Of a stretch of DNA of 64,000 bases, positions 1-64,000 are shown one piece after another. The translations under genes were made by a program, and so were the position numbers. The notes under the pieces were generated by a model. That model saw nothing but the letters and a program-made list of their open reading frames with translations. It had not been told where the DNA came from and did no database searches. Origin of the DNA: an uncultured Bdellovibrionales bacterium (GTDB taxonomy: Bacteria; Bdellovibrionota_C; UBA2361; SZUA-149; CAZDWZ01). The stretch is taken from positions 17,011-81,010 of the forward strand of contig CAZDWZ010000008.1 in assembly GCA_964509425.1 (NCBI GenBank), read 5' to 3'. How positions within the stretch are numbered: position 1 is the stretch's first letter; every line of letters begins with the position of its first letter.

Positions 1-2
1 TC

Positions 3-194
3 TGGGCTCTGCAGGAGAGTCATGAGGGAGAGTTTTATGAAGAGCCCTTCGTCGAGCTGATGACATCACTTTCTGAGGTTCGCGAGGAACTCATCATCCA
101 GCGATCCGTCGAGCAGATCCGTCGATGCGACCGGGCAGTCCAATACCTCAAGTCCGTTCACTTCATCATGGCATTCCCCGAGCCGCCCGACTGA
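3..194 (+). CDS. 3' end of an unidentified CDS entering from upstream of the window (partial)
   Basis: Frame 3 is open from the window edge to TGA at 192-194 (...EGEFYEEPFVELMTSLSEVREELIIQRSVEQIRRCDRAVQYLKSVHFIMAFPEPPD*). No family recognised. Too short for the ORF track. Confidence 0.3.
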   Translation, partial: WALQESHEGEFYEEPFVELMTSLSEVREELIIQRSVEQIRRCDRAVQYLKSVHFIMAFPEPPD

Positions 195-274
195 ACGGAA
201 GTGTAACCGGAAGTTTCAAATGCGGTTTGTTGGCAACAGCACTCCGCGTCGATTCTAAGAAGTCTCAAAGAGAC

Positions 275-440
275 TGACCCTACCCTCAAATAGTAGCCAC
301 CGAGTTAAGGGGGTAAAACGGTGACATAGAGAGGTCAGGGTGAAAGAAGAGAAAGCCAAGAAGGAACGTAGGAACTTCACGAAAGAGTTCAAACAGGAGG
401 CCATCCGTCAGCTGGAGGCGGGCGGGGCCGGGCTTTCTAG
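275..440 (+). mobile_element. Truncated IS3-family left end: terminal repeat, leader and only the first ~30 codons of orfA
   Basis: The sequence starts 5'-TGACCCTACCCTCAAATAGTAGCCACCGAGTTAAG at 275. A ~65-nt leader follows, then GTG at 340 giving VKEEKAKKERRNFTKEFKQEAIRQLEAGG. This is the K/R-rich N-terminus plus the RRxF(T/S)xEFKxEA(I/V) HTH_Tnp_1 signature of IS3/IS911-type OrfA, recognised from memory. No orfB and no right end are in the window. Confidence 0.5.
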
Positions 441-2690
441 TTTGCGGAGTGCTGCTTCCCGGTCCACCAGCGACGGGTGTCCTAGGAAGTATCGGTGAAA
501 GCGGCCGAAGGTGCTTGGGATTCCTCCTTCTGAATGAATTTTCCGAAGTGCCAGGATCATGACCTCGGGGCTCCCCACCAGCTTTGCGGCAAACGAATCA
601 GCGGCAAATTCCTGACGTCGAGAGAGAATTCCTACGAGAGCTCCTATGAGTGGTGCGCCGAGGAGCACCCAGACGAAAAACCAGGTGCCGATCGGAAGCG
701 TCTTCGAGAACGGCATCGATTGAATGGACGAAATGAGATAATAGACGCCGATCGTGACCAGGAGCGCTGCGATTGCGCGACGCAAGACGTCGTGGTGTTT
801 CAGATGACCAAGCTCGTGCGCGACAATGGCCCGCAACTCCTCCTCCGTGCAGCGATCGAGGAGAGCCTGGGTGACGAGAATTTTCCTGGTTTTCGACGTG
901 AGTCCCGCGGCCCACGCGTTTGCGATTCTTCCCGTCGGTTCCTCGAAGACGACTATCTTCGAGAGCGAAATTCCTGAGCGTTTGCTGAGGTCTTCTACCA
1001 TCGATTTGAATTCCACGGCTTCGTGTTTCGACTTTGCCGACGAGAATAGGAACAACACCGAGGAAGACAGCAGGAAGATCGTGAACGTAACGACGACCAG
1101 CAGCAGGTTCGACGAGGCGAGCTTCGGAAAATAATAGGTGAGCGCGATCAATATCAAAAACGGGATAGTCGAAAAAAACAGTCCCCGGAGATGGGCGAGA
1201 TAGAATTTCTTCGCGGTCAGCTTTGATTTAAACACCTCTTGTTCGACTCGAATCCAGCTGCCTCGAGTGAGCGTGCTACAGAAAATCAGGAGAAAGATAA
1301 AAATCAAAGCTCCGAATATCTCTACAGCGAGAGAATAATACCACTCGCTGCTCGGAGTGATGTTTTCTTTGCCGAGAGGAAGGAGTATGCGCGGCAGAAA
1401 CCACGCGAGCGTTTCTGCCGTCTGACTGGTGAAGATTTGAAACGCATTTCCGAAGACCATCAGCGCGATAATGACGAGAATTTGCAGCTGTCTGAGGCGG
1501 CCGATCTTCCTTCCGAGTCCAAACGCGACGACTCTAAACTCTTCGCCCTCCAGAGTTTTCAGGCGGACAATGCCTCGTTTTGCCAAGTGACGGGCGATTA
1601 CTATCGGGAGAAAAAACGGAATGAGATACAGGAGAAGCATTCCAAAGGTCCGTAGGTTCAATGGACTGTAGAAAAGCGACCCGTCGCTCTTGAAATAATA
1701 GTTTTGGTGCCAACGCACCGCCGAGATGACGCGTTCGTTCGGTATCGTCAGCCGGGCGAATTCAAGCGGGACGACCGTTTTTCCGGTTGAATCTATGACT
1801 CCACAAAATTTGTCTATGCACACGGATGTGAGGCCGTAGAAAAAATAATTTGGCCCATCATACCGGGGCTCAATCACGAAATCACCCGCAGCGTTGATGA
1901 ACCCCCACTTTTTCGAGTGGAGATCGGCCGCGGGAGTTTTATCAGCGGTATACATTCCCAGTCCCGAATAGCGTTTGTCGAAGAGGGGATTTCCGTCGCG
2001 ATCGATGAACGTGTAGCCGTTTTCAAGCTCCACCGCGGCGCGGCCATCGCTGAACTCCGCGGCGTTTTTATAGGTCGGAGTGAGCACCCACTCACCTTTC
2101 TCATTGATGTACCCCCAGCGCTCTTTTTCTCGCACCGCCGCCAGGCCTTCAGAGAACTCAGACGCATCGGTAAATCGTGGTGGAATGACCGGCACGCCGT
2201 CTAAATTCATAAACCCGATGAGGCCGTTTTCGTCCGGCTCGGATGCGTAGAGGGATTCAGGGAGCGAAGGCGACGTCTCTCGCTTGGCGTAATTTTCGGC
2301 GGTGATAAAATTTCCGGATGTATCAATGAATCCGGTTCTGTTGTCGTTGCTTGTCACGAAGGCCCGTCCGTTTGAGAACACGTAAGCCTGCCGAAACGTC
2401 GGCTGAATCTTTATCTCGCCGGCCGGCCCGATGTAGCCCCAAGACTTTCCAATCAGCACGGCGGCGAGGCCTTCCGAGAAATGATGTGCGAAGTCGTAAC
2501 GAGGTTTTATTACCGCGTGTCCCGATTCATCGATGAACCCGTACTTTCCGAATTCGGCGATCAAATATCGCTGCGGTTCCTTCGTCTCGGCATGAGCCAC
2601 GGACATCGAAAAAAATGCCGCGACAGCAAAAATCGCGGCGATGATACCCCGTGAATTCAGGATGGAAGATTGGAGGAACCTCATAGGCAT
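408..2690 (-). CDS. WG-repeat periplasmic domain fused to a polytopic membrane M48 (HtpX/Ste24-type) zinc metalloprotease
   Basis: Signal-like N-terminus (MPMRFLQSS...SVAHA). Many G(F/Y)I(D/N)xxG...F(S)EGLAAV repeats including WGYI and WGFI. Then multiple hydrophobic helices, HELGHLKHHD, and a C-terminal GHPSLVDRE motif. Start placed at ATG 2690; the ORF opens at 2801. Confidence 0.85.
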   Translation of the reverse strand: MPMRFLQSSILNSRGIIAAIFAVAAFFSMSVAHAETKEPQRYLIAEFGKYGFIDESGHAVIKPRYDFAHHFSEGLAAVLIGKSWGYIGPAGEIKIQPTFRQAYVFSNGRAFVTSNDNRTGFIDTSGNFITAENYAKRETSPSLPESLYASEPDENGLIGFMNLDGVPVIPPRFTDASEFSEGLAAVREKERWGYINEKGEWVLTPTYKNAAEFSDGRAAVELENGYTFIDRDGNPLFDKRYSGLGMYTADKTPAADLHSKKWGFINAAGDFVIEPRYDGPNYFFYGLTSVCIDKFCGVIDSTGKTVVPLEFARLTIPNERVISAVRWHQNYYFKSDGSLFYSPLNLRTFGMLLLYLIPFFLPIVIARHLAKRGIVRLKTLEGEEFRVVAFGLGRKIGRLRQLQILVIIALMVFGNAFQIFTSQTAETLAWFLPRILLPLGKENITPSSEWYYSLAVEIFGALIFIFLLIFCSTLTRGSWIRVEQEVFKSKLTAKKFYLAHLRGLFFSTIPFLILIALTYYFPKLASSNLLLVVVTFTIFLLSSSVLFLFSSAKSKHEAVEFKSMVEDLSKRSGISLSKIVVFEEPTGRIANAWAAGLTSKTRKILVTQALLDRCTEEELRAIVAHELGHLKHHDVLRRAIAALLVTIGVYYLISSIQSMPFSKTLPIGTWFFVWVLLGAPLIGALVGILSRRQEFAADSFAAKLVGSPEVMILALRKIHSEGGIPSTFGRFHRYFLGHPSLVDREAALRKLESPAPPASS

Positions 2691-2852
2691 GTTCAGGAAG
2701 ATCGACCCGGCAAAGTCTCGACTAAAGCCGCAAATACGCTCGCTCTTTTTTGGATTCAGCCAGAACTGTAAGATGCCGATATCTTTCCTGTCTGATGGCA
2801 TTACGCGGCAATCGCCGTAATTTTCAAAGAGGTCTAACTACAGGGACACCGT

Positions 2853-3764
2853 ATGAAGCGCCAACGAATACTCTCAGTACTACTTCTCAGTTTCGTCCTC
2901 GTGCAGCTCTCCGCTTGCTCGGGACGTGCTACCATCCCGGTCGGAGAAATTCCTCAAGCTCAGGTTCCCGATCTCGCGAAGCGAAAATCTACATTGAGCG
3001 CTGCGTATGGATATGCGCAGCAAAACGGCTACAGCGTCACTCACGATGCTCGGCAGGAAAAGCGTCTCCAATCCATGGTTGACCGGATGGCGCGCGCTGC
3101 AGGAGCGCAAGGATTTTCATATCCGGTCGTGCTCATTGATGCTGGAGAAGACGTAAACGCCGCAGCGATGAACGGCTCGGTAATCATGGTCTATCAAGGT
3201 CTTCTTAAGAGAGTGCGGAACGACGACGAACTCGCAACGATTATCGGCCATGAAGTGGCACACATAGTCACCAAACATCACGAAGACGATGGTGCAGAGG
3301 GTCGTGAAACGGCGGTCAGTATCGGAAGCTCACTCATTGGGCTCGCGGCTGGCGTCGGAGCGGCTGCGGCGGGCGCTGGATCAACCGCCTCAGGACTTGC
3401 AAGTGATCTCGGTGAAGGCGTGTCGGCAACAGTAGGAACGGGCGCATTTGTCCGCTCGTATGACCGCGATATGGAACGGGAAGCTGATCAAGTCGGTCTT
3501 ATGATTATGTCGAAGGCGGGTTATAACCCCGAGGCTGCAGTGGCCCTCTGGCAGCGTGCGGATGAAGTTTTCGGCGAAGGCGGAGGCGGTGGATCTTTCC
3601 TCAGCACACACCCGACCAGCTCAGATCGACTGGAACGAATCCAAGAAGCGATGCCGGTCGCAAAAAAGTATTTCGATGAATCCCGACATTCAAACCCGCT
3701 TCCGCTCGACAAAGATGTCGAGAAGCCTTCAAAGAAAAAGGCAAAGAACCGGAAGAAGAAATAA
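2853..3764 (+). CDS. M48-family zinc metalloprotease lipoprotein (YcaL/LoiP-like)
   Basis: Lipobox-like LSAC after a hydrophobic N-terminus, GHEVAHIVTKHH zinc motif, STHPTSSDRLERI C-terminal motif and a Lys-rich tail. Divergent from the other M48 gene. Confidence 0.85.
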   Translation: MKRQRILSVLLLSFVLVQLSACSGRATIPVGEIPQAQVPDLAKRKSTLSAAYGYAQQNGYSVTHDARQEKRLQSMVDRMARAAGAQGFSYPVVLIDAGEDVNAAAMNGSVIMVYQGLLKRVRNDDELATIIGHEVAHIVTKHHEDDGAEGRETAVSIGSSLIGLAAGVGAAAAGAGSTASGLASDLGEGVSATVGTGAFVRSYDRDMEREADQVGLMIMSKAGYNPEAAVALWQRADEVFGEGGGGGSFLSTHPTSSDRLERIQEAMPVAKKYFDESRHSNPLPLDKDVEKPSKKKAKNRKKK

Positions 3765-4439
3765 TTATTTAACCCCGGCGACAATCTCGAGCAGCTCTCC
3801 CAGCGTCGAGATGAGAGGAGCCTCCGTTTTTCGGAGGTGACTCTCCGCCTGGGCGCCGCCGGTAAATAGGACGGCATTTACTCCGAGAGCCTGCGCCAGC
3901 TCGAAATCATGAACGGTGTCTCCGATGAGGAGCATCTCGTCCGGCCGGATTCCAGAATCAATCCGGCCCTCATCCCGAAGCTTGGTAAGATGTGAATGTC
4001 CAAGGGGGATCTTCGAGGATCCTCCTTCACCGGGGTTTCCCGTGAACAGAATAAAATCTTCCGTCACGTTGCACATCGAGACACCTGTCTCGAGAAGAAA
4101 TTGCGGATGAGAGCTGAGAATGGAGTGAGAGATTCCAGTTTTTGCCAGTGCGCGAATGACGGATTCGGCGCCGTGATGCAGCCGGCAGATTTTGCGGCGT
4201 TCAAAGTATATTTCGTGGAACTTGGCCCCGAGAATCGTGAATTCGTCGGAGGGGATGTCCCGGCCGAGGAGAGCATTCCAGAAATCGCTCACCGGAATCG
4301 TAAAGTGTTCGCGGAAGTCGTCAAAGGAGAAAGTGGGAACGTGGTGATTGGCAGCGAGATCCCGGCAGATTTCCCAGCACAGCTCCGCGTCGTTAAATAG
4401 TGTGCCGTTCCAGTCCCAGATGATGTGCCGAATTTGCAT
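3765..4439 (-). CDS. HAD-superfamily hydrolase (phosphatase-like)
   Basis: HAD motif I read as IIWDWNGTLFND. Late motif LLIGDTVHDFELAQALGVNAV. Start placed at ATG 4439; the ORF opens at GTG 4511. Confidence 0.8.
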   Translation of the reverse strand: MQIRHIIWDWNGTLFNDAELCWEICRDLAANHHVPTFSFDDFREHFTIPVSDFWNALLGRDIPSDEFTILGAKFHEIYFERRKICRLHHGAESVIRALAKTGISHSILSSHPQFLLETGVSMCNVTEDFILFTGNPGEGGSSKIPLGHSHLTKLRDEGRIDSGIRPDEMLLIGDTVHDFELAQALGVNAVLFTGGAQAESHLRKTEAPLISTLGELLEIVAGVK

Positions 4440-4603
4440 GAGAGGGGCCCGTTTGGTGTGTCCGGTGGCAAAAGTATTAAATTGAGTTTGGGGACGTAAG
4501 TGCTGCGGCACACAATACGCCGTTTCTTGGGGAATAGATAATTCTGTGATAGCCCATTCCGGATTCTGGACACTCTCAGAGACACTTTCAAGCGTGCTTC
4601 CCC

Positions 4604-5362
4604 ATGAAAAGAAAGAACATTCTTTGTATTAGCGGTACCGATACCGAGATTGGAAAAACGACGATTGCGAGCCTGCTCATTTCGGAGCTCGCTGCGCGCG
4701 AGGTGAAACTCGCAGTCATGAAACCGGTTCAGACCGAGTGCGTCGAGCTTGAATCCGGTGAGCTCTACCCGAACGATGCGGTAAAGCTCTGGGAGGCAGC
4801 CGGGAAAACTCAGCCACTCGAAGAGATAATTCTCTATCGATATTGCTCTCCTGTTGCGCCAGTCGTTGCCGCCAAAGTTGAAGGAAGACCGATCGACTAC
4901 TCGGCGATAGTTCGCGCAATCGAAGAAAAGGCTCGCACATCAGAGCTGCTCATCTTCGAAGGAACCGGCGGCATTCTTGTTCCGCTCACCGAGACGAAGA
5001 CCTTCGTCGATCTGATGCACGATGTCGGAGCGGAAACCGTCGTTGTCGTGGGTTCCCGTTTAGGAGCGATGAATCACGCGTCGCTGACATTCCGCGTTCT
5101 TCGGAACGAAAAAATTCCCTGTCTCGGATATGTGTTCAACGATCTCTTCGCGAAGGAGCCGGTGCGGTTTGAAAGAGAAGATCGGGTCGACGCGATTGGC
5201 ACGAACCGAAAGCTCCTTCGAGATATCGCCGGCGGATATGGCCTCTCTGAGCTTGCCGCGGTTCCGTATCTTCCGAACTGGGAAGACGGGAAGCCGTTTG
5301 TTTCAGGATTTGCGGACGTCGTTATGAAAGCTTTCGGTGTGAAGGGCTCGAGCGTTGGATAG
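4604..5362 (+). CDS. bioD: Dethiobiotin synthase
   Basis: N-terminal P-loop ISGTDTEIGKTT, internal EGTGGILVP, and length about 250 aa, typical of BioD. Confidence 0.85.
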   Translation: MKRKNILCISGTDTEIGKTTIASLLISELAAREVKLAVMKPVQTECVELESGELYPNDAVKLWEAAGKTQPLEEIILYRYCSPVAPVVAAKVEGRPIDYSAIVRAIEEKARTSELLIFEGTGGILVPLTETKTFVDLMHDVGAETVVVVGSRLGAMNHASLTFRVLRNEKIPCLGYVFNDLFAKEPVRFEREDRVDAIGTNRKLLRDIAGGYGLSELAAVPYLPNWEDGKPFVSGFADVVMKAFGVKGSSVG

Positions 5363-5930
5363 TCAAATACTCCAAAAGTTTGTTGAAGAGCGCCGAGTCG
5401 AAGGCAGTCTCCTCGCGGTTATAGAAGAGCTTTATCCAGAACATCGGGAGACTCTCGAGTTTTTGGTCGAGGAGCTTCGCCCGAGTGCAAACACCTTTCG
5501 AGACCTGATAGATCTCGCAAAGGACATAGGTGCCCGCGAGCGGAAGCCGTTTGCTGCAGTTCTCTCGAAGCCGCTCGTTGAGCAATTCCTCGGTGGTGAT
5601 GAAGGCGTCTCCGGACTCTCCGCGAAAGACAAGCAGAAGCGTCTTCGGGTTGAGCTCGAGAGGCTTCGGTTTCCGGAGCGAACACGGATCACGGAGCGGC
5701 TCGCGTTGTTATCTCTCGAGCTTCGAAAATCTTACGGGGTAGATCTCGAGCTTCCCGAAGATCTCGAAGGTGACACGCTGGTGTTATCGTTGAAAATTCG
5801 AAGCCCGGAGCAGTGCGAATCGGCCGTTGAAAAACTCCGCGAATTCCCCCGTGACCCTCGTTTACAGGAAATCTACGAGATACTGCTCGGCGATGTGAGC
5901 GATCCCGGCGCGATGACAATTAAGAAATAG
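5355..5930 (+). CDS. Hypothetical protein (acidic, helical)
   Basis: 191-codon ORF with a TTG start that overlaps the bioD stop by 8 nt. No motif recognised. Confidence 0.5.
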   Translation: MDSQILQKFVEERRVEGSLLAVIEELYPEHRETLEFLVEELRPSANTFRDLIDLAKDIGARERKPFAAVLSKPLVEQFLGGDEGVSGLSAKDKQKRLRVELERLRFPERTRITERLALLSLELRKSYGVDLELPEDLEGDTLVLSLKIRSPEQCESAVEKLREFPRDPRLQEIYEILLGDVSDPGAMTIKK

Positions 5931-6007
5931 CTGGAAGACGGGCGGCTGAGTGCGACTCAACAACCCGATTGCCGCCACAGGCGAGACTCTGTGGCGGCGG
6001 TATTTGT

Positions 6008-6313
6008 TCATCGAAGCTCCTTTCCGAAGCGGGTGAACAGTTCCCGGATCCCGCTCCTCACGTCCGCTTCGGTGGTGCCGTGGGGGAACGTGATCGATTC
6101 GCCGAGGATCGCGTTTCCCGGCAGAGACGGGATATCCGCGAGTACCGGCGTCACGACGACCACGTCTCCGACCCCAAGTCGCTTGACGGCGCGGTCCGTG
6201 ATGAGGACGGCGACCTCGAACGACCCGGCGGGTTCGGACGTTCCCATCCCGCTGACGCCGTCTCGCCGTAGGCCGACGTCAACCCGATGCAGATGCCTGG
6301 TGTCAGATGCCAT
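6008..6313 (-). CDS. Hypothetical small protein in a locally GC-rich patch
   Basis: 101-codon ORF whose codons mostly end in G/C. Overlapping plus-strand ORFs look like high-GC shadows. No family recognised. An internal ATG (MGTSEP...) is an alternative start. Confidence 0.4.
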   Translation of the reverse strand: MASDTRHLHRVDVGLRRDGVSGMGTSEPAGSFEVAVLITDRAVKRLGVGDVVVVTPVLADIPSLPGNAILGESITFPHGTTEADVRSGIRELFTRFGKELR

Positions 6314-6642
6314 TGCGGAGACCTCCCCATGATGTTTAGGCGCGGTATTGCGCGAGCGTGACCCATCAAAACGGGTGCTCGAACAAGTGGGCGCGGTTAA
6401 CCGATTCGCACTTCAGCCCTAGAATTAAATAGAGAGCGGAAATCAGGACTCAGCCGGACTTCGGGGAGAAAGAAGTTTCAACGATAACAGACCCCGGATT
6501 CGTAAGCCAATTTCCGGCCGCCAGGCATGCGGCCTGCTCTCTTTTGCAGACCGTAACCGTTGAAATCTGTGGAGCCTCGTGGTTAGTTGTGGGCGATTTT
6601 TCTGAATAAAAGCAAAGGCTCCGGCTCTTTCGAGAACTAAAT

Positions 6643-7809
6643 TTGGACATTCTGCCTACAACGCTTCTTATCGACTCTCGTGTGCGTGAGAGTATCGTCG
6701 CGAAGCGAATCCTTTCGCGGCTCCCGGCGAGTGTTCACGTGGAAGAACGGTCGATGCGCGGTGATCCGCTCCGGAGGGGAAGCGGTGAGGACGAGAGGCT
6801 GGACGACGGCGCGCACTCGCCGCTCTCGAACGCCGAGCGATTCTCTCTCGGAAAGAAAACTCTCTACCTCACCCGATACGACGGTGAGTGGTTGAAGGCT
6901 TGTCCGGGAACATCCGGGCATGTGTGTTGCAATTTGTGGATTGTGAATCCGGGCGAGGGCTGCCCGATGGACTGCACGTATTGTTATCTGCAGTCATACC
7001 TTATCCGAAATCCGACGCTGAAGATTTATACCAACACCGACGAAATGATCGCCGCCATCGGGGATGCCGCGGAAAAAGCGCCCGGACGTTTGTATCGAGT
7101 CGGAACCGGAGAGGTCATCGACAGTCTGGTCTGGGATGGTCTTACCGACCTCTCGCTCGACCTCGTTCCGTTCTTCGGAGAACGAGAGAATCTCATTCTC
7201 GAATTGAAGACGAAGTCGAACCGCGTCGAGAACTTACTAAAAATGCCCGAGTCCGTTCATCGTGGAAAAACCGTCGTCTCTTGGTCGGTGAATGCGCCAT
7301 CGGTGACCGCCAAGGACGAAGCTTTAACCGCGAGCTTGGACGAGAGAATTGCCGCAGCGGAAGCCGTCGTAAACGCGGGGTATCGGGTGGGCTTCCACTT
7401 TGATCCGCTGATTCATTTTGCCGGATGGGAAGACGAGTATAACGAAACCGTTTCCCGAATATTCTCGCGAATTCCCGCCGATCGGGTGGCGTGGGTGAGT
7501 CTTTCTTCCCTCCGATATCAGCCGGAAATGCGGGACGTCATGATTAGCCGTTTCCCTGAAAGCGGGATTCCCTACGGGGAACAATTCCTGGCGAATGATA
7601 AAAAGCTGAGATATTTGCAGCCGCTCCGGTTTCAGATGTTGAACTTTCTCCGCTCAGTGCTTAAAGCAAGGGGTCCCGAGCTTCCGGTGTATTTATGTAT
7701 GGAAAGTCCGGCTGCTTGGCGTAAGGTCACTGGCGGACTCCCGGCGGCCGGGGCGGAGCTCGGAGAAGTGTTTTCCCGAAGGGGCCTTCTGAATATACTG
7801 CCCGGCTGA
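6643..7809 (+). CDS. Radical-SAM DNA repair enzyme of the spore-photoproduct-lyase (SplB-like) family
   Basis: CPMDCTYCYLQ (CxxxCxxC cluster followed by YLQ). Size about 390 aa. Overall resemblance to SplB-like proteins from memory. Confidence 0.75.
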   Translation: MDILPTTLLIDSRVRESIVAKRILSRLPASVHVEERSMRGDPLRRGSGEDERLDDGAHSPLSNAERFSLGKKTLYLTRYDGEWLKACPGTSGHVCCNLWIVNPGEGCPMDCTYCYLQSYLIRNPTLKIYTNTDEMIAAIGDAAEKAPGRLYRVGTGEVIDSLVWDGLTDLSLDLVPFFGERENLILELKTKSNRVENLLKMPESVHRGKTVVSWSVNAPSVTAKDEALTASLDERIAAAEAVVNAGYRVGFHFDPLIHFAGWEDEYNETVSRIFSRIPADRVAWVSLSSLRYQPEMRDVMISRFPESGIPYGEQFLANDKKLRYLQPLRFQMLNFLRSVLKARGPELPVYLCMESPAAWRKVTGGLPAAGAELGEVFSRRGLLNILPG

Positions 7810-7856
7810 AATCAGCAGGGTCAAAATGGACCATAAGAACGCTAGGTAAAATTTAA

Positions 7857-10640
7857 GTGTTTCGATTTATTCTTCGAAAAGCCTTTGGCTCCCAAAATGA
7901 TCGAGAGCTGAAGCAGATTTTCCCGATCATCCATCGTGTGAACGAGCTTGAACCCGCGATGGAGAAACTCACCGACGAGCAGCTCGCCGGGAAAACTTTC
8001 GAGTTCATGCAGCGCCTCGACAACGGGGAACCGCTCGACGACCTCCTTCCGGAGGCGTTTGCCGTCGTTCGCGACGCTTCTCGACGCGTTCTCGGGATGC
8101 GGCATTTCGACGTGCAGCTCATCGGGGGAACTGTTCTCCATCGCGGGAAGATCGCCGAAATGAAAACCGGGGAAGGAAAGACCCTCACGGCGACTCTTCC
8201 GGTGTATCTGAATGCGCTCACGCGCGAAGGCGTTCATCTTGTCACCGTAAACGACTATCTCGCTCGCCGTGACGCGGAGTGGATGGGAAGGATCTACAGC
8301 TTTCTCGGACTCACCACCGGCGTCGTGCTTCATGGTCTTGATCATGCCGAGCGGCAAGCCGCATACAATTGCGACATCACCTACGGTCAGAACAACGAAT
8401 TCGGATTCGACTATCTTCGCGACAACATGAAGGTCGAGCTCGCGGAGAAGGTTCAGCGGGTCCACGCTTTTGCCATCGTGGATGAGGTCGACTCCATTCT
8501 CGTGGACGAAGCCCGAACTCCACTCATCATTTCCGGCCCGAGCGAAAAGGCTGCGGATACCTACGGCGTTGCCGATCAGCTCGTTCGACGACTGACACAG
8601 AATCAGCACTTCTCTGTTGAGCTGAAGACAAAACAAGTCACGCTCACTGACGAAGGCGTCCACTTTATCGAAGACTTGCTGGCGCTCGACAATCTCTACG
8701 AACCGGGAAATATCGAAACGGTGCATCACATTACGCAGGCCCTAAAAGCGCACGTAACGATGCATTTGGATGTGGATTACGTCGTTCGCGACGGACAAGT
8801 CATCATCGTCGACGAATTCACCGGACGTTTAATGCCGGGCCGCCGCTGGTCGGACGGGCTCCATCAAGCAGTCGAAGCCAAGGAAGGCGTACCGATTGCA
8901 CGAGAGAACCAGACGCTTGCGACCATCACGTTCCAGAACTACTTCCGGATGTACAAGAAACTTGCCGGAATGACAGGAACAGCCGACACCGAAGCGGTCG
9001 AATTCCGAAAGATTTACAATCTCGGCGTTGTGGTGATTCCGACGAACCAGCCGATGGTTCGAAAAGACTTTTCCGACGTTGTCTTCGGAACCGAGAAAGG
9101 AAAGTTTGGTGCGGTATGCAAGGAGATCGAAGGACTCGTAAAGCGCGGTCAACCGGTTCTCGTCGGAACCGCGAGTATCGCGAAGTCCGAAGTGCTGAGC
9201 ACATTGCTCCAACGCCAAGGCGTCCGCCATCATGTATTGAATGCCAAACAGCACGAACGTGAGGCCGAGATTGTCGCGCAGGCGGGAAGATTCGGCGCGG
9301 TGACGATTTCCACCAACATGGCGGGCCGAGGTACGGATATTCTTCTCGGCGGAAATCCGGAGTTTCTCGCGGCCGCTGAAGCGGGCACGAAAGACGCGGC
9401 TGATCCGATTTTTCGAGAAAAGCTCGAATACTATCGCCGTCAGTGCGCCGAAGAAAAACAGCGGGTGATCGAGGCAGGCGGATTGCATATTCTCGGGACC
9501 GAGCGTCACGAGAGCCGCCGAATCGATAACCAGCTTCGTGGCCGCGCGGGACGCCAGGGCGACTCGGGAAGCTCCCGTTTCTACGTCTCACTCGAAGATG
9601 ATCTGATGAAGCGCTTCGGCGGTGAGCGCATTCAAGCGATCATGAAGCGCGTCGGGCTTACCGACGAAGATGCGATTGAAGGGAATATCGTCGCTCGTGC
9701 GATCGAAAACGCGCAGAAGAAGGTTGAAGGTCATAACTTTGATATTCGGAAGCACCTCATCGAATACGATGATGTGATGAATAAGCAGCGTCAGGTGATC
9801 TACTCGGAGCGTGAATCAATTCTCCGTGAAGAAGGCACCGAAGAGCGAATCCTCGCTGCCATCCCGGATGTTATCGAAGACATCATTACAACTCGCGCCA
9901 ACGAAAAGGTTGCGCCGCACGAGTGGGATCTTGCCGGCATCGCCACCGAGATCCAAAGAATTTTTGGGCTTCCGGTAGACCTCGAAGCGCTGACCAAGCA
10001 GGCTGAGCACGCGAACCCGACTTTCGCTCAAGAGCTTTTCGAACGCTTCCACGAGGAGGCCATGGCGCGATACCAGGCGCGTGCGAAACACTTCGGTGCC
10101 GAGCGACTGCAGAAGCTGGCACGGATCGTCTTTCTCCAAGCAACAGATTTCTTTTGGAAAGAACATCTCGCGAACATGGATCACCTGAAAGAAGGTATCG
10201 GACTTCGCGGATACGGTCAGAAGAATCCGCTGTATGAGTATCAGCGAGAAGCATTCGAGATGTTTACGAGCATGATGCAAACGATCCGTTCGGGAGTCAT
10301 GCAGAACATTTTTATCCCGGAGCTTCCGAGCGAAGAAGAAATTCACGCGCTCGAAGAACGAGAGCGCGAGCTCCAGCGCCGGAGAGAAGCCGCCGCCAAG
10401 GAAGTTCACGAAAGTGTGGAACCCGCTGCAGAAGCAGAGCGCCCCGATACCCCGATGGAAGGGCTAAATCGGAAGGCGCGTCGTCTTCAGCAGCAGGCAC
10501 AGTCGAAGGGCCAAGATGTTCGTCCGCGCATGGACTATCAGCAGCAGAGCGTTATGAATGCTCCGGGCTCTCGAAATAAGAAGGACGACGCTCGGAAAAA
10601 ATCCAAGCAGGCGAGAAAAGACAGGAAAAAGGCGAGGTAG
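7857..10640 (+). CDS. secA: Preprotein translocase ATPase SecA
   Basis: N-terminus [10 protein letters not shown]...INELEP...LTDEQL, Walker [39 protein letters not shown], and a basic C-terminal tail. 927 aa. Confidence 0.97.
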
Positions 10641-10670
10641 TTTCTCGCTGTTCTCTCCGTCCTTCGTGTC

Positions 10671-10698
10671 TCCTCCGGGCTTCGGCCCGGAGGATTTT
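10671..10698 (+). terminator. Rho-independent terminator after secA
   Basis: tcctccgggc-ttcg-gcccggagga stem-loop followed by tttt, about 30 nt after the secA stop. Confidence 0.6.
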
Positions 10699-10911
10699 GA
10701 GTATGATTTCCCAGAAAATCTTTTCTCAAACGTAATCTCCCGTTCATGCGAAGCCCCATCTTTTTCCATCGAAACCAGTTACCGTAACGTTGCGACCATG
10801 TCGCGACCGTTTGGCCCTTCAATCTTCAATCCGTGCTGTGTTTAGACTTTCTTCTCGAGCGACGTTCGCTGGCCCGGGAAAAGAGCAGTCCAGTTTTTAT
10901 GGAGGTGGCCA

Positions 10912-11283
10912 GTGGCCGTGCAGACGTACCCGGTGCAAGGCGATGATGCCGAGCGCCTGAACGCGATTTTCGCCGTTGCGAACTTACCGCGAGTCTCGGG
11001 GACCATTCACGAATTTCACGAGATCCTGCGGTGTCTCGGTGAACGCGATATCGAAGGGCTCTTGAAGGTCGCGGCGAAGATGACCGGAGCGCTCGACCAT
11101 CGTCCCGAGGTGGACCCGGAACCGCAAACGACGTTCGAGGTCGGCGACGTGCTTCAGTTTCGTCGCGCCTCTCAGCTCGTCAGATACGTGGGGCTGCGGT
11201 TTCGCGGCGGTGACGTGACGCTCACGATCGTGCCTGTGCGTCCCGACGCCACGGCGGTGGAGGTCGACGTTCAGACCGACTGA
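10912..11283 (+). CDS. Hypothetical protein
   Basis: 123-codon GTG-start ORF with coding-like G/C-ending codon bias. No motif recognised. A 10-bp stem hairpin (ggaagagagg...cctcttcc) follows. Confidence 0.5.
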   Translation: MAVQTYPVQGDDAERLNAIFAVANLPRVSGTIHEFHEILRCLGERDIEGLLKVAAKMTGALDHRPEVDPEPQTTFEVGDVLQFRRASQLVRYVGLRFRGGDVTLTIVPVRPDATAVEVDVQTD

Positions 11284-11467
11284 GAGATGCTGAAACGGCC
11301 GGAGGAAGAGAGGTTAAATGGCGTTTACTGCCTCTCTTCCCCCGAACAAACAATTCGTTGCTTTGTGAAGCCGGAGCCCCAGCGTGCCGTTCTCGTGTTT
11401 CCCTTGGCTTTGATGGCGCCCGGCGGGTTGTGTTAACCCTGTGTCACGCGGAAATCCGCGAGGTGTC

Positions 11468-12667
11468 ATGAAAAAAATTTATTTAAAGAATGGACGCGAC
11501 TTCTCGGTGCGGAAACGGCATCCCTGGATCTTCTCCGGCGCGATTGCCCGAGGCGCGGATGCGGTCCAGGATGGTGAGCTCGTCCGGGTTTTGGCGGAGA
11601 ACAAAGATTTTCTGGGCTTGGGTCACTTCTCCAAAGCGGGGAGCATCGCGGTCAAGATGCTGAGCACCGAAGACGAGGAAATCAACTCCAGCTTCTGGAC
11701 GGGGAGGATCCGCAGCGCTGCTGAGTATCGGAAGCGGCTCGGGTTTCCAAATCAGACAACCAATGCTTTTCGGCTCGTCCACGGCGAAGGGGATAAGCTG
11801 CCCGGTCTCATTATCGATTACTACGCCGGAGTTTGCGTCCTTCAAGCCCAATCTCGTGGAATGTATCTCGCGAGAGAGGAACTCGCTCAGTCTCTCCAAG
11901 TAATCTTCGGCTCGGAGCTTCGAGCAGTGGTGGACCGGAGTGTTTCAGGAGCAAGCGCTTCCGAGGACGGCGACGACTCCAAACGAGGGAACTTTCTTTA
12001 CGGGGACATCGGAAAGACCGAGATTCTCGAGTCGAAAATTGTCTATGCCGTAGATTGCGTCCTCGGACAAAAAACTGGATTTTTTCTCGACCAGCGTGAC
12101 AACAGAAAAATTATCGGTGAGCTCTCCTCGAATAAAACCGTTCTGAACGCTTTTTGCTACAGCGGAGGTTTCTCGATGGCGGCACTTGCCGGAGGGGCGA
12201 AAAGTGTTACCTCCTTGGATAGCTCCGATAAGGCGCTCGCACTCCTCGAAGAAAATTTGCGTTTGAATGCTTCATCCGGAAATTTCCCGGGTGACGTTCA
12301 GCACACGACCATCGAAGAAGATTTTCTCAGATACATGCAGAACATCGAGTCACCGTTTGAGGTGATTGTTCTCGACCCTCCGGCGTTTGCGAAACACCGG
12401 AAGTCTCTCGACTCGGGGCTGAGGGGGTATAGGAGCATCAACACCGCGGCGCTCCGAGCGGTTACCCCTGGCGGTTTCCTCGCAACGTTCTCGTGCTCGC
12501 AGCTGGTCAGCCGGGATGATTTCAAAGGCGTCATCGCCGAAGCGGCTCTCAAAGCTGAGCGAGAGGTGCGAATTGTCAGGGAATTCCATCAAGCCCCCTG
12601 CCACCCCGTCGACCTCTTTCACCCCGAGGGAGAGTATTTGAAGGGCTTTCTGCTTCAGGTTCGTTGA
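11468..12667 (+). CDS. Class I SAM-dependent rRNA (cytosine-C5) methyltransferase, RlmI-like (PUA + MTase)
   Basis: N-terminus KNGRDFSVRKRHPWIFSGAI, AFCYSGGFS (SAM-binding loop) and VLDPPAFAK (motif IV). Start placed at ATG 11468. Confidence 0.85.
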   Translation: MKKIYLKNGRDFSVRKRHPWIFSGAIARGADAVQDGELVRVLAENKDFLGLGHFSKAGSIAVKMLSTEDEEINSSFWTGRIRSAAEYRKRLGFPNQTTNAFRLVHGEGDKLPGLIIDYYAGVCVLQAQSRGMYLAREELAQSLQVIFGSELRAVVDRSVSGASASEDGDDSKRGNFLYGDIGKTEILESKIVYAVDCVLGQKTGFFLDQRDNRKIIGELSSNKTVLNAFCYSGGFSMAALAGGAKSVTSLDSSDKALALLEENLRLNASSGNFPGDVQHTTIEEDFLRYMQNIESPFEVIVLDPPAFAKHRKSLDSGLRGYRSINTAALRAVTPGGFLATFSCSQLVSRDDFKGVIAEAALKAEREVRIVREFHQAPCHPVDLFHPEGEYLKGFLLQVR

Positions 12668-12803
12668 CGCGAGGGGGATAAACTCCGTCGGGTCTAAGAT
12701 AATTGGCGGCCCTAAGCTCATAACCGTCCATAACAATTGAAATTAGTGGCCGAATACCAGCAGAATAACTAAATAATAGGTTTTCAAAGGCCGTCTATTC
12801 TCA

Positions 12804-15245
12804 GTGAGCGGATATTCACTCATCTCTGAAGTTCTGAAGCGTTTCTCGCGATTCCGGCGGGTTAACCTCCTTTTGTCGCTGCTCGCCCCCTTGTTGCTGC
12901 TCGCTCTCGCCGTTTTGCTCGCTCAAAGCGACCTTTTGAAAGCCCCCTTTCTTCTTCTCGCCGGAGCCGGGTTCGGACTCCTCGTCGTAATTCTGGTTCG
13001 TGAGGCGAGAGGTTTGTTCGCGCCGGTGAAGCTCCCCGAGGCGGCAGCCTTCGTCGATGAAAAGCTAGAAGGAAAGGAAAGATTCCTGACCCTCGCTTCC
13101 GTTCAAGACCGCGAGCTTCCCGCGAAAGAGCTCGCTCTCATCGAGGAACAGGCAGACTCTCTCGCGGGACGGTTTAACCTCACTCAAGATGCGCCGTTTG
13201 AGCTTCATCGTTCTGCGCGAGTCTCGGCGGTGCTTTCTCCGGTCCTTCTCGGACTCTTACTCTTGTTACTCGTCGCTCCTTGGAAAGAAGAGGAAATTAG
13301 ACTTCCAAAGTCGGAAGAATCGCTGAAGGCGCCTGAAGCCAACGCCATTCGAGAGCTCGTTGAACAAAGTCCCGATCTCCCCGAACCGCTCAAGGATTCA
13401 CTGAATACTCTGGCGGATGCCGTAGAGGAACAGGGCTTGAAGTCCGAAGAGGTTTCGCAGCAGCTGGAAGAGCTCGAGAGCGATGTGAAAGAAGTTGAAG
13501 AAAAAATCGAGCAGCAGAATCAGGAAGTGAAGCCGGAGGACGAGAAGACGGAAGCAAAGCGTCCCGAGACGAGATCGGATTCAAAAGACCCCGGCGATCC
13601 AAATGCAAAGCTTCCGCGATCGGATAGCCCGGACGATTCGAAGGAAAGGAAACAGCCGGAAGAGAAGCAGCAATCCGAAGAGAAAAAATCAGAAACGCAA
13701 AAACACGAAGGGAAAAAAGGATCCGAGGAGAAATCCGCCGACAAGAAGTCTGAGGAGAAAAAATCCGAAGAGGAGAATTCCGCGAAGAAAGAGGAACAAG
13801 GCAAAGAAGAGAAGGAAGAAAAGAAGCAGCCGAGTTCTGAACAACAACCGGGAGGTTCCGAGAGCTCGGAGCAGCAAGGCGGAGACGGAAAGAAACAAGA
13901 ATCTTCCGATCAGACCGGTGAGCAGCAGAAGAACGACCAAGGCACCGAAGAGAAAGGTCAGAAGGAAAACTCGGGCGAAAAACAAGAAGCTCCAGGAGAG
14001 AAAAATTCCGAAGACAAACCATCCGGAGATCAAGCTCAGCAAACCGAGCCGAAGGGAGAACAACAAGATGATCCGAAGAAGGATCAGACTGGTGTCGGCG
14101 AAGGAAAGGGCAAGGGTAGCTCGGGCGACAAGAAGGAGCAGAAAGGCGAAACCCAATCCGGCAGTGACGATCGCGGCGCAAAAGAAGGAGACGCCAAGAA
14201 CCAACAAAAGGAAGGGAGTCAGTCAGGATCTGATTCCGGGCAGCAAGACAGCCAAGAAGGAAAGAAAGGCCCGAAACCCGGCGACAAACAGGAAGAAGGT
14301 GCTGAAGGCTCGGGAAAATCTCCCGACGGGAAAAAAGATTCCGGCAAAAAAGATTCTAAAACTGGAGATGCAAAGTCTCAGCTCGAAAACGTTAAAAGCC
14401 GGCTCGAAGAGCTGAAAGATAAATCGTCTGAAGAGCAGAATGCCGAAGGGAAAGAAGGCTCTCAGCCAAGCGAGCAAGGAAAACAGGAAGACAAACCCCG
14501 AAAACAGCCGCAGTCCGGAAAAAGCCCGTCAGAAGATAAACAATCTCCGGGAGAAAAAGGCGAGAAGGGCGAGAAGGGAGAAAAAGGCGAGAAAGGCGGT
14601 AAGAAGCCCGACGAAAAATCCGGCGAGAAGCAAGACAAAGGGCAGAGCGGAAAGCAGCAAGAGAAGTCGGAAGGTCAGGAAAAGGGCGAGTCCGAACAGG
14701 GTTCGCAGCCTGGGGAGAAGCCGGGAAGTAAATCCGAGAAAGGCGAGAAAGGTGAGCGCGGTGAAAAGGGACAGAAGTCCGATAGACCCGCAGACTCTGC
14801 AAAGGACGGCTCCAATCAGTCCGAGCAGCAGAGCAAAGATATGCAAGGAAAGCGCCCCGCAAACGAGGGGAAGAACGAAGCAAAAGATGTCGGTGATGAC
14901 TCCGACTCCGATGTCGCTCCGATGGATCCGAAAGGCAAAGACACGAGCAAGGCCGCTGAGAAACGGCCCGTACCAAGCGATGAAGGAGAGCGCCCCGGAC
15001 CGTTTGGCGGCGGAGATGAAGGTATTCTGCAAGAGAAGGATAGATCGGTAAGCTCTGTTGCGATTCCGCAGGAGGAAAAGATTGTGGTGCGAGATCTCGG
15101 ACAGTCGGATGGCAAGCTTTACAAAAATCCGAATCAGGCAAAGGCGAAAACAGGACTTGATGCCGTAGCTTTTGAGAAGCCGAAGGCGGAAGTCGCGGAG
15201 TCGTCGCAGCCGATTCCGGTGGAGTACCGCGATCTTCTGCGATAG
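12804..15245 (+). CDS. Membrane protein with a ~570-aa K/E/S/G/Q/D low-complexity region (DUF4175-like by context and C-terminal motif)
   Basis: Three hydrophobic helices lie in the first ~165 aa. A long polyampholyte stretch follows, including GEKGEKGEKGEKGGK. The C-terminus is SSQPIPVEYRDLLR. It lies directly upstream of the MoxR/vWA cluster. Confidence 0.7.
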   Translation: MSGYSLISEVLKRFSRFRRVNLLLSLLAPLLLLALAVLLAQSDLLKAPFLLLAGAGFGLLVVILVREARGLFAPVKLPEAAAFVDEKLEGKERFLTLASVQDRELPAKELALIEEQADSLAGRFNLTQDAPFELHRSARVSAVLSPVLLGLLLLLLVAPWKEEEIRLPKSEESLKAPEANAIRELVEQSPDLPEPLKDSLNTLADAVEEQGLKSEEVSQQLEELESDVKEVEEKIEQQNQEVKPEDEKTEAKRPETRSDSKDPGDPNAKLPRSDSPDDSKERKQPEEKQQSEEKKSETQKHEGKKGSEEKSADKKSEEKKSEEENSAKKEEQGKEEKEEKKQPSSEQQPGGSESSEQQGGDGKKQESSDQTGEQQKNDQGTEEKGQKENSGEKQEAPGEKNSEDKPSGDQAQQTEPKGEQQDDPKKDQTGVGEGKGKGSSGDKKEQKGETQSGSDDRGAKEGDAKNQQKEGSQSGSDSGQQDSQEGKKGPKPGDKQEEGAEGSGKSPDGKKDSGKKDSKTGDAKSQLENVKSRLEELKDKSSEEQNAEGKEGSQPSEQGKQEDKPRKQPQSGKSPSEDKQSPGEKGEKGEKGEKGEKGGKKPDEKSGEKQDKGQSGKQQEKSEGQEKGESEQGSQPGEKPGSKSEKGEKGERGEKGQKSDRPADSAKDGSNQSEQQSKDMQGKRPANEGKNEAKDVGDDSDSDVAPMDPKGKDTSKAAEKRPVPSDEGERPGPFGGGDEGILQEKDRSVSSVAIPQEEKIVVRDLGQSDGKLYKNPNQAKAKTGLDAVAFEKPKAEVAESSQPIPVEYRDLLR

Positions 15246-15272
15246 CGAAGAACATGGGGCAGAGCAGCATTA

Positions 15273-15516
15273 CTCTCAGTCTCAGTCTCAGTCTCTGTCT
15301 TGGTCTCTATTTCGATTCTCTGTCTCGGTCTTGATTTCTCAGTCTCTGCCTCTACCTCGGTGTTTTGTTGACGGAGACGGAGACGGAGCGGGGGAGATAG
15401 AGATGGAGGCAGAGAGCGAGTAAAGAGATTGAGACTGAGAGTTGAGATAGAGACCGAGACCAAGACTGAGACTGGGATGGAGCCTGAGACGGAGACTGAG
15501 AATTGAGACTGAGGCT
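15273..15516. repeat. Long imperfect inverted repeat (hairpin) built from degenerate hexamers, CTCAGT-type on the left arm and GAGACT-type on the right arm
   Basis: Complementary blocks keep register: 15277-15287 with 15464-15474, 15297-15310 with 15447-15466, and 15343-15352 (tctctgcctc) with 15406-15415 (gaggcagaga). The centre is near 15361-15372. Confidence 0.8.
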
Positions 15517-15601
15517 AATCGCGGACCAGAGAAAGCTGACCAAAGCTTCCGCCCTGTGATAACACTGCGGCTTTCGATGAGTAATTAGGAGGATCACAGA
15601 G

Positions 15602-16609
15602 ATGACCCAAACCACGGGTGCTGAAAGGCTCCAGCAAGAGGTGGAGGAGTTTCGCGAACATTTTCGGGCTGTGGAGCAGGAAGTTGCTCGAGCAATCGTG
15701 GGAATGAACGAGGTCGTGCAGTTTACGCTCGCGGCATTGTTCGCGGGTGGTCACGTCCTTCTCGAAGGCGCACCAGGACTTGGGAAAACTCTCCTTATCA
15801 AATCCATCGGGGATGCACTGGGACTGACCTTTCACCGGATTCAGTTCACCTCCGACCTCATGCCCAGTGATATCACTGGAACTCAAGTGCTCACGGAAGA
15901 TGAGAACGGGCGGAGACGTTTCGTTTTTCAACAAGGACCAATCTTCGCAAATATCGTGCTCGCCGATGAAGTAAATCGTGCCGGACCAAAAACTCAGTCT
16001 GCGCTCTTAGAAGCGATGGAAGAAAAACAAGTGAGCACGCTCGGCGTCTCCCGCCCGCTCCCACAACCATTTTTCGTGCTTGCAACTCAGAATCCGATCG
16101 AGCTGGAAGGAACGTATCCTCTTCCAGAAGCGCAGCTTGATCGATTTCTTTTCAAGCTCCTCGTGCCGCTTCCCTCCAGCAACGAGTTGAAGGAGATCCT
16201 GGCCCGAACGACCGGAGGTGTTCGCGTTACTATCGAACGAATTTTCCCTGCGGAGAAAAGTGCAGAGACATTGCTTCGAATGCGTGAGCTCGTCCGCCGG
16301 GTTGTCGTCGCATCGCCGCTTCAAGACGCTATCGTCGGCACCATGTTCGCGCTGACTCCCGGAACTGAGCAGTGCACCGATCGGGTGAAAGATTACGTCC
16401 GATTCGGTCCGGGTCCTCGAGGAGCGCAGTCCGTCCTCCTTGCCGCGAAGGTGTTCGCGCTTCTCGACAATCGACTCAATCTTTCCTACCGGGATATCAA
16501 GCAGGCCCTCGTCCCCGCGCTCAGGCACCGCATCATTCTCAACTATCAGGCAGAAGCCGAAGGAGTTACGACGGATCAGCTCATTCAAGAAGTCAGCGAC
16601 GCGTCGTGA
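15602..16609 (+). CDS. MoxR-like AAA+ ATPase
   Basis: Walker A LLEGAPGLGKT, Walker B LADEVNRA, and VLATQNPIELEGTYPLPEAQLDRF, typical of MoxR/RavA-type ATPases. Confidence 0.93.
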   Translation: MTQTTGAERLQQEVEEFREHFRAVEQEVARAIVGMNEVVQFTLAALFAGGHVLLEGAPGLGKTLLIKSIGDALGLTFHRIQFTSDLMPSDITGTQVLTEDENGRRRFVFQQGPIFANIVLADEVNRAGPKTQSALLEAMEEKQVSTLGVSRPLPQPFFVLATQNPIELEGTYPLPEAQLDRFLFKLLVPLPSSNELKEILARTTGGVRVTIERIFPAEKSAETLLRMRELVRRVVVASPLQDAIVGTMFALTPGTEQCTDRVKDYVRFGPGPRGAQSVLLAAKVFALLDNRLNLSYRDIKQALVPALRHRIILNYQAEAEGVTTDQLIQEVSDAS

Positions 16610-16613
16610 GGTT

Positions 16614-17489
16614 ATGCAAGATCCATTCATTGGACCATTTTTCCGCCGCCTAGAACGACTCCGGGTGAGAACCCGGCGTTCTACATTGGGCACGCGGCAG
16701 GGATCGCACCTCTCATTGAGAAGAGGACAAGGTCTGGAGTTTTCTGATTACCGGCAATACTCAGCCGGCGACGATTTCCGGCATATCGATTGGAATGTCT
16801 ACGGCAGGACCGATCGAGTCTACGTGAAGCAGTTTCGGGCGGAGCACAATCTTGAAGTTGTCGTCCTGCTCGACGGAAGCGCATCGATGGGGCTTCCGGA
16901 GAAAGAAGGGAAATTCGACCTCGCGCGGAATATCGCTTTATCCCTCGGCTATGTTGCGCTTTCAGACGGCGACACCGTGCAGTTTTCCGTTCTCGGTCAC
17001 AAAAATACTCCGAGATTTTTCGGTCCGGCTTCCTTTCCTCGCGCGCAGGAAGAGCTCCTTCGTATAACTCCCGCCGGTAATTTTTCGCTTCGATCTGAAA
17101 TGCGAGCGGCGGTCGCCGGGCAAAAGCACCCGGCTCGATGTTATCTCATCTCCGATTTTTTGATGCCGCACGAAGAACAGATTGAATCTCTCGACTTTCT
17201 TCGAGCCAAAAATTTCGACATTGCGGTGATTCAAATAATCGCCCCCTCGGAACTGTCTTTAGAGGTTTCGAAGATAGGAACCATGGTCGATGTAGAAACC
17301 GGAGAGGAGATCGAGCTCATCCTCGATTCGTCATCGGTGCAGGAATACGCGTACGAGCTCGGAAACCACGTCGAAAAGCTCGAGCAGTTTTGCAAGAAGA
17401 CTGGAATTCAACATTTGGTTCTCTCGAGTTCCGAGAGCCTTTCCGAGATCGTGCTGAATAAATTTCCTCGTGCAGGATTACTGCAATGA
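16614..17489 (+). CDS. DUF58-family protein (vWA-like partner of MoxR)
   Basis: GQGLEFSDYRQYSAGDDFRHIDWNVYGRTDRVYVKQF is the DUF58 signature. Start placed at ATG 16614, 5 nt after the moxR stop; the ORF opens at 16440 inside moxR. Confidence 0.85.
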   Translation: MQDPFIGPFFRRLERLRVRTRRSTLGTRQGSHLSLRRGQGLEFSDYRQYSAGDDFRHIDWNVYGRTDRVYVKQFRAEHNLEVVVLLDGSASMGLPEKEGKFDLARNIALSLGYVALSDGDTVQFSVLGHKNTPRFFGPASFPRAQEELLRITPAGNFSLRSEMRAAVAGQKHPARCYLISDFLMPHEEQIESLDFLRAKNFDIAVIQIIAPSELSLEVSKIGTMVDVETGEEIELILDSSSVQEYAYELGNHVEKLEQFCKKTGIQHLVLSSSESLSEIVLNKFPRAGLLQ

Positions 17490-19336
17490 TGCCTTTGGCA
17501 TTTCTGAATCCGATGCTGCTGTTTGCCGGATTGGCGGTGCCGCTCCTCATTCTCGCCTATTTGAAACGACGGGAGACGAAGCGCTACGTCGTTTCGAGCG
17601 TGTTGGTGTTGCGGCACCTTTCAAGGAAAGCGGTGCCGAGGAAAAAGTTTCGTCCGCCGCTTAGATTTTTTCTTGAGTTTCTCGCCCTCTGTTGTTTAGT
17701 GCTCGCCGCGGCGCAACCTGTGCTCGATAAAAAGAATAATCGAGTAGCGGTTCTCTTCGACAACTCCCTCAGCATGAAAGCCGCTGCCGGCGACTCTCAG
17801 GGATCTCGATTTGATGCGGCGAAAGTGGAGGCCCAGAAATGGCTGAAAAATCAGTCGGCGAATTCCCTCTTCACGTTGTTTCTCGCCTCACCGAGGTTGA
17901 GGCAGCAGGGAAATGAAGAAGTATCGGCCGGCGAGCTTTCCTCTACGATCGATTCGCTGGAAGTCACCTACACTCCCGATGTGCTGGACGGAGCCGCGAC
18001 CGAGCTGCTCGAATCCGATAAATTCGACAAGGTTTTTATCGTCAGCGACAAACAGGTTGATCTCGAAGGGAAGCCCGCGGGGCTCGAGTCCAGGATGGTG
18101 GGGGCTCCGAAGCCGAACGTTTCGCTCAGCGGGGTTCGAATCGAGCAAGAAGGATTCGAGACTTCAACGGAGAAGTTAATTGCCACCGTGGCCTACGCCG
18201 GAGGCGGCTCCGGGTCCGTCCCTGTCAGTCTTACGTACGTGAGCCCGGAGGGGACGGAAGGGGCAGCCCAAAGCGGAACGGCAGCGCTGAAAACGAGCGG
18301 AATCACGGAAGTTGAGTTCAAGCTTCCCGGGAAAAGCGCGGAGAACGGATTCTGGAAAATTGCGATCTCGGCCGGGGCCGGTGACGCTCTGCCGGATGAC
18401 AACGTCGCCTTCGTCTCGGCGGCGAAAACGGAGCAATCAGGAATTCTTCTCGTTTCCGACAACAACACCCGCGGGACTCTCGGCTTGGAAAGGCTTCCCG
18501 AAGTGGCTGTTACTTTGGTCTCTCCCACAGAGTTCTCGAAGCTGAGCTCCGATGATCTCAAAAAATACATTCTCCTCGTGTTTCACGGGACAGCCCCGGT
18601 TCGATTTCCTGAGGTGCCCATGCTGGTCGTGGTTCCTCCGGTCGCAAATCCTCTTTTTCCGGCAAAAAGCGAAGTGAGCTCTCCGCGAATTAGCTCCTGG
18701 CAGAGCGAGCATCCGATAACAAGCTATCTTCGAGTGCCGCTTTTGACTCCCACGGCTTCCGTCGTGTTCCGCGACAACAATCTCGTAAAACCCGTCATTC
18801 GATCCGAAGAAGGTCCCGTGCTTCTCGCGGGCGAAGGCCGAGGGGTTCGCTATGCAGTTCTTGGTTTCGAGATTTTTCCTTTTGAAGGTGCGTCCACACC
18901 AGTTACTTCGGTCCTGACCCTCAATCTTTTTGGCTGGCTCCGCGGGGGTGTCGAAATAGGCGGCGAGCGGCGAACTGGAGGAACTCTTCCGTTCAACGAG
19001 CAATCGACGAGATTGGTTCGCATTCTCGGGGCGGAGAGCAAAAAGTTTCGGGAGCTACCGCAACAGAATTCACTCGAGCTGTTGTATCCCGGCGGATATG
19101 TTTTCGAGGAGAAAGCCTCGAAGTCTAAGAAGCTCGTTGGCGTTAATCTCTTCCATCCCGAAGAATCAAATACCTTTGTCACGCAAACCATTGCCCTCTC
19201 AAATCCGCAGCAGCGAGAGGCAGTCGAAGCCCCGCGGGGTCTCCCGCTGTGGACGTATCTCGCTTGGACCGCGCTCGCGCTGATTCTCCTCGAATCTCTT
19301 CTCGCGCTTCGGCGCTCGCAGGAGGGATACGGATGA
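17486..19336 (+). CDS. BatA-N (aerotolerance-regulator N-terminal double-TM) domain membrane protein
   Basis: N-terminus MMPLAFLNPMLLFAGLAVPLLILAYLKRRETKR..VSSVLVL. C-terminal TM helix. ATGA overlap with DUF58 upstream and with the vWA gene downstream. Confidence 0.8.
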   Translation: MMPLAFLNPMLLFAGLAVPLLILAYLKRRETKRYVVSSVLVLRHLSRKAVPRKKFRPPLRFFLEFLALCCLVLAAAQPVLDKKNNRVAVLFDNSLSMKAAAGDSQGSRFDAAKVEAQKWLKNQSANSLFTLFLASPRLRQQGNEEVSAGELSSTIDSLEVTYTPDVLDGAATELLESDKFDKVFIVSDKQVDLEGKPAGLESRMVGAPKPNVSLSGVRIEQEGFETSTEKLIATVAYAGGGSGSVPVSLTYVSPEGTEGAAQSGTAALKTSGITEVEFKLPGKSAENGFWKIAISAGAGDALPDDNVAFVSAAKTEQSGILLVSDNNTRGTLGLERLPEVAVTLVSPTEFSKLSSDDLKKYILLVFHGTAPVRFPEVPMLVVVPPVANPLFPAKSEVSSPRISSWQSEHPITSYLRVPLLTPTASVVFRDNNLVKPVIRSEEGPVLLAGEGRGVRYAVLGFEIFPFEGASTPVTSVLTLNLFGWLRGGVEIGGERRTGGTLPFNEQSTRLVRILGAESKKFRELPQQNSLELLYPGGYVFEEKASKSKKLVGVNLFHPEESNTFVTQTIALSNPQQREAVEAPRGLPLWTYLAWTALALILLESLLALRRSQEGYG

Positions 19337-22020
19337 ACACCCGGTTTTCTGAATTGAGCGAGCTCGCGGCGAATCTCCACTTTGCGAGACCAGAAATGTT
19401 CTCCGGCCTTGGGGTTGTGCTCCTCATTTGCTCGATCCTTCTCGTGCGCCGCCGCCGCGGCTTCATCGTTCTTTTGCTTCGCATTCTTTCCTTGGCTCTT
19501 TTGTTTGCCGGGCTCGCTGTCCCGGGAACTGAAAGTTCTTCTTCGAAGAGCGAAATAGCGGTTTTGGTCGACATCTCGCGGAGTGTCTCGGATCGAGCGC
19601 TGGACGTCTTCGCGGGAGAGTTGGCGAAACTCGGATCGCCTGAGACTGACTTGGAAGTATTTGCTTTCGGGAAGAAAGCCTCGAAGGTCTCGCGGCGTTA
19701 TCGGGGAGATGTTTCCGCCTCGGAATTCAAAGATTTTCTTCGAGACGAGCGTGAACGCCTGGACAGCGGCGAGACGAATATCGAATCCGCTCTCAGCACG
19801 GCGCAGTCGCGGGCGAAGAGTGCCTCGGTGGTGTTGTTGTCAGACGGCTTTGAAACCGCTGGGAATGGCGTGAATGAAGCCCTTTCGCTTCGCGATGCGG
19901 GGATGAGAATATATCCGATCATCCCCAGTGCCGATGTGTTCTTGGATAGGGGTGTATCGATTTCGTCTCTCTACTCGCCCGTGACGGCTTCAGAGGGAGA
20001 TGCTGCCGAAATACGGGTAACGCTCAGTAATTCGGAAAAGCCACCCGCAAAGGGGAAGCTCGAAGTATTTCTCGAGCAGGAGAAGATTCTTTCACAGAAC
20101 GTGTCGGTTGACGGAGAGCGGGAGAGAGTTTTCGTCGCGAGAACGTCACCTCTCAAGGGAGGCCTGAAACGCATTCGTTCGGTTTTTACTCCCGAAGGAG
20201 GGGGTCGCCAAACTGTTCTCGAGCGCCATCGCTGGATCTCCGTTAAAGAAAAATCAAAGCTGTTGCTGTTAAGCGGAACTCAGGATGATGCCCGGATCCT
20301 TCGCGAACTCATTCGCGAGCGAGGCTACGCGCTTCAAGATGTGGTTGCCGACGGAAACGCAGAGATCCCGGTGACGTTCGAAGGCATCTCGACGGTGATA
20401 TTCAACAACGTCGCGCGTTCTCAGCTTCCGAAAAAATTCCTCCCAGCATTGCTCGAGTTCACGAAGGCAGGAGGAGGGGTGATTCTTGTCGGAGGCGACA
20501 GGAGCTTCGGATTGGGAAACTATATCGATACGCCGCTCGAAGATATTTCACCCGTGAAGTTCGTGCCGCCGCAAACTGAAAAACGCAGGCTGACAAACGC
20601 CATCGCTCTCGTCATCGATAAGTCGGGGAGCATGGCTTACGAAGGGAAGATGGATGCGGCGAAGCGAGCCGCGGTCGCCTCGATCGAAGCGCTGAAGGAC
20701 GAAGATTATATCAGCGTCATCGGATTTGATGCCGGACCTTTCGTGATTATCGACGTGAAGCAAGTTCGCGATGCGCGACTCGAGGCCGAGCGACGTCTCA
20801 GGAATCTCACCGCCTCAGGGAAGACGGACCTGCTACCGGCGCTCGCCACGGCGAGACAGCGACTTCAGAAGGCCGGGAGCAGCCGAAAGCACATCATCGT
20901 TCTCACGGACGGAAAAATTCCTTGGTCCGATGCAGAGTATACGGAAGAGATAAACCTCCTCCGCCGCGATGGAGTGACCGTCTCGACCGTAGCTCTTGGT
21001 ATTGAAGCCGATGTGCCGTTTCTCCAAATGCTCAGTCGCTACGGGAACGGAGCGTTTTATCGAACGCTGAACACTGACGAGATTCCGAGACTCTTTGTCG
21101 AAGACATCAAAATCTCCACCGGTGAACGGACGCTGAAGGAAGGAGAAGACTATATCGTCTCGCAAGGGCCTTCGGGGCTTCGAAGCACCGACGTCAACGG
21201 TCAGCTGCCGACGCTTCGCGGGTTTGTCGAAACGCTTCCGAAAAAAGGCTCAGAGTTCGAGCTCTTGACCAAAAAGGAGGATCGAGCATTTCCAATTCTT
21301 GCGAGCTGGACGTTTGGAGCGGGAAAGGTGATTGCGTACACTTCCGATGCGAACGGAAGGTGGTCGGCGGCATGGGTCCGGTGGCCTGAGTTCAGCCGTT
21401 TCTGGTCGCGCCTTTTGGAAGGGGTCAAAGATAAAACCGGCGTTCAGACCGCCGACGTCGATTTTGATATCCGATATCGCCTTCAAGGCCGAAGTCTGAT
21501 CTTCGACCTCAGTGTGTTTGACGACAAGCTCCGAACCCAACTCGCACCGAAGATAGCGGGAGATGTGGAAGAGCCGGGCGGGGAAAAGCGGCAAGTTGCG
21601 TTCCGCGCGGTGAAAAAAGGCCGCTTCGAGGCCAAGATTGATTCCGCCCGCCCCGGCGATTATCGCCTGTCGGTCGGTTACGGAAACATCAAACTTCCCC
21701 CGGTTGCCATCACGCTCGAAGGTGAACTTTTCGGAGAAGCGCCCGGCCGCGGTATCGACGTTTCGCATCTCGAAGAACTGGCGTTTCGGAGCGGAGGAAA
21801 AGTAAATCCGCGACGGGAGGAGCTCCTTCGTGAGAAACGCGTGATTTCCGAGACAACTCAGATGTTTGCGCCATTTTTGCTGCTTGCGGCACTCCTTCTG
21901 TTGTTCGAAGCTTTCGTGCGGGAACGTGGATGGCTGAAACGAAGGCCGAAGGTGAAAGCTTCACCGACCCCGATCGTCCGAGAAGTGGGGACCTATTCTC
22001 GTAAACAAAAAGCCGCCTGA
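19333..22020 (+). CDS. Membrane protein with two vWA domains and a central GATase1/ThuA-like domain
   Basis: N-terminal TM helices. First vWA IAVLVDISRSVS. Central SKLLLLSG...VIFNNV block. Second vWA with MIDAS LVIDKSGSM. C-terminal TM helix. The ATG at 19333 overlaps the upstream stop (ATGA). Confidence 0.85.
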   Translation: MNTRFSELSELAANLHFARPEMFSGLGVVLLICSILLVRRRRGFIVLLLRILSLALLFAGLAVPGTESSSSKSEIAVLVDISRSVSDRALDVFAGELAKLGSPETDLEVFAFGKKASKVSRRYRGDVSASEFKDFLRDERERLDSGETNIESALSTAQSRAKSASVVLLSDGFETAGNGVNEALSLRDAGMRIYPIIPSADVFLDRGVSISSLYSPVTASEGDAAEIRVTLSNSEKPPAKGKLEVFLEQEKILSQNVSVDGERERVFVARTSPLKGGLKRIRSVFTPEGGGRQTVLERHRWISVKEKSKLLLLSGTQDDARILRELIRERGYALQDVVADGNAEIPVTFEGISTVIFNNVARSQLPKKFLPALLEFTKAGGGVILVGGDRSFGLGNYIDTPLEDISPVKFVPPQTEKRRLTNAIALVIDKSGSMAYEGKMDAAKRAAVASIEALKDEDYISVIGFDAGPFVIIDVKQVRDARLEAERRLRNLTASGKTDLLPALATARQRLQKAGSSRKHIIVLTDGKIPWSDAEYTEEINLLRRDGVTVSTVALGIEADVPFLQMLSRYGNGAFYRTLNTDEIPRLFVEDIKISTGERTLKEGEDYIVSQGPSGLRSTDVNGQLPTLRGFVETLPKKGSEFELLTKKEDRAFPILASWTFGAGKVIAYTSDANGRWSAAWVRWPEFSRFWSRLLEGVKDKTGVQTADVDFDIRYRLQGRSLIFDLSVFDDKLRTQLAPKIAGDVEEPGGEKRQVAFRAVKKGRFEAKIDSARPGDYRLSVGYGNIKLPPVAITLEGELFGEAPGRGIDVSHLEELAFRSGGKVNPRREELLREKRVISETTQMFAPFLLLAALLLLFEAFVRERGWLKRRPKVKASPTPIVREVGTYSRKQKAA

Positions 22021-22044
22021 TTATGGTAAATTGGAGATAGTGAA

Positions 22045-22458
22045 TTGAACAAAAAGGAAGGCCAATTGAAGCTGTCGAGGGCGCTATTCTGTCTTGTTTG
22101 CGCGGTGTTAATGCTTTTTGCTGCGGCTTGTATCGGCGGAGCCGAATCGAAGCGGGGAGCGAAGTCGGAAGGAACCGCGAGCCCGGCCCAGTCCGGGAAG
22201 ATCGGTCCGGTCACCGATCAGGTGGAGATCTTTGTTACCTCATGGTGCCCGTATTGCCGCGGACTTGAAGAGTTTTTGCAGGCGAATCAGGTTCAATATA
22301 AGCGCTATGATATTGAGACCGATCCCGAAGGCGCAATGCTCCACCAGAGACTCGGTGCGGGCGGTGTGCCTCTCATCAGAATCGGTTCGACGGTGATTCG
22401 TGGATTTAACGAACGAGCGATCAGTTCGGCGTTGAAGGACAGGCGTCAGAAGTCCTAG
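22045..22458 (+). CDS. Glutaredoxin-like lipoprotein
   Basis: TTG start with GGAGA 7 nt upstream. Lipobox-like LFAAAC. Thioredoxin-fold active site TSWCPYCRGLEEFL and the GGVPLIRIG motif. Confidence 0.75.
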   Translation: MNKKEGQLKLSRALFCLVCAVLMLFAAACIGGAESKRGAKSEGTASPAQSGKIGPVTDQVEIFVTSWCPYCRGLEEFLQANQVQYKRYDIETDPEGAMLHQRLGAGGVPLIRIGSTVIRGFNERAISSALKDRRQKS

Positions 22459-22539
22459 AAAAGAGCGGTGCCGAAGGCTAGATTTTATTGCAAGATTTAA
22501 TGGTCGGAGCGCTAGCATGATCATCTTTTTGGAGGCGGC

Positions 22540-23307
22540 ATGAAATTCAGAAAATCAAAATTGCTGTTGGTGCTCGCGGCACTCGCTGTGCCTCAGTTCT
22601 CTTCTGAGGTCCGTGCAGAATTAAAAGAATGTAACGGCGTTTGGACCAACGGAGACTGCGAAGGCGGTGCGGCGAAGACTCTGAAAGATCATGTTCCGGT
22701 GGCGCCGGACGATCCGGCTCTCAGCGAAAAACGCTCAATGATTCATGAGCTCACGATGAAGACCATTCGTGCGAGAGAGGACTTTGATCTCCGATTCGAT
22801 ATTAAAGGTGTTGAACAGTTCTGCTTGAAAACACCGTCCTCTGCCGACGATTGCCGGGAGAAAATCGCCTCGGCGGAGAAGGATCTCGACAAGCGCGTCT
22901 CGAGGGAGAGTAAAATTCAGACCGAAGCGAAGCGCCTGAAGCTCGAGGAAGAGAAGGAGAAAATTGCAAAAACGGAACGCGAGGCAAACGCAACATCCGT
23001 CACGGTGTTTCAAAACGTGATTCGAGTTCCGCCTAACTATCGTCCGACCCCCTATCCTCCCCGCCCAGGATACATTATCGATAAGGATGGATTTACTCAT
23101 CCGATCACCAGACCCGACCCGCGCTACAACAATCCGAACGGTCCCGGCGCAACCGGCTCGGTAATCAACCAGCAAGGAGGAGTGTTCTCCGGCGGGAATG
23201 GTTACTCGGGCACGGGCTCATACTCGGGTTCGGGGAGCGGCGTTTCGGTAGGAGTCGGCGGATATCGCCGTGGCGGACGCCGGGGCGGCTCCGACAACAC
23301 CCAATAA
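22540..23307 (+). CDS. Secreted hypothetical protein (Cys pair, K/E coiled segment, Pro-rich then Gly/Ser-rich tail)
   Basis: Signal peptide KLLLVLAALAVPQFSSEVRA. Then CNGVWTNGDC, PPNYRPTPYPPRPGY and a GGNGYSGTGSYSGSGSG tail. Confidence 0.6.
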   Translation: MKFRKSKLLLVLAALAVPQFSSEVRAELKECNGVWTNGDCEGGAAKTLKDHVPVAPDDPALSEKRSMIHELTMKTIRAREDFDLRFDIKGVEQFCLKTPSSADDCREKIASAEKDLDKRVSRESKIQTEAKRLKLEEEKEKIAKTEREANATSVTVFQNVIRVPPNYRPTPYPPRPGYIIDKDGFTHPITRPDPRYNNPNGPGATGSVINQQGGVFSGGNGYSGTGSYSGSGSGVSVGVGGYRRGGRRGGSDNTQ

Positions 23308-23324
23308 CTGACCAAATTCCAACG

Positions 23325-23352
23325 AAGCGAAGAGCCGGCATTCTCTTCGCTT
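23325..23352 (+). terminator. Possible terminator hairpin
   Basis: aagcgaagag (23325-23334) pairs with ctcttcgctt (23343-23352) around an 8-nt loop. The downstream T-run is weak. Confidence 0.4.
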
Positions 23353-23533
23353 GATTCTCTATTCAATCTGCCGGTTTCCTACCGGACTCTCCTCAAAGTT
23401 AGGAAGAAGACTCTCGTCCGAGGGCGGCATCAAAATTCGCTAGAGCGTATTCCGCGCTTTTTCTCGTCGCGAGGGCGCTCTCGCAGGCCGCAGCAGAGGA
23501 AAAGTGCTGAACACGCGATAAGCCGGGAACCGT

Positions 23534-24226
23534 ATGTCGCCTCTGAACTTGAAGGGAATTGATATCTCGATCGCACTTCTTTTGCTGCTCAGCTCAGCGA
23601 TCTTCACCACCTACGCCTATCTCCACATTCTTTCGTTGAAAAGCGATTCCACGCTGTCGCTTGGTGTCATCGCAGACGGAGTTTCCAGGTTCAATGTGGT
23701 GAGCGACGGAAAGTGTGTCGGCTATATCGAGGTGCTTCAAGAGCACGAAGAAACCCTCCGGCTGAGAGGAGAGGGGAAGTTGCGAGTGGTGTGGCAAGGC
23801 GGGGTGAATCAGCTCACTTTCAGCGCCGAGACATTCTTTAACCCACTCGGACAGCTCGTCCGCAGCGCGATGGAGGTCTCGATGGGTGATGCCGGCTTTT
23901 TGGTATCAACTGCCGATGTGCATCCGATCCAAACGACGGTGAGCGTCCGCGGCCCCGGGCCCAGGATCGAAAAAAAGCTCCAGCTTCCCGGGCCGGTAGT
24001 TTTGAAGAAGAATAAAAATTCCGAATATGGAATTGACTATCCCGCGCTCCGTGACCTCCTTGGACAGGCGCCCGGAGATGTTCGACCCGAAAGCTTCAAT
24101 CTCAGCGTGGAACCGGTGATTGCCACGCTCCCGTGCACATCCGATGCGGCATTTGATCTCACTTCGCTCGCGGCGAAAGTGCTGCTTTTTAGCAGAGGGA
24201 AGCAGTTCTTCGAGGGGAGACCGTGA
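23534..24226 (+). CDS. Membrane-anchored hypothetical protein, co-transcribed with the ABC transporter
   Basis: One N-terminal TM helix (ISIALLLLLSSAIFTTYAYL). The stop overlaps the ABC ATPase start (GTGATGG). No family recognised. Confidence 0.6.
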   Translation: MSPLNLKGIDISIALLLLLSSAIFTTYAYLHILSLKSDSTLSLGVIADGVSRFNVVSDGKCVGYIEVLQEHEETLRLRGEGKLRVVWQGGVNQLTFSAETFFNPLGQLVRSAMEVSMGDAGFLVSTADVHPIQTTVSVRGPGPRIEKKLQLPGPVVLKKNKNSEYGIDYPALRDLLGQAPGDVRPESFNLSVEPVIATLPCTSDAAFDLTSLAAKVLLFSRGKQFFEGRP

Positions 24227-24981
24227 TGGAAAATATGGTTGTCATTCGCAATCTTTCGAAGGTCTACGGCAAGTTTGTCGCCGTAGGCGGGATTGATCTC
24301 GAGGTGAAACCGGGTGAGATTTTCAGCTTCCTCGGAGTAAACGGCGCGGGAAAAACGACGACGCTGAAGATGCTTGCCGGAGTCCTCCAGCCGACGAGCG
24401 GGAAGATTGAAATCGCCGGCTACAATCTCGGCAATCAACCACTTCAAGCAAAAAAGGTGACGGGATACATTCCGGATCGCGCCCATCTTTATCCAGGACT
24501 CACCGGCCGGGAATATCTCTATTTTGCGTGCGAACTCTACGGTGTAGATTCGAGTGATGCCGAGAGCCGCATTGATATGCTTCTCGAAAAATTCCGGCTG
24601 CGCGATCGCGAAGATGAGCTGATCTCCAACTACTCTCACGGGATGAAGCAGCGGATTGCGACCTGTGCGGCGCTCGTCACCGAACCACAACTCCTGATCG
24701 TCGACGAACCGATGGTTGGTCTTGATCCGCACGGAGCAAAACTCCTGAAGGATTCTTTCCGTGAGTTCGCCGACCAAGGGATGACGATTTTTCTTTCCAC
24801 CCACTCATTGAACGTGGCTGAAGAACTCTCCGATCGCCTGGCAATTATTCACCGAGGTCGAATCATCAGCATGGGGACCATGGCGGAGCTTCGCTCGCAT
24901 TCCGGAATGCAAGACAACGATCTCGAGCAGGTTTTTCTACAGCTTACCCTCGACGGCCTCGGTGGAGGGATGGATGAGTAG
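24223..24981 (+). CDS. ABC transporter ATP-binding protein
   Basis: Walker A GVNGAGKTT, signature YSHGMKQR, Walker B LLIVDEPMVGLD and H-loop STHSL. Confidence 0.93.
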   Translation: MMENMVVIRNLSKVYGKFVAVGGIDLEVKPGEIFSFLGVNGAGKTTTLKMLAGVLQPTSGKIEIAGYNLGNQPLQAKKVTGYIPDRAHLYPGLTGREYLYFACELYGVDSSDAESRIDMLLEKFRLRDREDELISNYSHGMKQRIATCAALVTEPQLLIVDEPMVGLDPHGAKLLKDSFREFADQGMTIFLSTHSLNVAEELSDRLAIIHRGRIISMGTMAELRSHSGMQDNDLEQVFLQLTLDGLGGGMDE

Positions 24982-24984
24982 CGC

Positions 24985-26691
24985 GTGATTCCTGTTCTTC
25001 TCAAACCGCGAATCCTCACTGTGCTGAATGCCTGGAAGCGCCGTGGGGAGCTTCGTCAGTATTGGGCGAGAAATCTCGTCCTGGGAATCATGACGTTCGC
25101 AATTATGTATGGCGCGTTTGCCGGCACAATTTGGGTGCTTCGTCAGTGCGAGACACAGCTCGATTTCGCCTATTTTCACCCGTCAATTATCCTCGGTTTA
25201 TTCTTTGCTGTTTTGTGCATCGTTCTCCTCATCACAAACACGGCATCTGCGACGGGCGCGCTCTTTATCGGGCATGATCTCGAGTTCATCCTTGCCTCGC
25301 CGCTCTCGCCTCGGAAATTCTTCTTTGGAAAATTGCTGGAGATCTTGGTTTCATCGTCTTGGATGACGGCGGTCTTTCTCGTCCCGATCTCCATGGCGTT
25401 TGCGGCTCATTATCGCCCCGGCTTTTCCTACGCGCTCATCTGTCTTTTGGCGTTCATTCCATTCTTCGTGATTCCTGCCGGGATCGCGGTCGTGATTGCA
25501 ACAATACTTGCCGTTCTTGTTCCGACAAAATGGCGGCGCGAGCTAGTCGTGCTTTTCGCGTGTATTGGACTCTTCGGATTGTTTTCGCTCGGCAGATTGG
25601 TCGCCCTTGGTTTCGACAACGGGAGCCCGATCGACACGAGGGATCTTTTCCGGATCATCGGACTCCTGTCGGTTGCAAACACCACTTGGAGCCCCGCGTA
25701 TTGGATAGCGGCCAGTCTCGGTGAGTGGCTCGCACCAAGGGGAGCGCCGGCGCTGTGGTATATGGGGTTGCTCTATGGCTTTTCGGTTGCTCTCTTGTCG
25801 CTTGCGTTCCTCGCCGTCCGGCTGCTTCACTTTGCCGGTTATTCTCGCGCGGCGCTTCATGCTCGCTCCAAGTACATCGAGAGTAGAACGAGCCAGGAAA
25901 GAATGAGGCGACTTCTTTCGAAGTGCGCCCCAGCGGTTCGGTCGCTGGTCGTAAAAGAGCTGAAAACATCCTCACGCGACGTCGTGCAATCGATGCAGAT
26001 GGTTCTCATCTGCGTCCTCTGCGTGCTGTATCTCTATGTGCTCAGCTTTCAAGGGTTGTTTCAGCGAATGATTCCGGAAGGGCAACGTGGCTGGTGGAGA
26101 GTTTTTCTCATCACCTGTAACCTCTGCATGGAAGCGTTTGTTGTCACGGCCATCGCCAATCGGTTGGTATTTCCAAGCGTCTCCAGAGAAGGGCGATCGT
26201 TCTGGACACTTCAGACGGCTCCAATCTCGCTTCGTAAGTTCCTTATGGTGAAGTATTTCTTCTGGTTGGTATTGGTCGGAATTTTCACCTCCATTATTTT
26301 TGGCGGTGCCGCACTCCTCCTTTCACGTTCTGGAACAGTTGTTGTTTTCAAAGTGTTGCTCAACATCGCAAATGCTGTGGGGGTCATCGGACTCGCAATC
26401 GGGTTCGGGTCGTATTTTGCGAATTTCGACTGGGATCATCCGGGGCAGCTCATTACTGGATTCGGCAACATGGTCTACACCGTCGTCGCTGTGCTTCTCA
26501 TCGGAGCAAATTTGATGCTCGGAACTCCGCTGCTTTTCGTTGCATTTACCAAGGGGATGCAGGACATTCTTCCTAATCCGGCGCGTGCGTTCGCCACGCT
26601 GGCCGGATTTGCTATTATCTACACGGGGAACATTGCGATAGCCCGATGGGCACTCAGCGTCGGGACGAAGGCGCTTGAAAGTCGGAAGTAG
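24985..26691 (+). CDS. Polytopic membrane protein, putative ABC exporter permease
   Basis: 568 aa with 10 or more hydrophobic helices. GTG start 4 nt after the ATPase stop. Confidence 0.8.
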   Translation: MIPVLLKPRILTVLNAWKRRGELRQYWARNLVLGIMTFAIMYGAFAGTIWVLRQCETQLDFAYFHPSIILGLFFAVLCIVLLITNTASATGALFIGHDLEFILASPLSPRKFFFGKLLEILVSSSWMTAVFLVPISMAFAAHYRPGFSYALICLLAFIPFFVIPAGIAVVIATILAVLVPTKWRRELVVLFACIGLFGLFSLGRLVALGFDNGSPIDTRDLFRIIGLLSVANTTWSPAYWIAASLGEWLAPRGAPALWYMGLLYGFSVALLSLAFLAVRLLHFAGYSRAALHARSKYIESRTSQERMRRLLSKCAPAVRSLVVKELKTSSRDVVQSMQMVLICVLCVLYLYVLSFQGLFQRMIPEGQRGWWRVFLITCNLCMEAFVVTAIANRLVFPSVSREGRSFWTLQTAPISLRKFLMVKYFFWLVLVGIFTSIIFGGAALLLSRSGTVVVFKVLLNIANAVGVIGLAIGFGSYFANFDWDHPGQLITGFGNMVYTVVAVLLIGANLMLGTPLLFVAFTKGMQDILPNPARAFATLAGFAIIYTGNIAIARWALSVGTKALESRK

Positions 26692-26757
26692 TGTATCCTG
26701 CCCGTGTGACAAAGCCGCGCGAGAAGAACGTTCACACCCATTCGTAATCGGAGATTT

Positions 26758-27204
26758 TTGAAGACCATTTCCCGATACTTCGGCTCGAACCCTCGCGCTG
26801 TGTTTTTTGCAGCCGGAGTATTCTTTGTTTTTCTCGGTCTTGCCACGAGGCGCTATCCGGCCCTCTTCCCCGCGTTCGTTGCCGAGTTCGGCGGAGATTT
26901 TCTCTGGGCCATTGTCGTCTATTGTGTTCTCGGGTTTTTATTCCTGAATTGGAGCCCTCGCCGACTGGCTGTTATGTCGTTCGCCGTCAGCTACCTCGGT
27001 GAACTTAGTCAACTCTATGAACCGCCCTGGCTCGTCGCTATTCGAAGAACCGCCCTCGGAGGGTTACTCCTCGGGCGGGGTTTTCTCTGGAGCGACGTGG
27101 TCTGCTACACCTTGGGGACCGTTACGGCTGTGTTGTTTCGGGTTTTGATCTCCGTGCTGCGCCCCGCTTCAGAAACATCGGCAGGAACACGGCGACTCCC
27201 GTGA
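26758..27204 (+). CDS. Small 4-TM membrane protein (DUF2809-like from memory)
   Basis: TTG-start ORF with four hydrophobic helices and a FGGDFLWAIVVY motif. The 3' end overlaps the convergent 1025-aa gene by 83 nt. Confidence 0.55.
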   Translation: MKTISRYFGSNPRAVFFAAGVFFVFLGLATRRYPALFPAFVAEFGGDFLWAIVVYCVLGFLFLNWSPRRLAVMSFAVSYLGELSQLYEPPWLVAIRRTALGGLLLGRGFLWSDVVCYTLGTVTAVLFRVLISVLRPASETSAGTRRLP

Positions 27205-30199
27205 GAAGAGATGCAGCAACCGCTGCATGCAGACCGACTCCTTGCCGGAGAATCGGTGTTATCGCGAAGAGGAGTGCCGTGCCCGAGACGATGAATTTCG
27301 TCCCCTTTTCCAACCCGCCCAAGAACGGGTACCAAATAAGCATCGTCGAGAAGAAGACCACCGCCGAGAGAAGGAAGAAGCCGGCCGTGCTCTCGTATGG
27401 AACGCGGATATAGGCTGCCTCCCGAGTCTGGTTCGCGTAAAGTTTTTGGAAGGAAAACCGGATTCCGTCGGCCGGGACGAGAATTCGGAACGGATGTCCC
27501 GCGTTTCCAGCGACCGGAGCCTGCACCGGAATATTGCCCGGGAGTGTGGAAGGACCTCTTCCATCCAAGCTTCGGAGATTGGACGACGGCACACCGTAGC
27601 GAAGCTCCGGCGGGAGATACACGTGCCAGAGCGAGTCAGTCACGACCATGTCCGGCCGAGGGAGTTCCGCCACGATGCTCCCGAAAATGCCCGCCTTCGG
27701 TCTTTCAGTTTGGTAGACGAGCTCGACCGGAAACGGTTGTGCGGAGTTGATGATTTTGATGAGAACTTCCGGATCCGAGGACGAAGCGGCGGGCTGAGCG
27801 AGCGCCGGCTTCTCTGCTTTGTTGTCGACTGCCGCGGACCAAACCTTCGAGCCTGCCGGAAGGTTGATTCGCAAGAACTGCTGGCGATTGTTTCTCACCA
27901 TGAACTTTGCTGTGGTCACGAGGAGCCCGTCGCTCGTGTAGAGCGTCGTGTATTGTGCCGAGTCGATCGCGGCTGATTGGACTTCCACTTCGTCGTGTCG
28001 GGTCAACTTCAGCGAGAGCTGCGGGGCAGGGTCGGACCGAACATAAGAAAACGCGAGGAGAATCGGATTTGTGGTCTTTAGAAGAAGCTGTTGCGGAAGC
28101 TCGGCCGGATCCACACCCGAGAGATTTGAAATATTCGAGGCCTGCACTTCCACCGCGCTCCTCGCTTCCACTGCAATCGTGCCCTGTTGGATCTCGGCGG
28201 CTCGCACGAGAGCGGTTGGTGTTTGAATGTCCGGTTCCTGAACTGGGAGGATCTTTTCGTAAGTCAGCTCGATACGAAACTGACCTTCCATTACTTGAGT
28301 GAATTGCACATCAACAATCTGTTTCTCACCTTCATTTGTCACTCGGTGAGTGCGGAGCGACGGTGCAGACAGTCCGAGAATATTGATGTTCCCGGGTAAC
28401 TCGATTTGCAGTTCTTCGATACCTCCGGTTTTTACATTGATCTCTAGATTAGCCGCCGCGGTGAGGGTGACATCGGAGAGAGAAACCAGCGTATGCACTA
28501 CGGCGTCGAACTTCCCGTCTTTCCGTTCAGGCTTCGTGATCTGGACGTTCAGAGCGGAAACGGTCTCCCCGTACTTGAACGTGTGAGAGATGGTCCGTTC
28601 TGTTTGGCTGCGAATCTCCGCCGGAAGCTGATTCTCGCCGACGCGAGTCAGGCCCGATTCGTCGACTGGTTTCAGACTGAGATCCCGCCCCGAGAGGAGC
28701 GCAACCATTCCGCGTTGGCGATGCACATTTTTTGCTCGAACGAGCGGCAGGGAAATAGACGCGTCCGCTTGAAGGGCGCCAAGCGACATATCGTAGTCCA
28801 CCACGAAGGAGACTGTCCCGCTTAGTTTTTGCTCGAAAAACACTTGAACGGTATTCGCTCCGGTTTCGGAATCGGAGCTCATCCGCCAATCGGCGAGCGG
28901 AAAGCCGGGCGCATTGATGCGATTGATCTGAATTCCTTTCGGCACTTCGAATTCGAGAAGGCTGGTCTCACCTCGGGTGATGTCGTAGCTCGCATTTGCT
29001 TGAACGTAGAGAACACCTTCCTCCGCATAGGCTGTGTGAATATAGGTCGCGTTCTCACGGACTTCTTCTTTGATTTCGTCGGGGACGGCCTCCGTCCACG
29101 TGAGTGTCAGCGCTTCACTCATCGGAGCGAAGATCGTTGCTGTCACGGCATCTTTCTCTTCGTGATAACTGACGTTTGTAAACGGCTCGACACTAAACTC
29201 TTTTCGCTCCGGCATGCGAAGGTCAAACCGGGAGATGGGAACAGCAGGGACGAAAAGCTCGACGCTCGGGGATCCGCTCTCGCGACCGATTGGCGTCTGA
29301 AACTCGACATTGATGATATGGCTTCCCTCTCCGCGAATCTTTGTCACGAAGCGATCGGCTTCAACCAGCAGGGAGGAGGATTTTTCATCGACTCGAATGT
29401 CACTGATTGTCGCGTTCTTCGGGAAAAGCGGAATGACCACGGATTCTTTGCCGAAGAGTTCGACACTTAACTTGCCAGTCCACGTGATGACTTCTTCATT
29501 TGGCTGGAGCACCCCCTTATATTCGGCCCGGCTCATCGCGAAGCCGCGATTAAGCGGTGTCTTCCAGCTGATCTGAAATCCAGACGAAGAGGGCACCGTT
29601 GAGACGATGCGAATTGACTCGCCGTCAATCGCGCTTATCGTCGTTCCGGCGGAGGGTAAAACTACCGGCTCGATCGCCGATTTCGGGATGTTGCCGTCGA
29701 CCGTAATCGACGCGGCTTGCGGAGTCGGAACGATGACCGTGTAACCGGTCTCGGAGCGAAGGGCGTCGACGCGGAATTCCGCCGTGAGCACGTAATTTCC
29801 AGCTTTATTCGTATTCCAAAAGACACCCTGCGGAGTTGAGGAGAGCTGCGCACTCGTCCCGTCTATCTCGGCGTGGACGACCGAAGTCCCGGCGGGGAGA
29901 ATAGGAACAGCCGTCCATTCGTTCTCGAACACTGCGAACTCCAGATTGAGAGAAAGTGTGGCGATTGCGGCGTCTCGGGATTCTTTGATATCGGCCTGGA
30001 TCGCAGCTTTCGCGAGAGCGTACGGTGTTGCGACTGGACGCTTCTCCGAACGTGGGTTCTGCGTGATTGCAATCAGCTTGTCGTAGTCCGAGCGTGGAAG
30101 TTTGACGGTTGAAACTTCCTCCGCGAGCACTTTAGATCCCACACAGTAGAAAAATACTGCAAAAAACAAAACGAACGCAGAAGCCGACCGGAACAACAT
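27122..30199 (-). CDS. Large secreted/envelope protein, beta-rich, with C-terminal membrane anchor helices
   Basis: Signal peptide MLFRSASAFVLFFAVFFYCVGSKVLA. About 900 aa of repetitive beta-strand-like sequence. Three C-terminal hydrophobic helices. It lies 31 nt downstream of the anti-sigma gene. Confidence 0.75.
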   Translation of the reverse strand: MLFRSASAFVLFFAVFFYCVGSKVLAEEVSTVKLPRSDYDKLIAITQNPRSEKRPVATPYALAKAAIQADIKESRDAAIATLSLNLEFAVFENEWTAVPILPAGTSVVHAEIDGTSAQLSSTPQGVFWNTNKAGNYVLTAEFRVDALRSETGYTVIVPTPQAASITVDGNIPKSAIEPVVLPSAGTTISAIDGESIRIVSTVPSSSGFQISWKTPLNRGFAMSRAEYKGVLQPNEEVITWTGKLSVELFGKESVVIPLFPKNATISDIRVDEKSSSLLVEADRFVTKIRGEGSHIINVEFQTPIGRESGSPSVELFVPAVPISRFDLRMPERKEFSVEPFTNVSYHEEKDAVTATIFAPMSEALTLTWTEAVPDEIKEEVRENATYIHTAYAEEGVLYVQANASYDITRGETSLLEFEVPKGIQINRINAPGFPLADWRMSSDSETGANTVQVFFEQKLSGTVSFVVDYDMSLGALQADASISLPLVRAKNVHRQRGMVALLSGRDLSLKPVDESGLTRVGENQLPAEIRSQTERTISHTFKYGETVSALNVQITKPERKDGKFDAVVHTLVSLSDVTLTAAANLEINVKTGGIEELQIELPGNINILGLSAPSLRTHRVTNEGEKQIVDVQFTQVMEGQFRIELTYEKILPVQEPDIQTPTALVRAAEIQQGTIAVEARSAVEVQASNISNLSGVDPAELPQQLLLKTTNPILLAFSYVRSDPAPQLSLKLTRHDEVEVQSAAIDSAQYTTLYTSDGLLVTTAKFMVRNNRQQFLRINLPAGSKVWSAAVDNKAEKPALAQPAASSSDPEVLIKIINSAQPFPVELVYQTERPKAGIFGSIVAELPRPDMVVTDSLWHVYLPPELRYGVPSSNLRSLDGRGPSTLPGNIPVQAPVAGNAGHPFRILVPADGIRFSFQKLYANQTREAAYIRVPYESTAGFFLLSAVVFFSTMLIWYPFLGGLEKGTKFIVSGTALLFAITPILRQGVGLHAAVAASLLTGVAVFLPMFLKRGAARRSKPETTQP

Positions 30200-30230
30200 A
30201 AGATCTCCTCTGATACTACTTACTTCTCTC

Positions 30231-33200
30231 TCAGAGCTCGGGTGGAAGGGGACTTATTTTCAGTTTCGAGGCGAGCGCGAGGGAGTTTCGGAGAAACTCT
30301 TTCGATTGCCCGTCCGTCAACTTCAAACCCCGAAGCACGGCGGAGTACTCTGTAAGAAGGTTTTGATCTCTTTTGAAATCCTCGTCACGAGTGAGTCCAG
30401 GGAAGCGCGACTCGAGTCCAAGGACGAGTGTCTTGAAGGCTTCAATGCGGGCGGCAGCGCTTTCGGCGTCGCCGCTCGATACGGCTTCGGATGCGGCGAA
30501 AAGCACCCGCGACAACTCGAACGACAATCGGTTCTTGATGACATTAAGCTCGAGACGTCCAAAGGCGTTATTCGCATCCGGAACACTGAGAACGGTGTTC
30601 GATGTTCCGTTTCGGAGATAAATGAGATCTTTGTATTTTAAGCTTGCCGCCGCGATCCGACCCGGACCATTCGCCACGACGTCCAGCAATATGACGTGAG
30701 TGTCACCGGCGCGGAAGCTCGGGATGAGAACCTGTATCCCGTCGTCGTCGGTGTCTCTATCAGCCACGATACCAAGATCTTTCTGGACTCTCTGATCGAT
30801 ACTTTGCTCAACTTCCTTTGCTGCGTCTACTTGTTTGGAAGTGAGCTTCGAAGATCCGAGAACCTGAACCAGCTTTACTCCCGGGGCCAACTTGATATTC
30901 AGTCGCAGAGCGCGTGCTACCGTCGAGCTCACGACTGCGATTTCTTTCTTCACAATCTCCGCCGCCTCACCGACGTTCGAGATTGTTCGGCGGGTTCCCT
31001 GTCCAGCAAGAGCCAGTCGATCGTGATTCTTGCCGGTAGCAGTTGTTCCGATTCCAATGACACTCACCGGAATGCCATCAACCGAGCTCCTATGCGCGAC
31101 TTTCTCTAAAGCTTCGATGTCGGCCGTGAGAGCGCCGGGAGCGAGGAGTAGCACTTCGTTGCTTCCAAGAATATTGTCGGTTTCATCCGGCTCGCTCACT
31201 CGGGCGACCGCGCTTTCTACCGCATCGCTCAGTGACGGGACGGTGCCTGCTCCGTTGGTCTGTTGTGCGATATTCTGGAGAGCAACCGTGAGCTGCCCGT
31301 GGAGAAACTGCTCGGGTTTAAGATACGTCGTCGATGCCGGACCAACCAATGTCACTGAGAATCGGTCGCCGATTTCCTTGGCGCGCTGAAAGGCGAGTAA
31401 AACCTCTCGCACCAGAGACCGCTCTTCCACTGGAGCTCGAGAGTCTCTCAAGTCAGCGACAATGGCGATGTTCATTGGAGGCCGACGGGTCCCCCGCTGC
31501 TCTGCGCCCTGGATTCCGATCTGAACTAGGCTTCGAGTTGGAGCGGATATGGATGGTGCGCTGCTACTGACATAAAGAGAGAGCGCCGAGTCCCTGGGAG
31601 CGTCATACGGCTGCCAGTCTTTCCTCGCGGCGTCGTGCAGCCGAAGGGGTGTCGAAGAAAGCGCATTGAGAAAGCTTCGATCGGCGCCCTGCAAGAGCAG
31701 CTGAAGTCGGCGCAGTCCAGCGTCACCGGGAATATACGTGTTCTCCCAATACCCTCGAGCTTCCTGGAACGAGACTCCGTCTACCTGCGTAAGCTGTTTT
31801 AGGAAGCTCTCTACCGCGGTGGTTTGTGCAGGTGATGTTTGTGGAACGAGCGATGAGAGATCAGATGATTTGCTGAAAACCGCCGAGAGGTTTTTGCCCG
31901 CGTTGACGCTTACGACCGGGACCAGCTTTTCGTAACGATTCAATAGTTGCGCTGAGAGCTGATTTGAAGCTGCGACAAGTGCTGAAGCATCGGGCGACAA
32001 ATTTTCGGTCGCTGCCGATTCCTCACCCAGAGCCATGCGGCGTTGCAGATCTCCAGTGGAGGCGATGAGCCTTCCCAGCTTATCCTCCAGCTTGCCGGGA
32101 GTGCCACGAATGCCGTCCTCGCCGACAATCCATCCGTCGATGTCGACGACTTTCCGTGATCCATCCGCTTGTCGAATCGCGAGCTTCGTGAGGCGGAAGA
32201 GAGCGCGTGAATCAGACTCGGACCCTTGTGCCGCCGCGATGAGCCGTGCGTCTTTTAACTCGATCTGTTCGCCATTTGCGCCAGTGATTGGGCCGTCCAA
32301 CTTAAACACCACCGGATACGGAGTCCCGTCAACCGGCGCATTTACCCCCGTGAGCAGCGTAACCGATACTGCGTCTCCGGGCGTTATCACTCGAGGGCTT
32401 GCGGGGGCTGTCGAAGTTCTGGAAGGCGCGGGTGTGTTCCGGCGCTTCAGGTTCGTCTTCTGACCAGCGCTTTCGGCCGGTGCATCCTCGAGTGAATCCT
32501 TCGCCTCGGGAATGGCGTCTCGATCAGCGCCTTCCGCGAATTCAATGATCCCGCTGTTCGACTCCTCGGTTGCGAATTTTCCGGTCGCAATAACTCGTTC
32601 GTCCACGTCGCTGTCCCGGAGGAAGCGTGCCGGAGGAGGAGAAAGAGGAGGAGAAGGAGGAGGAGGAGGGAGAGACGCCTCGTCGTTGTATCCGAATGCA
32701 TCGAGAGTATCCGGCCCGTTTAAGGCGCGCGATTGCTCGAGTGCCGTAGCTTCTGGCTGCTGTTTGAGTGACGCGGCGAGGCTATCGACTTCGGTTTGAA
32801 CGTTATCAAATTTGTTCACGACGGATTCGAGAACCGCGGCGACTTTTGTCTTATGATCCTTTAGCTCCTCCGATGTTTTTGCTGCAAGCTCGTTCATCTC
32901 GCCTGACTTCTGCCGTTCGGCGTCTATTTCTTGCTTAAAGGCTTGGATAAGATCGGCGTATTGCTCCCCAGCCGGAGCAACCGCTGCCTGCTGTCGTGAA
33001 CGGACCGGCATCCAGTCCTTTGAGCGTTGAGCAGTGACGAGAACCATCGCCATGGTTCCCACAGCGATAATTCGGAGAGGGGTGAAGAGCTGCTGAATAT
33101 TTTCGCGATCAGGAAGCTTCTCAAATCCACGTTTCAGGATCGCCGGAAGATTCCGAAGGTTCAGTCCATCGAGCTGCCGTCGGTTTACGATATCGACCGC

Positions 33201-33431
33201 TTGGTTTGCCGGAGTGTTTTCCACTTTTGTGAGGAGGCTCTCGACTACGCGTTCATCGACGTCGTGTTCCGGGAGCGATCGAAGCAGCGGATCGAGTTGC
33301 TCGAGGGCTTCGAGAAACGCAAAGCACTGTTGGCATTCCGCACAATGGGTTTGGAGTGTTTCATCTTTTGCCAAGATGTCCGTCCCGAATCGGGAGAGCC
33401 GTTCTTGAAGAGAGGCGCAGAGAGGTTTCAT
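30231..33431 (-). CDS. Giant transmembrane anti-sigma factor: ZAS zinc finger, TM, coiled coil, Pro-rich linker, TraB/VirB10-like segment, degenerate vWA domain
   Basis: HCAECQQC (HxxxCxxC) lies near the N-terminus, and the TM helix is LRIIAVGTMAMVLVTA. The PPPPPSPPLSPPP linker and the GDAVSVTLLTGVNAP...GWIVGEDGIRGTPGKL segment follow. The vWA-like core is MNIAIVADLRDS. The start ATG at 33431 overlaps the sigma stop (ATGA); the ORF opens at 33638. Confidence 0.8.
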   Translation of the reverse strand: MKPLCASLQERLSRFGTDILAKDETLQTHCAECQQCFAFLEALEQLDPLLRSLPEHDVDERVVESLLTKVENTPANQAVDIVNRRQLDGLNLRNLPAILKRGFEKLPDRENIQQLFTPLRIIAVGTMAMVLVTAQRSKDWMPVRSRQQAAVAPAGEQYADLIQAFKQEIDAERQKSGEMNELAAKTSEELKDHKTKVAAVLESVVNKFDNVQTEVDSLAASLKQQPEATALEQSRALNGPDTLDAFGYNDEASLPPPPPSPPLSPPPARFLRDSDVDERVIATGKFATEESNSGIIEFAEGADRDAIPEAKDSLEDAPAESAGQKTNLKRRNTPAPSRTSTAPASPRVITPGDAVSVTLLTGVNAPVDGTPYPVVFKLDGPITGANGEQIELKDARLIAAAQGSESDSRALFRLTKLAIRQADGSRKVVDIDGWIVGEDGIRGTPGKLEDKLGRLIASTGDLQRRMALGEESAATENLSPDASALVAASNQLSAQLLNRYEKLVPVVSVNAGKNLSAVFSKSSDLSSLVPQTSPAQTTAVESFLKQLTQVDGVSFQEARGYWENTYIPGDAGLRRLQLLLQGADRSFLNALSSTPLRLHDAARKDWQPYDAPRDSALSLYVSSSAPSISAPTRSLVQIGIQGAEQRGTRRPPMNIAIVADLRDSRAPVEERSLVREVLLAFQRAKEIGDRFSVTLVGPASTTYLKPEQFLHGQLTVALQNIAQQTNGAGTVPSLSDAVESAVARVSEPDETDNILGSNEVLLLAPGALTADIEALEKVAHRSSVDGIPVSVIGIGTTATGKNHDRLALAGQGTRRTISNVGEAAEIVKKEIAVVSSTVARALRLNIKLAPGVKLVQVLGSSKLTSKQVDAAKEVEQSIDQRVQKDLGIVADRDTDDDGIQVLIPSFRAGDTHVILLDVVANGPGRIAAASLKYKDLIYLRNGTSNTVLSVPDANNAFGRLELNVIKNRLSFELSRVLFAASEAVSSGDAESAAARIEAFKTLVLGLESRFPGLTRDEDFKRDQNLLTEYSAVLRGLKLTDGQSKEFLRNSLALASKLKISPLPPEL

Positions 33432-34042
33432 TCCATCACCTCCTTTCTCGCGCGATCGTTCCGTTCGGCGAGTTGCTTCGCAAGGCTCGCACGTGCTCGA
33501 CTGAGATGAGTTTTTACGGTGTTTACGGGAAGGTCGAGAATTTTCCCGATATCTTTTTGGTTGAGATTTGAAAAACTGCTGAGTGTCACGATCTCGCGTT
33601 GAGTGAAGGGCAGGCGGCGAATTGCGGCTTCCAGCCATTCGAGCGTTTCTTTCGCCCCTGCCTGGCTCTCAGCGTCGGGGGAATTATCTCGTTCTGATTC
33701 GGTGAGGCCCGGTGTGATGATTTCTCGAACTCGGCTTCTCCGGTAGTGGGTGCGCACCGTGTTCGCGACGATGGTGAAGAACCAAGGTTCGAGCGGCTTC
33801 TCCGGCAGATATGTTTGAGCGTTGCAATGCACCTTGAGAAAAACCTCCTGAAAGACGTCATCTCTTGCACCCTCGTCCACTCCGCAGCGGACGATGTACG
33901 AGTAGACTTGCGAGCGAAAGAGCGAGACGAGCTCCGAGAATGCCGACGGATCGCCATCTCGGTGCCGCACTAAAAGATTGCGGCGTTCGAGCAGCACTAT
34001 GGTGTTGGCATTCGTGCCTTTCGGAACCGGCGTCTCACTCAT
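33428..34042 (-). CDS. ECF (sigma-70 family group 4) RNA polymerase sigma factor
   Basis: Region 2 DDVFQEVFLKV...PWFFTIVANTVRTHYRR. Region 4 REIVTLSSFSNLNQKDIGKILDLPVNTVKTHLSRAR. Confidence 0.9.
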   Translation of the reverse strand: MSETPVPKGTNANTIVLLERRNLLVRHRDGDPSAFSELVSLFRSQVYSYIVRCGVDEGARDDVFQEVFLKVHCNAQTYLPEKPLEPWFFTIVANTVRTHYRRSRVREIITPGLTESERDNSPDAESQAGAKETLEWLEAAIRRLPFTQREIVTLSSFSNLNQKDIGKILDLPVNTVKTHLSRARASLAKQLAERNDRARKEVME

Positions 34043-34274
34043 TAAAACCTCGCAAGAGCTCTACCGCCTGCGAAAAACTGCCCCCGGTTCGCGAGGAGTC
34101 CTTCGCATCACAAGAAGAGCTACGCCTGAGACCCCGGAGAGGTTTCAGATCAGGAAGATTTTTTTCGGAAGAATCCAACGAAGCGGGAATCATCCGTGAA
34201 TTCAGATGGTTGGAGGAGGGAGGGCGGTTCCAGAAAGGCGGCAAAACCGCTGTAATCGCCTATCCGAGGCCGTC

Positions 34275-34769
34275 TTATTCGGGCACATCGTGGAACTGCA
34301 CGCTGCCTGATATGAGGTCCAAGGAGGCAAACCCATACAGGCTCGCTTGATAGAGCGCTCCAGGGTTTACCACCCTCGTCCGGCCGATTCGTTCGTCTCT
34401 CCGCCGGTGAGTGTGCCCATGGAAGACATAGTCATACACTTGGGAATCGATGACCGCGTCGAGAAAACTGGGCCGTGTTCCGTGATTCACGTAAATGTCC
34501 TTGTCGTCGAGGCAAAGAATCAGCTCGTCTTCTATCTTCCCAAAGCCAAGCGCTTCACATTTTTTCACGAGTCCCTCACGCTCTCCATCGTTGTTCCCGA
34601 AAACAAAACGCATCGGCAGTCCGGCAAACTCCTGAACGGTCGGCGGGGAGATGATGTCACCGCAGTGAATGACGAGATCGGGCCGGAGTGCGGCGATCAT
34701 GGGAACGGCCTTCCGGATGAGCGGAAGGTTTTCATGCGTGTCTGAGACGAGACAGATTTTCACCGGCAC
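34275..34769 (-). CDS. YfcE/MJ0936-type metallophosphoesterase
   Basis: Motifs VSDTHEN, HCGDI, GNNDG and HGHTH in canonical order. 164 aa. Confidence 0.85.
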   Translation of the reverse strand: MPVKICLVSDTHENLPLIRKAVPMIAALRPDLVIHCGDIISPPTVQEFAGLPMRFVFGNNDGEREGLVKKCEALGFGKIEDELILCLDDKDIYVNHGTRPSFLDAVIDSQVYDYVFHGHTHRRRDERIGRTRVVNPGALYQASLYGFASLDLISGSVQFHDVPE

Positions 34770-35593
34770 TAGACCGAAGCAAGCGAATGAACGTATTTCC
34801 CGATCAGAGATGGAATATTTCCGGTTTTTGCCGTCCGAATCTTTTCAACGACGGCGCTTCCCACGATGGCAATCTCGGCGAACTCACCGCATTGCTTGAT
34901 CTGCTCGCGAGACGAGATACCGAAACCGAGCGCGAGGGGCTGTGCGAATGATTTGCGGATGCGTCGCATGTAGTCCGCCGTGTCTTTGGGGAGCGCCTTT
35001 CTGACACCGGTCGTGCCTGTGGTCGTGACGCAGTAGATGAAGCCGCCCGAGACCGTGCGCTTTATTGACTGAAGACGGCTCGGAGTGCTGACGGGGGTGA
35101 CGATGGGAATCGCCGCAAGTTTTGCATCTCGTGCAACATCCCAATATTCACTGCGCAGCTCGACCGGAACATCGGGAACGATGAGCCCCTGCACTCCTGC
35201 CGAGGCCGCGTCTTTGCAGAACGCCACGCAGTTCGGAGCTTTCCCCGCCTTATACTGATACAGAATGTTGTAATAGCTCATGAAGAGCAGGGGCACGCCG
35301 GTCTTCGATGCCAGTTTCTCGGCGGCTTTCATACATTCAGAAACCTTCAATCCCTTAGCCAACGCCGCCTCGTTCGCGGCCATGATGGTCGGCCCATCCG
35401 CCATCGGATCGGAGAACGGAATTTGAAGCTCGATAATTTTAGCGCCGGAGTCAGCCATCGCGAGGACTATATCAATACTCGCCTTCAGGCTCGGGTATCC
35501 CAGAACAACGTGCGTCATGAGCGCCGGGAATGGCCGTCGGGACTTCGCTCTGGTCTCGGTGATGGAAGAGAGTGTCTGTTCAAGCCGGTTCAT
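34769..35593 (-). CDS. trpA: Tryptophan synthase alpha chain
   Basis: ELQIPFSDPMADGPTIMAA, later GFGIS. Overlaps the trpB stop by 4 nt. Confidence 0.93.
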   Translation of the reverse strand: MNRLEQTLSSITETRAKSRRPFPALMTHVVLGYPSLKASIDIVLAMADSGAKIIELQIPFSDPMADGPTIMAANEAALAKGLKVSECMKAAEKLASKTGVPLLFMSYYNILYQYKAGKAPNCVAFCKDAASAGVQGLIVPDVPVELRSEYWDVARDAKLAAIPIVTPVSTPSRLQSIKRTVSGGFIYCVTTTGTTGVRKALPKDTADYMRRIRKSFAQPLALGFGISSREQIKQCGEFAEIAIVGSAVVEKIRTAKTGNIPSLIGKYVHSLASV

Positions 35594-36840
35594 GAAGATT
35601 CATCCCAAGACTCAGCATATCGATCGAGGAACGTACGAAACTCCTTATCTTTCGTTGCCTTTGCAAGAATGAAGAGATCCTTTTCTGCACGTCCGGAAAT
35701 ATTGACGACGATGACCTTCGAGCGAGGAAGTGTGGGGGCGAGTCGGATGGCTTCCGCCACAGCATGGCTCGACTCCAGTGACGGGAGGACACCCTCACAT
35801 CTGGCGAGTAGCCGCAGGGCCGCGATGACGTCTTTGTCGAGAGCGTAACGGTAGGTGACCCGTCCCAATTCTCTTAGACGCGCATGAAGCGGTCCGATTC
35901 CGGCGTAGTCGAGACCGGCTGAAATACTGTGGGTGTTCTCGATCTGTCCGTCGCTGTTTTGGAGCCAGAATGACTTATACCCCTCAACAACTCCGATGGA
36001 GCCGCCCTGAAAACGAGCCGCGTGTTTTCCCTTTCGAATGCCTTCACCGCCCGCTTCAACGCCGATCAGCTGCACCTTCTTTTCGGTGAGAAACGCGTCG
36101 AATGCTCCAAGCGCGTTGCTTCCACCGCCGACACAGGCAACGACATAGTCGGGCAGTTTTCCACATTGAGCTTTGATCTGGGCTTTGATCTCTCTTCCGA
36201 CGACTGCTTGAAAGAAGCGATTCATTTCCGGGAAGGGATGTGGACCGAGGCACGAGCCGAGCAGATAATGGGACGTTGAGACGTTTGTGATCCAATCCTT
36301 GAGCGCGGCGTTCACGGCGTCTTTAAGGCGCTTTCCTCCAAAGTGAACTGCCGTCACCTTCGCTCCGAGCTGTTCCATCCAGAAGACATTCGGCCTCTGT
36401 CTCGCAACATCGACCGCGCCCATGTAGACGTTACAATCAAGCCCGAACTTCGCGCATACGGAAGCGGAGGCCACTCCGTGCTGTCCCGCGCCGGTCTCGG
36501 CAATGATTCTTTTCTTCCCCATCCGGCGTGCGAGCAGCGCCTGGCCGAGACAATGGTTGATCTTGTGAGCCCCGGTCTGCGCGGCGCCTTCGTTCTTGAT
36601 GTAGATTTTGGCGCCCTTCAGGTGCTTCGTCAGGTTGTCGCAGAAGAGGAGTGGTGTTGGTCTGCCGGTGTAAGTCTCTTCAAAGTGCTTAAGCTCTTTA
36701 AGGAATGAAGCATCGTTCCGTGCGTCCTCGAAGCAAGCCGACAGCTCTTCGAGGGCGGGCATGAGCACCTCCGGAGCGTATTGTCCGCCGAAGGAACCGT
36801 AGTATCCGTTTTTATCGACCGTGAAGTTTTTGCTCTGCAC
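35590..36840 (-). CDS. trpB: Tryptophan synthase beta chain
   Basis: GSFGGQYAPE, HTGAHKINH-like GAAQTGAHKINHCLGQ (PLP lysine), GGGSNALG. Confidence 0.95.
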   Translation of the reverse strand: MQSKNFTVDKNGYYGSFGGQYAPEVLMPALEELSACFEDARNDASFLKELKHFEETYTGRPTPLLFCDNLTKHLKGAKIYIKNEGAAQTGAHKINHCLGQALLARRMGKKRIIAETGAGQHGVASASVCAKFGLDCNVYMGAVDVARQRPNVFWMEQLGAKVTAVHFGGKRLKDAVNAALKDWITNVSTSHYLLGSCLGPHPFPEMNRFFQAVVGREIKAQIKAQCGKLPDYVVACVGGGSNALGAFDAFLTEKKVQLIGVEAGGEGIRKGKHAARFQGGSIGVVEGYKSFWLQNSDGQIENTHSISAGLDYAGIGPLHARLRELGRVTYRYALDKDVIAALRLLARCEGVLPSLESSHAVAEAIRLAPTLPRSKVIVVNISGRAEKDLFILAKATKDKEFRTFLDRYAESWDESS

Positions 36841-36849
36841 GAAAAGGTC

Positions 36850-37713
36850 CTATTGAGATGATGAAAGCCGGACCGTTTCCTGTAACAGAACCCGCAAGTT
36901 TTCTCCAGGGTCCCCGGATGCCACGAGAGATTCTCCGATTAAGAACGCTCGAGCGCCGGCTCGGTTTAACCGGACGAGGTCTCCGGCGGTTTTGAGGCCC
37001 GATTCCGAAACTCGCAGGAACTTTGGCGCTGCGGACCCGAGTTCCCGCTGGTCGAGCTCCGCCAAAAGTCGCTCTGATACCGCGACATCAGTTCGAAATG
37101 TCATTAAATCACGGTTGTTGATGCCGAGCAGTGCGCGATTCTTCTCCTTCCCCGAGAACACGGCGGTCATCGTCTCGTGCGCAATTGCGAGCTCTTCGGA
37201 GTTGTGCACCTCAACGAGAACATCGAGGTCTGCCTCGAGCGTTTCTTCCATTAGAGCACGGAGTTCATCGGGAGAAAGTGCCGCGGCGATGAGGAGGACC
37301 GCGTCTGCTCCAGCCTCTCGAGCTTCCCAAATATGATACGCGGAAGTCGTGAAATCCTTTCGGAGAACAGGTGTTTTAGGGAAGGCATGCTTGATTTCTC
37401 GTAGATACTGCAAGCTCCCTTGAAAAAATTTCTCGTCGGTCAGCACCGAGAGACACGCTGCTCCGTTTTCTATGAACGCCCGGGCGGTCTCAACCGGTTT
37501 GAGATCGGCACGGATGATGCCCTTCGACGGTGAGGCTCGCTTGATCTCAGCGATGATGCCGAAGGTTTGTTTTTCAAGGGCGGTTACGAATCCTGCCGGA
37601 GGCGGCAAAATTCGAGCACGATCCTTGAGAGCTTGAAGTGAAACGCGGCTTGCGGATTCGACGAGCTCTTTTCGTTTTTGCAGCAGAATTTCCTCGAGAA
37701 TTGATGCGATCAT
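36850..37713 (-). CDS. trpC: Indole-3-glycerol-phosphate synthase
   Basis: IIAEIKRASPSKG, LSVLTDEKFFQGS, LRKDF and INNRDL motifs. Start placed at ATG 37713, overlapping the folB stop (ATGA); the ORF opens at 37857. Confidence 0.9.
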   Translation of the reverse strand: MIASILEEILLQKRKELVESASRVSLQALKDRARILPPPAGFVTALEKQTFGIIAEIKRASPSKGIIRADLKPVETARAFIENGAACLSVLTDEKFFQGSLQYLREIKHAFPKTPVLRKDFTTSAYHIWEAREAGADAVLLIAAALSPDELRALMEETLEADLDVLVEVHNSEELAIAHETMTAVFSGKEKNRALLGINNRDLMTFRTDVAVSERLLAELDQRELGSAAPKFLRVSESGLKTAGDLVRLNRAGARAFLIGESLVASGDPGENLRVLLQETVRLSSSQ

Positions 37714-38060
37714 CGCTCTTCTGTGACCTCGATACCAACGGCTTCCGCAGCGGGGACCGTGAATTTGCTGATTCTCAGCGTGATTTTTTTCGCCGCCGGA
37801 AATTTCTCGAAGGTGGTTTCTAAAACCGTATCCGCCAGCTGCTCGAGGAGAGACCATTGCTGATGCGCGGCAAGGCGTTTAATTTCTTCGCTGAGCTGCT
37901 TGTAACACACCGTGTCGAGAAGATTTCCGCTTCGAGCTGCGGCGCTATCTCGAATCACAACGCGAACATCAAAGCGGACCATCTGGGGGAATTCTTGCTC
38001 GCCGGGTACGCAGCCGATTCGAACGGGAACTTTGAGGTCGGAGATGAAAATTTCGGTCAT
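37710..38060 (-). CDS. folB: Dihydroneopterin aldolase
   Basis: 116 aa. MTEIFISDLKVPVRIGCVPGEQEFPQMVRFDVRV...VCYKQLSEEI, typical FolB pattern (from memory). Confidence 0.75.
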   Translation of the reverse strand: MTEIFISDLKVPVRIGCVPGEQEFPQMVRFDVRVVIRDSAAARSGNLLDTVCYKQLSEEIKRLAAHQQWSLLEQLADTVLETTFEKFPAAKKITLRISKFTVPAAEAVGIEVTEER

Positions 38061-38156
38061 GGCTTCTCTGTCTCGAAAAAACGAACAATTCCTATAGCCG
38101 TGTGCAAGGGAATCTTCAAGGCGACGGGATTCCGGCTAATGCCTCAGTATGAAATT

Positions 38157-38389
38157 TCTCCGGTGCTCTGGTGCTCTGTGGTTCGTTATCAATAAAAAAA
38201 TGAACCACAGAGCACCAGAGCACTGGAGAAAAGGCGAAAAAGGTCCCAAATTCAAACTGAGACACCGGCACCCACTCGATGTCTGCTCTGTGCCTCTGCG
38301 CCTCTGTGGTTCGATAGGCACCGCAAACCAGGTCGCAGCGACGCGGAGATTCGCTATCCTATTGAACCACAGAGACACAGAGGCACGGA
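38157..38389. repeat. Four copies of a ~27-nt GAACCACAGAG-type REP-like element arranged as two inverted pairs
   Basis: Pair 1: 38157-38183 and 38201-38227 are reverse complements with 1 mismatch in 27 and a 17-nt A-rich loop. Pair 2: 38285-38311 and 38363-38389 have 4 mismatches (23/27) and a ~51-nt spacer. All four share GAACCACAGAGnnnCAGAGnCACnGAG. Confidence 0.85.
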
Positions 38390-38423
38390 GAAATAACTGG
38401 ATTTTGCCCGTTGGGCTCAAGGG

Positions 38424-40007
38424 CTACTCCGAGAGGAGTGTGAGTTGCTGGAGGCGAAGGTCTCTCAGAGTCAGGAAAACTCTATCGATGAGGTGAAAGT
38501 CGAGAGAGAGCGAATTTAGCTGATGCACGCATTTTGATTCGGCGAGCTGCGGCTCGTTTTTGATGCCGCCGTCGGGAGAGACGAGAATTGCCTTGAAGCA
38601 AGGGATATCGGCCAGAAGCTGTTCGAAATCTAAGGCAGAGAGCCTGCAGAATTTCTTCCAGGTGAGGAGCAGCAGTTTCCCTTCAGAGAGCGCCGCGCGG
38701 CACTGAGTCAGAGTCCTCAAGCGAAGAAAATCATCGGAGACCGTGTACTGCAAATAATCAGGGAGTGCAGTGTCTTCGTCGCGAAGCTCCGCACCGAGCA
38801 CTTCGGCGGTTACTTCAGGAAGATGACCGCTTAATGCGTCCTCTCCGAGGAGCACCACGCATGCCGGTCGGTTCAAACCGAAGATGAGGCGCATGAGAAG
38901 GCCGAAAAGCTCGGAAGCTGTTTCCATGGGATTGCTGCTGGAGAACAGTCCGCCGGATAGCAAACTCTGCAGCCGGGTGGCGCAAACCGCGACTTTGAAG
39001 AACTGGAAAACACGCGCCGAATAGGCTGCTGGATGGTTCGTGAAGTAACTGTCCTCGAACCGCTCCGAGAGCTCACGGCCGGAAAGCTCGAGCTCTACCG
39101 ATAAGCTCGCAATATCGTAGAGGCAGTCGTCCGTGCGTACTCCCAGGTGTTGCGCTTGCCGGCCCAGAACAACCGGAACGTGTTTTCGCTCCCAATTATC
39201 GCGGAGAAAATAGATGTTTCGGGCGATCACGTTTCGGTGGCAGTCGAGGATGAGTCCGCCCTCATTCCGTTTCCGGAATTCGTCGCCGCTGTCGCGAAAG
39301 GTGCCAGACAAGAAATCGAGCGCCTCTTCCATGCCCCTCGTATAAATTCGATCGAGGAGCGGACGCGAAAACGTGAGGAGTTTTCGAAGCGGATCGAGAT
39401 GACGCCGCTCAGTGAGGGTAAGAAACTGATCCGTTGCTGATGATTGACCTTCGCGGTTTTTCGAATTGGGTGTCCGATGGAACTGAGAGAGCACGGCAGC
39501 GACTTTTGGCAGCAAGCTGTTGGTGATGCTCTCGTTTTTCTCGACGAGAGAGTCGAGTCTTTCGTGACGATCGAGCTTGCGGAGAACCAATGCCACGTCA
39601 TGCGTGTTTCTCGGCATCCGCGCCAACTCTCCGCGAACGCTTCTCGCCCGGCTCTCCCAGACGAGGTCTCCGTCTTCTTCTTGAAGGCACCGGAGGCCCA
39701 GATACACCGGTTCGGCCAAAGGCAGGTTGTCCGCAAGCTCCTCGACCGAACGTCGCCAGCGTTCTTTGGCAGGCTCGCCGTTCCGGTCTCCGGATTTTAG
39801 GAATTTATAGGCGATCCCGTTTCCGATGATGATCCAGGCTCGATTGGTTTCGAGAATTTGGTCTTTTTTGAAGCCATCAGGGTAAAACCAGGAAAATTCC
39901 AACCAATCCGCCAGGCCAAGGTGGCCGGAACTAAGGCGGACCGAGCGGGATTCTGGAGCAGTCGACTGCGGCATCATAAAAATGTAGCGGAACGGGCCAC
40001 TTCGCAC
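38424..40007 (-). CDS. Phosphotransferase-fold (APH-like) protein with a degenerate C-terminal NTPase-like half
   Basis: ILETNRAWIIIGNGIAYKFLKS...EELADNLPLAEPVYLGL resembles the N-terminus of bifunctional aminoglycoside-phosphotransferase/ATP-binding proteins (from memory). The C-terminal VVLLGEDALSGHL sits where a P-loop would be but lacks GK(S/T). GTG start. Confidence 0.6.
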   Translation of the reverse strand: MRSGPFRYIFMMPQSTAPESRSVRLSSGHLGLADWLEFSWFYPDGFKKDQILETNRAWIIIGNGIAYKFLKSGDRNGEPAKERWRRSVEELADNLPLAEPVYLGLRCLQEEDGDLVWESRARSVRGELARMPRNTHDVALVLRKLDRHERLDSLVEKNESITNSLLPKVAAVLSQFHRTPNSKNREGQSSATDQFLTLTERRHLDPLRKLLTFSRPLLDRIYTRGMEEALDFLSGTFRDSGDEFRKRNEGGLILDCHRNVIARNIYFLRDNWERKHVPVVLGRQAQHLGVRTDDCLYDIASLSVELELSGRELSERFEDSYFTNHPAAYSARVFQFFKVAVCATRLQSLLSGGLFSSSNPMETASELFGLLMRLIFGLNRPACVVLLGEDALSGHLPEVTAEVLGAELRDEDTALPDYLQYTVSDDFLRLRTLTQCRAALSEGKLLLLTWKKFCRLSALDFEQLLADIPCFKAILVSPDGGIKNEPQLAESKCVHQLNSLSLDFHLIDRVFLTLRDLRLQQLTLLSE

Positions 40008-40191
40008 ATCTGAAATCTGTTGGACCTCGGCCTTTCGGAGTGGTTGGCCGATATGAGTTTCTAATTTTGAGTAACTGAGCGTATACTGCGCGTTCGTTTC
40101 GCGGCCCTAAATCTGAGTTAGGACGAGGCGCCGAGTGGAAAAATAGACGGCTGATCTCTGATCGGCGGGCATTTCGAACCGCTCTGCAAGA

Positions 40192-43100
40192 ATGTTTCAC
40201 CTCGTTTTAGAGCCGCTTAAAGTCAGGGAAATGATTAAACTTCACGGCAGTTGGCAATTTTCTGGAAAATTCTTCTTTTGGGTAGAGAAGGAGCAGGGAG
40301 TACCCGAGGAAGCATCGACCCTCGAGCGAATTCTCGAACCTCTGGAACTGCCCCTCGATCCGCCTGTCCAGGTAAGTATCTTTTCTCCCTTAAGGCCGGA
40401 TGAGCCGCTCACCGCTGAGTTGGGTCTGGTCAATGGGAAGTCCATCGAGGTCACCGGGTATGCCGTCCCCCTCGATATCGCCCTATCAATTTTTACGACT
40501 GCTCGTATCCATTTCCCGGAGGGTTTCGAGTTCGGCGCCTCGTATCTATTTTGGCGTGAAGCATCGTGCCTCGTTCTGGAATTTCTCTGCCGTGGGTGTT
40601 TTCTTCCCGGTGTATCTCGTTACGATGGCTTGCTCGCTTCTTCCTGGTTTCCTGTTTTTCCGGACGAGAGCGCACGCGAGCGATTTCAAGTGCTCTCGGA
40701 TTCGATGCCGCTTGCCGCTTGTGTGGCGACTGATGGCAAGCCGTTTCGTCCGGACTCTACCGAGCAGGCGTTAAGAAGCTTTATTGAACGCTCGACTGAT
40801 ACGCTGGTGCGGCTCTTTCTCCCGCAAGCGCGTCCCATCGTCGACGGAGCAGGGCTGCCGTCGTTGCAGAGGCACGCTCTGGAGCGATGGTTTGAAGCAT
40901 TGTGGCAGAAGAGCTCGGGCCGTTTTTCCTATCTCGAACCCGGCCTTCAAGGGTTGGTCGAACGACTCTCGCGCTGGCAAGAATCGGTCCAGCCAAGCTC
41001 ACTTGCTCGTCAAGGAAGAGTTGTGTTTCGACTCGAAGCCCTCCCAGCAACGAGCACGGCGGATCCGTTCCCATTTTGTTTGACTTTCGGGATGTTGGAA
41101 GGGGAAAAATTCTTCAGGCCCTGGGAACAGGCTTTGCGAGGTGCTCAAGGCGGATCGGACTCGGATGACGAGAGCTATTTTCTCCGTGTGCTTTCCCGGC
41201 AAGCTGATGCCTTTCCTCCACTTCGCCGCGGACTTCAGGAGGCGTTCCCTTCGCGAGTCTTGCTGAGTATCGGAGAGGCGTATGAGTTCCTAAAACATTC
41301 CGCCTCGCGCATCGAATCCGAAGGACACCGGGTTGATCTCCCAAATTGGTGGGCAGAGCGGAGTAAAGCAGTCGGGCTCCGACTCGATATTAATCCTCAA
41401 GAGAGCATGACGCAGGATGACGGTTCGTCGATGCCGCCGCGCGCATCGCACCTTGCTGCGCATCAACTCCTTCGCTTCTCCTGGCAGATCGCCGTTGGTG
41501 ACACCGTTCTTACTCTCGAAGAATTCCAGAGCCTTTCGCAGTCTGCCGTTCCTTTCATGAACGTCGGAGGGAAGTGGGTTGAGCTCGAACAGAGTCGCGT
41601 GGAGCAGACTCTCAAGTTCGTAGAATCTCTCAACGCGCGGAAACAGATGTCCCTCTTCGAGCTTCTGAAGGTGGGCTTTGAGGATGATGTAACGGAGCGT
41701 TTCCCCATTCTGGATATCCGCTCGAGCGGATGGGTTCAGCATTTGTTCGAACGGGAGAGTCATCCGATTCCTCAGCGGGAGATTTCTTCGCTGTTTAAAG
41801 GATCTCTTCGCTCCTATCAGGCGGAAGGTGTGAGTTGGTTATCCTTCCTCACCGACCTTGGGCTCGGCGGATGCCTCGCAGACGATATGGGGCTTGGGAA
41901 AACCATCCAGCTTCTCGCTCTCATCGCTTCGATCAGGGAGACCGGTGTCCATCGGCCGATGCTGCTGGTTGTTCCGGTGTCTATCCTCTCGAACTGGACG
42001 CAGGAAATCTCACGCTTCACTCCTCATCTTAAATGGCATGTGCACCACGGATCGGAACGGCTTCATCAAACAGCCTTCGAAGAAAAAGCCTCGAACGTGG
42101 ATATGGTGCTCACCACCTACAATCTCGTCTATCGCGATGAACTCTCGATGAGCCGCATTTCGTGGAGCATGATTGTTCTCGATGAGGCTCAAAACATAAA
42201 AAACCCCGACACGAAGCAGGCGCAAGCCATTCGCCGCATGGTGCGAAGGAGCATCGAAGAAAGTGCGCTTACCGGCGGAATGCCGTGTCAGAGATTTGCG
42301 CTCACGGGAACTCCGCTTGAGAACCGACTCGAAGAGTTGTGGTCCATTCTCGAATTTCTCAATCCCGGCATCCTCGGCACGCTGCCGGAGTTTCGAAAAT
42401 CATTTCTCGTGCCCGTAGAGCGGGGAGAGAGCAAGGAAACCCTGGAGCGGTTGTCGCGAATCGTGAAGCCGTTTGTTTTGCGACGGTTAAAATCCGATCC
42501 GAAAATTCTCCCGGACCTTCCGGCGAAGATCGAGATCGACGTCAGTGTGCCGCTGACTCGAGAGCAGGCGATGCTCTACCAAACCGTGCTGGAAGAGATG
42601 ATGCCGGAGCTCGAGCATGCTTCAGGGATGCGGCGGCGCGGATTGGTGCTCGCAACGATCACGCGTCTCAAGCAAATTTGCGATCATCCCGCGCTCTTCC
42701 TCAGAGACTCGAATTCACTCGCTGGCCGCTCTCAGAAGCTGGAGCGATTGGAGCAGCTTCTCGAAGAAATATTTGCAGAGGGAGACAAGGTGCTTCTCTT
42801 TACGCAGTTTGCGGAGATGGGGAAGCTGTTGAAGCCGTATCTTGAAGAGCGCTTCTCTCGCGAGGTGCTTTTCCTCCACGGGGCCGTGCCGAAAAAAGAC
42901 CGCGACGAGCTGGTGAAACGATTCCAAACTCGCGAAGGTCCGCCTCTCTTTTTGCTCTCACTGAAGGCCGGAGGTTTCGGGCTTAACCTGACCGAGGCCA
43001 ACCACGTGATTCACTACGATCAGTGGTGGAACCCGGCCGTCGAAGACCAAGCTTCGGATCGGGCGCACCGAATCGGTCAGACGAGAAAAGTTCAGATCCG

Positions 43101-43314
43101 AAGACTCATCTGCCAAGGCACGCTCGAAGAGAAAATCGCAGAGCTGCACATCAAGAAGAAGCAGCTCGCACAGGAAGTGCTGCAAGTTCAGGATGACGCG
43201 CTTACCGAACTTTCATTTACCGAGCTGAGACAGCTTTTTGAGCTCAAGCCGGAAGAGACGACGGGCGGTTTTGACGAAAACGAAGAGAATGAAGTCGAGC
43301 AATTTATCGTATGA
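40192..43314 (+). CDS. SNF2-family DNA-dependent ATPase/helicase
   Basis: LRSYQAEGVSWL, CLADDMGLGKT (motif I), VLDEAQNIKN (motif II), LTGTPLENRL, LLFTQF, LKAGGFGLNLT and DQWWNPAVEDQASDRAHRIGQ (motif VI). The N-terminal domain (KLHGSWQ...FFFWVE) is typical of bacterial SNF2-associated proteins. Confidence 0.93.
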   Translation: MFHLVLEPLKVREMIKLHGSWQFSGKFFFWVEKEQGVPEEASTLERILEPLELPLDPPVQVSIFSPLRPDEPLTAELGLVNGKSIEVTGYAVPLDIALSIFTTARIHFPEGFEFGASYLFWREASCLVLEFLCRGCFLPGVSRYDGLLASSWFPVFPDESARERFQVLSDSMPLAACVATDGKPFRPDSTEQALRSFIERSTDTLVRLFLPQARPIVDGAGLPSLQRHALERWFEALWQKSSGRFSYLEPGLQGLVERLSRWQESVQPSSLARQGRVVFRLEALPATSTADPFPFCLTFGMLEGEKFFRPWEQALRGAQGGSDSDDESYFLRVLSRQADAFPPLRRGLQEAFPSRVLLSIGEAYEFLKHSASRIESEGHRVDLPNWWAERSKAVGLRLDINPQESMTQDDGSSMPPRASHLAAHQLLRFSWQIAVGDTVLTLEEFQSLSQSAVPFMNVGGKWVELEQSRVEQTLKFVESLNARKQMSLFELLKVGFEDDVTERFPILDIRSSGWVQHLFERESHPIPQREISSLFKGSLRSYQAEGVSWLSFLTDLGLGGCLADDMGLGKTIQLLALIASIRETGVHRPMLLVVPVSILSNWTQEISRFTPHLKWHVHHGSERLHQTAFEEKASNVDMVLTTYNLVYRDELSMSRISWSMIVLDEAQNIKNPDTKQAQAIRRMVRRSIEESALTGGMPCQRFALTGTPLENRLEELWSILEFLNPGILGTLPEFRKSFLVPVERGESKETLERLSRIVKPFVLRRLKSDPKILPDLPAKIEIDVSVPLTREQAMLYQTVLEEMMPELEHASGMRRRGLVLATITRLKQICDHPALFLRDSNSLAGRSQKLERLEQLLEEIFAEGDKVLLFTQFAEMGKLLKPYLEERFSREVLFLHGAVPKKDRDELVKRFQTREGPPLFLLSLKAGGFGLNLTEANHVIHYDQWWNPAVEDQASDRAHRIGQTRKVQIRRLICQGTLEEKIAELHIKKKQLAQEVLQVQDDALTELSFTELRQLFELKPEETTGGFDENEENEVEQFIV

Positions 43315-44117
43315 ACGGACTTCCCTCAGTGCTTTCCCGGTTCCTCGAGCTCTTCAACGAAGAGTTTGCCGATACTCGCGCAGAAGCTGAGGCCATACTC
43401 GCTCGCCGTGCGATCTACGATGTGCAAATTGCGCCTGGAAGAATTTTTGCTCGTGTCGAGGGAGCGACGGGCGCCTTCATTTCCGTTGAGTGCACCTTCC
43501 CGGTGCTCCCCGAGAAGAAGATTGCCGGCATCGCCGAGCGGATAGCAAACTCCGCGCTGCTGTTCGCGCACGTGCTTGAGGGATTGTGGTCTCCAGGAAT
43601 TGAGGAATTGTTCGGAGATACGGGGGCATGGATTCTGCCGCCGACGAGAAAAGAAGTCACTTTCCTCTCGGCCGGAAAACCGAAGAAAACCCTCGACGCT
43701 TCGCTTGCTGCACTTCTGCTCGCCGCGACGGAGCGATTTTCAAACGATGCTCTGCAAGTATTTCTGCTCGCAGGGCACGGACGGGAAGAAATCATCGCCC
43801 GAGTGCGGCATCTCAGGAAGTTACTTTGTGAGGCGACACTCGACCTTCGGCAATTCGAGAATTTAGACTTGGGTCCTGTGACGCTGTTTGACGCCGAGAA
43901 GTTTTACACTCTGCCCGACATTGCCCTCGCGTTGCAGTTTCAGTTGAGGGCCGACGAGCTTCCGGCTGCAATTCTTCGAAGAGTCGACGCTCCACCGCTT
44001 TGGGGAGTGGAGGCCAGCTTCGAACACGACCTTCAAGAGGTGTATAATCGAATTGCTTCGCGAGCGCAGGCGTATGCGATTCAGCTGGCGAAGGAGCGGG
44101 TTTCACCGCTTCCGTAG
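43311..44117 (+). CDS. SWIM-family-like SNF2 partner protein that lacks a recognisable zinc finger
   Basis: ATGA overlap with the SNF2 gene. RAIYDVQIAPGRIFARVEGATGAFISVECTFPVLPEKK...LLFAHVLEGLWSPGIEELF resembles the N-terminal region of SWIM proteins paired with bacterial SNF2 helicases (from memory). No CxC...CxH motif is present. Confidence 0.6.
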   Translation: MNGLPSVLSRFLELFNEEFADTRAEAEAILARRAIYDVQIAPGRIFARVEGATGAFISVECTFPVLPEKKIAGIAERIANSALLFAHVLEGLWSPGIEELFGDTGAWILPPTRKEVTFLSAGKPKKTLDASLAALLLAATERFSNDALQVFLLAGHGREEIIARVRHLRKLLCEATLDLRQFENLDLGPVTLFDAEKFYTLPDIALALQFQLRADELPAAILRRVDAPPLWGVEASFEHDLQEVYNRIASRAQAYAIQLAKERVSPLP

Positions 44118-44972
44118 GCGGGACACGAACTGCTTCCATTTTTTCTCATCATCGAAGCGAAGCGTCACCTGCCGGGCACCGCTCGTCGATGATTTTACGG
44201 ATACATGTTCCATCCCCAAAATCTCTTGAAGCTTTGAAGTCTCTTTCATTTGGGGGCGGAGGAGTGAGTTTAATTTTCGCTTTTTTCCGGCCTTTTCATT
44301 CAGGCGCGTAATCAGCTCTTCAAGCTTTCTTACTGACATCGAACTTCGGGCAGCCCGCCGGGCCAGGCGTCGCTGAAGCTGCGAGTTTTCGAGGGAAAGC
44401 AGCAGGCGTCCATGTCCCGCTGAAAGCTGCCCCGCAGCGAGAAAATCCTGCACCTCAGCATCGAGCTGGAGGAGTCGGAGCGAATTGGAAATAACGGCGC
44501 GATGTTTTCCGATAGCTTGGGCGATGTCGGATTGTGAGAGTGAGAATCGTTTTGAGAGAATTGCGAAAGCTTTCGCTTCTTCGATGGGGTTCAGATTCTC
44601 TCGCTGAGCATTCTCGATAATTGAGATCTCAACCGCGTCCTGATCCGAGAGTCTGCTCACGATGGCGGGGATTGTTTCGAGCTCGGCAAGCTGTGCTGCC
44701 CGAAGTCGTCGCTCTCCGGCGACGAGCTCATATCCGCCGGTCTCCGTTTCCCGGAGAAGAATCGGCTGGAGGATTCCGTGATTTTTCACGGACGCGACCA
44801 TCTCTGAAAGATCATTCCCTTCGTCGAACTGTCGCGTTTGATAGGGGCTTGAAGAAATGCCGGCGATCGCCACTTGGACGACAAGAGAATCTTGGACATT
44901 CTCAGCTCGATTGACCGGCTGAAGGAAGACGACTCTTCCTTCCGTTGTGGTTGTCTCTTTCACCGCTTCCAT
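44103..44972 (-). CDS. parB: ParB/Spo0J-family partition / nucleoid-binding protein
   Basis: ParB box GILQPILLRE..GGYELVAGERRLRAA and HTH SQSDIAQAIGKHRAVISNSLRLL. No parA is adjacent. Confidence 0.85.
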   Translation of the reverse strand: MEAVKETTTTEGRVVFLQPVNRAENVQDSLVVQVAIAGISSSPYQTRQFDEGNDLSEMVASVKNHGILQPILLRETETGGYELVAGERRLRAAQLAELETIPAIVSRLSDQDAVEISIIENAQRENLNPIEEAKAFAILSKRFSLSQSDIAQAIGKHRAVISNSLRLLQLDAEVQDFLAAGQLSAGHGRLLLSLENSQLQRRLARRAARSSMSVRKLEELITRLNEKAGKKRKLNSLLRPQMKETSKLQEILGMEHVSVKSSTSGARQVTLRFDDEKKWKQFVSRLRKR

Positions 44973-45133
44973 AAAAGTCCCTCCAAACTCTTCCGTTCAT
45001 ATCCCCCATTTGCAGCTGAGAAAAGAGGGGGAGTGAGGATTTTGACCTTCATAAAGCCTTTCGTGTTCCGCAGCAGCAAAATAGATTGGCCTTTGCCGCA
45101 CGGCCTTCGGCGGTGAATTGAGGGAGAAAAGGT

Positions 45134-45985
45134 ATGAGTGCGCCTGGAAAAAACCTGGGATCGTTTCTGATCTTCTTTCTCGGCCTGGTTATCTTGCTTT
45201 CGCCCTCTGCTCCCCGGTGGATGATGCAGCAATCGCTCAGCGCGAATGCCGGCTCTCGGCTTGATGCCGCTCTGGAGCGGAATATGAAGGTTTTCGGCAC
45301 CGTGTCTGTGTTGAAGGGACTTCTCGGCGTTGTTGAGGGAAGTGCAGCGGGCGCCTCCATGGGAGCAAGTCTTCAGGTCGAAATCGGAGACATTATCGAA
45401 GCGCCCTATGATTATGTGAACTTCGTCTGGGAGCTGTTACTGACTTCTCTCTTCGTCATCAGCGTTTATAAGCTTGTGCTCGAGAGTGGAGTGCTCAGTC
45501 TTGGAATCATTCTGGTTGGCGGAGGGCTTTGTCTGCTTTCGCTCGTTCGTTTTCTGACGCGCCGAAGGATGAGAAGCCGGACGGCGTTGTTTGCGCGGCA
45601 GACGTTTGCTGCCGGCGTGTTGTTTGCCTATGGGCTTCCACTTGCGATTGCACTGTCCGATGGCATTGCGCAGCGCTTTACGGCTCCACTCGAACGGAAA
45701 GCTGCCGCGGAGCTCTCGACGATCGGGAAGGAGTTTGAGATCACCCTAAAAACATTCTTCGGCATTCGGGAGAAGTTCTCTCCTTTTCATCCGGGCGAGA
45801 GTTTGCAAGCAATGATTGACGCGGCATCAGCGCTTGGGACGAGCACCCTTTCGCTCGCCGAACGTTCGATACACGCAGCGTTTTATTTTCTCGCGGTCCA
45901 ACTATTTGCACTGCTCGTGTTGCCGGTGCTCCTTCTCGCGACCTTTTATCAGCAGCGGCCGATGTTGAGGAGGGCGTTGAGGTAA
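45134..45985 (+). CDS. Hypothetical polytopic membrane protein
   Basis: 283 aa with 5 or more hydrophobic helices. No motif recognised. Confidence 0.6.
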   Translation: MSAPGKNLGSFLIFFLGLVILLSPSAPRWMMQQSLSANAGSRLDAALERNMKVFGTVSVLKGLLGVVEGSAAGASMGASLQVEIGDIIEAPYDYVNFVWELLLTSLFVISVYKLVLESGVLSLGIILVGGGLCLLSLVRFLTRRRMRSRTALFARQTFAAGVLFAYGLPLAIALSDGIAQRFTAPLERKAAAELSTIGKEFEITLKTFFGIREKFSPFHPGESLQAMIDAASALGTSTLSLAERSIHAAFYFLAVQLFALLVLPVLLLATFYQQRPMLRRALR

Positions 45986-45995
45986 AGGAAAAAGC

Positions 45996-47003
45996 TTATC
46001 CTCGAGAAGGGGTAACGTGTCTCCCGAAAACTTCCATCGAGCCCGAGCGGCCTTCGAGAGTAAAAAATCCGAGACTGTGAAGAGTCTGTTCGCCCGCGAG
46101 GAGTTCTGCAGTTTGGCCGCTGACGATGAGCTTCTCGGAGAATCGATCCGCGAGATGCTCGAGTCGAAAAGCGATGTTCACCGTGTCTCCGAGAACTGTG
46201 TAACTTCCCTTGCCTCCGCCCACGCTTCCGAGGAGAGCCGTTCCGCTGTGAATAACCGCTCGGCATTGCCACGGGGAAGCGGAGGAATGTTTCCAGTTGG
46301 CAAACGTCTCTTGAGTGAGTGTGGCCTCGACGATCTCCGTTCCTGCTCGGGCGGCGTTCTGCGCAAGCGACTGAGGACTTGCGCTGTCACTTCGCCAAAG
46401 TGCCATCACACAATCGCCGATGAATTTATCAACCGTGCCTTGATGTTTCGTGATGACTCCCGCCGCGAAGTTCAACCAATTTCGAAGGGTATCCATCACG
46501 TCGGCCTCAGGATGGACCTGTGTCATGCTCGTGTATCCGCAGACATCAACGAGGAGCACGCTCACCTCAAACGGTTGCATATTCGAAAGCACTGTCCGTG
46601 CCGACTCGCTCGTTCCTTGGTCCTGGTTCTGGGTGAGGGTGACGATGAACTGATAATTTCCGATCTGCACCTCGTCGCGGTCCGCGAGATCAACCGGGGC
46701 ATTCATGCGGTTACCGTTGACGAAGGTGCCGTTGGTGCTGGACAGGTCGCTGATGACCACGCCAGTTCGAGACGCACTAAAAAGCGCATGAAATCTTGAT
46801 ACTTTCGACTCAGCCAGGACGAGATCGTTATTGGCGGAACGTCCAATTCGAAAAGACTGCCCTGCCGTGAGGAAATATTCGTTCACCGGGGTGGGTGCGG
46901 CGTCTCCGATCGGCGAGACTCGAAGCTGAGCAATAGGCTCCAGCGCGGAAGAGAGTGCCGCAGTTCCGGCCGGAGAGCCTGGTGGACGTTCAGATGACGA
47001 CAT
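45996..47003 (-). CDS. FHA domain fused to a class III adenylate/guanylate cyclase domain
   Basis: FHA: FRIGRSANNDLVLAESKVSRFHALF...SSTNGTFVNGNRM. Cyclase: VSVLLVDVCGYTSMT...KFIGDCVMALW...GDTVNIAFRLE. Confidence 0.88.
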   Translation of the reverse strand: MSSSERPPGSPAGTAALSSALEPIAQLRVSPIGDAAPTPVNEYFLTAGQSFRIGRSANNDLVLAESKVSRFHALFSASRTGVVISDLSSTNGTFVNGNRMNAPVDLADRDEVQIGNYQFIVTLTQNQDQGTSESARTVLSNMQPFEVSVLLVDVCGYTSMTQVHPEADVMDTLRNWLNFAAGVITKHQGTVDKFIGDCVMALWRSDSASPQSLAQNAARAGTEIVEATLTQETFANWKHSSASPWQCRAVIHSGTALLGSVGGGKGSYTVLGDTVNIAFRLEHLADRFSEKLIVSGQTAELLAGEQTLHSLGFFTLEGRSGSMEVFGRHVTPSRG

Positions 47004-47203
47004 GAAACACCCGTACTACATCTTGGGAGAAGTTTATTGCTGCACCCCTTGCTTACCTTAACCTCTCGTAATACTTCAAATATTTGAATCCTGCACAGGG
47101 CTTTTTGCATCTTCTTCTTAACTGTTCGGCTGATTGACCGGTGTCGGGTGGAGAAAGGTTCAAAAGAAGCCAAAAGCGTGACGAGTTCGCGGAGCGTTCG
47201 GGG

Positions 47204-50200
47204 ATGAAGCGTTGGAAGGTGTATGCGGTTTTGCTTCCGCTGGAGCTCGCTCTGCTCCTCTTCCTTGCGGTTGCCTGTGAACTGAAGGCGTCGAGTTTGC
47301 AAGCGCGCTTCTTCTCGAGAGTCGCAAGCCAAAGTACGTTTTCTCTCGAGCGCGGGCCGAGCCCACAAATTCTTTTTCCGACGTACGGACCATTCGACAT
47401 TCGCCGTGGCTACACGCGCTTGCCTCAAGTAAGCGATCGTCTTCTCGATGCCGGATATCAGATCGACGCACAGGCGCGAATGTCGCCGCGAATGTTGCAG
47501 TTGTTTCAATTCGGAATTTTCCCCACCTACGCAGAGCACACCACTGCGGGTCTCCAGATCTTCGACAAAAATAAAGAAAGCATACATTCCTCACTTCGCC
47601 CTATTCGTTCGTTTGCGAGTTTCGAGGACATTCCTCCTGTCGTCGTAAAGACTTTGCTGTTCATCGAAAACCGGGAAATACTTGACGCGATCCACAGTCA
47701 GAAAAATCCAGCCGTAGAATGGGATCGGTTGGGAAAAGCCGTCGTTGAGAAAGCGATTCAAGAGCTCTATCCAGACCGCTCCGCGCCGGGCGGGAGCACA
47801 CTCGCGACACAGCTCGAAAAGTACCGGCACGCCTATCAGGGCCGCACCATCAATGCGAAGGATAAATTTCAACAAATGCTCTCGGCGAGCTTTCGTGCGT
47901 ATCTCGACGGACCGGAAACGCTCCCTCGGAGAAAACAAATTATTCTCGACTACATGAACTCCATTCCACTCGCCGCGCTTCCCGGATACGGTGAAGTGAA
48001 CGGCCTCGGAGACGGACTGTGGGCCTGGTATGGTACGGACATGGATCAAGTTGCTCCTCTCCTTCGAGAAGATTTTGTTCCGACAACGGAAGCGGAAGCA
48101 GAGCAGCAGGCTCGAGCATTCAAACAAGTGCTCAGCCTTTTCATCAGCCACCGACGCCCCTCACACTTCTTGCTCATCGATGTAAACATTTTGAATGCGC
48201 TGACTGATGAGTATCTTCAAGTCTTGAACAATAACCGGATCATCCGGACTCCGCTCAAGACAGCCGCAACACAGATCGAGCTCCGCTTGCAAACGGAAGC
48301 GAGCACTCCGGCACCCATCTCGTTCACCCGTCGGAAGGCGGCGAATGCAATTCGAACTCAGCTCCTCCAGACGTGCGGCCTTTCGAAGCTCTACGATCTG
48401 GATCAGGTGGACCTCACCGTTGAGAGCACGGTCGATCGGCGCGCACAGGACGCGGTCGCCGATGTTTTGAATTCGCTGAAGGATAAGAAAAAAGCGCAGG
48501 AATTAGGGCTCACCGGCGAAAAAACTCTTTCAAAGGGCGATCCGGCAAAAGTTATCTACAGCGTCACGCTCTACGAACACCAAGCCGGAATGAACCTGCT
48601 TCGCGTCGAGACCGACAACTACGATAAACCTTTCAGTATCAACGAAGGGACGAAGCTCGATTTGGGTTCGACCGCGAAGCTCCGCGTGACCGCAAACTAT
48701 TTGAAGATTGTGGGCGATCTTTGGGATCAATATTCCTCGCTTTCGAAGCCAGAGCTCGTCAAGAAACTCACGACGCTTACCGACCCGATTAGTATTTGGG
48801 TTGTGGAATATCTCCGGGATAATCCGACGAGAACTCTTCCCGGGATACTCGACGCGGCGATGATGCGGCAGTACTCGGCGAGTCCTGCCGAAGGATTCTT
48901 CACCGGCGGCGGCCTTCACCACTTTGCAAACTTTCGGAAGGAGGACAACGGCCGAACCGTTACAATTCAGGAATCAATCCGGCTCTCGATTAACCTGCCA
49001 TTTATCAGGCTCATGCGAGATCTCGTCAGGTATTACATGGCGCAGATTCCCGGTTCGCCCACGAGAACGAACGATAAAATGAACGACGAGGCGAGGCGGG
49101 TATACCTCGCGAAATTCGCGGACAAAGAAGGGAGTTACTTTCTCGAGCAGTTCTATCAAAAGTATCAGAAGCTTTCGAAGGAGGAGTTGCTCGCGCTACT
49201 CGTTCAAACCGTGCGTGGAACCCCCAGCCGGCTCGCCGCAGTTTTTCGTTATCTCCGGCCGCAGTCGACGACCGAAGAATTTTCGGCGTTTTTGCACGAC
49301 TCGGCGCCGAGTCTCCATCTTTCATCCGCGAACATTCAATCGCTCTATGACAACTATGGTCCGGGGAAGTTCAGTTTGCAGGATCAAGGATATATTGCAC
49401 GAGTTCATCCGCTCGAGCTCTGGCTCGCAGGGTATCTGTATAATCATCCGGGGTCATCGTTTCGAGACGCGCTCGACGCGAGCACGAATGAAAGACAAGA
49501 AGTATATGAATGGCTCTTCAAGAGCCGTTCACGCCAGGCGCAAGACAGTCGCATTCGAACGCTGGTGGAAACGGAAGCATTTCTCGAAATGCATCGTGCT
49601 TGGAGGCAGGTCGGATATCCGTTCGAAAGCTTGGTTCCGTCTTACGCCACGGCAATCGGCAGCTCCGGCGATCGTCCCGCGGCTCTCGCGGAGCTCGTCG
49701 GCATTATCTTGAACGACGGTATTCGCTACCCAAATGTGCGGGTGGAACGGCTTCAATTCGGACGCGAAACGCCGTATGAGACCGTCTTTCGTCGGCTCCC
49801 GACCACAGGCGAGCGAGTGTTGAAAAGCGAAGTTGCTGCACGCCTTCGAAAGGCGATCGCCGACGTCGTCGAGAACGGAACGGCGCGCCGCGTGAACGGG
49901 GTGTTCAAAGATCTCGATGGGACACCGCTTGTTGTCGGCGGAAAAACGGGGACCGGAGACCATCGCTACGAAAAATTTGGAAAAGGTGGAGCGCTCATTT
50001 CGTCGCGAGTTGTCAATCGGACGGCGACCTTTGCGTTTTATCTCGGAGACAGATTTTTTGGCGTGGTATCTGCCCACGTTCAAGGGCCGAGCGCTGCGGA
50101 CTATGACTTTACGAGTGCGCTTGCGGCTGGATTGCTGAAGGCACTGGAGCCGGCCGTTACACCGCTCGTTCACGATTCTCTCCGTTCGACATCCGCCGGA

Positions 50201-50317
50201 AGAGGAATTGAGCGTGACTCCGAACAATGTCGTGTTTACGATAGAAAGAGGCCGGTCGCGGAGTATTTCGTGAGAACGGTTATTGAGCGCCTCGTACCCG
50301 AAGTTCAGTGCGAGTAG
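47204..50317 (+). CDS. Bifunctional penicillin-binding protein (GT51 transglycosylase + transpeptidase), PBP1-type
   Basis: TM anchor VYAVLLPLELALLLFLAV. GT51-like LLFIENREILD and GGSTLATQL. Transpeptidase motifs GSTAKL (SxxK) and GGKTGTG (KTG). Start placed at ATG 47204. Confidence 0.88.
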   Translation: MKRWKVYAVLLPLELALLLFLAVACELKASSLQARFFSRVASQSTFSLERGPSPQILFPTYGPFDIRRGYTRLPQVSDRLLDAGYQIDAQARMSPRMLQLFQFGIFPTYAEHTTAGLQIFDKNKESIHSSLRPIRSFASFEDIPPVVVKTLLFIENREILDAIHSQKNPAVEWDRLGKAVVEKAIQELYPDRSAPGGSTLATQLEKYRHAYQGRTINAKDKFQQMLSASFRAYLDGPETLPRRKQIILDYMNSIPLAALPGYGEVNGLGDGLWAWYGTDMDQVAPLLREDFVPTTEAEAEQQARAFKQVLSLFISHRRPSHFLLIDVNILNALTDEYLQVLNNNRIIRTPLKTAATQIELRLQTEASTPAPISFTRRKAANAIRTQLLQTCGLSKLYDLDQVDLTVESTVDRRAQDAVADVLNSLKDKKKAQELGLTGEKTLSKGDPAKVIYSVTLYEHQAGMNLLRVETDNYDKPFSINEGTKLDLGSTAKLRVTANYLKIVGDLWDQYSSLSKPELVKKLTTLTDPISIWVVEYLRDNPTRTLPGILDAAMMRQYSASPAEGFFTGGGLHHFANFRKEDNGRTVTIQESIRLSINLPFIRLMRDLVRYYMAQIPGSPTRTNDKMNDEARRVYLAKFADKEGSYFLEQFYQKYQKLSKEELLALLVQTVRGTPSRLAAVFRYLRPQSTTEEFSAFLHDSAPSLHLSSANIQSLYDNYGPGKFSLQDQGYIARVHPLELWLAGYLYNHPGSSFRDALDASTNERQEVYEWLFKSRSRQAQDSRIRTLVETEAFLEMHRAWRQVGYPFESLVPSYATAIGSSGDRPAALAELVGIILNDGIRYPNVRVERLQFGRETPYETVFRRLPTTGERVLKSEVAARLRKAIADVVENGTARRVNGVFKDLDGTPLVVGGKTGTGDHRYEKFGKGGALISSRVVNRTATFAFYLGDRFFGVVSAHVQGPSAADYDFTSALAAGLLKALEPAVTPLVHDSLRSTSAGRGIERDSEQCRVYDRKRPVAEYFVRTVIERLVPEVQCE

Positions 50318-50356
50318 GCTGCTCACGGATCGACTGAAGGATCGACAAGGAGGTAT

Positions 50357-51346
50357 ATGGCCTCAGAGTTTGCTATCTCGCTAGAAGACGTTCGCCTCGC
50401 ACGGGAGAGAATCAAGCCGTATGTCCGTCATACCCCCATAGCGCCGCTCCCGTGGTTCGGGAACAATCTCCCCGCACATTTGTTGATCAAGCTCGAGAAC
50501 TTACAAGTAGCTGGATCATTCAAAAGCCGCGGGGCCTTTAACCATCTCCTCCTCCTCACCGAAGAGGAGAAGAAGCTCGGTGTCATCGCCGCGAGCGGCG
50601 GGAACCACGGATGCTCGGTGGTTTACGCTGCCTCCCGTTTGGGAGTTGAGGCGACGATCGTGCTTCCTGAGACCGCGACGCTCGACCGTGTTCAGCGGAT
50701 CGCCAGTCTCGGCGGCACGGTCGTTCCCTATGGTCAAAGCCCGACCGATGCTCTTAAGCTCGCGAGCAAAAAATCTGTGGAAGAGGGAAAAGTTTTCATT
50801 CATCCGTTCGACGGCGAGCGAACCTGGCAGGGAACCGGCACGCTCGGTCTGGAGCTTCTGGAGGATGTGCCGGACTTAGATTGCGTATTGGTTGCGATAG
50901 GTGGAGGTGGTCTCATCTCCGGTGTCGCGAGCGTCATCAAGCAGCATAAGCCGGACGTGAGAATTATCGGAGTCGAGCCGACGGGCGCCGCGACAATGTA
51001 TTGCAGCATTCAGGCAGGAAAGGTGATTGAGCTTCCGGTGGTGAACACGATTGCGGACACTCTGGCGCCTCGAAAAGTCGCGGAGGGCACGTATGCGTTC
51101 GCCAAACAGTTTGTGGACTCGTTCGTGCTGGTAACCGATGAGCAGATGCTCGATTCGATGAAGCTTCTCTGGAGGGACTACAATCAGCTCGTCGAGCCGG
51201 CTGGAGCCGCGGTCATCGCCGCCGTGCAATCAGGGATCGTGTCGCTCGAGAACTACAAGCGGCCGGTAGCGATTCTCTGCGGCGCGAACGCCTCGGCGCA
51301 GCCGACGTTTGACTATTATTCGAGCCTTTCTAAGAAAAAAGCGTAG
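50357..51346 (+). CDS. PLP-dependent threonine/serine dehydratase-like enzyme (no ACT domain)
   Basis: LENLQVAGSFKSRGA (PLP lysine) and GGGGLISG glycine loop. 329 aa. AAGGAGG SD upstream. Confidence 0.9.
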   Translation: MASEFAISLEDVRLARERIKPYVRHTPIAPLPWFGNNLPAHLLIKLENLQVAGSFKSRGAFNHLLLLTEEEKKLGVIAASGGNHGCSVVYAASRLGVEATIVLPETATLDRVQRIASLGGTVVPYGQSPTDALKLASKKSVEEGKVFIHPFDGERTWQGTGTLGLELLEDVPDLDCVLVAIGGGGLISGVASVIKQHKPDVRIIGVEPTGAATMYCSIQAGKVIELPVVNTIADTLAPRKVAEGTYAFAKQFVDSFVLVTDEQMLDSMKLLWRDYNQLVEPAGAAVIAAVQSGIVSLENYKRPVAILCGANASAQPTFDYYSSLSKKKA

Positions 51347-51408
51347 ACCGCCAAAAAACAATAAATACAGAAGTCCCTGTTAGGTTTGATTTTGGCGGAA
51401 GACGAGGA

Positions 51409-51466
51409 GCGGGATTAAAAAAAAGCGGAGTTTACTACTGTAAATGAGCATTTTTTTTAATCCCGC
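51409..51466. terminator. Bidirectional terminator-like hairpin between convergent genes
   Basis: gcgggattaaaaaaaa (51409-51424) pairs with ttttttttaatcccgc (51451-51466), a 16-bp stem. A second ccgccaaaa/ttttggcgg hairpin lies just upstream (about 51349-51399). Confidence 0.55.
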
Positions 51467-51492
51467 GACGAAGTATTACGTCAAAAGCGAAC

Positions 51493-52029
51493 CTAACCCC
51501 TTTTCCCCAACCGGGCGAGCTGGGCCATGATGCCCTGATGAACTTCTTCGCTGGTCTCGACCACTTCCTTAAATCCGTCGAGAGTGAGGCCCTCTGCCGC
51601 CTTCCGTGCGCGCATCGATTGCTCCATCGAGAGACCAAGAAGCTGGCGGAGTTTGACGGCAAACCGGGTCTCTTCGTCGGTGATCACCTTGTCGGCAGCG
51701 ATGATCCCCCACGCGAGCGTGAGAATGTGCTCACGCTGCTGAATGGTGAGATCGTTTCCGAGGGTCTGGAGATATTTAACAAGAAGCTCTTGAGAACCTG
51801 GTGATTGAACGTGAGTCAGAAGCTCTTCGGCATCGGCAGCCGAAATCCCGAATCGATGCTCGAGTTGCTTCAAGAGAAGTGCGTGCTCCGTCTCACCGAA
51901 GTTTTCATCCGCCAAGGCCGCAGACAGGAGGATTGTGGCAACAGCAATTTTCGTGTGCTCCTTTGCATCGAGGAGTGAGATGTTTTCGTTTTCTCCGACT
52001 CCGAAGTACCCTTGAATTTTCCCCAGCAT
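51493..52029 (-). CDS. TerB-like (tellurite-resistance TerB family) protein
   Basis: Two helical halves with AAALADENFGETEHALL and AWGIIAADKVITDEETRF, the TerB-type metal/ligand motif (from memory). Confidence 0.7.
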   Translation of the reverse strand: MLGKIQGYFGVGENENISLLDAKEHTKIAVATILLSAALADENFGETEHALLLKQLEHRFGISAADAEELLTHVQSPGSQELLVKYLQTLGNDLTIQQREHILTLAWGIIAADKVITDEETRFAVKLRQLLGLSMEQSMRARKAAEGLTLDGFKEVVETSEEVHQGIMAQLARLGKRG

Positions 52030-52106
52030 AACTTCAAATCCTTTCGTTGGTTTCCCGAGAGCACTTCGACCAGCTTGACTCTGCTACAGATATCGAAACT
52101 TTGGCA

Positions 52107-52886
52107 CTAATCCTCGAGTTCGAGAAGAAGCGGACAATGGTCCGAGCCGCGAATGTCCTCGAAGATATCAGCCTTCTTTACACGCTTCGCCAGCGCGTTC
52201 GACACAAAAAAATAGTCGATTCTCCACCCGAGGTTCTTCGCGCGTGAATTCGCTCGAAAGCTCCACCAGGAGTATCGGCCGGACACTTCGCCGTTTTTAA
52301 GGCGAAATGTATCAGTGAAGCCGAGCTCGACGAATTTATCCATCCACGCACGCTCTTCCGGAAGAAATCCGGTCAGTTGGCGCTTCGTGGCTTCGGCGGG
52401 GTGATGAATATCGACCTCTTTGTGGCAGATGTTGAAATCTCCCGTGATGATGAGTCTATCTCTGCGAGACTGGGGCAGGGATTGCAGGTGATCGAACACA
52501 CCATCCAGAAACTCATACTTGAAACCCTGGCGCTCCTCTCCCGAAGTGCCGGAAGGAAAGTAGATATTGTAGAGCGTGAGGTCGCCGTGTTCGGTGATAG
52601 TGAAACGTCCTTCTCGGTCGAACTCAGGAGTGCCGATTCCGTAGTGAACGGCCTGAGGAAGATACTTCGGAGTGCGAACAATGGTGGCGACACCCGAGTA
52701 TCCCTTCTTCTCGGCGGAAGAAAAATACCAATCTCCCTCCTCGTAGATCTCTTTTACGAGCTGCTCGCGCTGGGCTTTTGTCTCCTGCAGGCAGGCGACG
52801 TCCGGAGCCAGTTGCGTCAATATACCGGTGAGCCCCTTCTCGTGGACTGACCGGAGACCGTTGACGTTCCAGGAAACAAGTCTCAT
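52107..52886 (-). CDS. xth: Exodeoxyribonuclease III
   Basis: MRLVSWNVNGLRS, CLQETK, ITGDFN, WWSFR and GSDHCPL motifs. Confidence 0.93.
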   Translation of the reverse strand: MRLVSWNVNGLRSVHEKGLTGILTQLAPDVACLQETKAQREQLVKEIYEEGDWYFSSAEKKGYSGVATIVRTPKYLPQAVHYGIGTPEFDREGRFTITEHGDLTLYNIYFPSGTSGEERQGFKYEFLDGVFDHLQSLPQSRRDRLIITGDFNICHKEVDIHHPAEATKRQLTGFLPEERAWMDKFVELGFTDTFRLKNGEVSGRYSWWSFRANSRAKNLGWRIDYFFVSNALAKRVKKADIFEDIRGSDHCPLLLELED

Positions 52887-54682
52887 TTTTTTTCGTCAGG
52901 GAGCTTCAGTTGAATGTGAACTTCTTCGAGCTGTTTCGGACGAACCAACGATGGTGCGCCCATCAGCAAGTCCTCACCGGTCTGAGTGAGCGGGAACGAG
53001 ATGACTTCACGAATTGCTGTCTCTTGTGCGAGCAGCATCACGATGCGGTCGATTCCCGGCGCCATCCCTCCGTGAGGCGGAGCGCCGAACTTAAACGCCC
53101 TGATCATTCCACCGAAACGCTCATCGACGTCGTCCTTGGAGTAGCCGACAATTTCAAATGCCTTGTACATGATTTCCGGAAGATGGTTCCGGATTGCCCC
53201 GCTTGAGAGTTCGTAGCCATTGCAGACGATGTCGTACTGATACGCGTATATTTCGAGCGGGTTTTTCGTTTGAAGCGCTTCGAGTCCGCCTTGCGGCATA
53301 GAGAACGGGTTATGCCCGAAGTCGATCTTTCCCGTCTTCTCGTCTTCTTCGTAAAACGGCATGTCGGTAATCCAGCAGAGCTCCCAGCGCTCTTGGTCGA
53401 TCTTTTTCCAATCCAGACCGAGCTTTGTTCGAAGCCGTCCGAGAGGTGAGAGGATCTGCTTGTTCGAGCCAGCGGCGAGAAAAAGGACCAGTGCCTGGTT
53501 TGATGGAAATTTTTCTTTGAGCCTCTGTATCTGCGCCTCCGTGACGAACTTCGCGATGGAGCCCTTCACCTCGCCATTTTCGAGCGTGAGGTAGGCAAGT
53601 CCCGCGCCCGAGCTCTTCGTGAACTCTTCAACCGTGTCGTCAAAATACTTTCGAGCCGGAGCTTTCTCCATCTCGACGGCGATACCGCGAACCTTTCCGC
53701 CGTTGTCCAGAACGCCTCGGAAAATTTTAAACTCCGTATCTGCGAAGACGTCCGAGAGGTCGGTCATCTTGAGAGAATTTCTGAGATCCGGTTTGTCCGT
53801 TCCGTAGGTCTCCATCGAATCGGAATACCGAATTCGCGGAAAAGCCCCCTTCGTCATCGGCCAGTTCGAGAGGGTCGAGAAGAGGTGCGAGAAAATTTGC
53901 TCTCCTACACGGAAGACGTCTTCTTGCTCGACGAAGGACATCTCCATATCGAGCTGATAAAATTCGCCTGGTGAGCGATCCGCACGCGCGTCTTCGTCCC
54001 GGAAACAAGGAGCGATCTGGAAATACCGATCGAATCCCGCAATCATCAAGAGCTGCTTAAACTGCTGAGGCGCTTGCGGGAGAGCGAAAAACTTTCCGGG
54101 GTGGAGTCGCGATGGGACAATAAAATCCCGTGCACCTTCCGGCGAGCTGCTCGTGAGTATCGGAGTCTGAAACTCCACGAATCCCTGCTCATGCATAATA
54201 TTCCGCAGAGTTTGAATTACCCGTGAGCGGAGGAGGATGTTTGAATGAAGCTTGTCTCGCCGAAGCTCGAGGAACCGGTAGGTAAGGCGGAGATTCTCCG
54301 GAGCGTTGTCGTCTTCGGCAATTTGAAAAGGAAGTACCTCACTTTCCGAAAGCAGTTCGAGTGAGTCGCAGCGAACTTCAATCTCGCCCGTCGCGATTTT
54401 TGAGTTCGCGAGATCCTTGGGGCGGACAATGACCTTGCCGCGCACTTGAATGACGGACTCGGCTCGAATCTTCTGAATTTCTTCACGCTGACTATCGGAG
54501 AAGATGACCTGCGTCGTCCCGTAATTATCTCTTAAATCTATGAACACGAGCCCGCCGTGGTCGCGTTTCCGTGCGACCCATCCGGAGAGAGTCACCTCTT
54601 GGTCGAGGTGAGAAGAACGAAGTTCCCCACAGGTGTGGGAGCGATAGCGGCTTTTAAGCAGAGTCATAGAGGGCACGGTCAT
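52883..54682 (-). CDS. aspS: Aspartate--tRNA ligase (bacterial type)
   Basis: RSHTCGELR, FIDLRD, class II motifs FFALPQAPQQFKQ, QIAPCFRDED and GGMAPGIDRIVML. GAD insertion present. 599 aa. Confidence 0.97.
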   Translation of the reverse strand: MTVPSMTLLKSRYRSHTCGELRSSHLDQEVTLSGWVARKRDHGGLVFIDLRDNYGTTQVIFSDSQREEIQKIRAESVIQVRGKVIVRPKDLANSKIATGEIEVRCDSLELLSESEVLPFQIAEDDNAPENLRLTYRFLELRRDKLHSNILLRSRVIQTLRNIMHEQGFVEFQTPILTSSSPEGARDFIVPSRLHPGKFFALPQAPQQFKQLLMIAGFDRYFQIAPCFRDEDARADRSPGEFYQLDMEMSFVEQEDVFRVGEQIFSHLFSTLSNWPMTKGAFPRIRYSDSMETYGTDKPDLRNSLKMTDLSDVFADTEFKIFRGVLDNGGKVRGIAVEMEKAPARKYFDDTVEEFTKSSGAGLAYLTLENGEVKGSIAKFVTEAQIQRLKEKFPSNQALVLFLAAGSNKQILSPLGRLRTKLGLDWKKIDQERWELCWITDMPFYEEDEKTGKIDFGHNPFSMPQGGLEALQTKNPLEIYAYQYDIVCNGYELSSGAIRNHLPEIMYKAFEIVGYSKDDVDERFGGMIRAFKFGAPPHGGMAPGIDRIVMLLAQETAIREVISFPLTQTGEDLLMGAPSLVRPKQLEEVHIQLKLPDEKK

Positions 54683-54912
54683 AGGGAGTAAAAATCAGTA
54701 ATCTCTAGAAGAATCAATAGTTAGCTCAGGGGGTTCGATTTTCAGGGCGTACGGTATTACACCGTTTTGGCTCGAGATTTAGGAGCATACTCTAGGCGGG
54801 CGATTGGGCCAAGAATCTCGGTGGGAGTATTATCGAGATTCGGCTTCGTCTAGGTCGAGAAATGCGGACAAACGATCCGTTCGAGCTCCAGCAGTCAATT
54901 CTAGGGTGCGGA

Positions 54913-55725
54913 TTACGGCATCGCGAAGAAACGAGAGCATTCATAATCATTCCAGGACTGTTTCTGCCGATCGACGAGCTTCTCATAGTGGTTTCTCAGC
55001 TTCGCCTTCGCCGTCCGCTTCTCCTCGAGAAGTTTCACCTCCCGCTCCTTTTTCTCGAACGCTGCTCGCTCGCATTTTCCAAGCCAGACTTTGACCTCGA
55101 TATCGAGGAGCTTGAAATATTCGTGGCGGTATATCTGATCTTCAACGTCATATTCTTCGCGGTATTTTTGCGCGGACTTTTGCGATTGAGTGAGATCTTT
55201 GACGAGCCTGGCACAGTAAGCCTTTGTCTCCGTGATTCCGACGAAGTGCTCGGCTGAGGCTCCGGCCATTTCAAATTCGGCATCCGCGGTGATCGGACTC
55301 GCAAACGTGACCATCACCAGCTCATACGTAAGGTTCAACAGTTCGCTGAGATCAAGCTCCGGCATCTCGCAGGCGCAGCAAATTGGCGGAGTGGGAGTTG
55401 CACTTGGGCTCGGAGAGGGTGTGGAAAACGGGAGCTCAACAAAGGCTGAGGGGATAAGACTTGGTGTCGGCGATGGCGCATGAGCGGACGCCACCGGCGT
55501 CGGAGTTTGCGTAGGATATGCGGGATACATCGGAGGAGCCTCGAAAGTTCCCGGAGAAGAGTAGGGTAAAGGTGTCGGGCTCGGCGCGGAGCTGAACGTC
55601 TCGATTGGCGATGGATACGGCGTCGCAAATTCAGGACCGGCCGCCGCGGGAGACGCTGAAAAAGCTGCAATAAAAAAGTAGAGCGCGGAGCCGCGTCGAT
55701 AAGAAAAGAGTCGAATAAAATTCAT
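54913..55725 (-). CDS. Secreted hypothetical protein with a Pro/Ser/Thr-rich N-terminal half and a Cys-containing helical C-terminal half
   Basis: Signal-like MNFIRLFSYRRGSALYFFIAAFSASPAAA, then PSPTP repeats, ICCAC, and a K/E-rich tail. Start placed at ATG 55725. Confidence 0.55.
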   Translation of the reverse strand: MNFIRLFSYRRGSALYFFIAAFSASPAAAGPEFATPYPSPIETFSSAPSPTPLPYSSPGTFEAPPMYPAYPTQTPTPVASAHAPSPTPSLIPSAFVELPFSTPSPSPSATPTPPICCACEMPELDLSELLNLTYELVMVTFASPITADAEFEMAGASAEHFVGITETKAYCARLVKDLTQSQKSAQKYREEYDVEDQIYRHEYFKLLDIEVKVWLGKCERAAFEKKEREVKLLEEKRTAKAKLRNHYEKLVDRQKQSWNDYECSRFFAMP

Positions 55726-55781
55726 AAAACCTAACGAAAAAAAATAAAAGGGCTTTAGGAGTCGTGCGCTAAATTCGCTCC

Positions 55782-56015
55782 TCAATTGCGCTGTCTGGTA
55801 ACCAGTTTGCTGAGGAGTGACGTTCTGTTCGAGAACCGATCGTTCTCCGGGTATGCTGAAGGCAAGGGTTCAGCCCAAGCGGCAGCCCAAGTCGTCTCGG
55901 CCGGGATTGACTGAGGCTCAATTTTGGATACGGCGTCTGGAGCCGGCCAAGCCAGGGCGCAGGTCACGACAGCGAGAAAAAAACAACTTGCGAGGGTGAA
56001 TCGTAGAGCTTCCAT
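55782..56015 (-). CDS. Small secreted hypothetical protein
   Basis: 77-codon ORF with a signal-like FTLASCFFLAVVTCALA. The stop overlaps the long form of the downstream ORF. Confidence 0.4.
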   Translation of the reverse strand: MEALRFTLASCFFLAVVTCALAWPAPDAVSKIEPQSIPAETTWAAAWAEPLPSAYPENDRFSNRTSLLSKLVTRQRN

Positions 56016-56259
56016 TCGCTAACTCCCTTTGAGGACGTGAAACGCGGCAAGACGCCATTAGAATGTTTCGGTCTTCGCTATTATGGGAGGGAAATCCAGG
56101 GGTTCCCGCGATGGCGGCGACAAACCTATGACAATGGAGTTTCAGCTTTGTAAGCGCGTGTTTTAGCTGATGGGGTTTGAGTTAAGCTTGCTCGCATTCC
56201 CGCACCAGCTTCAAAAAAGCTTACGGAAAGAAGAATTACACTCTCCTTGTGTGACAGGT

Positions 56260-56925
56260 TCAAGCGGCGTCGGCTCGAAAAAATGAGAGCATTTCGCCGG
56301 GCGTTTGAATGAGTGACATCGCGCCGGCATTTTTTAGTTCCTCTTCATCTCGAAATCCCCAGAGCGCGCCAACGGAGTGCATGGTCGCGCGGTTTGCGGT
56401 CTCGATATCGACATTGCTGTCGCCGAGAAAAGAAATCTGACGCGGGCCCATCCCGAGACGCTCGGCAATTTCGAGAGCCGCCACGGGAGACGGCTTGTGC
56501 GGTACTCCGAACCTCGCTCCGAGAACTGCTTTAAATTCTATTTCGGGAAAAAACTCTTTTACCATCTGCTTCGTGAAAGCGTCCGGCTTGTTCGAAAGGA
56601 CGGCGAATGGAATTTCCATTCCGCGGAGCGCATCCAGCATCTCCATGATCCCCGGATACGGCCGGGAATGATCGCGATAATGCGCTTCGTAGACGGGTTT
56701 AAATTTCTGAACGCAGGTGTTTAGCATCTGAGGGGAGAGCGCACGCGTCGGAAGACAGCGTTGAAAAAGCTTTTCGACGCCGTTTCCGACGAATTGCCGG
56801 TAGCGGTCCGTTTCAAATACCGGAAATCCCAGAGCTGCAAGTATCTCGTTTGCAGTAATTGCAATGTCTTCGAGCGTGTCGAGCAGCGTCCCGTCGAGGT
56901 CGAAGATGGCGGCGGCGGAGGTCAT
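56260..56925 (-). CDS. HAD-IA hydrolase, phosphoglycolate-phosphatase-like
   Basis: IFDLDGTLLDT (motif I), VLSNK (motif II) and FLGDSNVDIETANRA (motif III/IV). Confidence 0.85.
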   Translation of the reverse strand: MTSAAAIFDLDGTLLDTLEDIAITANEILAALGFPVFETDRYRQFVGNGVEKLFQRCLPTRALSPQMLNTCVQKFKPVYEAHYRDHSRPYPGIMEMLDALRGMEIPFAVLSNKPDAFTKQMVKEFFPEIEFKAVLGARFGVPHKPSPVAALEIAERLGMGPRQISFLGDSNVDIETANRATMHSVGALWGFRDEEELKNAGAMSLIQTPGEMLSFFRADAA

Positions 56926-56945
56926 GGTGAACGTTAAACAGGAGA

Positions 56946-57509
56946 TTAGAGGAAGTCGAGTGCCGCGAGGTGATCGCGAAACGCTTGACGATTGTGATCG
57001 CTTTCCTTCGGATAAGCTTTCAAAAGCGCTTGCTCTGCTTGCTTGAGTTTTTCTGAGGCTGATTGAATTCTGAGATCGTTTGCATATTGCTGAATCTGCA
57101 TCCGGTCGCCGCGGGCGATCGCCTTTAGGTAATTCACTTCGTCCATCATCGCATTCCCGATAAGCCGGGCGACTTCGGCGGACTCATCCGGAAGTTTGTA
57201 TTCCCGTATGCGATGAGCAAAGCGTTTCAGGTCAGTGATCTGTTTCTCGACTTTTCCCCGTGACATCCGGAGAATCTGCACGGCTTCGACTCGGCAGACG
57301 ATTGCGAGATCGATGATGTGAAAGAAATCTTCGAACACTTCGGAGGTCTCTTTCGGCAGCTTCGACTTCCCCTTTTCGTAGGTCGTCTGCTGCTGTGGAA
57401 TGGACTTGTAAGCTTCTTGAATGCTGATGGCAGAGGCAGCGCTTGGGTTACCTACGGCCGGGAGAATAACGAGAGCGGCGAACAAAACAGGCGACAGCAA
57501 GCGAAACAT
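56946..57509 (-). CDS. Secreted helical hypothetical protein
   Basis: Signal peptide MFRLLSPVLFAALVILPAVGNPSAASA from ATG 57509; the ORF opens at 57593. No family recognised. Confidence 0.55.
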   Translation of the reverse strand: MFRLLSPVLFAALVILPAVGNPSAASAISIQEAYKSIPQQQTTYEKGKSKLPKETSEVFEDFFHIIDLAIVCRVEAVQILRMSRGKVEKQITDLKRFAHRIREYKLPDESAEVARLIGNAMMDEVNYLKAIARGDRMQIQQYANDLRIQSASEKLKQAEQALLKAYPKESDHNRQAFRDHLAALDFL

Positions 57510-57792
57510 ATCGAGTTTTCCTCCAAACCTTTCCAGCCCGCGTGATCTCACGAGCCTCTGGGACCCGGTGTTATAAAACTGAAAGAAGTCCAAATTATAT
57601 TGAATAACCGGACTCGCGCGAAACCGGTAACCTCGTAGCTACGTTATTCCGACTTTGACGAATTAGCTGATGAAAGAAACGGAATGCCGGATTCTGCGTC
57701 CAAATGACACGAACAAGCTTTACTATTATCGGCGATGTGCCGACTATGGTTTTTATCGGCTTGTTCCGTGTTTCGGGTTTGATTGAGCACCT

Positions 57793-57984
57793 ATGTCGAA
57801 GAAAGAAAAACGAGGCCTCTATTTTCAAGGGCTTATGCTCCTGCTTGCGTTGGTTTGCCTGTGGCTGACCGACATCGCGGGCGTGCTCTCCGCTGACAAG
57901 GCCAGCGCCAATCCGACCCCCGGATATAAGTCCGATCCCTCAAACACGCTGGCCCCCAGAATATCCTTCCAAGCTCGGCAATAG
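57793..57984 (+). CDS. Possible small single-TM protein
   Basis: 63-codon ORF with a hydrophobic helix GLMLLLALVCLWLTDIAGVL. Isolated in a 700-nt intergenic region. Confidence 0.3.
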   Translation: MSKKEKRGLYFQGLMLLLALVCLWLTDIAGVLSADKASANPTPGYKSDPSNTLAPRISFQARQ

Positions 57985-58097
57985 GCCGGAATTCCGGCTC
58001 ATTTCGGAATCGCTTTCCCCCTGCGGCAACTCTGAACCTGGGGTGGGGATTTTCAGATTCTCTATGTGATTTCTAGAGTTCCCTTGCGGACCTGCCA

Positions 58098-58135
58098 TGG
58101 TATAGTGCTGCGGCCGGTTAACCGGCAGTTTTGAA
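58098..58135 (+). promoter_or_regulatory. Extended -10-like element (TGGTATAGT) immediately followed by a perfect 14-bp palindrome GCCGGTTAACCGGC and a T-run
   Basis: tggtatagt lies at 58098-58106. The palindrome lies at 58113-58126 and is followed by agtttt. It is about 160 nt upstream of the Ser/Thr kinase start. Confidence 0.3.
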
Positions 58136-58291
58136 TCGCGAATTCACCAGAACACTGCCCGGCGGAGCTGGCGTGTTCCTCAGCACAGCTGAGCCGGTAG
58201 AGTCGAGGTTCCGACGCTATAAAAACTGCGCCAAAAGCTCGGTATGAAAGGTCAAAATTACTCGGTCGGAACATAGGTCTCGGCAATCATT

Positions 58292-59971
58292 ATGGAACAT
58301 GATTCCAGCGAAGCAATAGACCCTCTCATCGGCCGGACTTTCGGTTCGAAGTATACCCTGGTGGAGAAACTCGGATCCGGGGGAATGGGAGGGGTATACA
58401 AGGCCGAGCAGGCCTTGATGAACCGCTTCGTCGCCATCAAGATTCTCCGCTCGACGTTTCACGGCGACGAGACCCAAATGCGGCGCTTCCAACAGGAAGC
58501 AAGAACACTCAGCCAGCTCTCACATCCCAACGCCGTCACCGTATTCGATTTCGGCGTCGAGGAAGGTTTTCCCTATTTGGTGATGGAATACATCGAGGGG
58601 AAGACGCTGAAGTCGATTGTCCGCGAGGAAAAGCGGCTTCCTCTTGATCGAATCAAAGGAATTCTCCGTCAGAGCTCTGCGGCACTCAGCGAGGCGCACC
58701 GTCTAGGGATCGTTCACCGCGATATCAAGCCGGACAATATCATGCTCCGGACCCACCATGACGGGAGCGATTGGGTGAAGGTTCTCGATTTCGGTGTCGC
58801 GAAATCCGTCATTGGGAATGATCCGAATCTCACGCAAGCCGGAGTATTGGTCGGCACCCCGCAGTATATGTCTCCCGAGCAGTGCCGGGGCAAGGAGCTT
58901 GATGCTCGGGCCGACATCTTCAGTCTCGGTGTCGTGCTCTACGAAATGTTGACTGGTGAAGTTCCGTTCCAAGCTCCGTCTGTTCTTGAGCTTCTGATGA
59001 AGGTCATGAACTCAGAAGCCGAGTCGATTCGGAAGTTCAAACCGATGCTGACCATTCCGCCGGCGATTGATGCGGTGGTTCTCCGGTCACTCGCGAAAGA
59101 TCCGGAAGAGCGCTACCAAACGATCGCGGATTTTTATTCTTCTTTTGAAAGCGCCCTTCCTCGGGTACCGGGGGGACAAGGCGGCGAACCAGCCGGTCCG
59201 CTTTCGAAGAAGGCAATTCTCATCATCCTTATTTCGGCGATTCTCGTTGCCGCGGTTCTCTATCCGGTAATGAACAAGCTCGCAGAGAGAAACCAGTCTG
59301 CACGTCAGGCCGCGGCGGAGAAGCGAGCGGTAGACGCCGCAAAGTTGGCGGAAGCGGAAAAGAAAAAGGCTGAAGAAGAAGCCGCGCGGTTTCGTGCCGA
59401 TGCTGCGATCAAAGATGCCCAAGCTTGGCAAGCCGAGCAGGAACGCCTCAAGTTCGAAGAAGAACAGAAAAAGGAACGAGAGCAATTAGAGGCTCTGCGT
59501 AAGGAAGAAAGCGAAAAAACCCTCGCCATGCAGAAGGAGCTTGAGGCCATCAAGCGCCGACAGGTCGAGATGGAGGCGAAGGTCAAGGAAGCAGAACAGC
59601 AGCAGCAACGTCAGGTCGCGGAGCGGCTCGAGCGAGAGCGACGAGAAGTCGAGCAAGAAGGAGCGAGGAAAACTCGCGAGCTCGAGCAAAAGGTCGACCA
59701 AGTAAGACAAGCCAAGGAAGAAGCCGAGCGCGCGGTTCAGAACCGGGCACGTGAAGCAGCTCGGGTAGAAGCTTCGCGTGAGGCCGCCCGGCGTGAAGAG
59801 GCTCGTCGCGAGGAGGCCCGTCGAGAACAAGCGAGACGCGAAGCGGAAGCGAAAGTTATCCCCGCGACTCCAGCTCCAACTCCTCCGAGGCAGATCGAGA
59901 AAGGCGGTGAAGACGAAGATGTCGTGAAGAAGAAGCCTCGGCGGAGATGCGGACCGACTTGGTGTGACTGA
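58292..59971 (+). CDS. Ser/Thr protein kinase with TM helix and a long charged coiled-coil tail
   Basis: GSGGMGGVYKA, AIK, HRDIKPDNIML, DFG, GTPQYMSPE. TM helix AILIILISAILVAAVLYPV. K/E/R/A-rich tail with EARREEARREEARREQARRE. Confidence 0.92.
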   Translation: MEHDSSEAIDPLIGRTFGSKYTLVEKLGSGGMGGVYKAEQALMNRFVAIKILRSTFHGDETQMRRFQQEARTLSQLSHPNAVTVFDFGVEEGFPYLVMEYIEGKTLKSIVREEKRLPLDRIKGILRQSSAALSEAHRLGIVHRDIKPDNIMLRTHHDGSDWVKVLDFGVAKSVIGNDPNLTQAGVLVGTPQYMSPEQCRGKELDARADIFSLGVVLYEMLTGEVPFQAPSVLELLMKVMNSEAESIRKFKPMLTIPPAIDAVVLRSLAKDPEERYQTIADFYSSFESALPRVPGGQGGEPAGPLSKKAILIILISAILVAAVLYPVMNKLAERNQSARQAAAEKRAVDAAKLAEAEKKKAEEEAARFRADAAIKDAQAWQAEQERLKFEEEQKKEREQLEALRKEESEKTLAMQKELEAIKRRQVEMEAKVKEAEQQQQRQVAERLERERREVEQEGARKTRELEQKVDQVRQAKEEAERAVQNRAREAARVEASREAARREEARREEARREQARREAEAKVIPATPAPTPPRQIEKGGEDEDVVKKKPRRRCGPTWCD

Positions 59972-59976
59972 TCGAT

Positions 59977-60579
59977 ATGGCTCTTGAAGCTTCGCAGCTA
60001 AACGCAAACCCCTTTTTGCAATTTCAAGAATGGCTCGACGCGGCAAAGGCCTCGTCCGGAATGAGCTATCCCAACGCCGTCTGTCTTTCGACCGTGACGC
60101 CCGACGGGGATCCCGATGGCCGGATTGTTCTCTTGAGAGGGCTGAGCGAAAACGGACTCGATTTTTATACGAACAGCGAATCCTCAAAGGGAGTTTCGTT
60201 GGAGGCCTCCCCCAGGGCCGCGATGACTTTCTACTGGGACAAGCTCCAGCGGCAAGTGCGAGTTCGCGGCAGCGTGACCAAAGTCACAACGGAAGAATCC
60301 GACGCCTATTTCGCGTCGCGGCCGAGAGAGTCGCAGATCGGTGCCTGGGCCTCGCAGCAAAGCCGACCGCTCGAAAATCGTGCAACTTTCGAAGGCAGGT
60401 TGAGGGATTATGAGCGGCAATTTGAGGGCGCTCAAATAGCTCGCCCCCCGCACTGGTTCGGATTTCGCCTCATTCCTCAAGCTTTTGAGTTCTGGCAGGA
60501 ACAGCCGTTTCGACTTCATGACCGCTTTCTCTACACGCGCCACGGGTCAGTTTGGGAGATCCAACGTCTCTACCCCTGA
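59977..60579 (+). CDS. pdxH: Pyridoxamine 5'-phosphate oxidase
   Basis: NPFLQFQEWL, RIVLLRG, FYTNSESSKG, SRPRESQIGAWASQQS, EFWQEQPFRLHDR...RLYP. Confidence 0.93.
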   Translation: MALEASQLNANPFLQFQEWLDAAKASSGMSYPNAVCLSTVTPDGDPDGRIVLLRGLSENGLDFYTNSESSKGVSLEASPRAAMTFYWDKLQRQVRVRGSVTKVTTEESDAYFASRPRESQIGAWASQQSRPLENRATFEGRLRDYERQFEGAQIARPPHWFGFRLIPQAFEFWQEQPFRLHDRFLYTRHGSVWEIQRLYP

Positions 60580-60850
60580 CTCCCATCCGTCGCCGCACGA
60601 AAAAGTAAACCCACGCTTGCTTCACGTACCAAGGAAGTATAAGGTATTTTTTTGCTCGATTGCTCTCTCAAACAAATCAATATCGTTGGTAGCAACTCGT
60701 CCACGCATCTTGCAGTTTCTCCATTAGCTGGTCCTTCTTGCCGTTAGCGGCGACTCAATAAACGAATCTTTCTCTTGTTTCTCTTTCGTTTTCGCTGCGG
60801 ATTAAGCTTTTTAGTAAACGCAAGATTCACGTCGGCCGGGTGTTCTCCTT

Positions 60851-60930
60851 ATCCATGGGTCTAGCAGGAAGGCTTGCCGTGCCGTCTTTTGCAGCGCCAT
60901 CTAGAGTTCTCTTTCTGGACCAATGGAACC
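60851..60930 (+). repeat. Hairpin module copy A (ATCCATGGGyCTA ... GGACCAATGGAACC)
   Basis: Shares a 13-nt 5' block and a 14-nt 3' block with copy B. The two blocks are imperfect reverse complements of each other (tccatgggtct / ggaccaatgga). Confidence 0.6.
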
Positions 60931-61387
60931 AAAGTCGTTTTGTTCATCGTTTGGAAGGGAGCACAGCTTCCGCGTGATTTAGTTCACCGGTCTCTCCCGT
61001 CCCCCCAGGAGATTTTTCTCAATACTTCCCTACGCTTTTACGCAATACATCTTCGCCTTCTCCAAACTTTTCTCGGCTTTGCCGATTTTAGTTTGGCCTT
61101 CGGGCCAAGTTGATGGCCTACGGGCTGCTCGCCGCCCTTGAGGCGGCCCCGGCATGCTTGTTTCTGAAACTTGTTGATTGCTGGATCTGTTCGCTCTTGC
61201 GTAACGGAACATGAGACTAACTCCTATTTGACTTCATCAAGATTATCTTCACCGATTTATTTAGATGAACACCTTTAGGAATTTTTTGGTTCCGGAGGTC
61301 CATGTATTTCCTCCTTTCATTTCTGCTGATCGCTTCCGCTGCCTTTCCTACTTTCCTGCACTCGTCTTTCTTACACTACCTCCTTCG

Positions 61388-61432
61388 CTGTGTAGTCACT
61401 CTGTGTAGTCACTCTGTGAAGTCACTCTGTGG
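61388..61432. repeat. 13-bp tandem repeat, 3.5 units (CTGTGTAGTCACT)
   Basis: 61388-61400 and 61401-61413 are identical. 61414-61426 has one change. A partial ctgtgg follows. The reverse complement contains CCACAGAG/CACAGAG cores like the 38.2-kb elements. Confidence 0.85.
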
Positions 61433-61978
61433 CCTCAATCGCTCTCGAAAGTATTTCAGTCGTCCGCTTCGCCGTGTCTGTTGCGTTCGGACCTTCCAAA
61501 TTCAGCTCTGTTCCAGCATTTCTAATACCGACCCATTCCAATTCTCGCTTTCAGCGCATCTGTGTTTCGTCCTGTGGCTTCTTTGCGACAATTTTTGTTT
61601 CCTCATTGCATTTTGCTTTCACACGTTTCACCTCGTTGTTCCCGGTTTCGCGGTGCGTTCGTTGCCCGCGTGTCGCGCGTAAGATTTCCTGCGGGAAAGC
61701 GGCGTGTCATTAAAAAAAATTTGGTATCCGCAACTACCAACCATCTCTAAGATTCTCTTTCCGTCACGCGCAAATTTTGGGACCTGACGTGAATTTTTTT
61801 TCATTCACGACTTGTCACAAAAATTTAACAGAGATAGGAAACTGCTTCGCACGTTGTTCTCTTCCGCCTCGCGGTCCTGAATTTTCGGCCTTTTTCTGCA
61901 GTTTCTCTGAGAAACACCTCAGAAATCATCGCTCAGAAATTTCGTCGCGTGGCTAAATCTTGAAACGGGTAAGACCAT

Positions 61979-62032
61979 ATCCATGGGCCTACAGGGGAGA
62001 GCTGCCTCTCCATCTTTAGGACCAATGGAACC
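61979..62032 (+). repeat. Hairpin module copy B
   Basis: atccatgggcctacaggggagagctgcctctccatctttaggaccaatggaacc. It contains an inner perfect ggagag-ctgc-ctctcc stem and the same terminal blocks as copy A. Confidence 0.6.
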
Positions 62033-62498
62033 GATTAGGTATTTTTATGGTTTTTTCGCCTCTCTGATTTCCTCCAACTTTTCAGCATTCAAATTTCAGT
62101 AAGTGAAACTCTCACTTTGAACTGACGCTTGTTTCACCGAATTATCGGTCGAAATTTCTTCTCCACGCTCGCGATCTGCGGATGTGCGGCTCACGATTGG
62201 ACGAACGTTTCCTCTTGGAAGCGTCGTGCACTCGTGCGCCTCACTTCCCCCTCACATCCGAACCTGGGGAAGTTCCCGAGAGGCGTACGAAAGATGTCCC
62301 AGTGGGCTCAAACCAAGGAGGACGCAGCGATGCGTATTCGAGCTCCCCCGGCTTAATCGCCGGGAGTGCGGTCGGCACCGGCGTTTTCGCCGGCCGCACT
62401 CTGTCTTCTGTCTGAGTCAACCCAACCGTTGGGGGGCTGGCCCGGTCGTTGCACCGGTCCGGCCCCCTGTCTCATCCGTTCACGGAGAAACTGCAGTC

Positions 62499-62654
62499 AT
62501 GCGCAACCTCGTCAACTTCAGCCCCGGCGTCGCCGGCGGCTGCTTCACGAAGGCGAACCTCGTCAACCACAACCCGGCGCACAACGACGGCGGCGGCGGG
62601 CACGCCGGCCACGGCCTCGGCCACGACCCGGGCCACATGACGGCCGGCGGCTGA
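62499..62654 (+). CDS. 52-aa His/Gly-rich micro-protein with 100% G/C-ending codons
   Basis: ATG 62499 with GGAGA 10 nt upstream, TGA 62652-62654. Product is MRNLVNFSPGVAGGCFTKANLVNHNPAHNDGGGGHAGHGLGHDPGHMTAGG. All 51 sense codons end in G or C (read one by one). No family recognised. Confidence 0.5.
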   Translation: MRNLVNFSPGVAGGCFTKANLVNHNPAHNDGGGGHAGHGLGHDPGHMTAGG

Positions 62655-63280
62655 TCAAGGGCGCGACCGAGCCGAGCGTACGCATGAGCTGACAAGCTCT
62701 GCTACTAACCCACCACCGGACGGCCTCATCACGGCATAGCTTGTACCGAGCTACACCTCGAGACCGTCTCGAAGTGTGCTCCTACAGCATATTGCCGGTT
62801 GGGCTAGCAGCGGTGCGTACGCAAGGCGGCGGGCCTGGGAATCTTTCGAAGTAAGCGACCGGCCGACGCGCAGCACCTTTGTGCGCGTCGGCATCGCCAG
62901 ACTTCGGTTCCTAGGTCCGTCACTTTTGTGGTGGCGTATTTTGCCGGATCTCTTCGTTGAAAGATTCCGCCTTCGCCAAGGCTTCGGCGGACAAGCTCCT
63001 TTTGCTGAAGCTACTTCGGGGAATTTCGCAGGAGTAAACTCCGCTCCTCGCCGCTCTTTCGCCTCGACCTCCGCCAAAATACCCCACCAACTTCGACTCT
63101 TATTTTCTATTTTCCAATCGCGAGAGCGATCTCGCCCTGGATGGTCTTGCCGCTGCCGCTGTCGCGGCTCTTTTCTTTTGATTTAAGCACGCCTCTCAGA
63201 AATTTTCGTATAACCCTCGACGTGGTCCTTGTTGGCCGCGATGGCGTTTATTTTTTCGATAGTTTTTGGAATGCGGTTTT

Positions 63281-63658
63281 ATGAAGCGGAAATTTCTCGT
63301 AGCGCTTTCTTTTTGCCTCACCTTTATCGGCTCCACGGCAATTTCTTCTCGTTCTGCGGTTGCAGACGATAGGCCCGCTTGCGTGCTTGAGGTGATCTAC
63401 GACGCGAACACTCCGCCCTGGCTGTTCTGGCTCTTTAAAGCGGGGACGACTCCTTGCGCGGGCGGTGTTTCGGCTTGTCTTACCAAGGAAGGAAACTCTC
63501 CTCCTGCCTCGCGTATTGAAGAGGGCGACATCTTCACGGGGGTTTGCTGGGATAAGCTCCCGAAGGGGAATGTTCAGGCTGTGAACTCGCGGATAATCGA
63601 CGAGTTCTTCATAAACGTCATCTTCCCGCTCCTCGGTGGGCCGACGTTTCTCCCATAA
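63281..63658 (+). CDS. Small secreted Cys-containing hypothetical protein
   Basis: Signal peptide MKRKFLVALSFCLTFIGSTAISSRSAVA from ATG 63281. Four Cys in the mature part. Confidence 0.55.
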   Translation: MKRKFLVALSFCLTFIGSTAISSRSAVADDRPACVLEVIYDANTPPWLFWLFKAGTTPCAGGVSACLTKEGNSPPASRIEEGDIFTGVCWDKLPKGNVQAVNSRIIDEFFINVIFPLLGGPTFLP

Positions 63659-63693
63659 AAAAAGCCCCGCAACTTCCGAAGAAGCTACGGGGC
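63656..63693 (-). terminator. Rho-independent terminator (read on the minus strand) shared by convergent genes
   Basis: gccccg (63664-63669) pairs with cggggc (63688-63693), with an inner cttc-cgaa-gaag stem. The A-run at 63656-63663 becomes the U-run on the minus strand. Confidence 0.6.
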
Positions 63694-63712
63694 CGGAGGG
63701 AGAGGGAGAATT

Positions 63713-64000
63713 TTAGATTCCGAAATCGTGTGCGAACTCAACACCGATTACAAACTTATCCCGAACCCGGTCGAACTCGCCTTTCGATTCGTCGGCATTA
63801 TCAACCGCGAAGATGTAGGTGAGGTTCGGTCGAACTTGGAAGATTCCGAGCTTCGCCGTTGTCGAGATACCGATGTTGATGTGTTCGAGACCGTTCCCGT
63901 TGTAGATCAACTTGTCGTCGTTTGCATTTGAGGCAAATCCGAAGAGCACGAACGGAGTCAGGTTGAAGTCCTCGCCGAGCGCCGGAGTTTCGAAACGATG
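63713..64000 (-). CDS. C-terminal part of a probable outer-membrane beta-barrel protein (partial, continues beyond the window)
   Basis: The reading frame is open to the window edge. The pattern alternates hydrophobic and polar residues (NLTYIFAVDN, FVIGVEFAHDFGI*). The terminator follows directly. Confidence 0.45.
   Translation of the reverse strand, partial: HRFETPALGEDFNLTPFVLFGFASNANDDKLIYNGNGLEHINIGISTTAKLGIFQVRPNLTYIFAVDNADESKGEFDRVRDKFVIGVEFAHDFGI

Follow-up and report, generated by a model that had tools for sequence, protein, structure and literature searches.

What is a palindrome of some 250 nt, built of hexanucleotide units, doing between two genes of a tightly packed cluster, and how did it get there? 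The imperfect palindrome (positions 15269-15519) lies between an upstream gene and moxR on the 64-kb stretch of DNA analyzed here, which comes from an uncultured Bdellovibrionota-like bacterium and is called the window below. To answer the question, its structure, its surroundings and the corresponding spacers of related genomes were compared.

The locus and the architecture of the hairpin

The palindrome, hereafter the hexamer hairpin, resides in a spacer of 356 nt (15246-15601) with a + strand gene on either side. It takes up most of this gap, which is unusually long for a co-directional cluster, as the initial annotation of the sequence had pointed out. The following features were assigned:

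12804-15245, + strand, upstream gene for an 813-aa low-complexity (K/E/S/G/Q-rich) protein (ORF list, translation)
15246-15268, + strand, 5′ flank of the spacer, with ATGGGGC at 15254-15260 in common with the 87%-identity relative L164 (by-eye comparison)
15269-15360, + strand, left (5′) arm of about 14 degenerate TCTCNN units (sequence, repeat finding, TRF, fold)
15361-15390, + strand, apex, a weakly paired U-rich / (ACGGAG)3 segment (MFE helices)
15371-15519, + strand, right (3′) arm of about 22-24 degenerate NNGAGA-type units (sequence, repeat finding, TRF, fold)
15461-15490, + strand, 30-nt bulge of the MFE structure, made up of extra right-arm hexamer units (MFE helices)
15520-15601, + strand, unstructured 3′ flank of the spacer (sequence)
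15602-16609, + strand, moxR (AAA_3 ATPase), first gene of the cluster (Pfam AAA_3, E 2.3e-61)

The N-terminus of the 813-aa protein is hydrophobic, and the C-terminal sequence (...QPIPVEYRDLLR) is conserved. Neither this protein nor the products of the genes at the same position in relatives matched a Pfam family. The C-terminal motif recurs in the relatives L002/L003, and the 3′ end of the gene is conserved in L164/L165/L168. On the other side, the cluster has the order moxR-DUF58-BatA-VWA (Pfam). The hairpin starts 24-28 nt past the stop codon of the upstream gene and leaves free the Shine-Dalgarno sequence of moxR (AGGAGG, 15587-15592), which is located 9 nt 5′ of the ATG.

A separate Logan assembly of SRR13608702 was identical, base for base, to positions 12404-15590 of the window, although the two assemblies, which thus agree on the sequence and length of the hairpin, were probably built from the same reads. 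Moreover, the arms are only about 77% complementary (blastn self-hit). A fold-back assembly artefact could therefore be ruled out. A protein-coding tract was rejected as well: the ORFs crossing the hairpin are frame-preserving by-products of the 6-nt period, one complement frame containing a TGA in each unit, and the gene caller did not report an ORF within the hairpin on the Logan contig. Searches of the whole window against Rfam at the gathering score gave no match, while a search of positions 14500-16500 at a permissive E-value yielded only mir-3914 at chance level (E 0.4). Blastn against plasmids gave a single, irrelevant match to a coding region.

The units of the left arm include TCTCAG (three times), TCTCTG, TCTTGG, TCTCTA and TTTCGA, those of the right arm GAGACT, GAGACG, GAGACC and GAGATA. 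The composition of the arms was as previously described, with 73% pyrimidines on the left (15275-15360; T37 C27 G15 A8) and 76% purines on the right (15371-15514). TRF disclosed period-6 arrays at 15274-15300 (TCTCAG, 4.5 copies, 95% matches) and at 15425-15513 (GAGACT, 14.5 copies), besides higher-order periods of 12, 25 and 30. The right arm exceeds the left one by about 55 nt, and the 30-nt bulge corresponds to a period-30 segmental duplication (TRF, 15431-15508).

Both arms run through the same succession of variant units, namely AG-TCTC, TG/AG-TCTT, GG-TCTC, TA-TYTC, a 7-mer, TG/AG-TCTC, GG/AA-TCTY, an 8/7-mer, AG/GC-TCTC, TG-CCTC and so on, with one additional GGTCTC unit and approximately 36 additional outer nucleotides on the right arm. 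Since the variant units are colinear, we concluded that an already heterogeneous array was duplicated in inverted orientation and that divergence and more slippage followed; the hairpin is not composed of two independent microsatellites. When viral contigs were scanned for (TCTCAG)3, 75 loci turned up, all of which were microsatellites of one orientation and none palindromic. Only two of them had a partner on the opposite strand within 500 nt, both in coding-looking sequence. Thus, the inverted arrangement is no trivial property of the TCTCAG unit. Neither a second cluster of the units (GAGACNGAGAC) nor another hexamer palindrome was detected within the 64-kb window, and no direct repeat or target-site duplication flanks 15269/15519. 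On these grounds, and because the inverted repeat constitutes the entire element, a MITE was dismissed.

The short, near-perfect arrays, such as (TCTCAG)4.5 with 95% matches, and the unequal arms as a sign of past slippage are what one would expect of a slippage-prone contingency tract, whose length variation in the population would tune the expression of the moxR operon in the style of phase variation. Most units are degenerate, however, which suppresses slippage, the length was equal in the two assemblies (probably from the same reads), and neither a promoter spacer nor a reading frame is touched by the repeats. We regard such a tract as very improbable.

Folding, strand asymmetry and expression signals

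For the + strand RNA of 15269-15519, a single stem-loop with bulges was predicted. Its stem counts about 99 pairs, of which 42 are G-C, 41 are A-U and 16 are G·U, and its terminal loop lies at approximately 15374-15377. Its minimum free energy (MFE) of -141.9 kcal/mol compares with -94 ± 5 kcal/mol for dinucleotide shuffles (z -9.7), none of 200 shuffles being as good. The - strand RNA (-105.8 kcal/mol, z -6.6) and the DNA fold (-56.2 kcal/mol, z -5.2) were also significant, so that the hairpin stood the comparison with shuffled dinucleotide controls, which had been suggested with the initial annotation, on both strands. Among 798 sliding windows of 240 nt covering the + strand of the 64 kb, it was the most stable one (-134, the mean being -77 with an sd of 10.7). 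As a stricter null model, the units within the arms were permuted, which gave -125 ± 6 kcal/mol; the real order was better than 299 of 300 permutations. The fact that permuted units still reached -125 kcal/mol indicates that the stability is mostly due to simple TCTC/GAGA complementarity. Nevertheless, the z-score of -9.7 and the effect of unit order corroborate the assumption that the arms are colinear and form a single, very long stem-loop with bulges, and they speak against a random simple repeat.

In the MFE structure, 15297-15320 paired with 15437-15460 and 15343-15354 with 15404-15415. Two of the in-register blocks proposed beforehand (15297-310 with 15447-66 and 15343-52 with 15406-15) were recovered in this way. 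The third one (15277-87 with 15464-74) represents an alternative register, the outer left arm (15274-15296) being paired with 15491-15514 in the MFE structure.

The mismatches between the arms were distributed unevenly. Counted in one chosen register, 13 of them (T·G or G·T) allow wobble pairing in the + strand RNA, as against three C·A/A·C mismatches, which would allow it only in the - strand RNA (binomial p = 0.021). It is because of this G·U excess on the sense strand that the + strand folds better than the - strand by 36 kcal/mol. The excess fits with selection for pairing of the sense transcript or with C-to-T deamination of the non-template strand, and both readings would imply that the hairpin is transcribed in + direction. 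Transcription-associated deamination could bring about the excess without any selection on RNA pairing.

The significance of the DNA hairpin (z -5.2) and the presence of six GTCTC and nine GAGAC cores, which are oppositely oriented on the two arms, might speak for an element that acts as DNA: a cruciform or H-DNA, a site at which replication or transcription pauses, or a protein-binding array with GTCTC/GAGAC every 6 bp. H-DNA requires long homopurine mirror repeats. The longest homopyrimidine and homopurine runs of the hairpin comprise only 6 nt and 8 nt, respectively, under the window median of 9 nt per 244-nt stretch, and its symmetry is inverted, not mirror. Hence, the triplex potential once ascribed to the tract was not upheld. 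Furthermore, the 6-bp period is out of step with the helical repeat, the advantage of the + strand RNA comes from G·U pairs, which are meaningless in a DNA cruciform, and the adjacent genes do not encode a candidate binding protein (Pfam). A role at the DNA level is therefore most unlikely in our opinion.

Within 15000-15800, a consensus scan revealed neither a sigma-70-like promoter nor an intrinsic terminator, the latter on either strand. The hairpin itself was discarded as an intrinsic terminator, as a stem-plus-U-tract site is missing; GCTAATCGCGGACC comes after the hairpin. The lack of an intrinsic terminator would be in line with a Rho-dependent attenuator, in which the left arm would serve as a transient rut site that is masked once the right arm has been transcribed, resulting in conditional termination before moxR. 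The left arm is indeed C-rich and G-poor (27 C, 15 G), contains many UC dimers and is ribosome-free, given the start of the hairpin shortly after the stop codon. On the other hand, it would be quickly sequestered and the element is not conserved. This purely inferential scheme is hardly to be expected.

The spacer in related genomes and the FamB family

When 185,579 species genomes and the JGI metagenomes were searched for MoxR, the best identities were about 70-72%, and none of the 160 moxR loci from these scans exhibited a comparable inverted repeat upstream. Closer relatives (87, 84, 80, 78, 77 and 76% identity) were obtained from a protein index. The order of the low-complexity gene and moxR was kept in all of the latter. 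The compared loci had the following MoxR identities and spacers:

L163/L164, 87%, 79 nt
L165-L167, 84%, 87 nt
L168/L169, 80%, 175 nt
L246/L247, 78%, 257 nt
L251, 78%, 138 nt
L245, 77%, 33 nt
L248-L250, 76%, 133 nt
L252, 76%, 48 nt
L002 and L003, 71%, about 80 nt and 155 nt

In the 13 syntenic loci sampled (71-87% MoxR identity, about nine distinct spacers), the hexamer hairpin was absent, and none of their spacers included hexamer arrays. Absence from all relatives with the same gene order had been named in the initial annotation as an observation against the element, and this is what we found. The result argues that the hairpin is not a conserved regulatory element or an ancestral regulatory device, and a young insertion is most likely. 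Its boundaries were set by eye with the anchors ATGGGGC after the stop codon and CCCTGTGATAAC at about 15551, a cheap-gap global alignment of the spacers being fragmented and uninformative.

Among the compared spacers, only those of the window (z -10.6) and of L246 (z -6.8) showed significant structure. The L246/L247 spacer contains a 90-nt hairpin of a dispersed family that we named FamB, the spacer of L248-L250 a decayed FamB and that of L251 an unrelated, perfect 19-bp hairpin. Further long hairpins were found in other operon spacers of L245 and L246. These operon spacers of the clade are places where palindromes land or grow. That the clade's spacer repeatedly hosts other hairpins, and that a similar family with microrepeat arms exists in the same window, had previously escaped notice.

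The absence from all relatives found is also what would be expected if the hairpin were a neutral by-product, i.e., if a microsatellite palindrome had arisen through template switching during replication and slippage, in a spacer that tolerates it and without selection for any function of the DNA or RNA. In agreement with this, the arms differ in length and their complementarity has already fallen to about 77%, the spacers of the clade vary strongly in length (33-257 nt) and content, and unit complementarity alone explains most of the folding energy. Yet the G·U bias of 13:3 on the sense strand suggests at least an asymmetry linked to transcription. Long palindromes are usually unstable in bacteria, and persistence at about 25% divergence implies that this one has been tolerated over some time. 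The occurrence of some hairpin in this spacer in several lineages is a hint of structural demand. We consider a neutral origin a real possibility, if a tentative one.

FamB is characterized by the core CCTCYGYGGTT / AACCRCRGAGG and by arms of 8-9-nt CTCYGYG-type microrepeats. In L246/L247, the arms are formed by three tandem units of about 9 nt (ACTCCGTGA AACTCCGTGG CCTCCGTGGTTA ... TAACCACGGAGTCCACGGAGTTTCACGGAGT). The following copies were located:

L246, 1070-1160
Window, 38155-38231 and 38286-38390, two copies between folB and an unknown gene, on the - strand
L168 (80% relative), 767-844 and 16997-17088, two copies in 21 kb with perfect arms of 33-40 nt

When five copies were aligned, 20 of the 30 pairs proved to have changed on both sides without loss of pairing. 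The covariance model R1 built for FamB recovered all copies with 55-97 bits; the family is not contained in Rfam.

Could the hexamer hairpin be a hypertrophied member or derivative of this mobile, REP/MITE-like family, which was inserted and then enlarged by slippage? FamB is dispersed (window, L168, L246) and occupies the very same spacer in two relatives. Both elements share the architecture of a short tandem unit array, a loop and the complementary array; like FamB, the hexamer hairpin has arms of tandem CTCNG-type microrepeats and resides in a spacer of co-directional genes. The units are similar (TCTCTG and CTCTGYG). By alignment, CCTCGGTGTT flanking the apex resembles the FamB core CCTCYGTGGTT, and (ACGGAG)3 of the right arm resembles (CACGGAGN)3. 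In addition, the apex was the best non-family match to R1 in the window (15.7 bits, E about 0.07). This alignment, however, skips the core (GYGGTT...AACCRC), 34 core positions being replaced by a 41-nt insert, and its score derives from generic CUC/GAG stem pairs. The core-like CCTCGGTGTT is present on the left arm only, so that the pair CCTCYGYGGTT ... AACCRCRGAGG by the loop, found in FamB, does not occur on both arms. FamB also differs by its three units of 8-9 nt per arm, its near-perfect arms and its conserved core. The three closest relatives (87, 84 and 80%) do not contain an element in the spacer, and the hexamer hairpin has neither a target-site duplication nor a second copy in the 64 kb. 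Descent of the hairpin from an inserted FamB copy is rather unlikely for these reasons, and a common origin of the two, judged from the sequences, likewise seems doubtful.

Known repeats and the putative role of the hairpin

Several types of bacterial repeats are reminiscent of the hexamer hairpin. REP/BIME elements fold in the mRNA, shield upstream messages from 3′ exonucleases and give rise to differential operon expression (e.g., malE-malF). REPs are 20-40 nt in length, occur in hundreds of copies and possess a conserved head that is recognized by RAYT transposases. Like the REP/BIME/REPIN elements of Proteobacteria, the hexamer hairpin is an extragenic palindrome in a co-directional spacer at a lineage-specific location. 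It differs from them by its about 99 pairs, its microsatellite units and the lack of a second copy in the window, and with approximately 250 nt it lies far outside the size of a REP unit (20-40 nt). In cyanobacteria, STRR heptamers reportedly lengthen helix P12 of RNase P RNA, as described by Vioque in 1997. There too, both arms of an RNA helix consist of short tandem repeats or are lengthened by them, and the repeats are dispensable for function and lineage-specific, but the units are heptamers, which are located inside a structured RNA gene or dispersed in intergenic regions of a different phylum.

The closest described phenomenon is found in Xanthomonas, where tandem heptamer arrays occur in inverted pairs. 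Arrays of the heptamer GGGAATC occupy about 180 loci per genome, with 70-75 convergent (inverted) pairs in each genome that are mostly transcribed (Rehm et al. 2015, PMC4692102). According to the authors, the inverted pairs can form stem-loops or cruciforms, and the array lengths differ among related genomes while the type of pair is kept (PMC4692102). An intergenic array of short units, closely followed by an array of the same unit on the opposite strand, is also what TRF and the repeat finder detected in the hexamer hairpin. Unlike the latter, the Xanthomonas arrays consist of a G-rich heptamer that can give G-quadruplexes, and they exist at many loci; the TCTCNN/NNGAGA units do not contain G3 tracts, with the sole exception of GGGGG at 15391-15395. 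The hexamer hairpin was seen at one locus in the 64 kb, has much longer arms (about 14 and 22-24 units), is absent in the relatives found and stems from another lineage. In Geobacter metallireducens, 15-49 sites of five or four heptamers have been proposed to be regulator binding sites (PMC2700814). Sites with the consensus MTYCTGA x5 are mostly paired, and the legends draw fold-back alignments (PMC2700814). These paired tandem arrays have a unit resembling TCTCAG/CTGAGA, but they belong to a multicopy family and do not form 100-bp stems.

The reading that we favor, with a probability of about one half, is that of a lineage-specific palindrome which arose by inverted array duplication and slippage and whose action, if any, would be that of an RNA hairpin between cistrons. 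A heterogeneous hexanucleotide (TCTCNN) tandem array would have been duplicated in inverted orientation and slippage would afterwards have extended the right arm, in a spacer that seems to acquire differing hairpin elements time and again in the clade. Transcription from the upstream gene would run across the hairpin on the + strand, and the transcript may fold into the stem of about 99 pairs of double-stranded RNA. RNA stems of about 100 bp are expected to be cleaved by RNase III and/or to block 3′ exonucleases, as known from REP/BIME and RNase III substrates. The stem could thus serve as operon punctuation, i.e., as a substrate for RNase III, as a block to 3′ exonucleases and as an obstacle that slows the RNA polymerase. 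In this way, the abundance of the upstream message and its lifetime would no longer be coupled to those of the moxR-DUF58-batA-VWA message.

A role at the RNA level, as an intercistronic element or decoupler, is the most plausible physical effect of the hairpin. The lack of conservation counts against an important function. As the hairpin is not conserved, any uncoupling that it causes is of recent date and probably weak or almost neutral. Most likely, the hairpin acts at most as an RNA hairpin that separates two genes.

A more far-reaching idea, speculative and quite unlikely at present, is that uncultured Bdellovibrionota harbor an undescribed class of REP-like hairpins with arms of tandem microrepeats (CTCNG-type, 6-9 nt), which would recolonize particular spacers as modular operon punctuation. 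Such hairpins would grow by slippage while their arms stay complementary, and the hexamer hairpin of 250 nt would be a runaway member.

If the reading at the RNA level is true, the locus would represent a natural stem of about 100 bp, built of microsatellite units and situated between cistrons, and operon punctuation could arise quickly through slippage and inverted duplication. Elements of this kind disrupt short-read assemblies and give rise to spurious ORFs, and they could be used as strain markers. As a single, non-conserved locus whose role is inferred, the hexamer hairpin is of modest immediate significance. Together with FamB, it points to a still uncharacterized repertoire of palindromes with repeat arms in an uncultured lineage that is poorly sampled, and this wider set of microrepeat-armed hairpins in the uncultured Bdellovibrionota clade is the more interesting lead.

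Dispersed FamB hairpins and related microrepeats

In addition to the hexamer hairpin preceding moxR (an imperfect palindrome of TCTCNN/NNGAGA units), we detected members of FamB, a dispersed hairpin family with arms of CTCYGYG-type microrepeats, in the window as well as in loci of relatives (MoxR identities in brackets).

FamB hairpins
38155-38231, window: copy 1, in the interval separating folB from an unknown 527-aa gene (both genes on the minus strand)
38286-38390, window: copy 2, adjoining copy 1 in the same interval
767-844 and 16997-17088, L168 (80%): copies with perfect arms of 33-40 nt
1070-1160, L246 (78%): copy with perfect arms in the same length range
approximately 2685-2735, L249 (76%): decayed copy

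The arms within 38155-38390 are composed of 8-nt microrepeats in tandem (GTGCTCTG / CTCTGYGC) and the core of the window copies reads CTCTGTGGTTCG. The loop of the second copy harbors a 39-nt insert. Neither of the two window hairpins revealed an Rfam match.

The CTCTGTG motif of the FamB-type microrepeats was also found inside a tandem array of the 13-mer CTGTGTAGTCACT (3.4 units, 96% matches) at 61388-61431. The surroundings of this array (60.6-62.1 kb) are poor in ORFs, with a G+C content falling to 0.50 (60001-62000), and a 126-aa ORF located there gave no Pfam match.

Other repeats and structured regions

Further long hairpins, all of them unrelated, occur in moxR-operon spacers of three relatives.

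Spacer hairpins and a palindromic repeat in relatives
10728-10838, L245 (77%): long hairpin with 36-nt arms, moxR/DUF58 spacer
2247-2444, L246 (78%): long hairpin with 58-nt arms, moxR/DUF58 spacer
1171-1229, L251 (78%): perfect 19-bp hairpin, spacer between the low-complexity gene and moxR
91-117, 313-339, 425-451, 3460-3509, 3676-3725 and 3798-3829, L245: 27-nt palindromic repeat

The palindromic repeat (AGATTGCTTCGCTGCGCTCGCAATGAC) recurs at least six times over 4 kb, in both orientations, and has the appearance of a typical dispersed element of the REP-like kind.

In the window, successive 240-nt segments of 62100-63050 gave unusually stable folds for either strand (-104 to -120 kcal/mol versus a mean of -77). 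This stretch has no Rfam match; its ORFs are short and overlapping, and the single one tested could not be assigned to a Pfam family. The longest homopurine run of the window (32632-32675, 44 uninterrupted nt of the (GGA)n type) may lie within a gene; as a triplex candidate it far surpasses the hexamer hairpin.

The low-complexity gene upstream of moxR

12804-15245, window: low-complexity gene, with syntenic genes in L164 (87%), L165 (84%), L168, L245 and L249

In the window and the syntenic loci the gene product comprises 730-870 aa, starting with a hydrophobic N-terminus followed by a very long body rich in K, E, S, G and Q with (GEK)n repeats, and it belongs to no Pfam family. We read the C-terminal motif QPIP(V/P)EY(R/G/S)D(L/I)LR in the window copy and in two relatives with 71% MoxR identity (L002 and L003). 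Within the clade, the low-complexity gene seems to be a constant companion of the moxR-DUF58-BatA-VWA cluster.

Follow-up and report, generated by a model that had tools for sequence, protein, structure and literature searches.

The 2.7-kb stretch following pdxH was analysed within the window, i.e. the whole 64 kb of DNA under study, and is read as a conserved, lineage-restricted locus for a large, modular folded RNA and one 51-codon gene, both on the plus strand. Judged from sequence comparison and predicted folding, this reading is given an even chance of being correct. The region (60580-63280) is non-coding apart from the one small ORF and is built of three modules on the plus strand. Domain I, at about 60.85-61.31 kb, is structured; the C/U-rich spacer at 61.31-61.97 kb is unstructured and carries tandem repeats that evolve fast; and domain II (61.97-63.15 kb), mostly GC-rich and very strongly structured, has the small ORF embedded in it. 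One or more large structured ncRNAs had been among the options named by the first-pass annotation, and this option is favoured by synteny, conservation of the core, compensatory and G-U changes, and folding z-scores in two lineages.

The extent and composition of the region were analysed. pdxH occupies 59977-60579 and the next gene 63281-63658, and no gene-like ORF of at least 90 aa lies between them, in accordance with the earlier claim that the stretch carries no ordinary gene. On a crude ORF map of the window this gap is by far the largest, the other gaps reaching a maximum of 947 nt and mostly staying below 300 nt. All flanking genes, whose nearest named homologues belong to Oligoflexia and Bdellovibrionales, lie on the plus strand, as does the small ORF. 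The pyrimidine content of the plus strand is 60.6% over 60580-62140 and 62.9% over 60650-61700, and in the remainder of the window it averages 48.8 +/- 4.0% and goes no higher than 56.8% on the pyrimidine-rich side. In GC content, 60580-62140 has 46.9% and 62141-63050 has 62.3%, against 54.4% for the whole window. The pyrimidine-rich, AT-richer first part and the switch to GC-rich sequence noticed in the first-pass annotation were thereby reproduced. The internal repeats that it mentioned are present as a tandem repeat at 61388-61431 (3.4 copies of a 13-nt unit) and a two-copy motif at 60852-60930 and 61980-62032. The motif GGTTCC-N0-6-GGTCC occurs five times in the window against 0.28 expected, and four of the five copies fall in the region in alternating orientation.

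The layout was compared among five lineages, i.e. the window and four further ones (L080, L088, L087 and L082), in which the identity of pdxH to that of the window is 94, 65, 64 and 61%. A gene-free stretch follows pdxH in all four, and the same motif islands occur in it in the same order. The islands comprise a bipartite element resembling a promoter; two copies of a long hairpin built around UCCAUGGGYCUA...GGACCRAUGGAACC; a row of four hairpins whose loops are UNCG or GNRA and whose stems show compensatory changes; a UGAGACUA...GGUUCCNGNGGUCCAUG core; short tandem repeats specific to each lineage; and a GC-rich block with the small ORF, the last being visible only in lineages whose contigs extend that far. 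Upstream of pdxH, the window and the 61% lineage both have the kinase. The block 61060-61312 (core and four hairpins) is 76% identical between the window and L088 compared to 45% at pdxH third positions, and about 250 nt of the core are conserved like pdxH first and second codon positions; the identical runs in this pair measure 23 nt in the core and 30 nt in the adjacent hairpin block. The 5' block differs between the window and L080 at 3 of 112 nt, an identity of 97% compared to 79% at pdxH third positions, and the identity steps from 78% to 97% exactly at the promoter-like element. Non-coding sequence is thus conserved above the neutral rate in both comparisons, which establishes at the level of alignment that the region is under purifying selection. 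A synteny comparison with related genomes was among the checks proposed in the first-pass annotation. The case shows that long "ORF deserts" in metagenome-assembled genomes can be checked by synteny even with a handful of short contigs.

The search for further relatives was extended to other collections. A pdxH scan of GTDB species genomes gave nothing closer than 54% and no synteny; two kinase homologues (L213 and L214, 42-48% identity) are not followed by pdxH or a gene-free stretch, and the pdxH relative P0006 shows no synteny. In metagenomes, a scan with TGGCCTTCGGGN{6,16}GGCCTNCGGGC returned at least 120 loci, and none among the matches listed had another motif or BLAST similarity, so that they are taken as chance matches. 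Viral-contig scans gave no true match and blastn against plasmids and phages gave no match. A decayed gene island, pseudogene graveyard or mobile-element remnant, the second option of the first-pass annotation, is given only a very slight probability. The region, with its AT-rich and GC-rich parts, is a compositional outlier and assemblies tend to break here, as would suit such a remnant, but the gene-free layout is kept in relatives whose pdxH protein differs by 35-39%, the 20 ORF translations of the region lack any Pfam signal, the codon scores are non-coding, and plasmid or phage similarity is absent. No long ORF appears under any single stop-codon reassignment, by which a recoded gene was also rejected. 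The region is moreover single-copy in the window except for about 70 nt at its 3' end, where 63025-63090 resembles a second element at 51385-51445; with no other copy of 60580-63020 within the window, a dispersed repeat (REP/MITE) was rejected as well.

The region has no match to a known RNA or protein family. Rfam covariance models, including OLE, GOLLD, ROOL, HEARO, raiA, group I/II introns, RNase P, 6S, tmRNA and riboswitches, gave zero matches at gathering score in the whole window, L080, L082, L087 and L088, and only three chance-level matches (E >=4) at E<=10; the Rfam search suggested earlier thus returned no known family in the window and four lineages. ARAGORN found no tRNA or tmRNA, and Pfam and NCBIfam gave nothing for the 20 ORF translations and peptides. 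An rrn-type boxA leader was rejected as no ungapped TGCTCTTTAACAA-like match with at most 3 mismatches occurs in the region. The sequence TGCTCTCTCAAACAA at 60658 is boxA-like only if a 2-nt insertion is allowed. An integron attC array is also considered improbable: its RYYYAAC/GTTRRRY core sites were not seen on reading the hairpins, and a cassette array would not be expected to keep the modules in one order across lineages.

The 5' part begins with the bipartite element TTGCTT-N15-TATAAG at 60617-60643 of the plus strand, about 57 nt past the pdxH stop. The alignment gave the consensus TTGCYT-N15-TATA[AC][GC] in all five lineages, both boxes and the 15-nt spacing being kept, and we infer a promoter role for it. 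The sigma-70 scan did not call the 60617-60643 element. A spacer of 15 nt is short for sigma-70. The segment 60644-60722, which includes TGCAGTTTCTCC (60711-60722), is conserved in the L080 comparison. Hairpin element A (60843-60968) is composed of UCCAUGGGUCUA (60852-60863), a variable apical stem, GGACCAAUGGAACC (60917-60930), a small ACC/GGU hairpin and a U-rich tract; it was found also in L088, L087, L082 and L080, the last showing the 5' strand only because the contig ends within the element. Hairpin element B (61971-62054, z = -3.85) is the second copy of the UCCAUGGGCCUA...GGACCAAUGGAACC element, and the distance from element A to this copy is 1102 nt in the window and 1121 nt in L082. 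Five of six copies of the A/B type fold into one long irregular hairpin, with z of -2.2 to -4.1.

The four tandem hairpins H1-H4 (61068-61153) lie at 61073-61085, 61093-61108, 61115-61126 and 61131-61147, with the loops UUU/UUCG, UUCG, UACG/UGCG and CUUGA/UUCU/GGAA in that order. Three hairpins quoted in the first-pass annotation do exist, at 61093-61108, 61131-61147 and 62862-62892, but the first two had been wrongly listed under 62.2-63.0 kb, their true place being 61.09-61.15 kb. All 16 hairpin instances of H1-H4 fold in four lineages, and a U tract follows H1 in all of them. Compensatory changes on both sides affect two pairs of H1 (L082), one pair of H2 (L087) and one pair of H4 (L087 and L082), and H2 of L082 carries a G-U change. 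Manual reading of H1-H4 and the core gave four both-sided compensatory changes and several of the G-U type, and no internal stem change was left uncompensated. The formal covariation count is statistically weak, being made on only four sequences with loop-size shifts; it gave 83% of cells paired, which 8-19 of 500 shuffles equalled; the strongest motifs are invariant and therefore uninformative on pairing. A covariance model of H1-H4 (R1) retrieved its own four training sequences and nothing else. The most conserved core extends over 61197-61304, from UUGCGUAACGGAACAUGAGACUA (61197-61219) through GGUUCCGGAGGUCCAUG (61288-61304). RNAalifold paired CAUGAGACU in it with GGUC-CAUG, and in L082 this pairing shows CG changed to UG and AU changed to GU.

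The folding stability of the plus strand was expressed as z-scores. The values in the window are -3.4 for domain I, -0.33 for the spacer, -6.26 for 61968-62498 and -7.84 for 62655-63200, which includes the terminator-like hairpin. The same pattern was obtained for L082 (-8.4, -0.50 and -4.14), and a SecA coding control gave z = +0.26. Folding is thus more stable than composition predicts in the structured segments of both lineages, and more than 1.5 kb are covered by z-scores reaching down to -8. The minus strand folds with an equally good energy. The tetraloops cUUCGg and cUACGg/cUGCGg and the G-U pairs are found on the plus strand only, and the plus strand is read as the RNA because the cUNCGg tetraloops and G-U pairs only make sense there. 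The GGACC-N3-GGAACC and GGUUCC-N2-3-GGUCC repeats may form either local hairpins or long-range helices closing the domains. The long-range helices A:a and B:b are possible, and the centroid fold of L082 uses A:a, whereas the minimum-energy folds of the window favour local hairpins over these domain-closing helices.

The strand symmetry of folding energy is what a DNA-level element would show, in which the GGACC-N-GGAACC sites, tandem repeats and palindromes serve as protein-binding sites of a structural, partition-like or regulatory region. The invariance of a 14-nt motif across lineages in alternating orientation and the iteron-like tandem repeats point the same way. A regulatory or structural DNA region had been proposed in the first-pass annotation also; it is disfavoured here and keeps only a small probability. 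Extra-stable cUNCGg tetraloops close three of the stems, on the plus strand only, pairing is kept through G-U changes that would be A-C mismatches on the other strand, and stem sequences vary while the pairing stays. The separation of the motif half-sites also varies from 2 to 3 nt. DnaA boxes (TTATCCACA, at most 1 mismatch) are absent from 60.5-63.3 kb and their total in the window corresponds to chance, by which a chromosomal replication origin was likewise rejected.

The spacer (61313-61967) is not alignable between lineages, but its composition and position are retained. The tandem repeats at the same relative place are lineage-specific, with a 14-nt unit in L082 and 7- and 8-nt units in L088. 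A 126-codon ORF at 61302-61682, which starts at the conserved GGAGGUCCAUG, was rejected as a gene with a codon score of -0.07. Its counterparts have 33 aa in L088 and about 107 aa in L082 and look unrelated on reading, and its internal tandem repeats are built of 13- and 14-nt units. The AT block (61690-61840) lies inside the spacer and contains the CGTGAAT/ATTCACG stem that had been reported for it (61788-61809); the loop, however, is UUUUUUUC and not T9.

In the preferred reading the promoter-like element after pdxH would start a transcript of about 2.5 kb, which would end at a terminator-like hairpin near 63.18 kb, and the large folded RNA would double as messenger of the micro-protein, giving a giant dual-function transcript. 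It is tentatively suggested, as a possibility rather than an expectation, that this represents a new class of giant bacterial RNA of more than 2 kb in a single transcript, with two ornate domains joined by a C/U-rich flexible tether and carrying the message of a fast-evolving micro-protein. The role of such an RNA in this uncultivated lineage might be that of a ribonucleoprotein scaffold or of a self-regulating RNA-plus-peptide module. The counter-argument to a single continuous transcript is the unstructured C-rich, G-poor spacer of 650 nt. Unstructured C-rich, G-poor RNA invites Rho-dependent termination, which argues against one continuous transcript. Two or more transcription units are also conceivable, though we would not expect them: domain I would then stand alone as an ncRNA of about 0.7 kb (60.65-61.4 kb) ending in the spacer, and the AT block (61.69-61.84 kb) would hold the start of a second unit, in which hairpin B is joined by the small ORF with structured UTRs on its 5' and 3' sides. 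The C-rich, G-poor and unstructured character of the spacer in both lineages, the weak -35-like TTGTCA sequences in the AT block and the retained distance between hairpin B and the start codon of the small ORF, which suggests a unit of its own, are consistent with this division. Against it, no conserved promoter was identified in the AT block, which is not alignable with L082, the GGACC...GGAACC motif family and its complement are common to both halves, and segments of the first half are complementary to the start of the small ORF.

The small ORF is preceded by a structured, mostly GC-rich stretch at 62055-62498 with long hairpins at 62365-62400 and 62432-62467 and the Shine-Dalgarno-like GGAGA at 62484-62488. 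The ATG lies 480 nt from the GGACCAAUGGAACC motif in the window and 479 nt from it in L082, with an identity of only about 43%. The first-pass annotation had seen no believable ORF in the region, and in this it has to be corrected: the ORF of 51 codons at 62499-62654, plus strand (MRNLVNFSPGVAGGCFTKANLVNHNPAHNDGGGGHAGHGLGHDPGHMTAGG), looks real and had already been called by gene callers. Its GC3 is 1.00 and its C3 0.80, compared to 0.52-0.68 and 0.23-0.38 in 18 host genes, and third positions that are 100% G/C in a 54% GC genome point to strong selection. The period-3 signal is limited to the ORF itself, and the codon log-likelihood of 0.176 falls in the gene range of 0.077-0.207, all other ORFs of the region having at most 0.02. 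Two relatives of the peptide exist: P0243, with 40 aa and 63% identity, and P0245, which is encoded at the same position in L082; the lengths of the window and L082 ORFs differ by whole codons and both end in CTGATCAAG. The coding signature is thus strong, and translation of the ORF is predicted. The peptide is Gly/His/Asn-rich and, as read from the sequence, without a hydrophobic stretch of about 15 or more residues. A hok-like type I toxin was rejected for this lack of a membrane-spanning stretch.

Two upstream segments are complementary to the ribosome-binding region of the ORF in the window, namely 60711-60722, with 12-nt complementarity to 62485-62496 in the start region, and 61897-61907, a second TGCAGTTTCTC copy in the spacer. 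The 12-nt match has P = 0.0045, and two matching loci were obtained in 0 of 2000 shuffles. The best match to the ORF start in L082 is only 9 nt, and the pairing is not conserved there. RNA structure might gate the translation of the ORF, and in this genome the two segments could pair with its ribosome-binding region. The small ORF is the sole clearly selected coding element, and it could be held that only this ORF and its immediate signals are functional, the rest being tolerated spacer with islands that are terminators, promoters and small regulatory hairpins of the neighbours, such as H1 with its U tract. This view is improbable, as the core of about 250 nt equals the first and second codon positions of pdxH in conservation, the lineages share the order of the modules and several spacings, the low z-scores are spread over a long distance, and the genome is compact elsewhere.

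The 3' structured domain (62655-63148, plus strand) contains hairpin C (62828-62921), in which GGUUCCUAGGUCC (62906-62918) is paired to GGGCCUGGGAAUC, the hairpin 62862-62892, a long stem 62929-63089 and a 20-nt inverted repeat. The comparative evidence covers the region up to and including the small ORF, the contigs of the relatives ending before this domain. It is followed at 63149-63179 by a GC hairpin resembling an intrinsic terminator and then UCUUUUCUUUU (terminator scan match 63152-63168), about 100 nt before the start of the next gene.

The locus was compared with known systems. It resembles REP/BIME- or MITE-like palindromes in its near-perfect GC-rich intergenic hairpins and in the duplicated 63025-63090, but most of the region occurs only once in the 64-kb window and, unlike dispersed repeats, it is syntenic and colinear in diverged lineages. 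In hok-type type I toxin mRNAs long-range folding hides the ribosome-binding site (PMC9841398, PMC6733600), and here also an ORF of about 50 codons lies in a very stable fold with distant upstream segments complementary to its translation start. The differences are that the Gly/His/Asn-rich peptide lacks a hydrophobic helix, an antisense RNA gene is not evident, the pairing is not shared by L082, and the RNA would be much larger. Dual-function RNAs encoding a small protein, such as RNAIII/hld, SgrS/SgrT, SR1/SR1P, AzuCR and VcdRP (PMC12612679, PMC12310071, PMC8915982, PMC8672173), share with the locus a single ORF of at most about 50 codons in a sequence that is mostly non-coding and conserved for reasons other than coding; the known examples are, however, about 0.15-0.5 kb, and this locus is about five times larger or more.

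To our knowledge, only very few bacterial RNAs other than ribosomal RNA are longer than 600-800 nt, and we know of no large bacterial RNA so far (OLE, GOLLD, ROOL) that did not turn out to form an unexpected architecture. OLE, GOLLD, ROOL, raiA and HEARO have sizes of about 400-800 nt. They constitute the large 'ornate' bacterial ncRNAs (PMC12286853, PMC10861870, PMC2864571), and the present locus is like them a long, conserved, multi-hairpin RNA-like locus mostly without protein product, limited to a narrow set of bacteria and found via conservation in an unusually long gap between genes. Unlike them, it matches no Rfam family in sequence or structure, at about 2.5 kb would have three to four times their length, and includes both an embedded small ORF and a long C/U-rich spacer that is unstructured. 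If the preferred reading is true, the locus, with about 2.5 kb of conserved and modular non-coding sequence and an embedded micro-gene, would widen the range of sizes and designs seen among bacterial RNAs and would offer a concrete, testable case of coupling between an RNA fold and its small protein product.

The stretch 60580-63280, between pdxH (59977-60579) and the next gene (63281-63658), all on the plus strand, is a conserved, selected and strongly folded locus. It is mainly non-coding, holds one micro-gene and has a modular layout, structured, then unstructured, then structured again. The first-pass annotation had described an ORF desert; no gene-like ORF of at least 90 aa was found from 60579 to 63281, but the small ORF 62499-62654 had been overlooked. 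No Pfam signal was obtained for 20 ORF translations from the region, and a recoded gene was rejected, as no long ORF appeared when stop codons were altered. The suggested Rfam check returned no matching family. No tRNA or tmRNA was found in the region; DnaA boxes were absent from it and boxA had no ungapped match there. Comparison with plasmids, phages and viral contigs revealed nothing similar to the region, and the metagenome motif scan gave chance matches only, among the matches listed.

The compositional claims were borne out. At 46.9% GC, compared with 54.4% in the whole window, the initial 1.56 kb is richer in AT; its plus strand is 60.6% pyrimidine, reaching 62.9% over 60650-61700, while the remaining window has a mean of 48.8 +/- 4.0% and a maximum of 56.8% on the pyrimidine-rich side. 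The part at 62.14-63.05 kb is GC-rich (62.3%). The quoted hairpins were located, two of them lying in the 61.1-kb part and not in the GC-rich part as had been written, and the loop read as T9 is actually UUUUUUUC. Internal repeats were detected of two kinds, a 13-nt tandem unit in 3.4 copies (61388-61431) and a two-copy element (60852-60930 and 61980-62032). No other copy of the region occurs inside the 64-kb window, save that 63025-63090 (plus strand) resembles 51385-51445 (minus strand). The two share the element CAG[G/T]AGTAAACTCCGCT followed by CCTCG[A/T]C[C/T]TCCGCCAAAAT; from this likeness, the final part of the desert may be one member of a small family of dispersed intergenic repeats. 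Convergent genes flank the 51.4-kb copy, which has a perfect 16-bp A8/T8 hairpin. Other repeats were seen elsewhere in the window. Immediately 3' of ORF 12804-15245, hexamer arrays of GAGACT/TCTCAG type form 57-nt inverted arms that are 79% complementary (15274-15513), and at 38155-38393, in a stretch showing only short overlapping ORFs, 8-nt repeat arrays accompany a 33-nt inverted repeat with 94% complementarity. Within ORF 12804-15245, 13200-14400 has the strongest strand skew of any kilobase in the window, with just 28-31% pyrimidine, and carries 9- and 15-nt tandem repeats, which suggests that a low-complexity segment of the protein is purine-encoded.

The window's own proteins were present on Logan contigs from SRR13608702, the run that yields this contig. 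The bacterium is uncultivated, and the nearest named homologues of the flanking genes belong to Oligoflexia, Bdellovibrionales and 'Deltaproteobacteria' MAGs, a weak pointer to its taxonomy. Synteny comparison found pdxH followed by gene-free sequence in four further lineages, confirming the desert in relatives. Their contigs have pdxH identities of 94% (L080), 65% (L088), 64% (L087) and 61% (L081-L085). The gene-free sequence runs to the contig end for 307, 1176 and 628 nt in L080, L088 and L087 respectively, and up to 1948 nt in the 61% lineage, as far as its contigs reach; for this lineage the HAD-...-kinase-pdxH synteny is visible upstream. The arrangement is absent from more distant kinase homologues (42-48%). 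The relatives carry common motifs in the same order as the window: TTGCYT-N15-TATA[AC][GC] about 57 nt past the pdxH stop codon; UCCAUGGGYCUA, a variable stem and GGACCRAUGGAACC, with four tandem hairpins 3' of it; UGAGACUA and GGUUCCNGNGGUCCAUG; some 100 nt beyond GGUUCCNGNGGUCCAUG, short tandem repeats that are specific to each lineage; a second GGACCAAUGGAACC, 1102 nt (window) or 1121 nt (L082, 61% lineage) past the first; and a GC-rich block with a small ORF, the motif-to-ATG distance being 480 nt and 479 nt respectively. When the window is compared with L088, L087 and L082, third codon positions of pdxH show 45, 45 and 33% identity; in the 250-nt core (61060-61312), L088 matches the window at 76% of positions, and two stretches, of 30 and 23 nt, are unchanged. 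Against L080, the first 32 nt past the pdxH stop are 78% identical, near the 79% of third positions, and from the promoter-like element on only 3 differences occur in 112 nt. Sequence comparison thus places the gene-free stretch under selection.

Some contigs differ in layout. A non-syntenic pdxH relative (L089-L091) has the gene of an 80-aa RRM_1 RNA-binding protein directly after pdxH and no gene-free stretch. In the 61% relative, the kinase is separated from the HAD-side genes by genes for a 469-aa TPR protein and a 229-aa protein (L081 2402-4585), where the window has just a 698-nt gap with one 63-aa gene call (57594-58291). Two independent assemblies of this relative end exactly 9 nt past the small-ORF stop (L082 7711; L215 1144), L081 ends within the GC-rich leader (8739) and the Logan contigs of the window itself are interrupted at ~63060 (about 63054-63062); the GC-rich structured part therefore seems difficult to assemble or strain-variable.

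The small ORF 62499-62654 has 51 codons with GC3 of 1.00 and C3 of 0.80, compared to GC3 of 0.52-0.68 in host genes (n=18). Three-base periodicity begins and ends with it, GGAGA sits 10 nt 5' of its ATG, and its codon log-likelihood (0.176 per codon) lies among those of window genes (0.077-0.207), all remaining ORFs of the region scoring at most 0.02. When 1.8 billion representative proteins were searched with HMMER without a profile, one relative emerged, P0243 (40 aa), which is encoded on a contig of ERZ22666135; its N-terminus, M-x-NLVNFSPGVAGGC, is nearly identical and its end, ...DGGGG...MTAG, is the same. At the same position syntenic L082 has a 42-codon ORF (P0245) with nearly all codons G/C-ending, which differs in length from the window ORF by whole codons and shares the ending CTGATCAAG. 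None of the three peptides matched Pfam or NCBIfam.

The conserved parts show RNA-like behaviour on the plus strand. Folding of the four tandem hairpins H1-H4 (61073-61147) is retained in 4/4 lineages, breaks being confined to terminal pairs. Pairing is kept through changes in H1 of L082 (G-C to C-G and C-G to A-U), H2 of L087 (U-A to G-C) and H4 of both L087 and L082 (C-G to G-C), with one G-U pair in H2 of L082. The loops are C-G-closed UUCG, UACG/UGCG and GGAA, which are extra-stable RNA tetraloops, and are present on the plus strand only. RNAalifold pairs CAUGAGACU with GGUC-CAUG, where L082 shows U-G in place of C-G and G-U in place of A-U. Covariation is suggestive, not proven, since the formal count is weak: 83% paired, with 8-19 of 500 shuffles equally high, for four sequences whose loop-size differences shift the register. 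The conserved GGAGGUCCAUG contains a Shine-Dalgarno-like sequence and an AUG opening an ORF in every lineage (window 61302-61682, 126 aa; L088 1579-1680, 33 aa; L082 6546-6869, ~107 aa). These ORFs have unrelated sequences and non-coding scores; GGAGGUCCAUG could be a ribosome-loading site or merely part of a helix.

Folding z was -3.4 for domain I (60840-61312), -0.3 for the spacer (61313-61967), -6.3 from hairpin B to the ORF (61968-62498) and -7.8 after the small ORF (62655-63200), with +0.3 for a SecA coding control. The L082 values were -8.4 (5920-6556), -0.5 (6557-7043) and -4.1 (7044-7573) for the first three modules. The last two modules have only ~43% identity between the two lineages; the folding models indicate that the modular fold is kept without sequence conservation. 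The minus strand folds as well as the plus strand, hence energy alone cannot fix the strand. The window has 5 occurrences of the motif GGTTCC-N0-6-GGTCC where 0.28 would be expected. Four fall inside the region and alternate in orientation (60917 minus, 61288 plus, 62019 minus, 62906 plus), and L082 has the first three before its contig end. As RNA, these sites can be modelled either as local hairpins A (60843-60968), B (61971-62054) and C (62828-62921) or as long-range helices closing domains I and II; the local form appeared in the window minimum-energy folds and the long-range form in the L082 centroid.

The main rival reading is of two units, a ~0.7-kb ncRNA and an mRNA for the small ORF that has long structured UTRs. 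C-rich unstructured RNA favours Rho termination, so the C-rich unstructured spacer should favour termination there, supporting two units. The preferred reading is a single RNA of ~2.5 kb, whose plus-strand transcription would start at the conserved bipartite element 60617-60643 and end at the terminator-like hairpin 63149-63179. Its fold would control the micro-protein, for which it would also be the messenger. The Shine-Dalgarno region of the small ORF (62485-62496) has two complementary segments upstream, 60711-60722 and 61897-61907 (TGCAGTTTCTC[C]). Complementarity of at least 12 nt to the ORF start arose in 0.45% of dinucleotide shuffles and two matching loci in 0/2000; segment 60711-60722 falls within the 97%-conserved block common to the window and L080. 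The best match in L082 is 9 nt, with no equivalent of the pairing, and possible control of the small ORF by these segments is therefore a lineage-specific lead. Although the locus is a member of neither, the known systems most similar to it in working are the large ornate ncRNAs (PMC12286853) and the dual-function RNAs (PMC12612679).

Follow-up and report, generated by a model that had tools for sequence, protein, structure and literature searches.

Structured bacterial transcripts that also encode a small protein are exemplified by the dual-function RNAs SgrS/SgrT, RNAIII/delta-haemolysin, SR1/SR1P (PMC8501984) and SR7/SR7P (PMC7834092), in which an ORF of 26–51 codons makes up a minor part of the transcript and no other gene is present. 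In Bacillus thuringiensis, cry3Aa is transcribed as a long primary RNA from which a stable mRNA is processed; a Shine-Dalgarno (SD)-like sequence further upstream, the STAB-SD at position -125, protects this mRNA (Agaisse & Lereclus 1996, summarised in PMC12970973). Here we analyse a locus in a 64-kb stretch of DNA from an uncultured Bdellovibrionales bacterium, hereafter called the window. The locus holds a small ORF with coding signatures in a predicted structured transcript that lacks other genes, as in the dual-function RNAs. It also has a short upstream ORF and stacked hairpins before the gene for a His-rich product, a layout shared with leader-peptide attenuators and NiCo (czcD) riboswitches.

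Results

A small ORF with saturated G/C third positions

The peptide encoded by the ORF (Table 1) has seven His residues overall, and its last 30 residues contain 10 Gly and 6 His. GC1/GC2/GC3 of the ORF are 0.71/0.51/1.00: all 51 third positions are G or C, 41 of them C. For host genes in the window, GC3 ranges from 0.52 to 0.76, and 51-codon windows average 0.61 with a standard deviation of 0.073. Given the peptide and the codon usage of the host, the probability that every third position is G or C is about 3e-12. The flanking noncoding sequence near the ORF reaches a GC content of only 0.62–0.65. The first-pass annotation had described this ORF and its uniformly G/C-ending sense codons from the letters alone; its 51-residue peptide was reproduced exactly, a comparison with host genes in the window gives a GC3 of 1.00 versus 0.61 ± 0.07, and the gene start that it quoted to illustrate A/T-ending codons is present at 11468.

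The length of the ORF by itself is unremarkable in a sequence of 72% GC; by our own calculation, a 52-codon open frame is expected about half the time at the ORF's base composition. The coding evidence lies in the periodicity and not in the open frame. The period-3 signal is bounded exactly by the ends of the ORF, from the ATG at 62499 to the TGA at 62654, and the ORF is also predicted by the gene caller in two other assemblies. On the opposite strand, a shadow ORF (62480–62695) shares the same third positions, but its GC1 is lower than its GC2, which is atypical for genes. Its length is not kept in the relative described below. The plus-strand ORF has the gene-like order of GC1 above GC2. On these sequence grounds, we conclude that the 51-codon sequence is a real small ORF of coding type and extreme composition.

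Three other interpretations of the frame were rejected: a longer ORF of 156 residues starting from GTG 62184, as periodicity is absent upstream of 62499; selenocysteine read-through of the TGA, as the GC3 signal ends there; and derivation of the AAC-rich ORF from a diversity-generating retroelement (DGR) or a variable repeat, as the window has neither a template repeat nor a reverse transcriptase.

Table 1. Positions of the island features in the window, with the evidence for each.
Feature	Position	Strand	Basis
Accessory island of ~3.1 kb, pdxH stop to terminator of the convergent gene	60580..63700	+	absent in L094/L095
Promoter-like box TTGCTT-N17-TAAGGT, 40 nt past the pdxH stop (putative)	60617..60645	+	alignment; conserved in L084, L092
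Domain 1, from motif D1 (60917-60930) to inverted copy I1 (61288-61301)	60917..61305	+	conserved in 5 lineages
Domain 1 conserved hairpins	61073-61085, 61093-61108, 61115-61126, 61131-61147	+	5 lineages
Domain 1 pairing of ACATGAGAC with GGTCCATGT	61209-61217 (ACATGAGAC)	+	
Tandem 13-nt repeats CTGTGTAGTCACT, 4 copies, after I1	61388..61439	+	sequence
Motif copy D2, GGACCAATGGAACC, 480 nt before the ATG	62019..62032	+	479 nt in relative
AAGGAGG box, 177 nt ahead of the ATG	62315..62321	+	sequence; also in relative
uORF MRIRAPPA, 8 codons, lineage-specific	62330..62356	+	sequence; no counterpart start in L081
GC-rich hairpin chain (62347-62364, 62365-62399, 62417-62430, 62432-62467)	62347..62467	+	MFE and centroid folds
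TCTGAG between hairpins	62411-62416	+	sequence
SD-like GGAGA in a weakly structured stretch; the ATG follows after 10-11 nt	62484..62488	+	sequence, folds
Small ORF, 51 codons + TGA, product MRNLVNFSPGVAGGCFTKANLVNHNPAHNDGGGGHAGHGLGHDPGHMTAGG	62499..62654	+	GC3, periodicity, gene caller, homologue P0003, counterpart P0125
Stop context TGATCAAGGGCG	62652..62663	+	TGATCAAG identical in relative
Long 3' hairpin, degenerate motif GGGCCTGGGAATC (62831-62843) paired with inverted copy GGTTCCTAGGTCC (62906-62918)	62831..62945	+	fold, regex
Terminator-like hairpin + T-run	62917-62945	+	terminator scan
130-residue ORF, small secreted-type, without a domain	63266-63658		

The GC3 extreme recurs in a diverged relative

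The locus is found in two independent SRA assemblies (SRR13608702, SRR9903539), identical over 8380 bp in one (L001) and 99.9% identical in the other (L002). The latter differs from the window by one SNP, T62475A, located in the leader. Both junctions are reproduced in these assemblies, which disposes of the assembly chimera considered in the first-pass annotation.

A more distant relative (L081/L091), with a pdxH 61% identical to that of the window, has a 42-codon ORF at the same place. Its GC3 is 0.98 (41/42), compared with 0.57 ± 0.08 and a maximum of 0.76 for its host. The distance from the conserved 14-nt motif D2 to the ATG is 480 nt in the window and 479 nt in the relative, and both carry AAGGAGG, the chain of hairpins, TCTGAG and, around the stop codon, TGATCAAG. 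The flanks of the module have a GC content of 0.50–0.65 in both lineages. That so high a GC3 recurs at this position in a long-diverged lineage indicates that the codon bias is not a trace of foreign origin; with architecture and spacing also kept, the foreign high-GC insertion raised in the first-pass annotation is not upheld. No match was found in plasmid, phage, IMG/VR and JGI metagenome collections with the island DNA, the peptide alignment or the back-translated FSPGVAGGC pattern.

We asked whether codon adaptation to the host could be the common factor. In the window lineage the CAI of the ORF is exceptional (0.90 versus 0.75), and every Leu and every Val is encoded by CTC and GTC, respectively, the codons that the host prefers. 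The CAI of the counterpart ORF is ordinary (0.78 versus 0.79). Adaptation to host codon frequencies is thus seen in the window lineage and is missing in the relative, and was rejected as the common factor.

An orphan peptide family

Three peptides make up the known set, and the ORF module is known in two versions at the DNA level. A HMMER search over 1.84 billion representatives returned a single true homologue of the window peptide (P0001), P0003 from another metagenome, where it is encoded on the 1105-bp contig ERZ22666135; the first 35 residues show 63% identity. Two further candidates, P0002 and P0004, were dismissed as low-complexity matches. The two peptides share M-NLVNFSPGVAGGC, H-DGGGG and a C-terminal MTAG, and are separated by an in-frame indel of 12 codons (36 nt). 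The 12-residue insert, missing from P0003, is the His/Gly tract HAGHGLGHDPGH, so this tract is not a family feature.

The positional counterpart in the relative (P0125) gives no BLASTP alignment with the window peptide and lacks the putative N-terminal leader NLVNFSPGVAGGC. A word-index search with the window peptide matched only itself, Pfam and NCBIfam contain no family for any of the three peptides, and no match to the peptide was found in the PDB. AlphaFold predicts no fold, with a pLDDT of 50. The peptide is rich in Gly, His and Asn and has no predicted helix, unlike the hydrophobic or transmembrane peptides of type I toxin-antitoxin systems.

A hairpin-rich leader and 3' flank

The leader elements reported in the first-pass annotation, namely the GGAGA before the ATG, the AAGGAGG box, the uORF and three hairpins, are all present, the second hairpin spanning 62365–62399. 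The hairpins appear in both MFE and centroid folds, with z-scores of -2.8 to -3.1. The leader of the relative has the same hairpin topology with different stem sequences (z = -3.6). There, a GAGG lies 8 nt ahead of the ATG and the AAGGAGG box at about -226; at the place equivalent to the uORF start, the box is followed by ATC and no ATG, GTG or TTG. SD sequences are absent from most host genes. The AAGGAGG 7-mer has 20 copies in the 64-kb window, and its conservation in two lineages could be due to chance.

No intrinsic terminator, defined as a stem followed by a U-run, was found at 62330–62499 by terminator scan; the second hairpin has no U-run, and CUGUCUUCUGUCUGAG comes after its stem. Long-range pairing of 60711–60722 and 61896–61913 with the ribosome-binding region (62479–62496) was also considered and rejected, as shuffled targets give energies in the same range and L081 lacks both sites.

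The window has no Rfam match at the gathering threshold, NiCo/czcD included, and lowering the threshold to E <= 10 over 60400–63400 gives only three chance matches to unrelated eukaryotic families. In the relatives the sole match is CC2171 at 21 bits, below its gathering threshold of 75. ARAGORN found neither tRNA nor tmRNA.

The ORF lies in an accessory island with an RNA-like upstream domain

The module is part of an island carried by at least five lineages and missing in one (L094/L095), in which only 87 nt separate pdxH from the homologue of window 63711–63986. Insertion of the island relative to L080 was considered on the basis of a weak 25-nt match and rejected, as the AAGGAGG box, hairpins and ORF were found at the end of L080/L081. 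Three further pdxH relatives (P0014, P0016, P0010) are not syntenic and lack the element. The neighbouring genes encode PdxH, a Ser/Thr kinase, a HAD hydrolase and AspRS. Downstream of the leader are only the 51-residue ORF and then a 130-residue ORF without any domain, with no metal transport or resistance gene; the earlier remark that no modifying enzyme, transporter or regulator is nearby agrees with the content of the island and its immediate neighbours.

No convincing long ORF was found between 60580 and 63265. The upstream part of the island is an array of hairpins that resembles a plus-strand RNA and is more strongly conserved than pdxH: the identity of Domain 1 to L092 is 77.5%, versus 67.9% for pdxH DNA. 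Its folding z-score is -4.0 in the window and -10.8 in L080. In Domain 1, 91.6% of cells are paired versus at most 54% with the partners slid, and across five lineages there are compensatory and G-U changes, including three pairs with double changes. The conserved hairpins of the island have UNCG-type loops. At the place of the CTGTGTAGTCACT array, other lineages carry different tandem repeats. No covariance-model match was found to the large ncRNAs of Rfam 15 (OLE, GOLLD, ROOL, HEARO, raiA and others).

Discussion

A proposed translated ORF on a protected transcript

Based on the sequence comparisons, we suggest, with a probability of roughly one half, that the ORF is a genuine, translated and fast-evolving small-protein gene, carried on the second domain of a structured plus-strand transcript, whose third positions would be under selection. 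The transcript, possibly processed, would be made from the ~3-kb accessory island downstream of pdxH. Very stable GC hairpins, with the AAGGAGG box ahead of them, may protect its 5' side, and the 90-nt hairpin together with the terminator-like element its 3' side; the last ~40 nt ahead of the ATG would be left open for ribosomes. The G/C third positions, mostly C, would be kept by synonymous-site selection for RNA stability or nuclease resistance, for fast decoding, or for both. We infer that the island is transcribed, that the ORF is translated and that the hairpins and the AAGGAGG box stabilise the RNA. The most likely product is either a small protein that is intrinsically disordered and made in abundance, or a peptide that is exported. 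Against this proposal, the flanking noncoding GC stays at 0.62–0.65, and pressure on RNA stability alone does not obviously explain a GC3 of 100%.

A further point against the reading is that the window peptide does not align with its positional counterpart by BLASTP; high expression usually goes with slow protein evolution. The small size of the family, the lack of a predicted fold, the ordinary CAI in the relative and the 20 copies of AAGGAGG in the window weigh on the same side.

A wider proposal, which we hold tentatively and at somewhat less than even odds, concerns the whole island. It may encode a large, so far undescribed plus-strand RNA whose several domains are marked by GGACCAAUGGAACC and its inverted copies, by conserved UNCG-type hairpins arranged in an array and by tandem repeats that differ between lineages. 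The second of these domains would have evolved into, or captured, a hairpin-armoured mini-mRNA with an orphan ORF kept by selection at ~100% GC3 in genomes of ~0.6. If true, large dual-function RNAs would gain a new class, from an uncultured clade that may be related to Oligoflexia or Bdellovibrionota.

Alternative explanations

The ORF could instead be untranslated: the segment would belong to a large structured non-coding RNA or to an element structured at the DNA level, and the periodicity would be a relic or by-product. We regard this as unlikely. The island as a whole does resemble structured RNA, a 52-codon open frame is expected about half the time at this composition, the window peptide has no fold or family, and the peptides cannot be aligned between lineages. 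However, third positions that are G or C in 51/51 and 41/42 codons, from ATG to stop only and in two lineages with flanks of 0.50–0.65, are very hard to obtain without a constraint linked to translation. The 36-nt indel between P0001 and P0003 preserves the frame while the N- and C-termini are conserved, both lineages have a purine-rich SD-like element 8–11 nt before the ATG, and the ribosome-binding site is free of structure. An exchangeable, foreign high-GC cassette, repeatedly replaced at a fixed site in the island, would explain why unrelated peptides occur inside the same scaffold. Its composition (noncoding ~0.65, GC3 ~1.0) is what high-GC genomes typically show; same-position peptides do not align, one lineage lacks the whole island, the relative's assemblies all break 9 nt past the stop codon, and direct and inverted motif copies surround the module. 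The near-identical distance from D2 to the ATG (480 versus 479 nt) and the common AAGGAGG, TCTGAG and TGATCAAG point to descent with divergence and not to independent insertions. With no recombinase or transposase gene in or beside the island, no match in the plasmid, phage, IMG/VR and JGI metagenome collections, no homologue from a high-GC organism among the 1.84 billion representatives, and Leu and Val codons (all CTC, all GTC) that the host itself prefers, we consider the cassette improbable.

An exported or modified precursor of the bacteriocin, RiPP or signal type, with NLVNFSPGVAGGC as N-terminal leader, a hypervariable C-terminal core and enzymes encoded elsewhere, seems very improbable to us. 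The RiPP precursor suggested in the first-pass annotation survives only in the weak sense that the N-terminus is conserved between P0001 and P0003 and the C-terminus is divergent; no precursor-family HMM matches, and no modifying enzyme, protease or exporter was found in the island or among its immediate neighbours. The orphan family diverges very quickly, and its Gly-rich, disordered product is encoded in an accessory island beside a small secreted-type 130-residue ORF, as might be expected of a precursor, but the C-terminal MTAG is conserved too, unlike a free core, and the counterpart P0125 has no putative leader. The same annotation saw in the leader an attenuator- or riboswitch-like layout and in the product a metal-binding peptide. 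The strong SD, the 8-codon uORF overlapping the first hairpin, the stacked hairpins that follow and the seven His residues suggested this control of a His/Gly micro-protein by a uORF attenuator or metal riboswitch; we now consider it highly improbable and the model largely refuted. The uORF is missing in the relative, no hairpin has a trailing U-run that would provide an intrinsic terminator between uORF and ORF, no Rfam family is matched at any threshold, P0003 lacks the His/Gly tract, and no metal transporter or regulator lies near the locus.

Implications

If the translated, selected ORF that we favour is correct, the synonymous sites of a small gene are at saturation (51/51 and 41/42) in genomes with a GC3 of ~0.6. 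The GC3 extreme would outlast the alignability of the peptide, which would make the locus a clean and testable example of selection that acts on properties of the mRNA (stability, structure, decoding) and not on the protein. It would also define a new family of large structured RNA with an embedded coding segment, confined to uncultured bacteria and more conserved than the adjoining housekeeping gene. An extreme-GC3 island in a mid-GC genome does not imply foreign DNA or a chimera.

Comparison with known systems

The locus departs from leader-peptide attenuators and NiCo (czcD) riboswitches in that neither the uORF nor the His tract is conserved, no U-run terminator is present, and an Rfam match and a downstream metal gene are both lacking. 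The STAB-SD of cry3Aa offers another likeness: a perfect SD-like sequence lies far upstream inside a long leader (-125 in cry3Aa, against -177 in the window and about -226 in the relative), the transcript may begin much further upstream, and the relative's box has no start codon attached. Unlike in cry3Aa, the window box precedes an ATG, that of the uORF, and the bacterium does not belong to the Firmicutes; two lineages could also share a 7-mer by chance.

Known dual-function RNAs are 0.2–0.5 kb long, whereas the locus described here spans ~2.3 kb with two motif-bounded domains. To our knowledge, no dual-function RNA has an ORF with saturated G/C third positions. With OLE, GOLLD, ROOL, HEARO and raiA, the island shares its length, intergenic position, restriction to a clade, strong folding, UNCG-type hairpins and better conservation than the neighbouring gene. 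It differs from these RNAs in matching none of their covariance models, in its motifs (GGACCAATGGAACC and inverted copies), and in carrying a coding-type ORF.

Codon composition of the small ORF

The first-pass annotation of 62280-62700 matches the sequence, including the peptide and the observation that every sense codon of the small ORF ends in G or C (51/51, of which 41 are C). By codon position, its GC is 0.71 (first), 0.51 (second) and 1.00 (third). Overall GC of the window is 54%; GC3 ranges from 0.52 to 0.76 in its convincing genes and averages 0.61 (sd 0.073) over 51-codon windows. Conditional on the peptide and host codon usage, the probability that all third positions are G or C is 3e-12. 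The highest GC3 among ordinary ORFs, 0.76, is that of a 123-aa ORF at 10912-11283 (+), which matches PF02371, the transposase domain of the IS110 family, below threshold and may be a transposase remnant.

In a frame-resolved profile, the period-3 signal begins at the ATG, ends at the TGA and is absent from the flanks. An antisense ORF (62480-62695) has its third positions in common with the small ORF; it would have GC1 < GC2, the opposite of real genes, and its length is not kept in the relative described below. In the window lineage, the small ORF uses the most frequent host codon for almost every amino acid (Leu all CTC, Val all GTC), and its CAI of 0.90, compared with 0.75 ± 0.03 for host genes, is in the top 0.05% among 51-codon windows.

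Gene calls for the exact peptide exist on two Logan contigs, each from a separate run. The SRR13608702 contig (8380 bp) is 100% identical to window 54683-63062, and the SRR9903539 contig (987 bp) matches 62008-62994 except for T62475A. Both junctions of the GC-rich segment are thus reproducible, which rules out an assembly artefact or chimera, an option raised in the first-pass annotation.

Homologues of the peptide

Pfam, NCBIfam and PDB contain no match for the window peptide, and AlphaFold predicts no secondary structure (pLDDT 50). A word-index search returned only the peptide itself, and scans of JGI metagenomes and IMG/VR for relatives returned nothing. Using HMMER against 1.84 billion representatives, we found one convincing homologue, P0003 (40 aa, ENA ERZ22666135, MLNLVNFSPGVAGGCAIVKVTLIGLPAMHDDGGGGMTAGC), on a 1105-bp contig with no second called gene. 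The two peptides are 63% identical over residues 1-35 and both end in MTAG. The window peptide has 12 additional residues inserted in frame, HAGHGLGHDPGH; these make up the entire His/Gly tract. The tract is therefore not a family feature, and metal binding, proposed initially from this tract, is not supported as a family property. A secreted or modified peptide, in line with the accompanying suggestion of a RiPP-type precursor, is conceivable yet lacks any supporting gene context.

A positional counterpart in a relative

The best match to pdxH among GTDB representatives is 54% identical. Metagenome assemblies contain relatives at 56-94% identity; among those with names, 'Deltaproteobacteria' and 'Oligoflexia' MAGs come closest (56-57%). 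In one relative (contigs L080-L083; pdxH 61%), AspRS-HAD-kinase-pdxH synteny is kept and 1.6-2 kb without genes follows pdxH. There, at the end of L081 and on Logan contig L091, which may stem from one sample and so may not be independent, lies a 42-codon ORF, MLYHDTHAPNGACCKNTTANSDIHSGPNSAVINRQRRFPMLD. Its codons end in G or C at 41 of 42 positions (GC3 0.98, GC1 0.52, GC2 0.48); GC3 of the relative's host genes is 0.57 ± 0.08, with a maximum of 0.76. The distance from the 14-nt motif GGACCAATGGAACC to the ATG is 479 nt in the relative and 480 nt in the window, and that from the AAGGAGG box about 226 nt and 177 nt, respectively. The relative's leader is a chain of stable GC hairpins (z = -3.6) whose stem sequences differ from those of the window, with a TCTGAG element between hairpins in both lineages. 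A purine-rich GAGG lies 8 nt 5' of the relative's ATG, the stop context TGATCAAG is identical, and in both lineages GC climbs from about 0.50 between motif and box to 0.64-0.65 in the leader. BLASTP gave no alignment between the two products; by eye, only P-x-x-A-(x)-C ... A-N ... H is common to both, collinearly. All assemblies of the relative's lineage stop inside the small ORF or 9 nt past it (L080 and L082 ends; L081 7702-7711; L091 1135-1144; …TGATCAAGCGTG), a common break point for which a repeat, heterogeneity between strains or a variable segment immediately 3' of the ORF may be responsible.

The CAI of the relative's ORF is ordinary (0.78 versus 0.79 for its host), because this host often prefers A/T-ending codons. 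The property common to both lineages is therefore G or C, especially C, at third positions; adaptation to host codon frequencies is ruled out as a common property. As the non-coding flanks have a GC of about 0.65, a general pressure towards GC is not by itself enough to produce 100% G/C at wobble sites. The most economical inference is a constraint specific to the ORF, for example on decoding or on avoiding AU-rich nuclease sites in the ribosome-covered part.

The accessory island and its structured domain

In another related lineage, L094/L095 (pdxH 57%; 48% GC), a gap of only 87 nt with a terminator (L094 1377-1462) separates the pdxH stop from the convergent gene, which is 74.6% identical to window 63711-63986 over 276 nt. 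By this comparison window 60580-63700, including the 130-aa ORF, is a nearly gene-free accessory island of about 3.1 kb, either gained by insertion at this site in the clade or lost by deletion in L094/L095. The 130-aa ORF belongs to no Pfam or NCBIfam family.

Features of the island (window coordinates unless a relative's contig is named)
Feature	Coordinates	Strand	Remarks
Domain 1	60580-61450; L080 6943-7810; L092 672-1600; L093 1384-2271; L096 661-1460		upstream hairpin part
Promoter-like TTGCTT-N17-TAAGGT	60617-60645	+	just 3' of pdxH; conserved in L084 and L092
Domain 1 motif GGACCAATGGAACC	60917-60930	+	preceded by CCATGG, then hairpin
Four short hairpins	61073-61147	+	UUCG/UNCG-type loops; conserved in domain 1
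Inverted motif copy	61288-61301		adjoins ACATGAGAC/GGTCCATGT pairing
Tandem repeats	61388-61439; L080 ~7765-7805; L096 ~1440-1490; L092 ~1690-1730		13-15 nt, 2-4 copies
Motif copy	62019-62032	+	just 5' of small-ORF module
AAGGAGG box	62315-62321	+	from sequence
8-codon uORF	62330-62356	+	from sequence; lineage-specific
Small ORF	62499 (ATG) to 62654 (TGA)	+	product MRNLVNFSPGVAGGCFTKANLVNHNPAHNDGGGGHAGHGLGHDPGHMTAGG
Inverted motif copy	62906-62918		pairs with degenerate copy 62831-62843, forming 90-nt hairpin
Terminator-like hairpin and T-run	62917-62945	+	after 90-nt hairpin
130-aa ORF	63266-63658	+	right end of island; signal-peptide-like N-terminus (MKRKFLVALSFCLTFIGSTAISSRSAVA), several Cys
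Strong bidirectional terminator	63663-63694		at end of 130-aa ORF

Five lineages have a recognisable domain 1 (the window, L080, L092, L093 and L096), with the inverted motif 350-600 nt past the direct copy. The tandem repeats that follow occupy the same position with a different repeat sequence in each lineage, and look like iterons or repeated binding sites for a protein. Domain 1 is better conserved than pdxH DNA: in the comparison of the window with L092, its non-coding stretch is 77.5% identical (271 nt), and pdxH DNA 67.9% (530 nt). In the four hairpins of the five sequences, 91.6% of cells are paired, compared with at most 54% when partners are slid. Compensatory double changes occur at three pairs; several G-C pairs have become G-U, and a closing G-U pair is maintained. 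The observed covariation score was reached by only 12 of 500 shuffles. Covariation lends the hairpins modest support, and the G-U pairs speak for a plus-strand RNA. On folding, domain 1 has a z score of -4.0 in the window and -10.8 in L080; window 61975-62950 scores -7.2. No Rfam family matches domain 1, which looks like an undescribed structured RNA.

The motif has no further copies elsewhere in the 64-kb window. Two other repeats were observed. At 15270-15510, an intergenic (CTCAGT/CTCTGT)n tract followed by (GAGAC/GGAGA)n forms a 57-nt imperfect inverted repeat with 94-nt separation. The inverted repeat at 38155-38231, 33 nt long and near-perfect (94% complementarity, spacer of 11 nt), has GGTGCTCT repeats inside it; a related direct copy at 38363-38393 is situated upstream of gene 38424-40007 on the minus strand.

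Alternative readings of the locus

The AAGGAGG box, uORF and three leader hairpins noted in the first-pass annotation are all present; the attenuator- or riboswitch-like reading drawn from them is not supported. The leader is more stable than shuffles (z = -2.8 to -3.1) and its hairpins recur in the centroid structure. No U-run follows any hairpin of the window leader, the RBS region is its least structured part, and in the relative AAGGAGG is followed by ATC, with no canonical start codon, so the uORF is not conserved. Rfam 15 gave no match in the whole window at gathering thresholds and only noise at E <= 10 in 60400-63400, metal riboswitches being absent; no tRNA or tmRNA was found. An attenuator or metal-responsive leader is the least probable reading. 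The minus strand of the leader folds about equally well, so strand cannot be assigned from folding alone. It is unlikely, though less so than the other alternatives, that the small-ORF segment is an untranslated part of a structured RNA; the period-3 signal confined to the ORF speaks against this reading, and the folding of its surroundings for it.

A recent foreign insertion, one of the options raised earlier, is ruled out by equal spacing and shared anchors in two lineages with no more than 61% identity between their pdxH proteins. Had the insertion been old, amelioration would be expected unless selection maintains the composition. That the small-ORF module is an exchangeable high-GC cassette seems improbable; island DNA matched nothing in the plasmid and phage collections searched.

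A possible mechanism and known systems

The locus contains a coding-type ORF with G/C-saturated third positions, conserved in place and architecture, within a non-coding island that is itself structured and conserved. This is a solid and unusual observation on a thin base: the module in two DNA copies, the peptide in three versions and domain 1 in five lineages. We give a probability of about 0.5 to a real small gene that is translated from a stabilised, structured transcript. A plus-strand transcript, perhaps from ~60650 to ~62945, or alternatively a processed derivative with its 5' end near the AAGGAGG box, would serve as a mini-mRNA for the small ORF. It would be shielded from nucleases by the chain of hairpins on its 5' side and by the long 3' hairpin, and the open RBS and uniform C-ending codons would permit efficient translation of a small disordered, very fast-evolving protein.

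SD-type motifs (GGAG/GAGG/AGGA at -20 to -4) precede only 14 of 45 long ORFs in the window, and the kinase, pdxH, HAD and AspRS genes lack one (starts checked include 58292, 59977, 56925 and 54682). The host seems to rely little on SD-led initiation, so the perfect AAGGAGG of the leader stands out. In cry3Aa, processing of a long primary transcript yields a stable mRNA that is protected by a STAB-SD box (PMC12970973). The AAGGAGG here may be comparable, as an SD-like box likewise far 5' of the start; it is conserved in two lineages and occurs 20 times in the 64-kb window. In its workings the locus would be closest to the dual-function RNAs SgrS/SgrT, RNAIII/hld, SR1/SR1P and SR7/SR7P (PMC8501984, PMC7834092) and to hairpin- or STAB-SD-stabilised mRNAs. 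It belongs to none of the Rfam, Pfam and NCBIfam families tested. Unlike these known RNAs, it extends over about 2.3 kb of non-coding DNA divided into two motif-bounded domains, carries a GC3-saturated ORF and is restricted to an uncultured clade.
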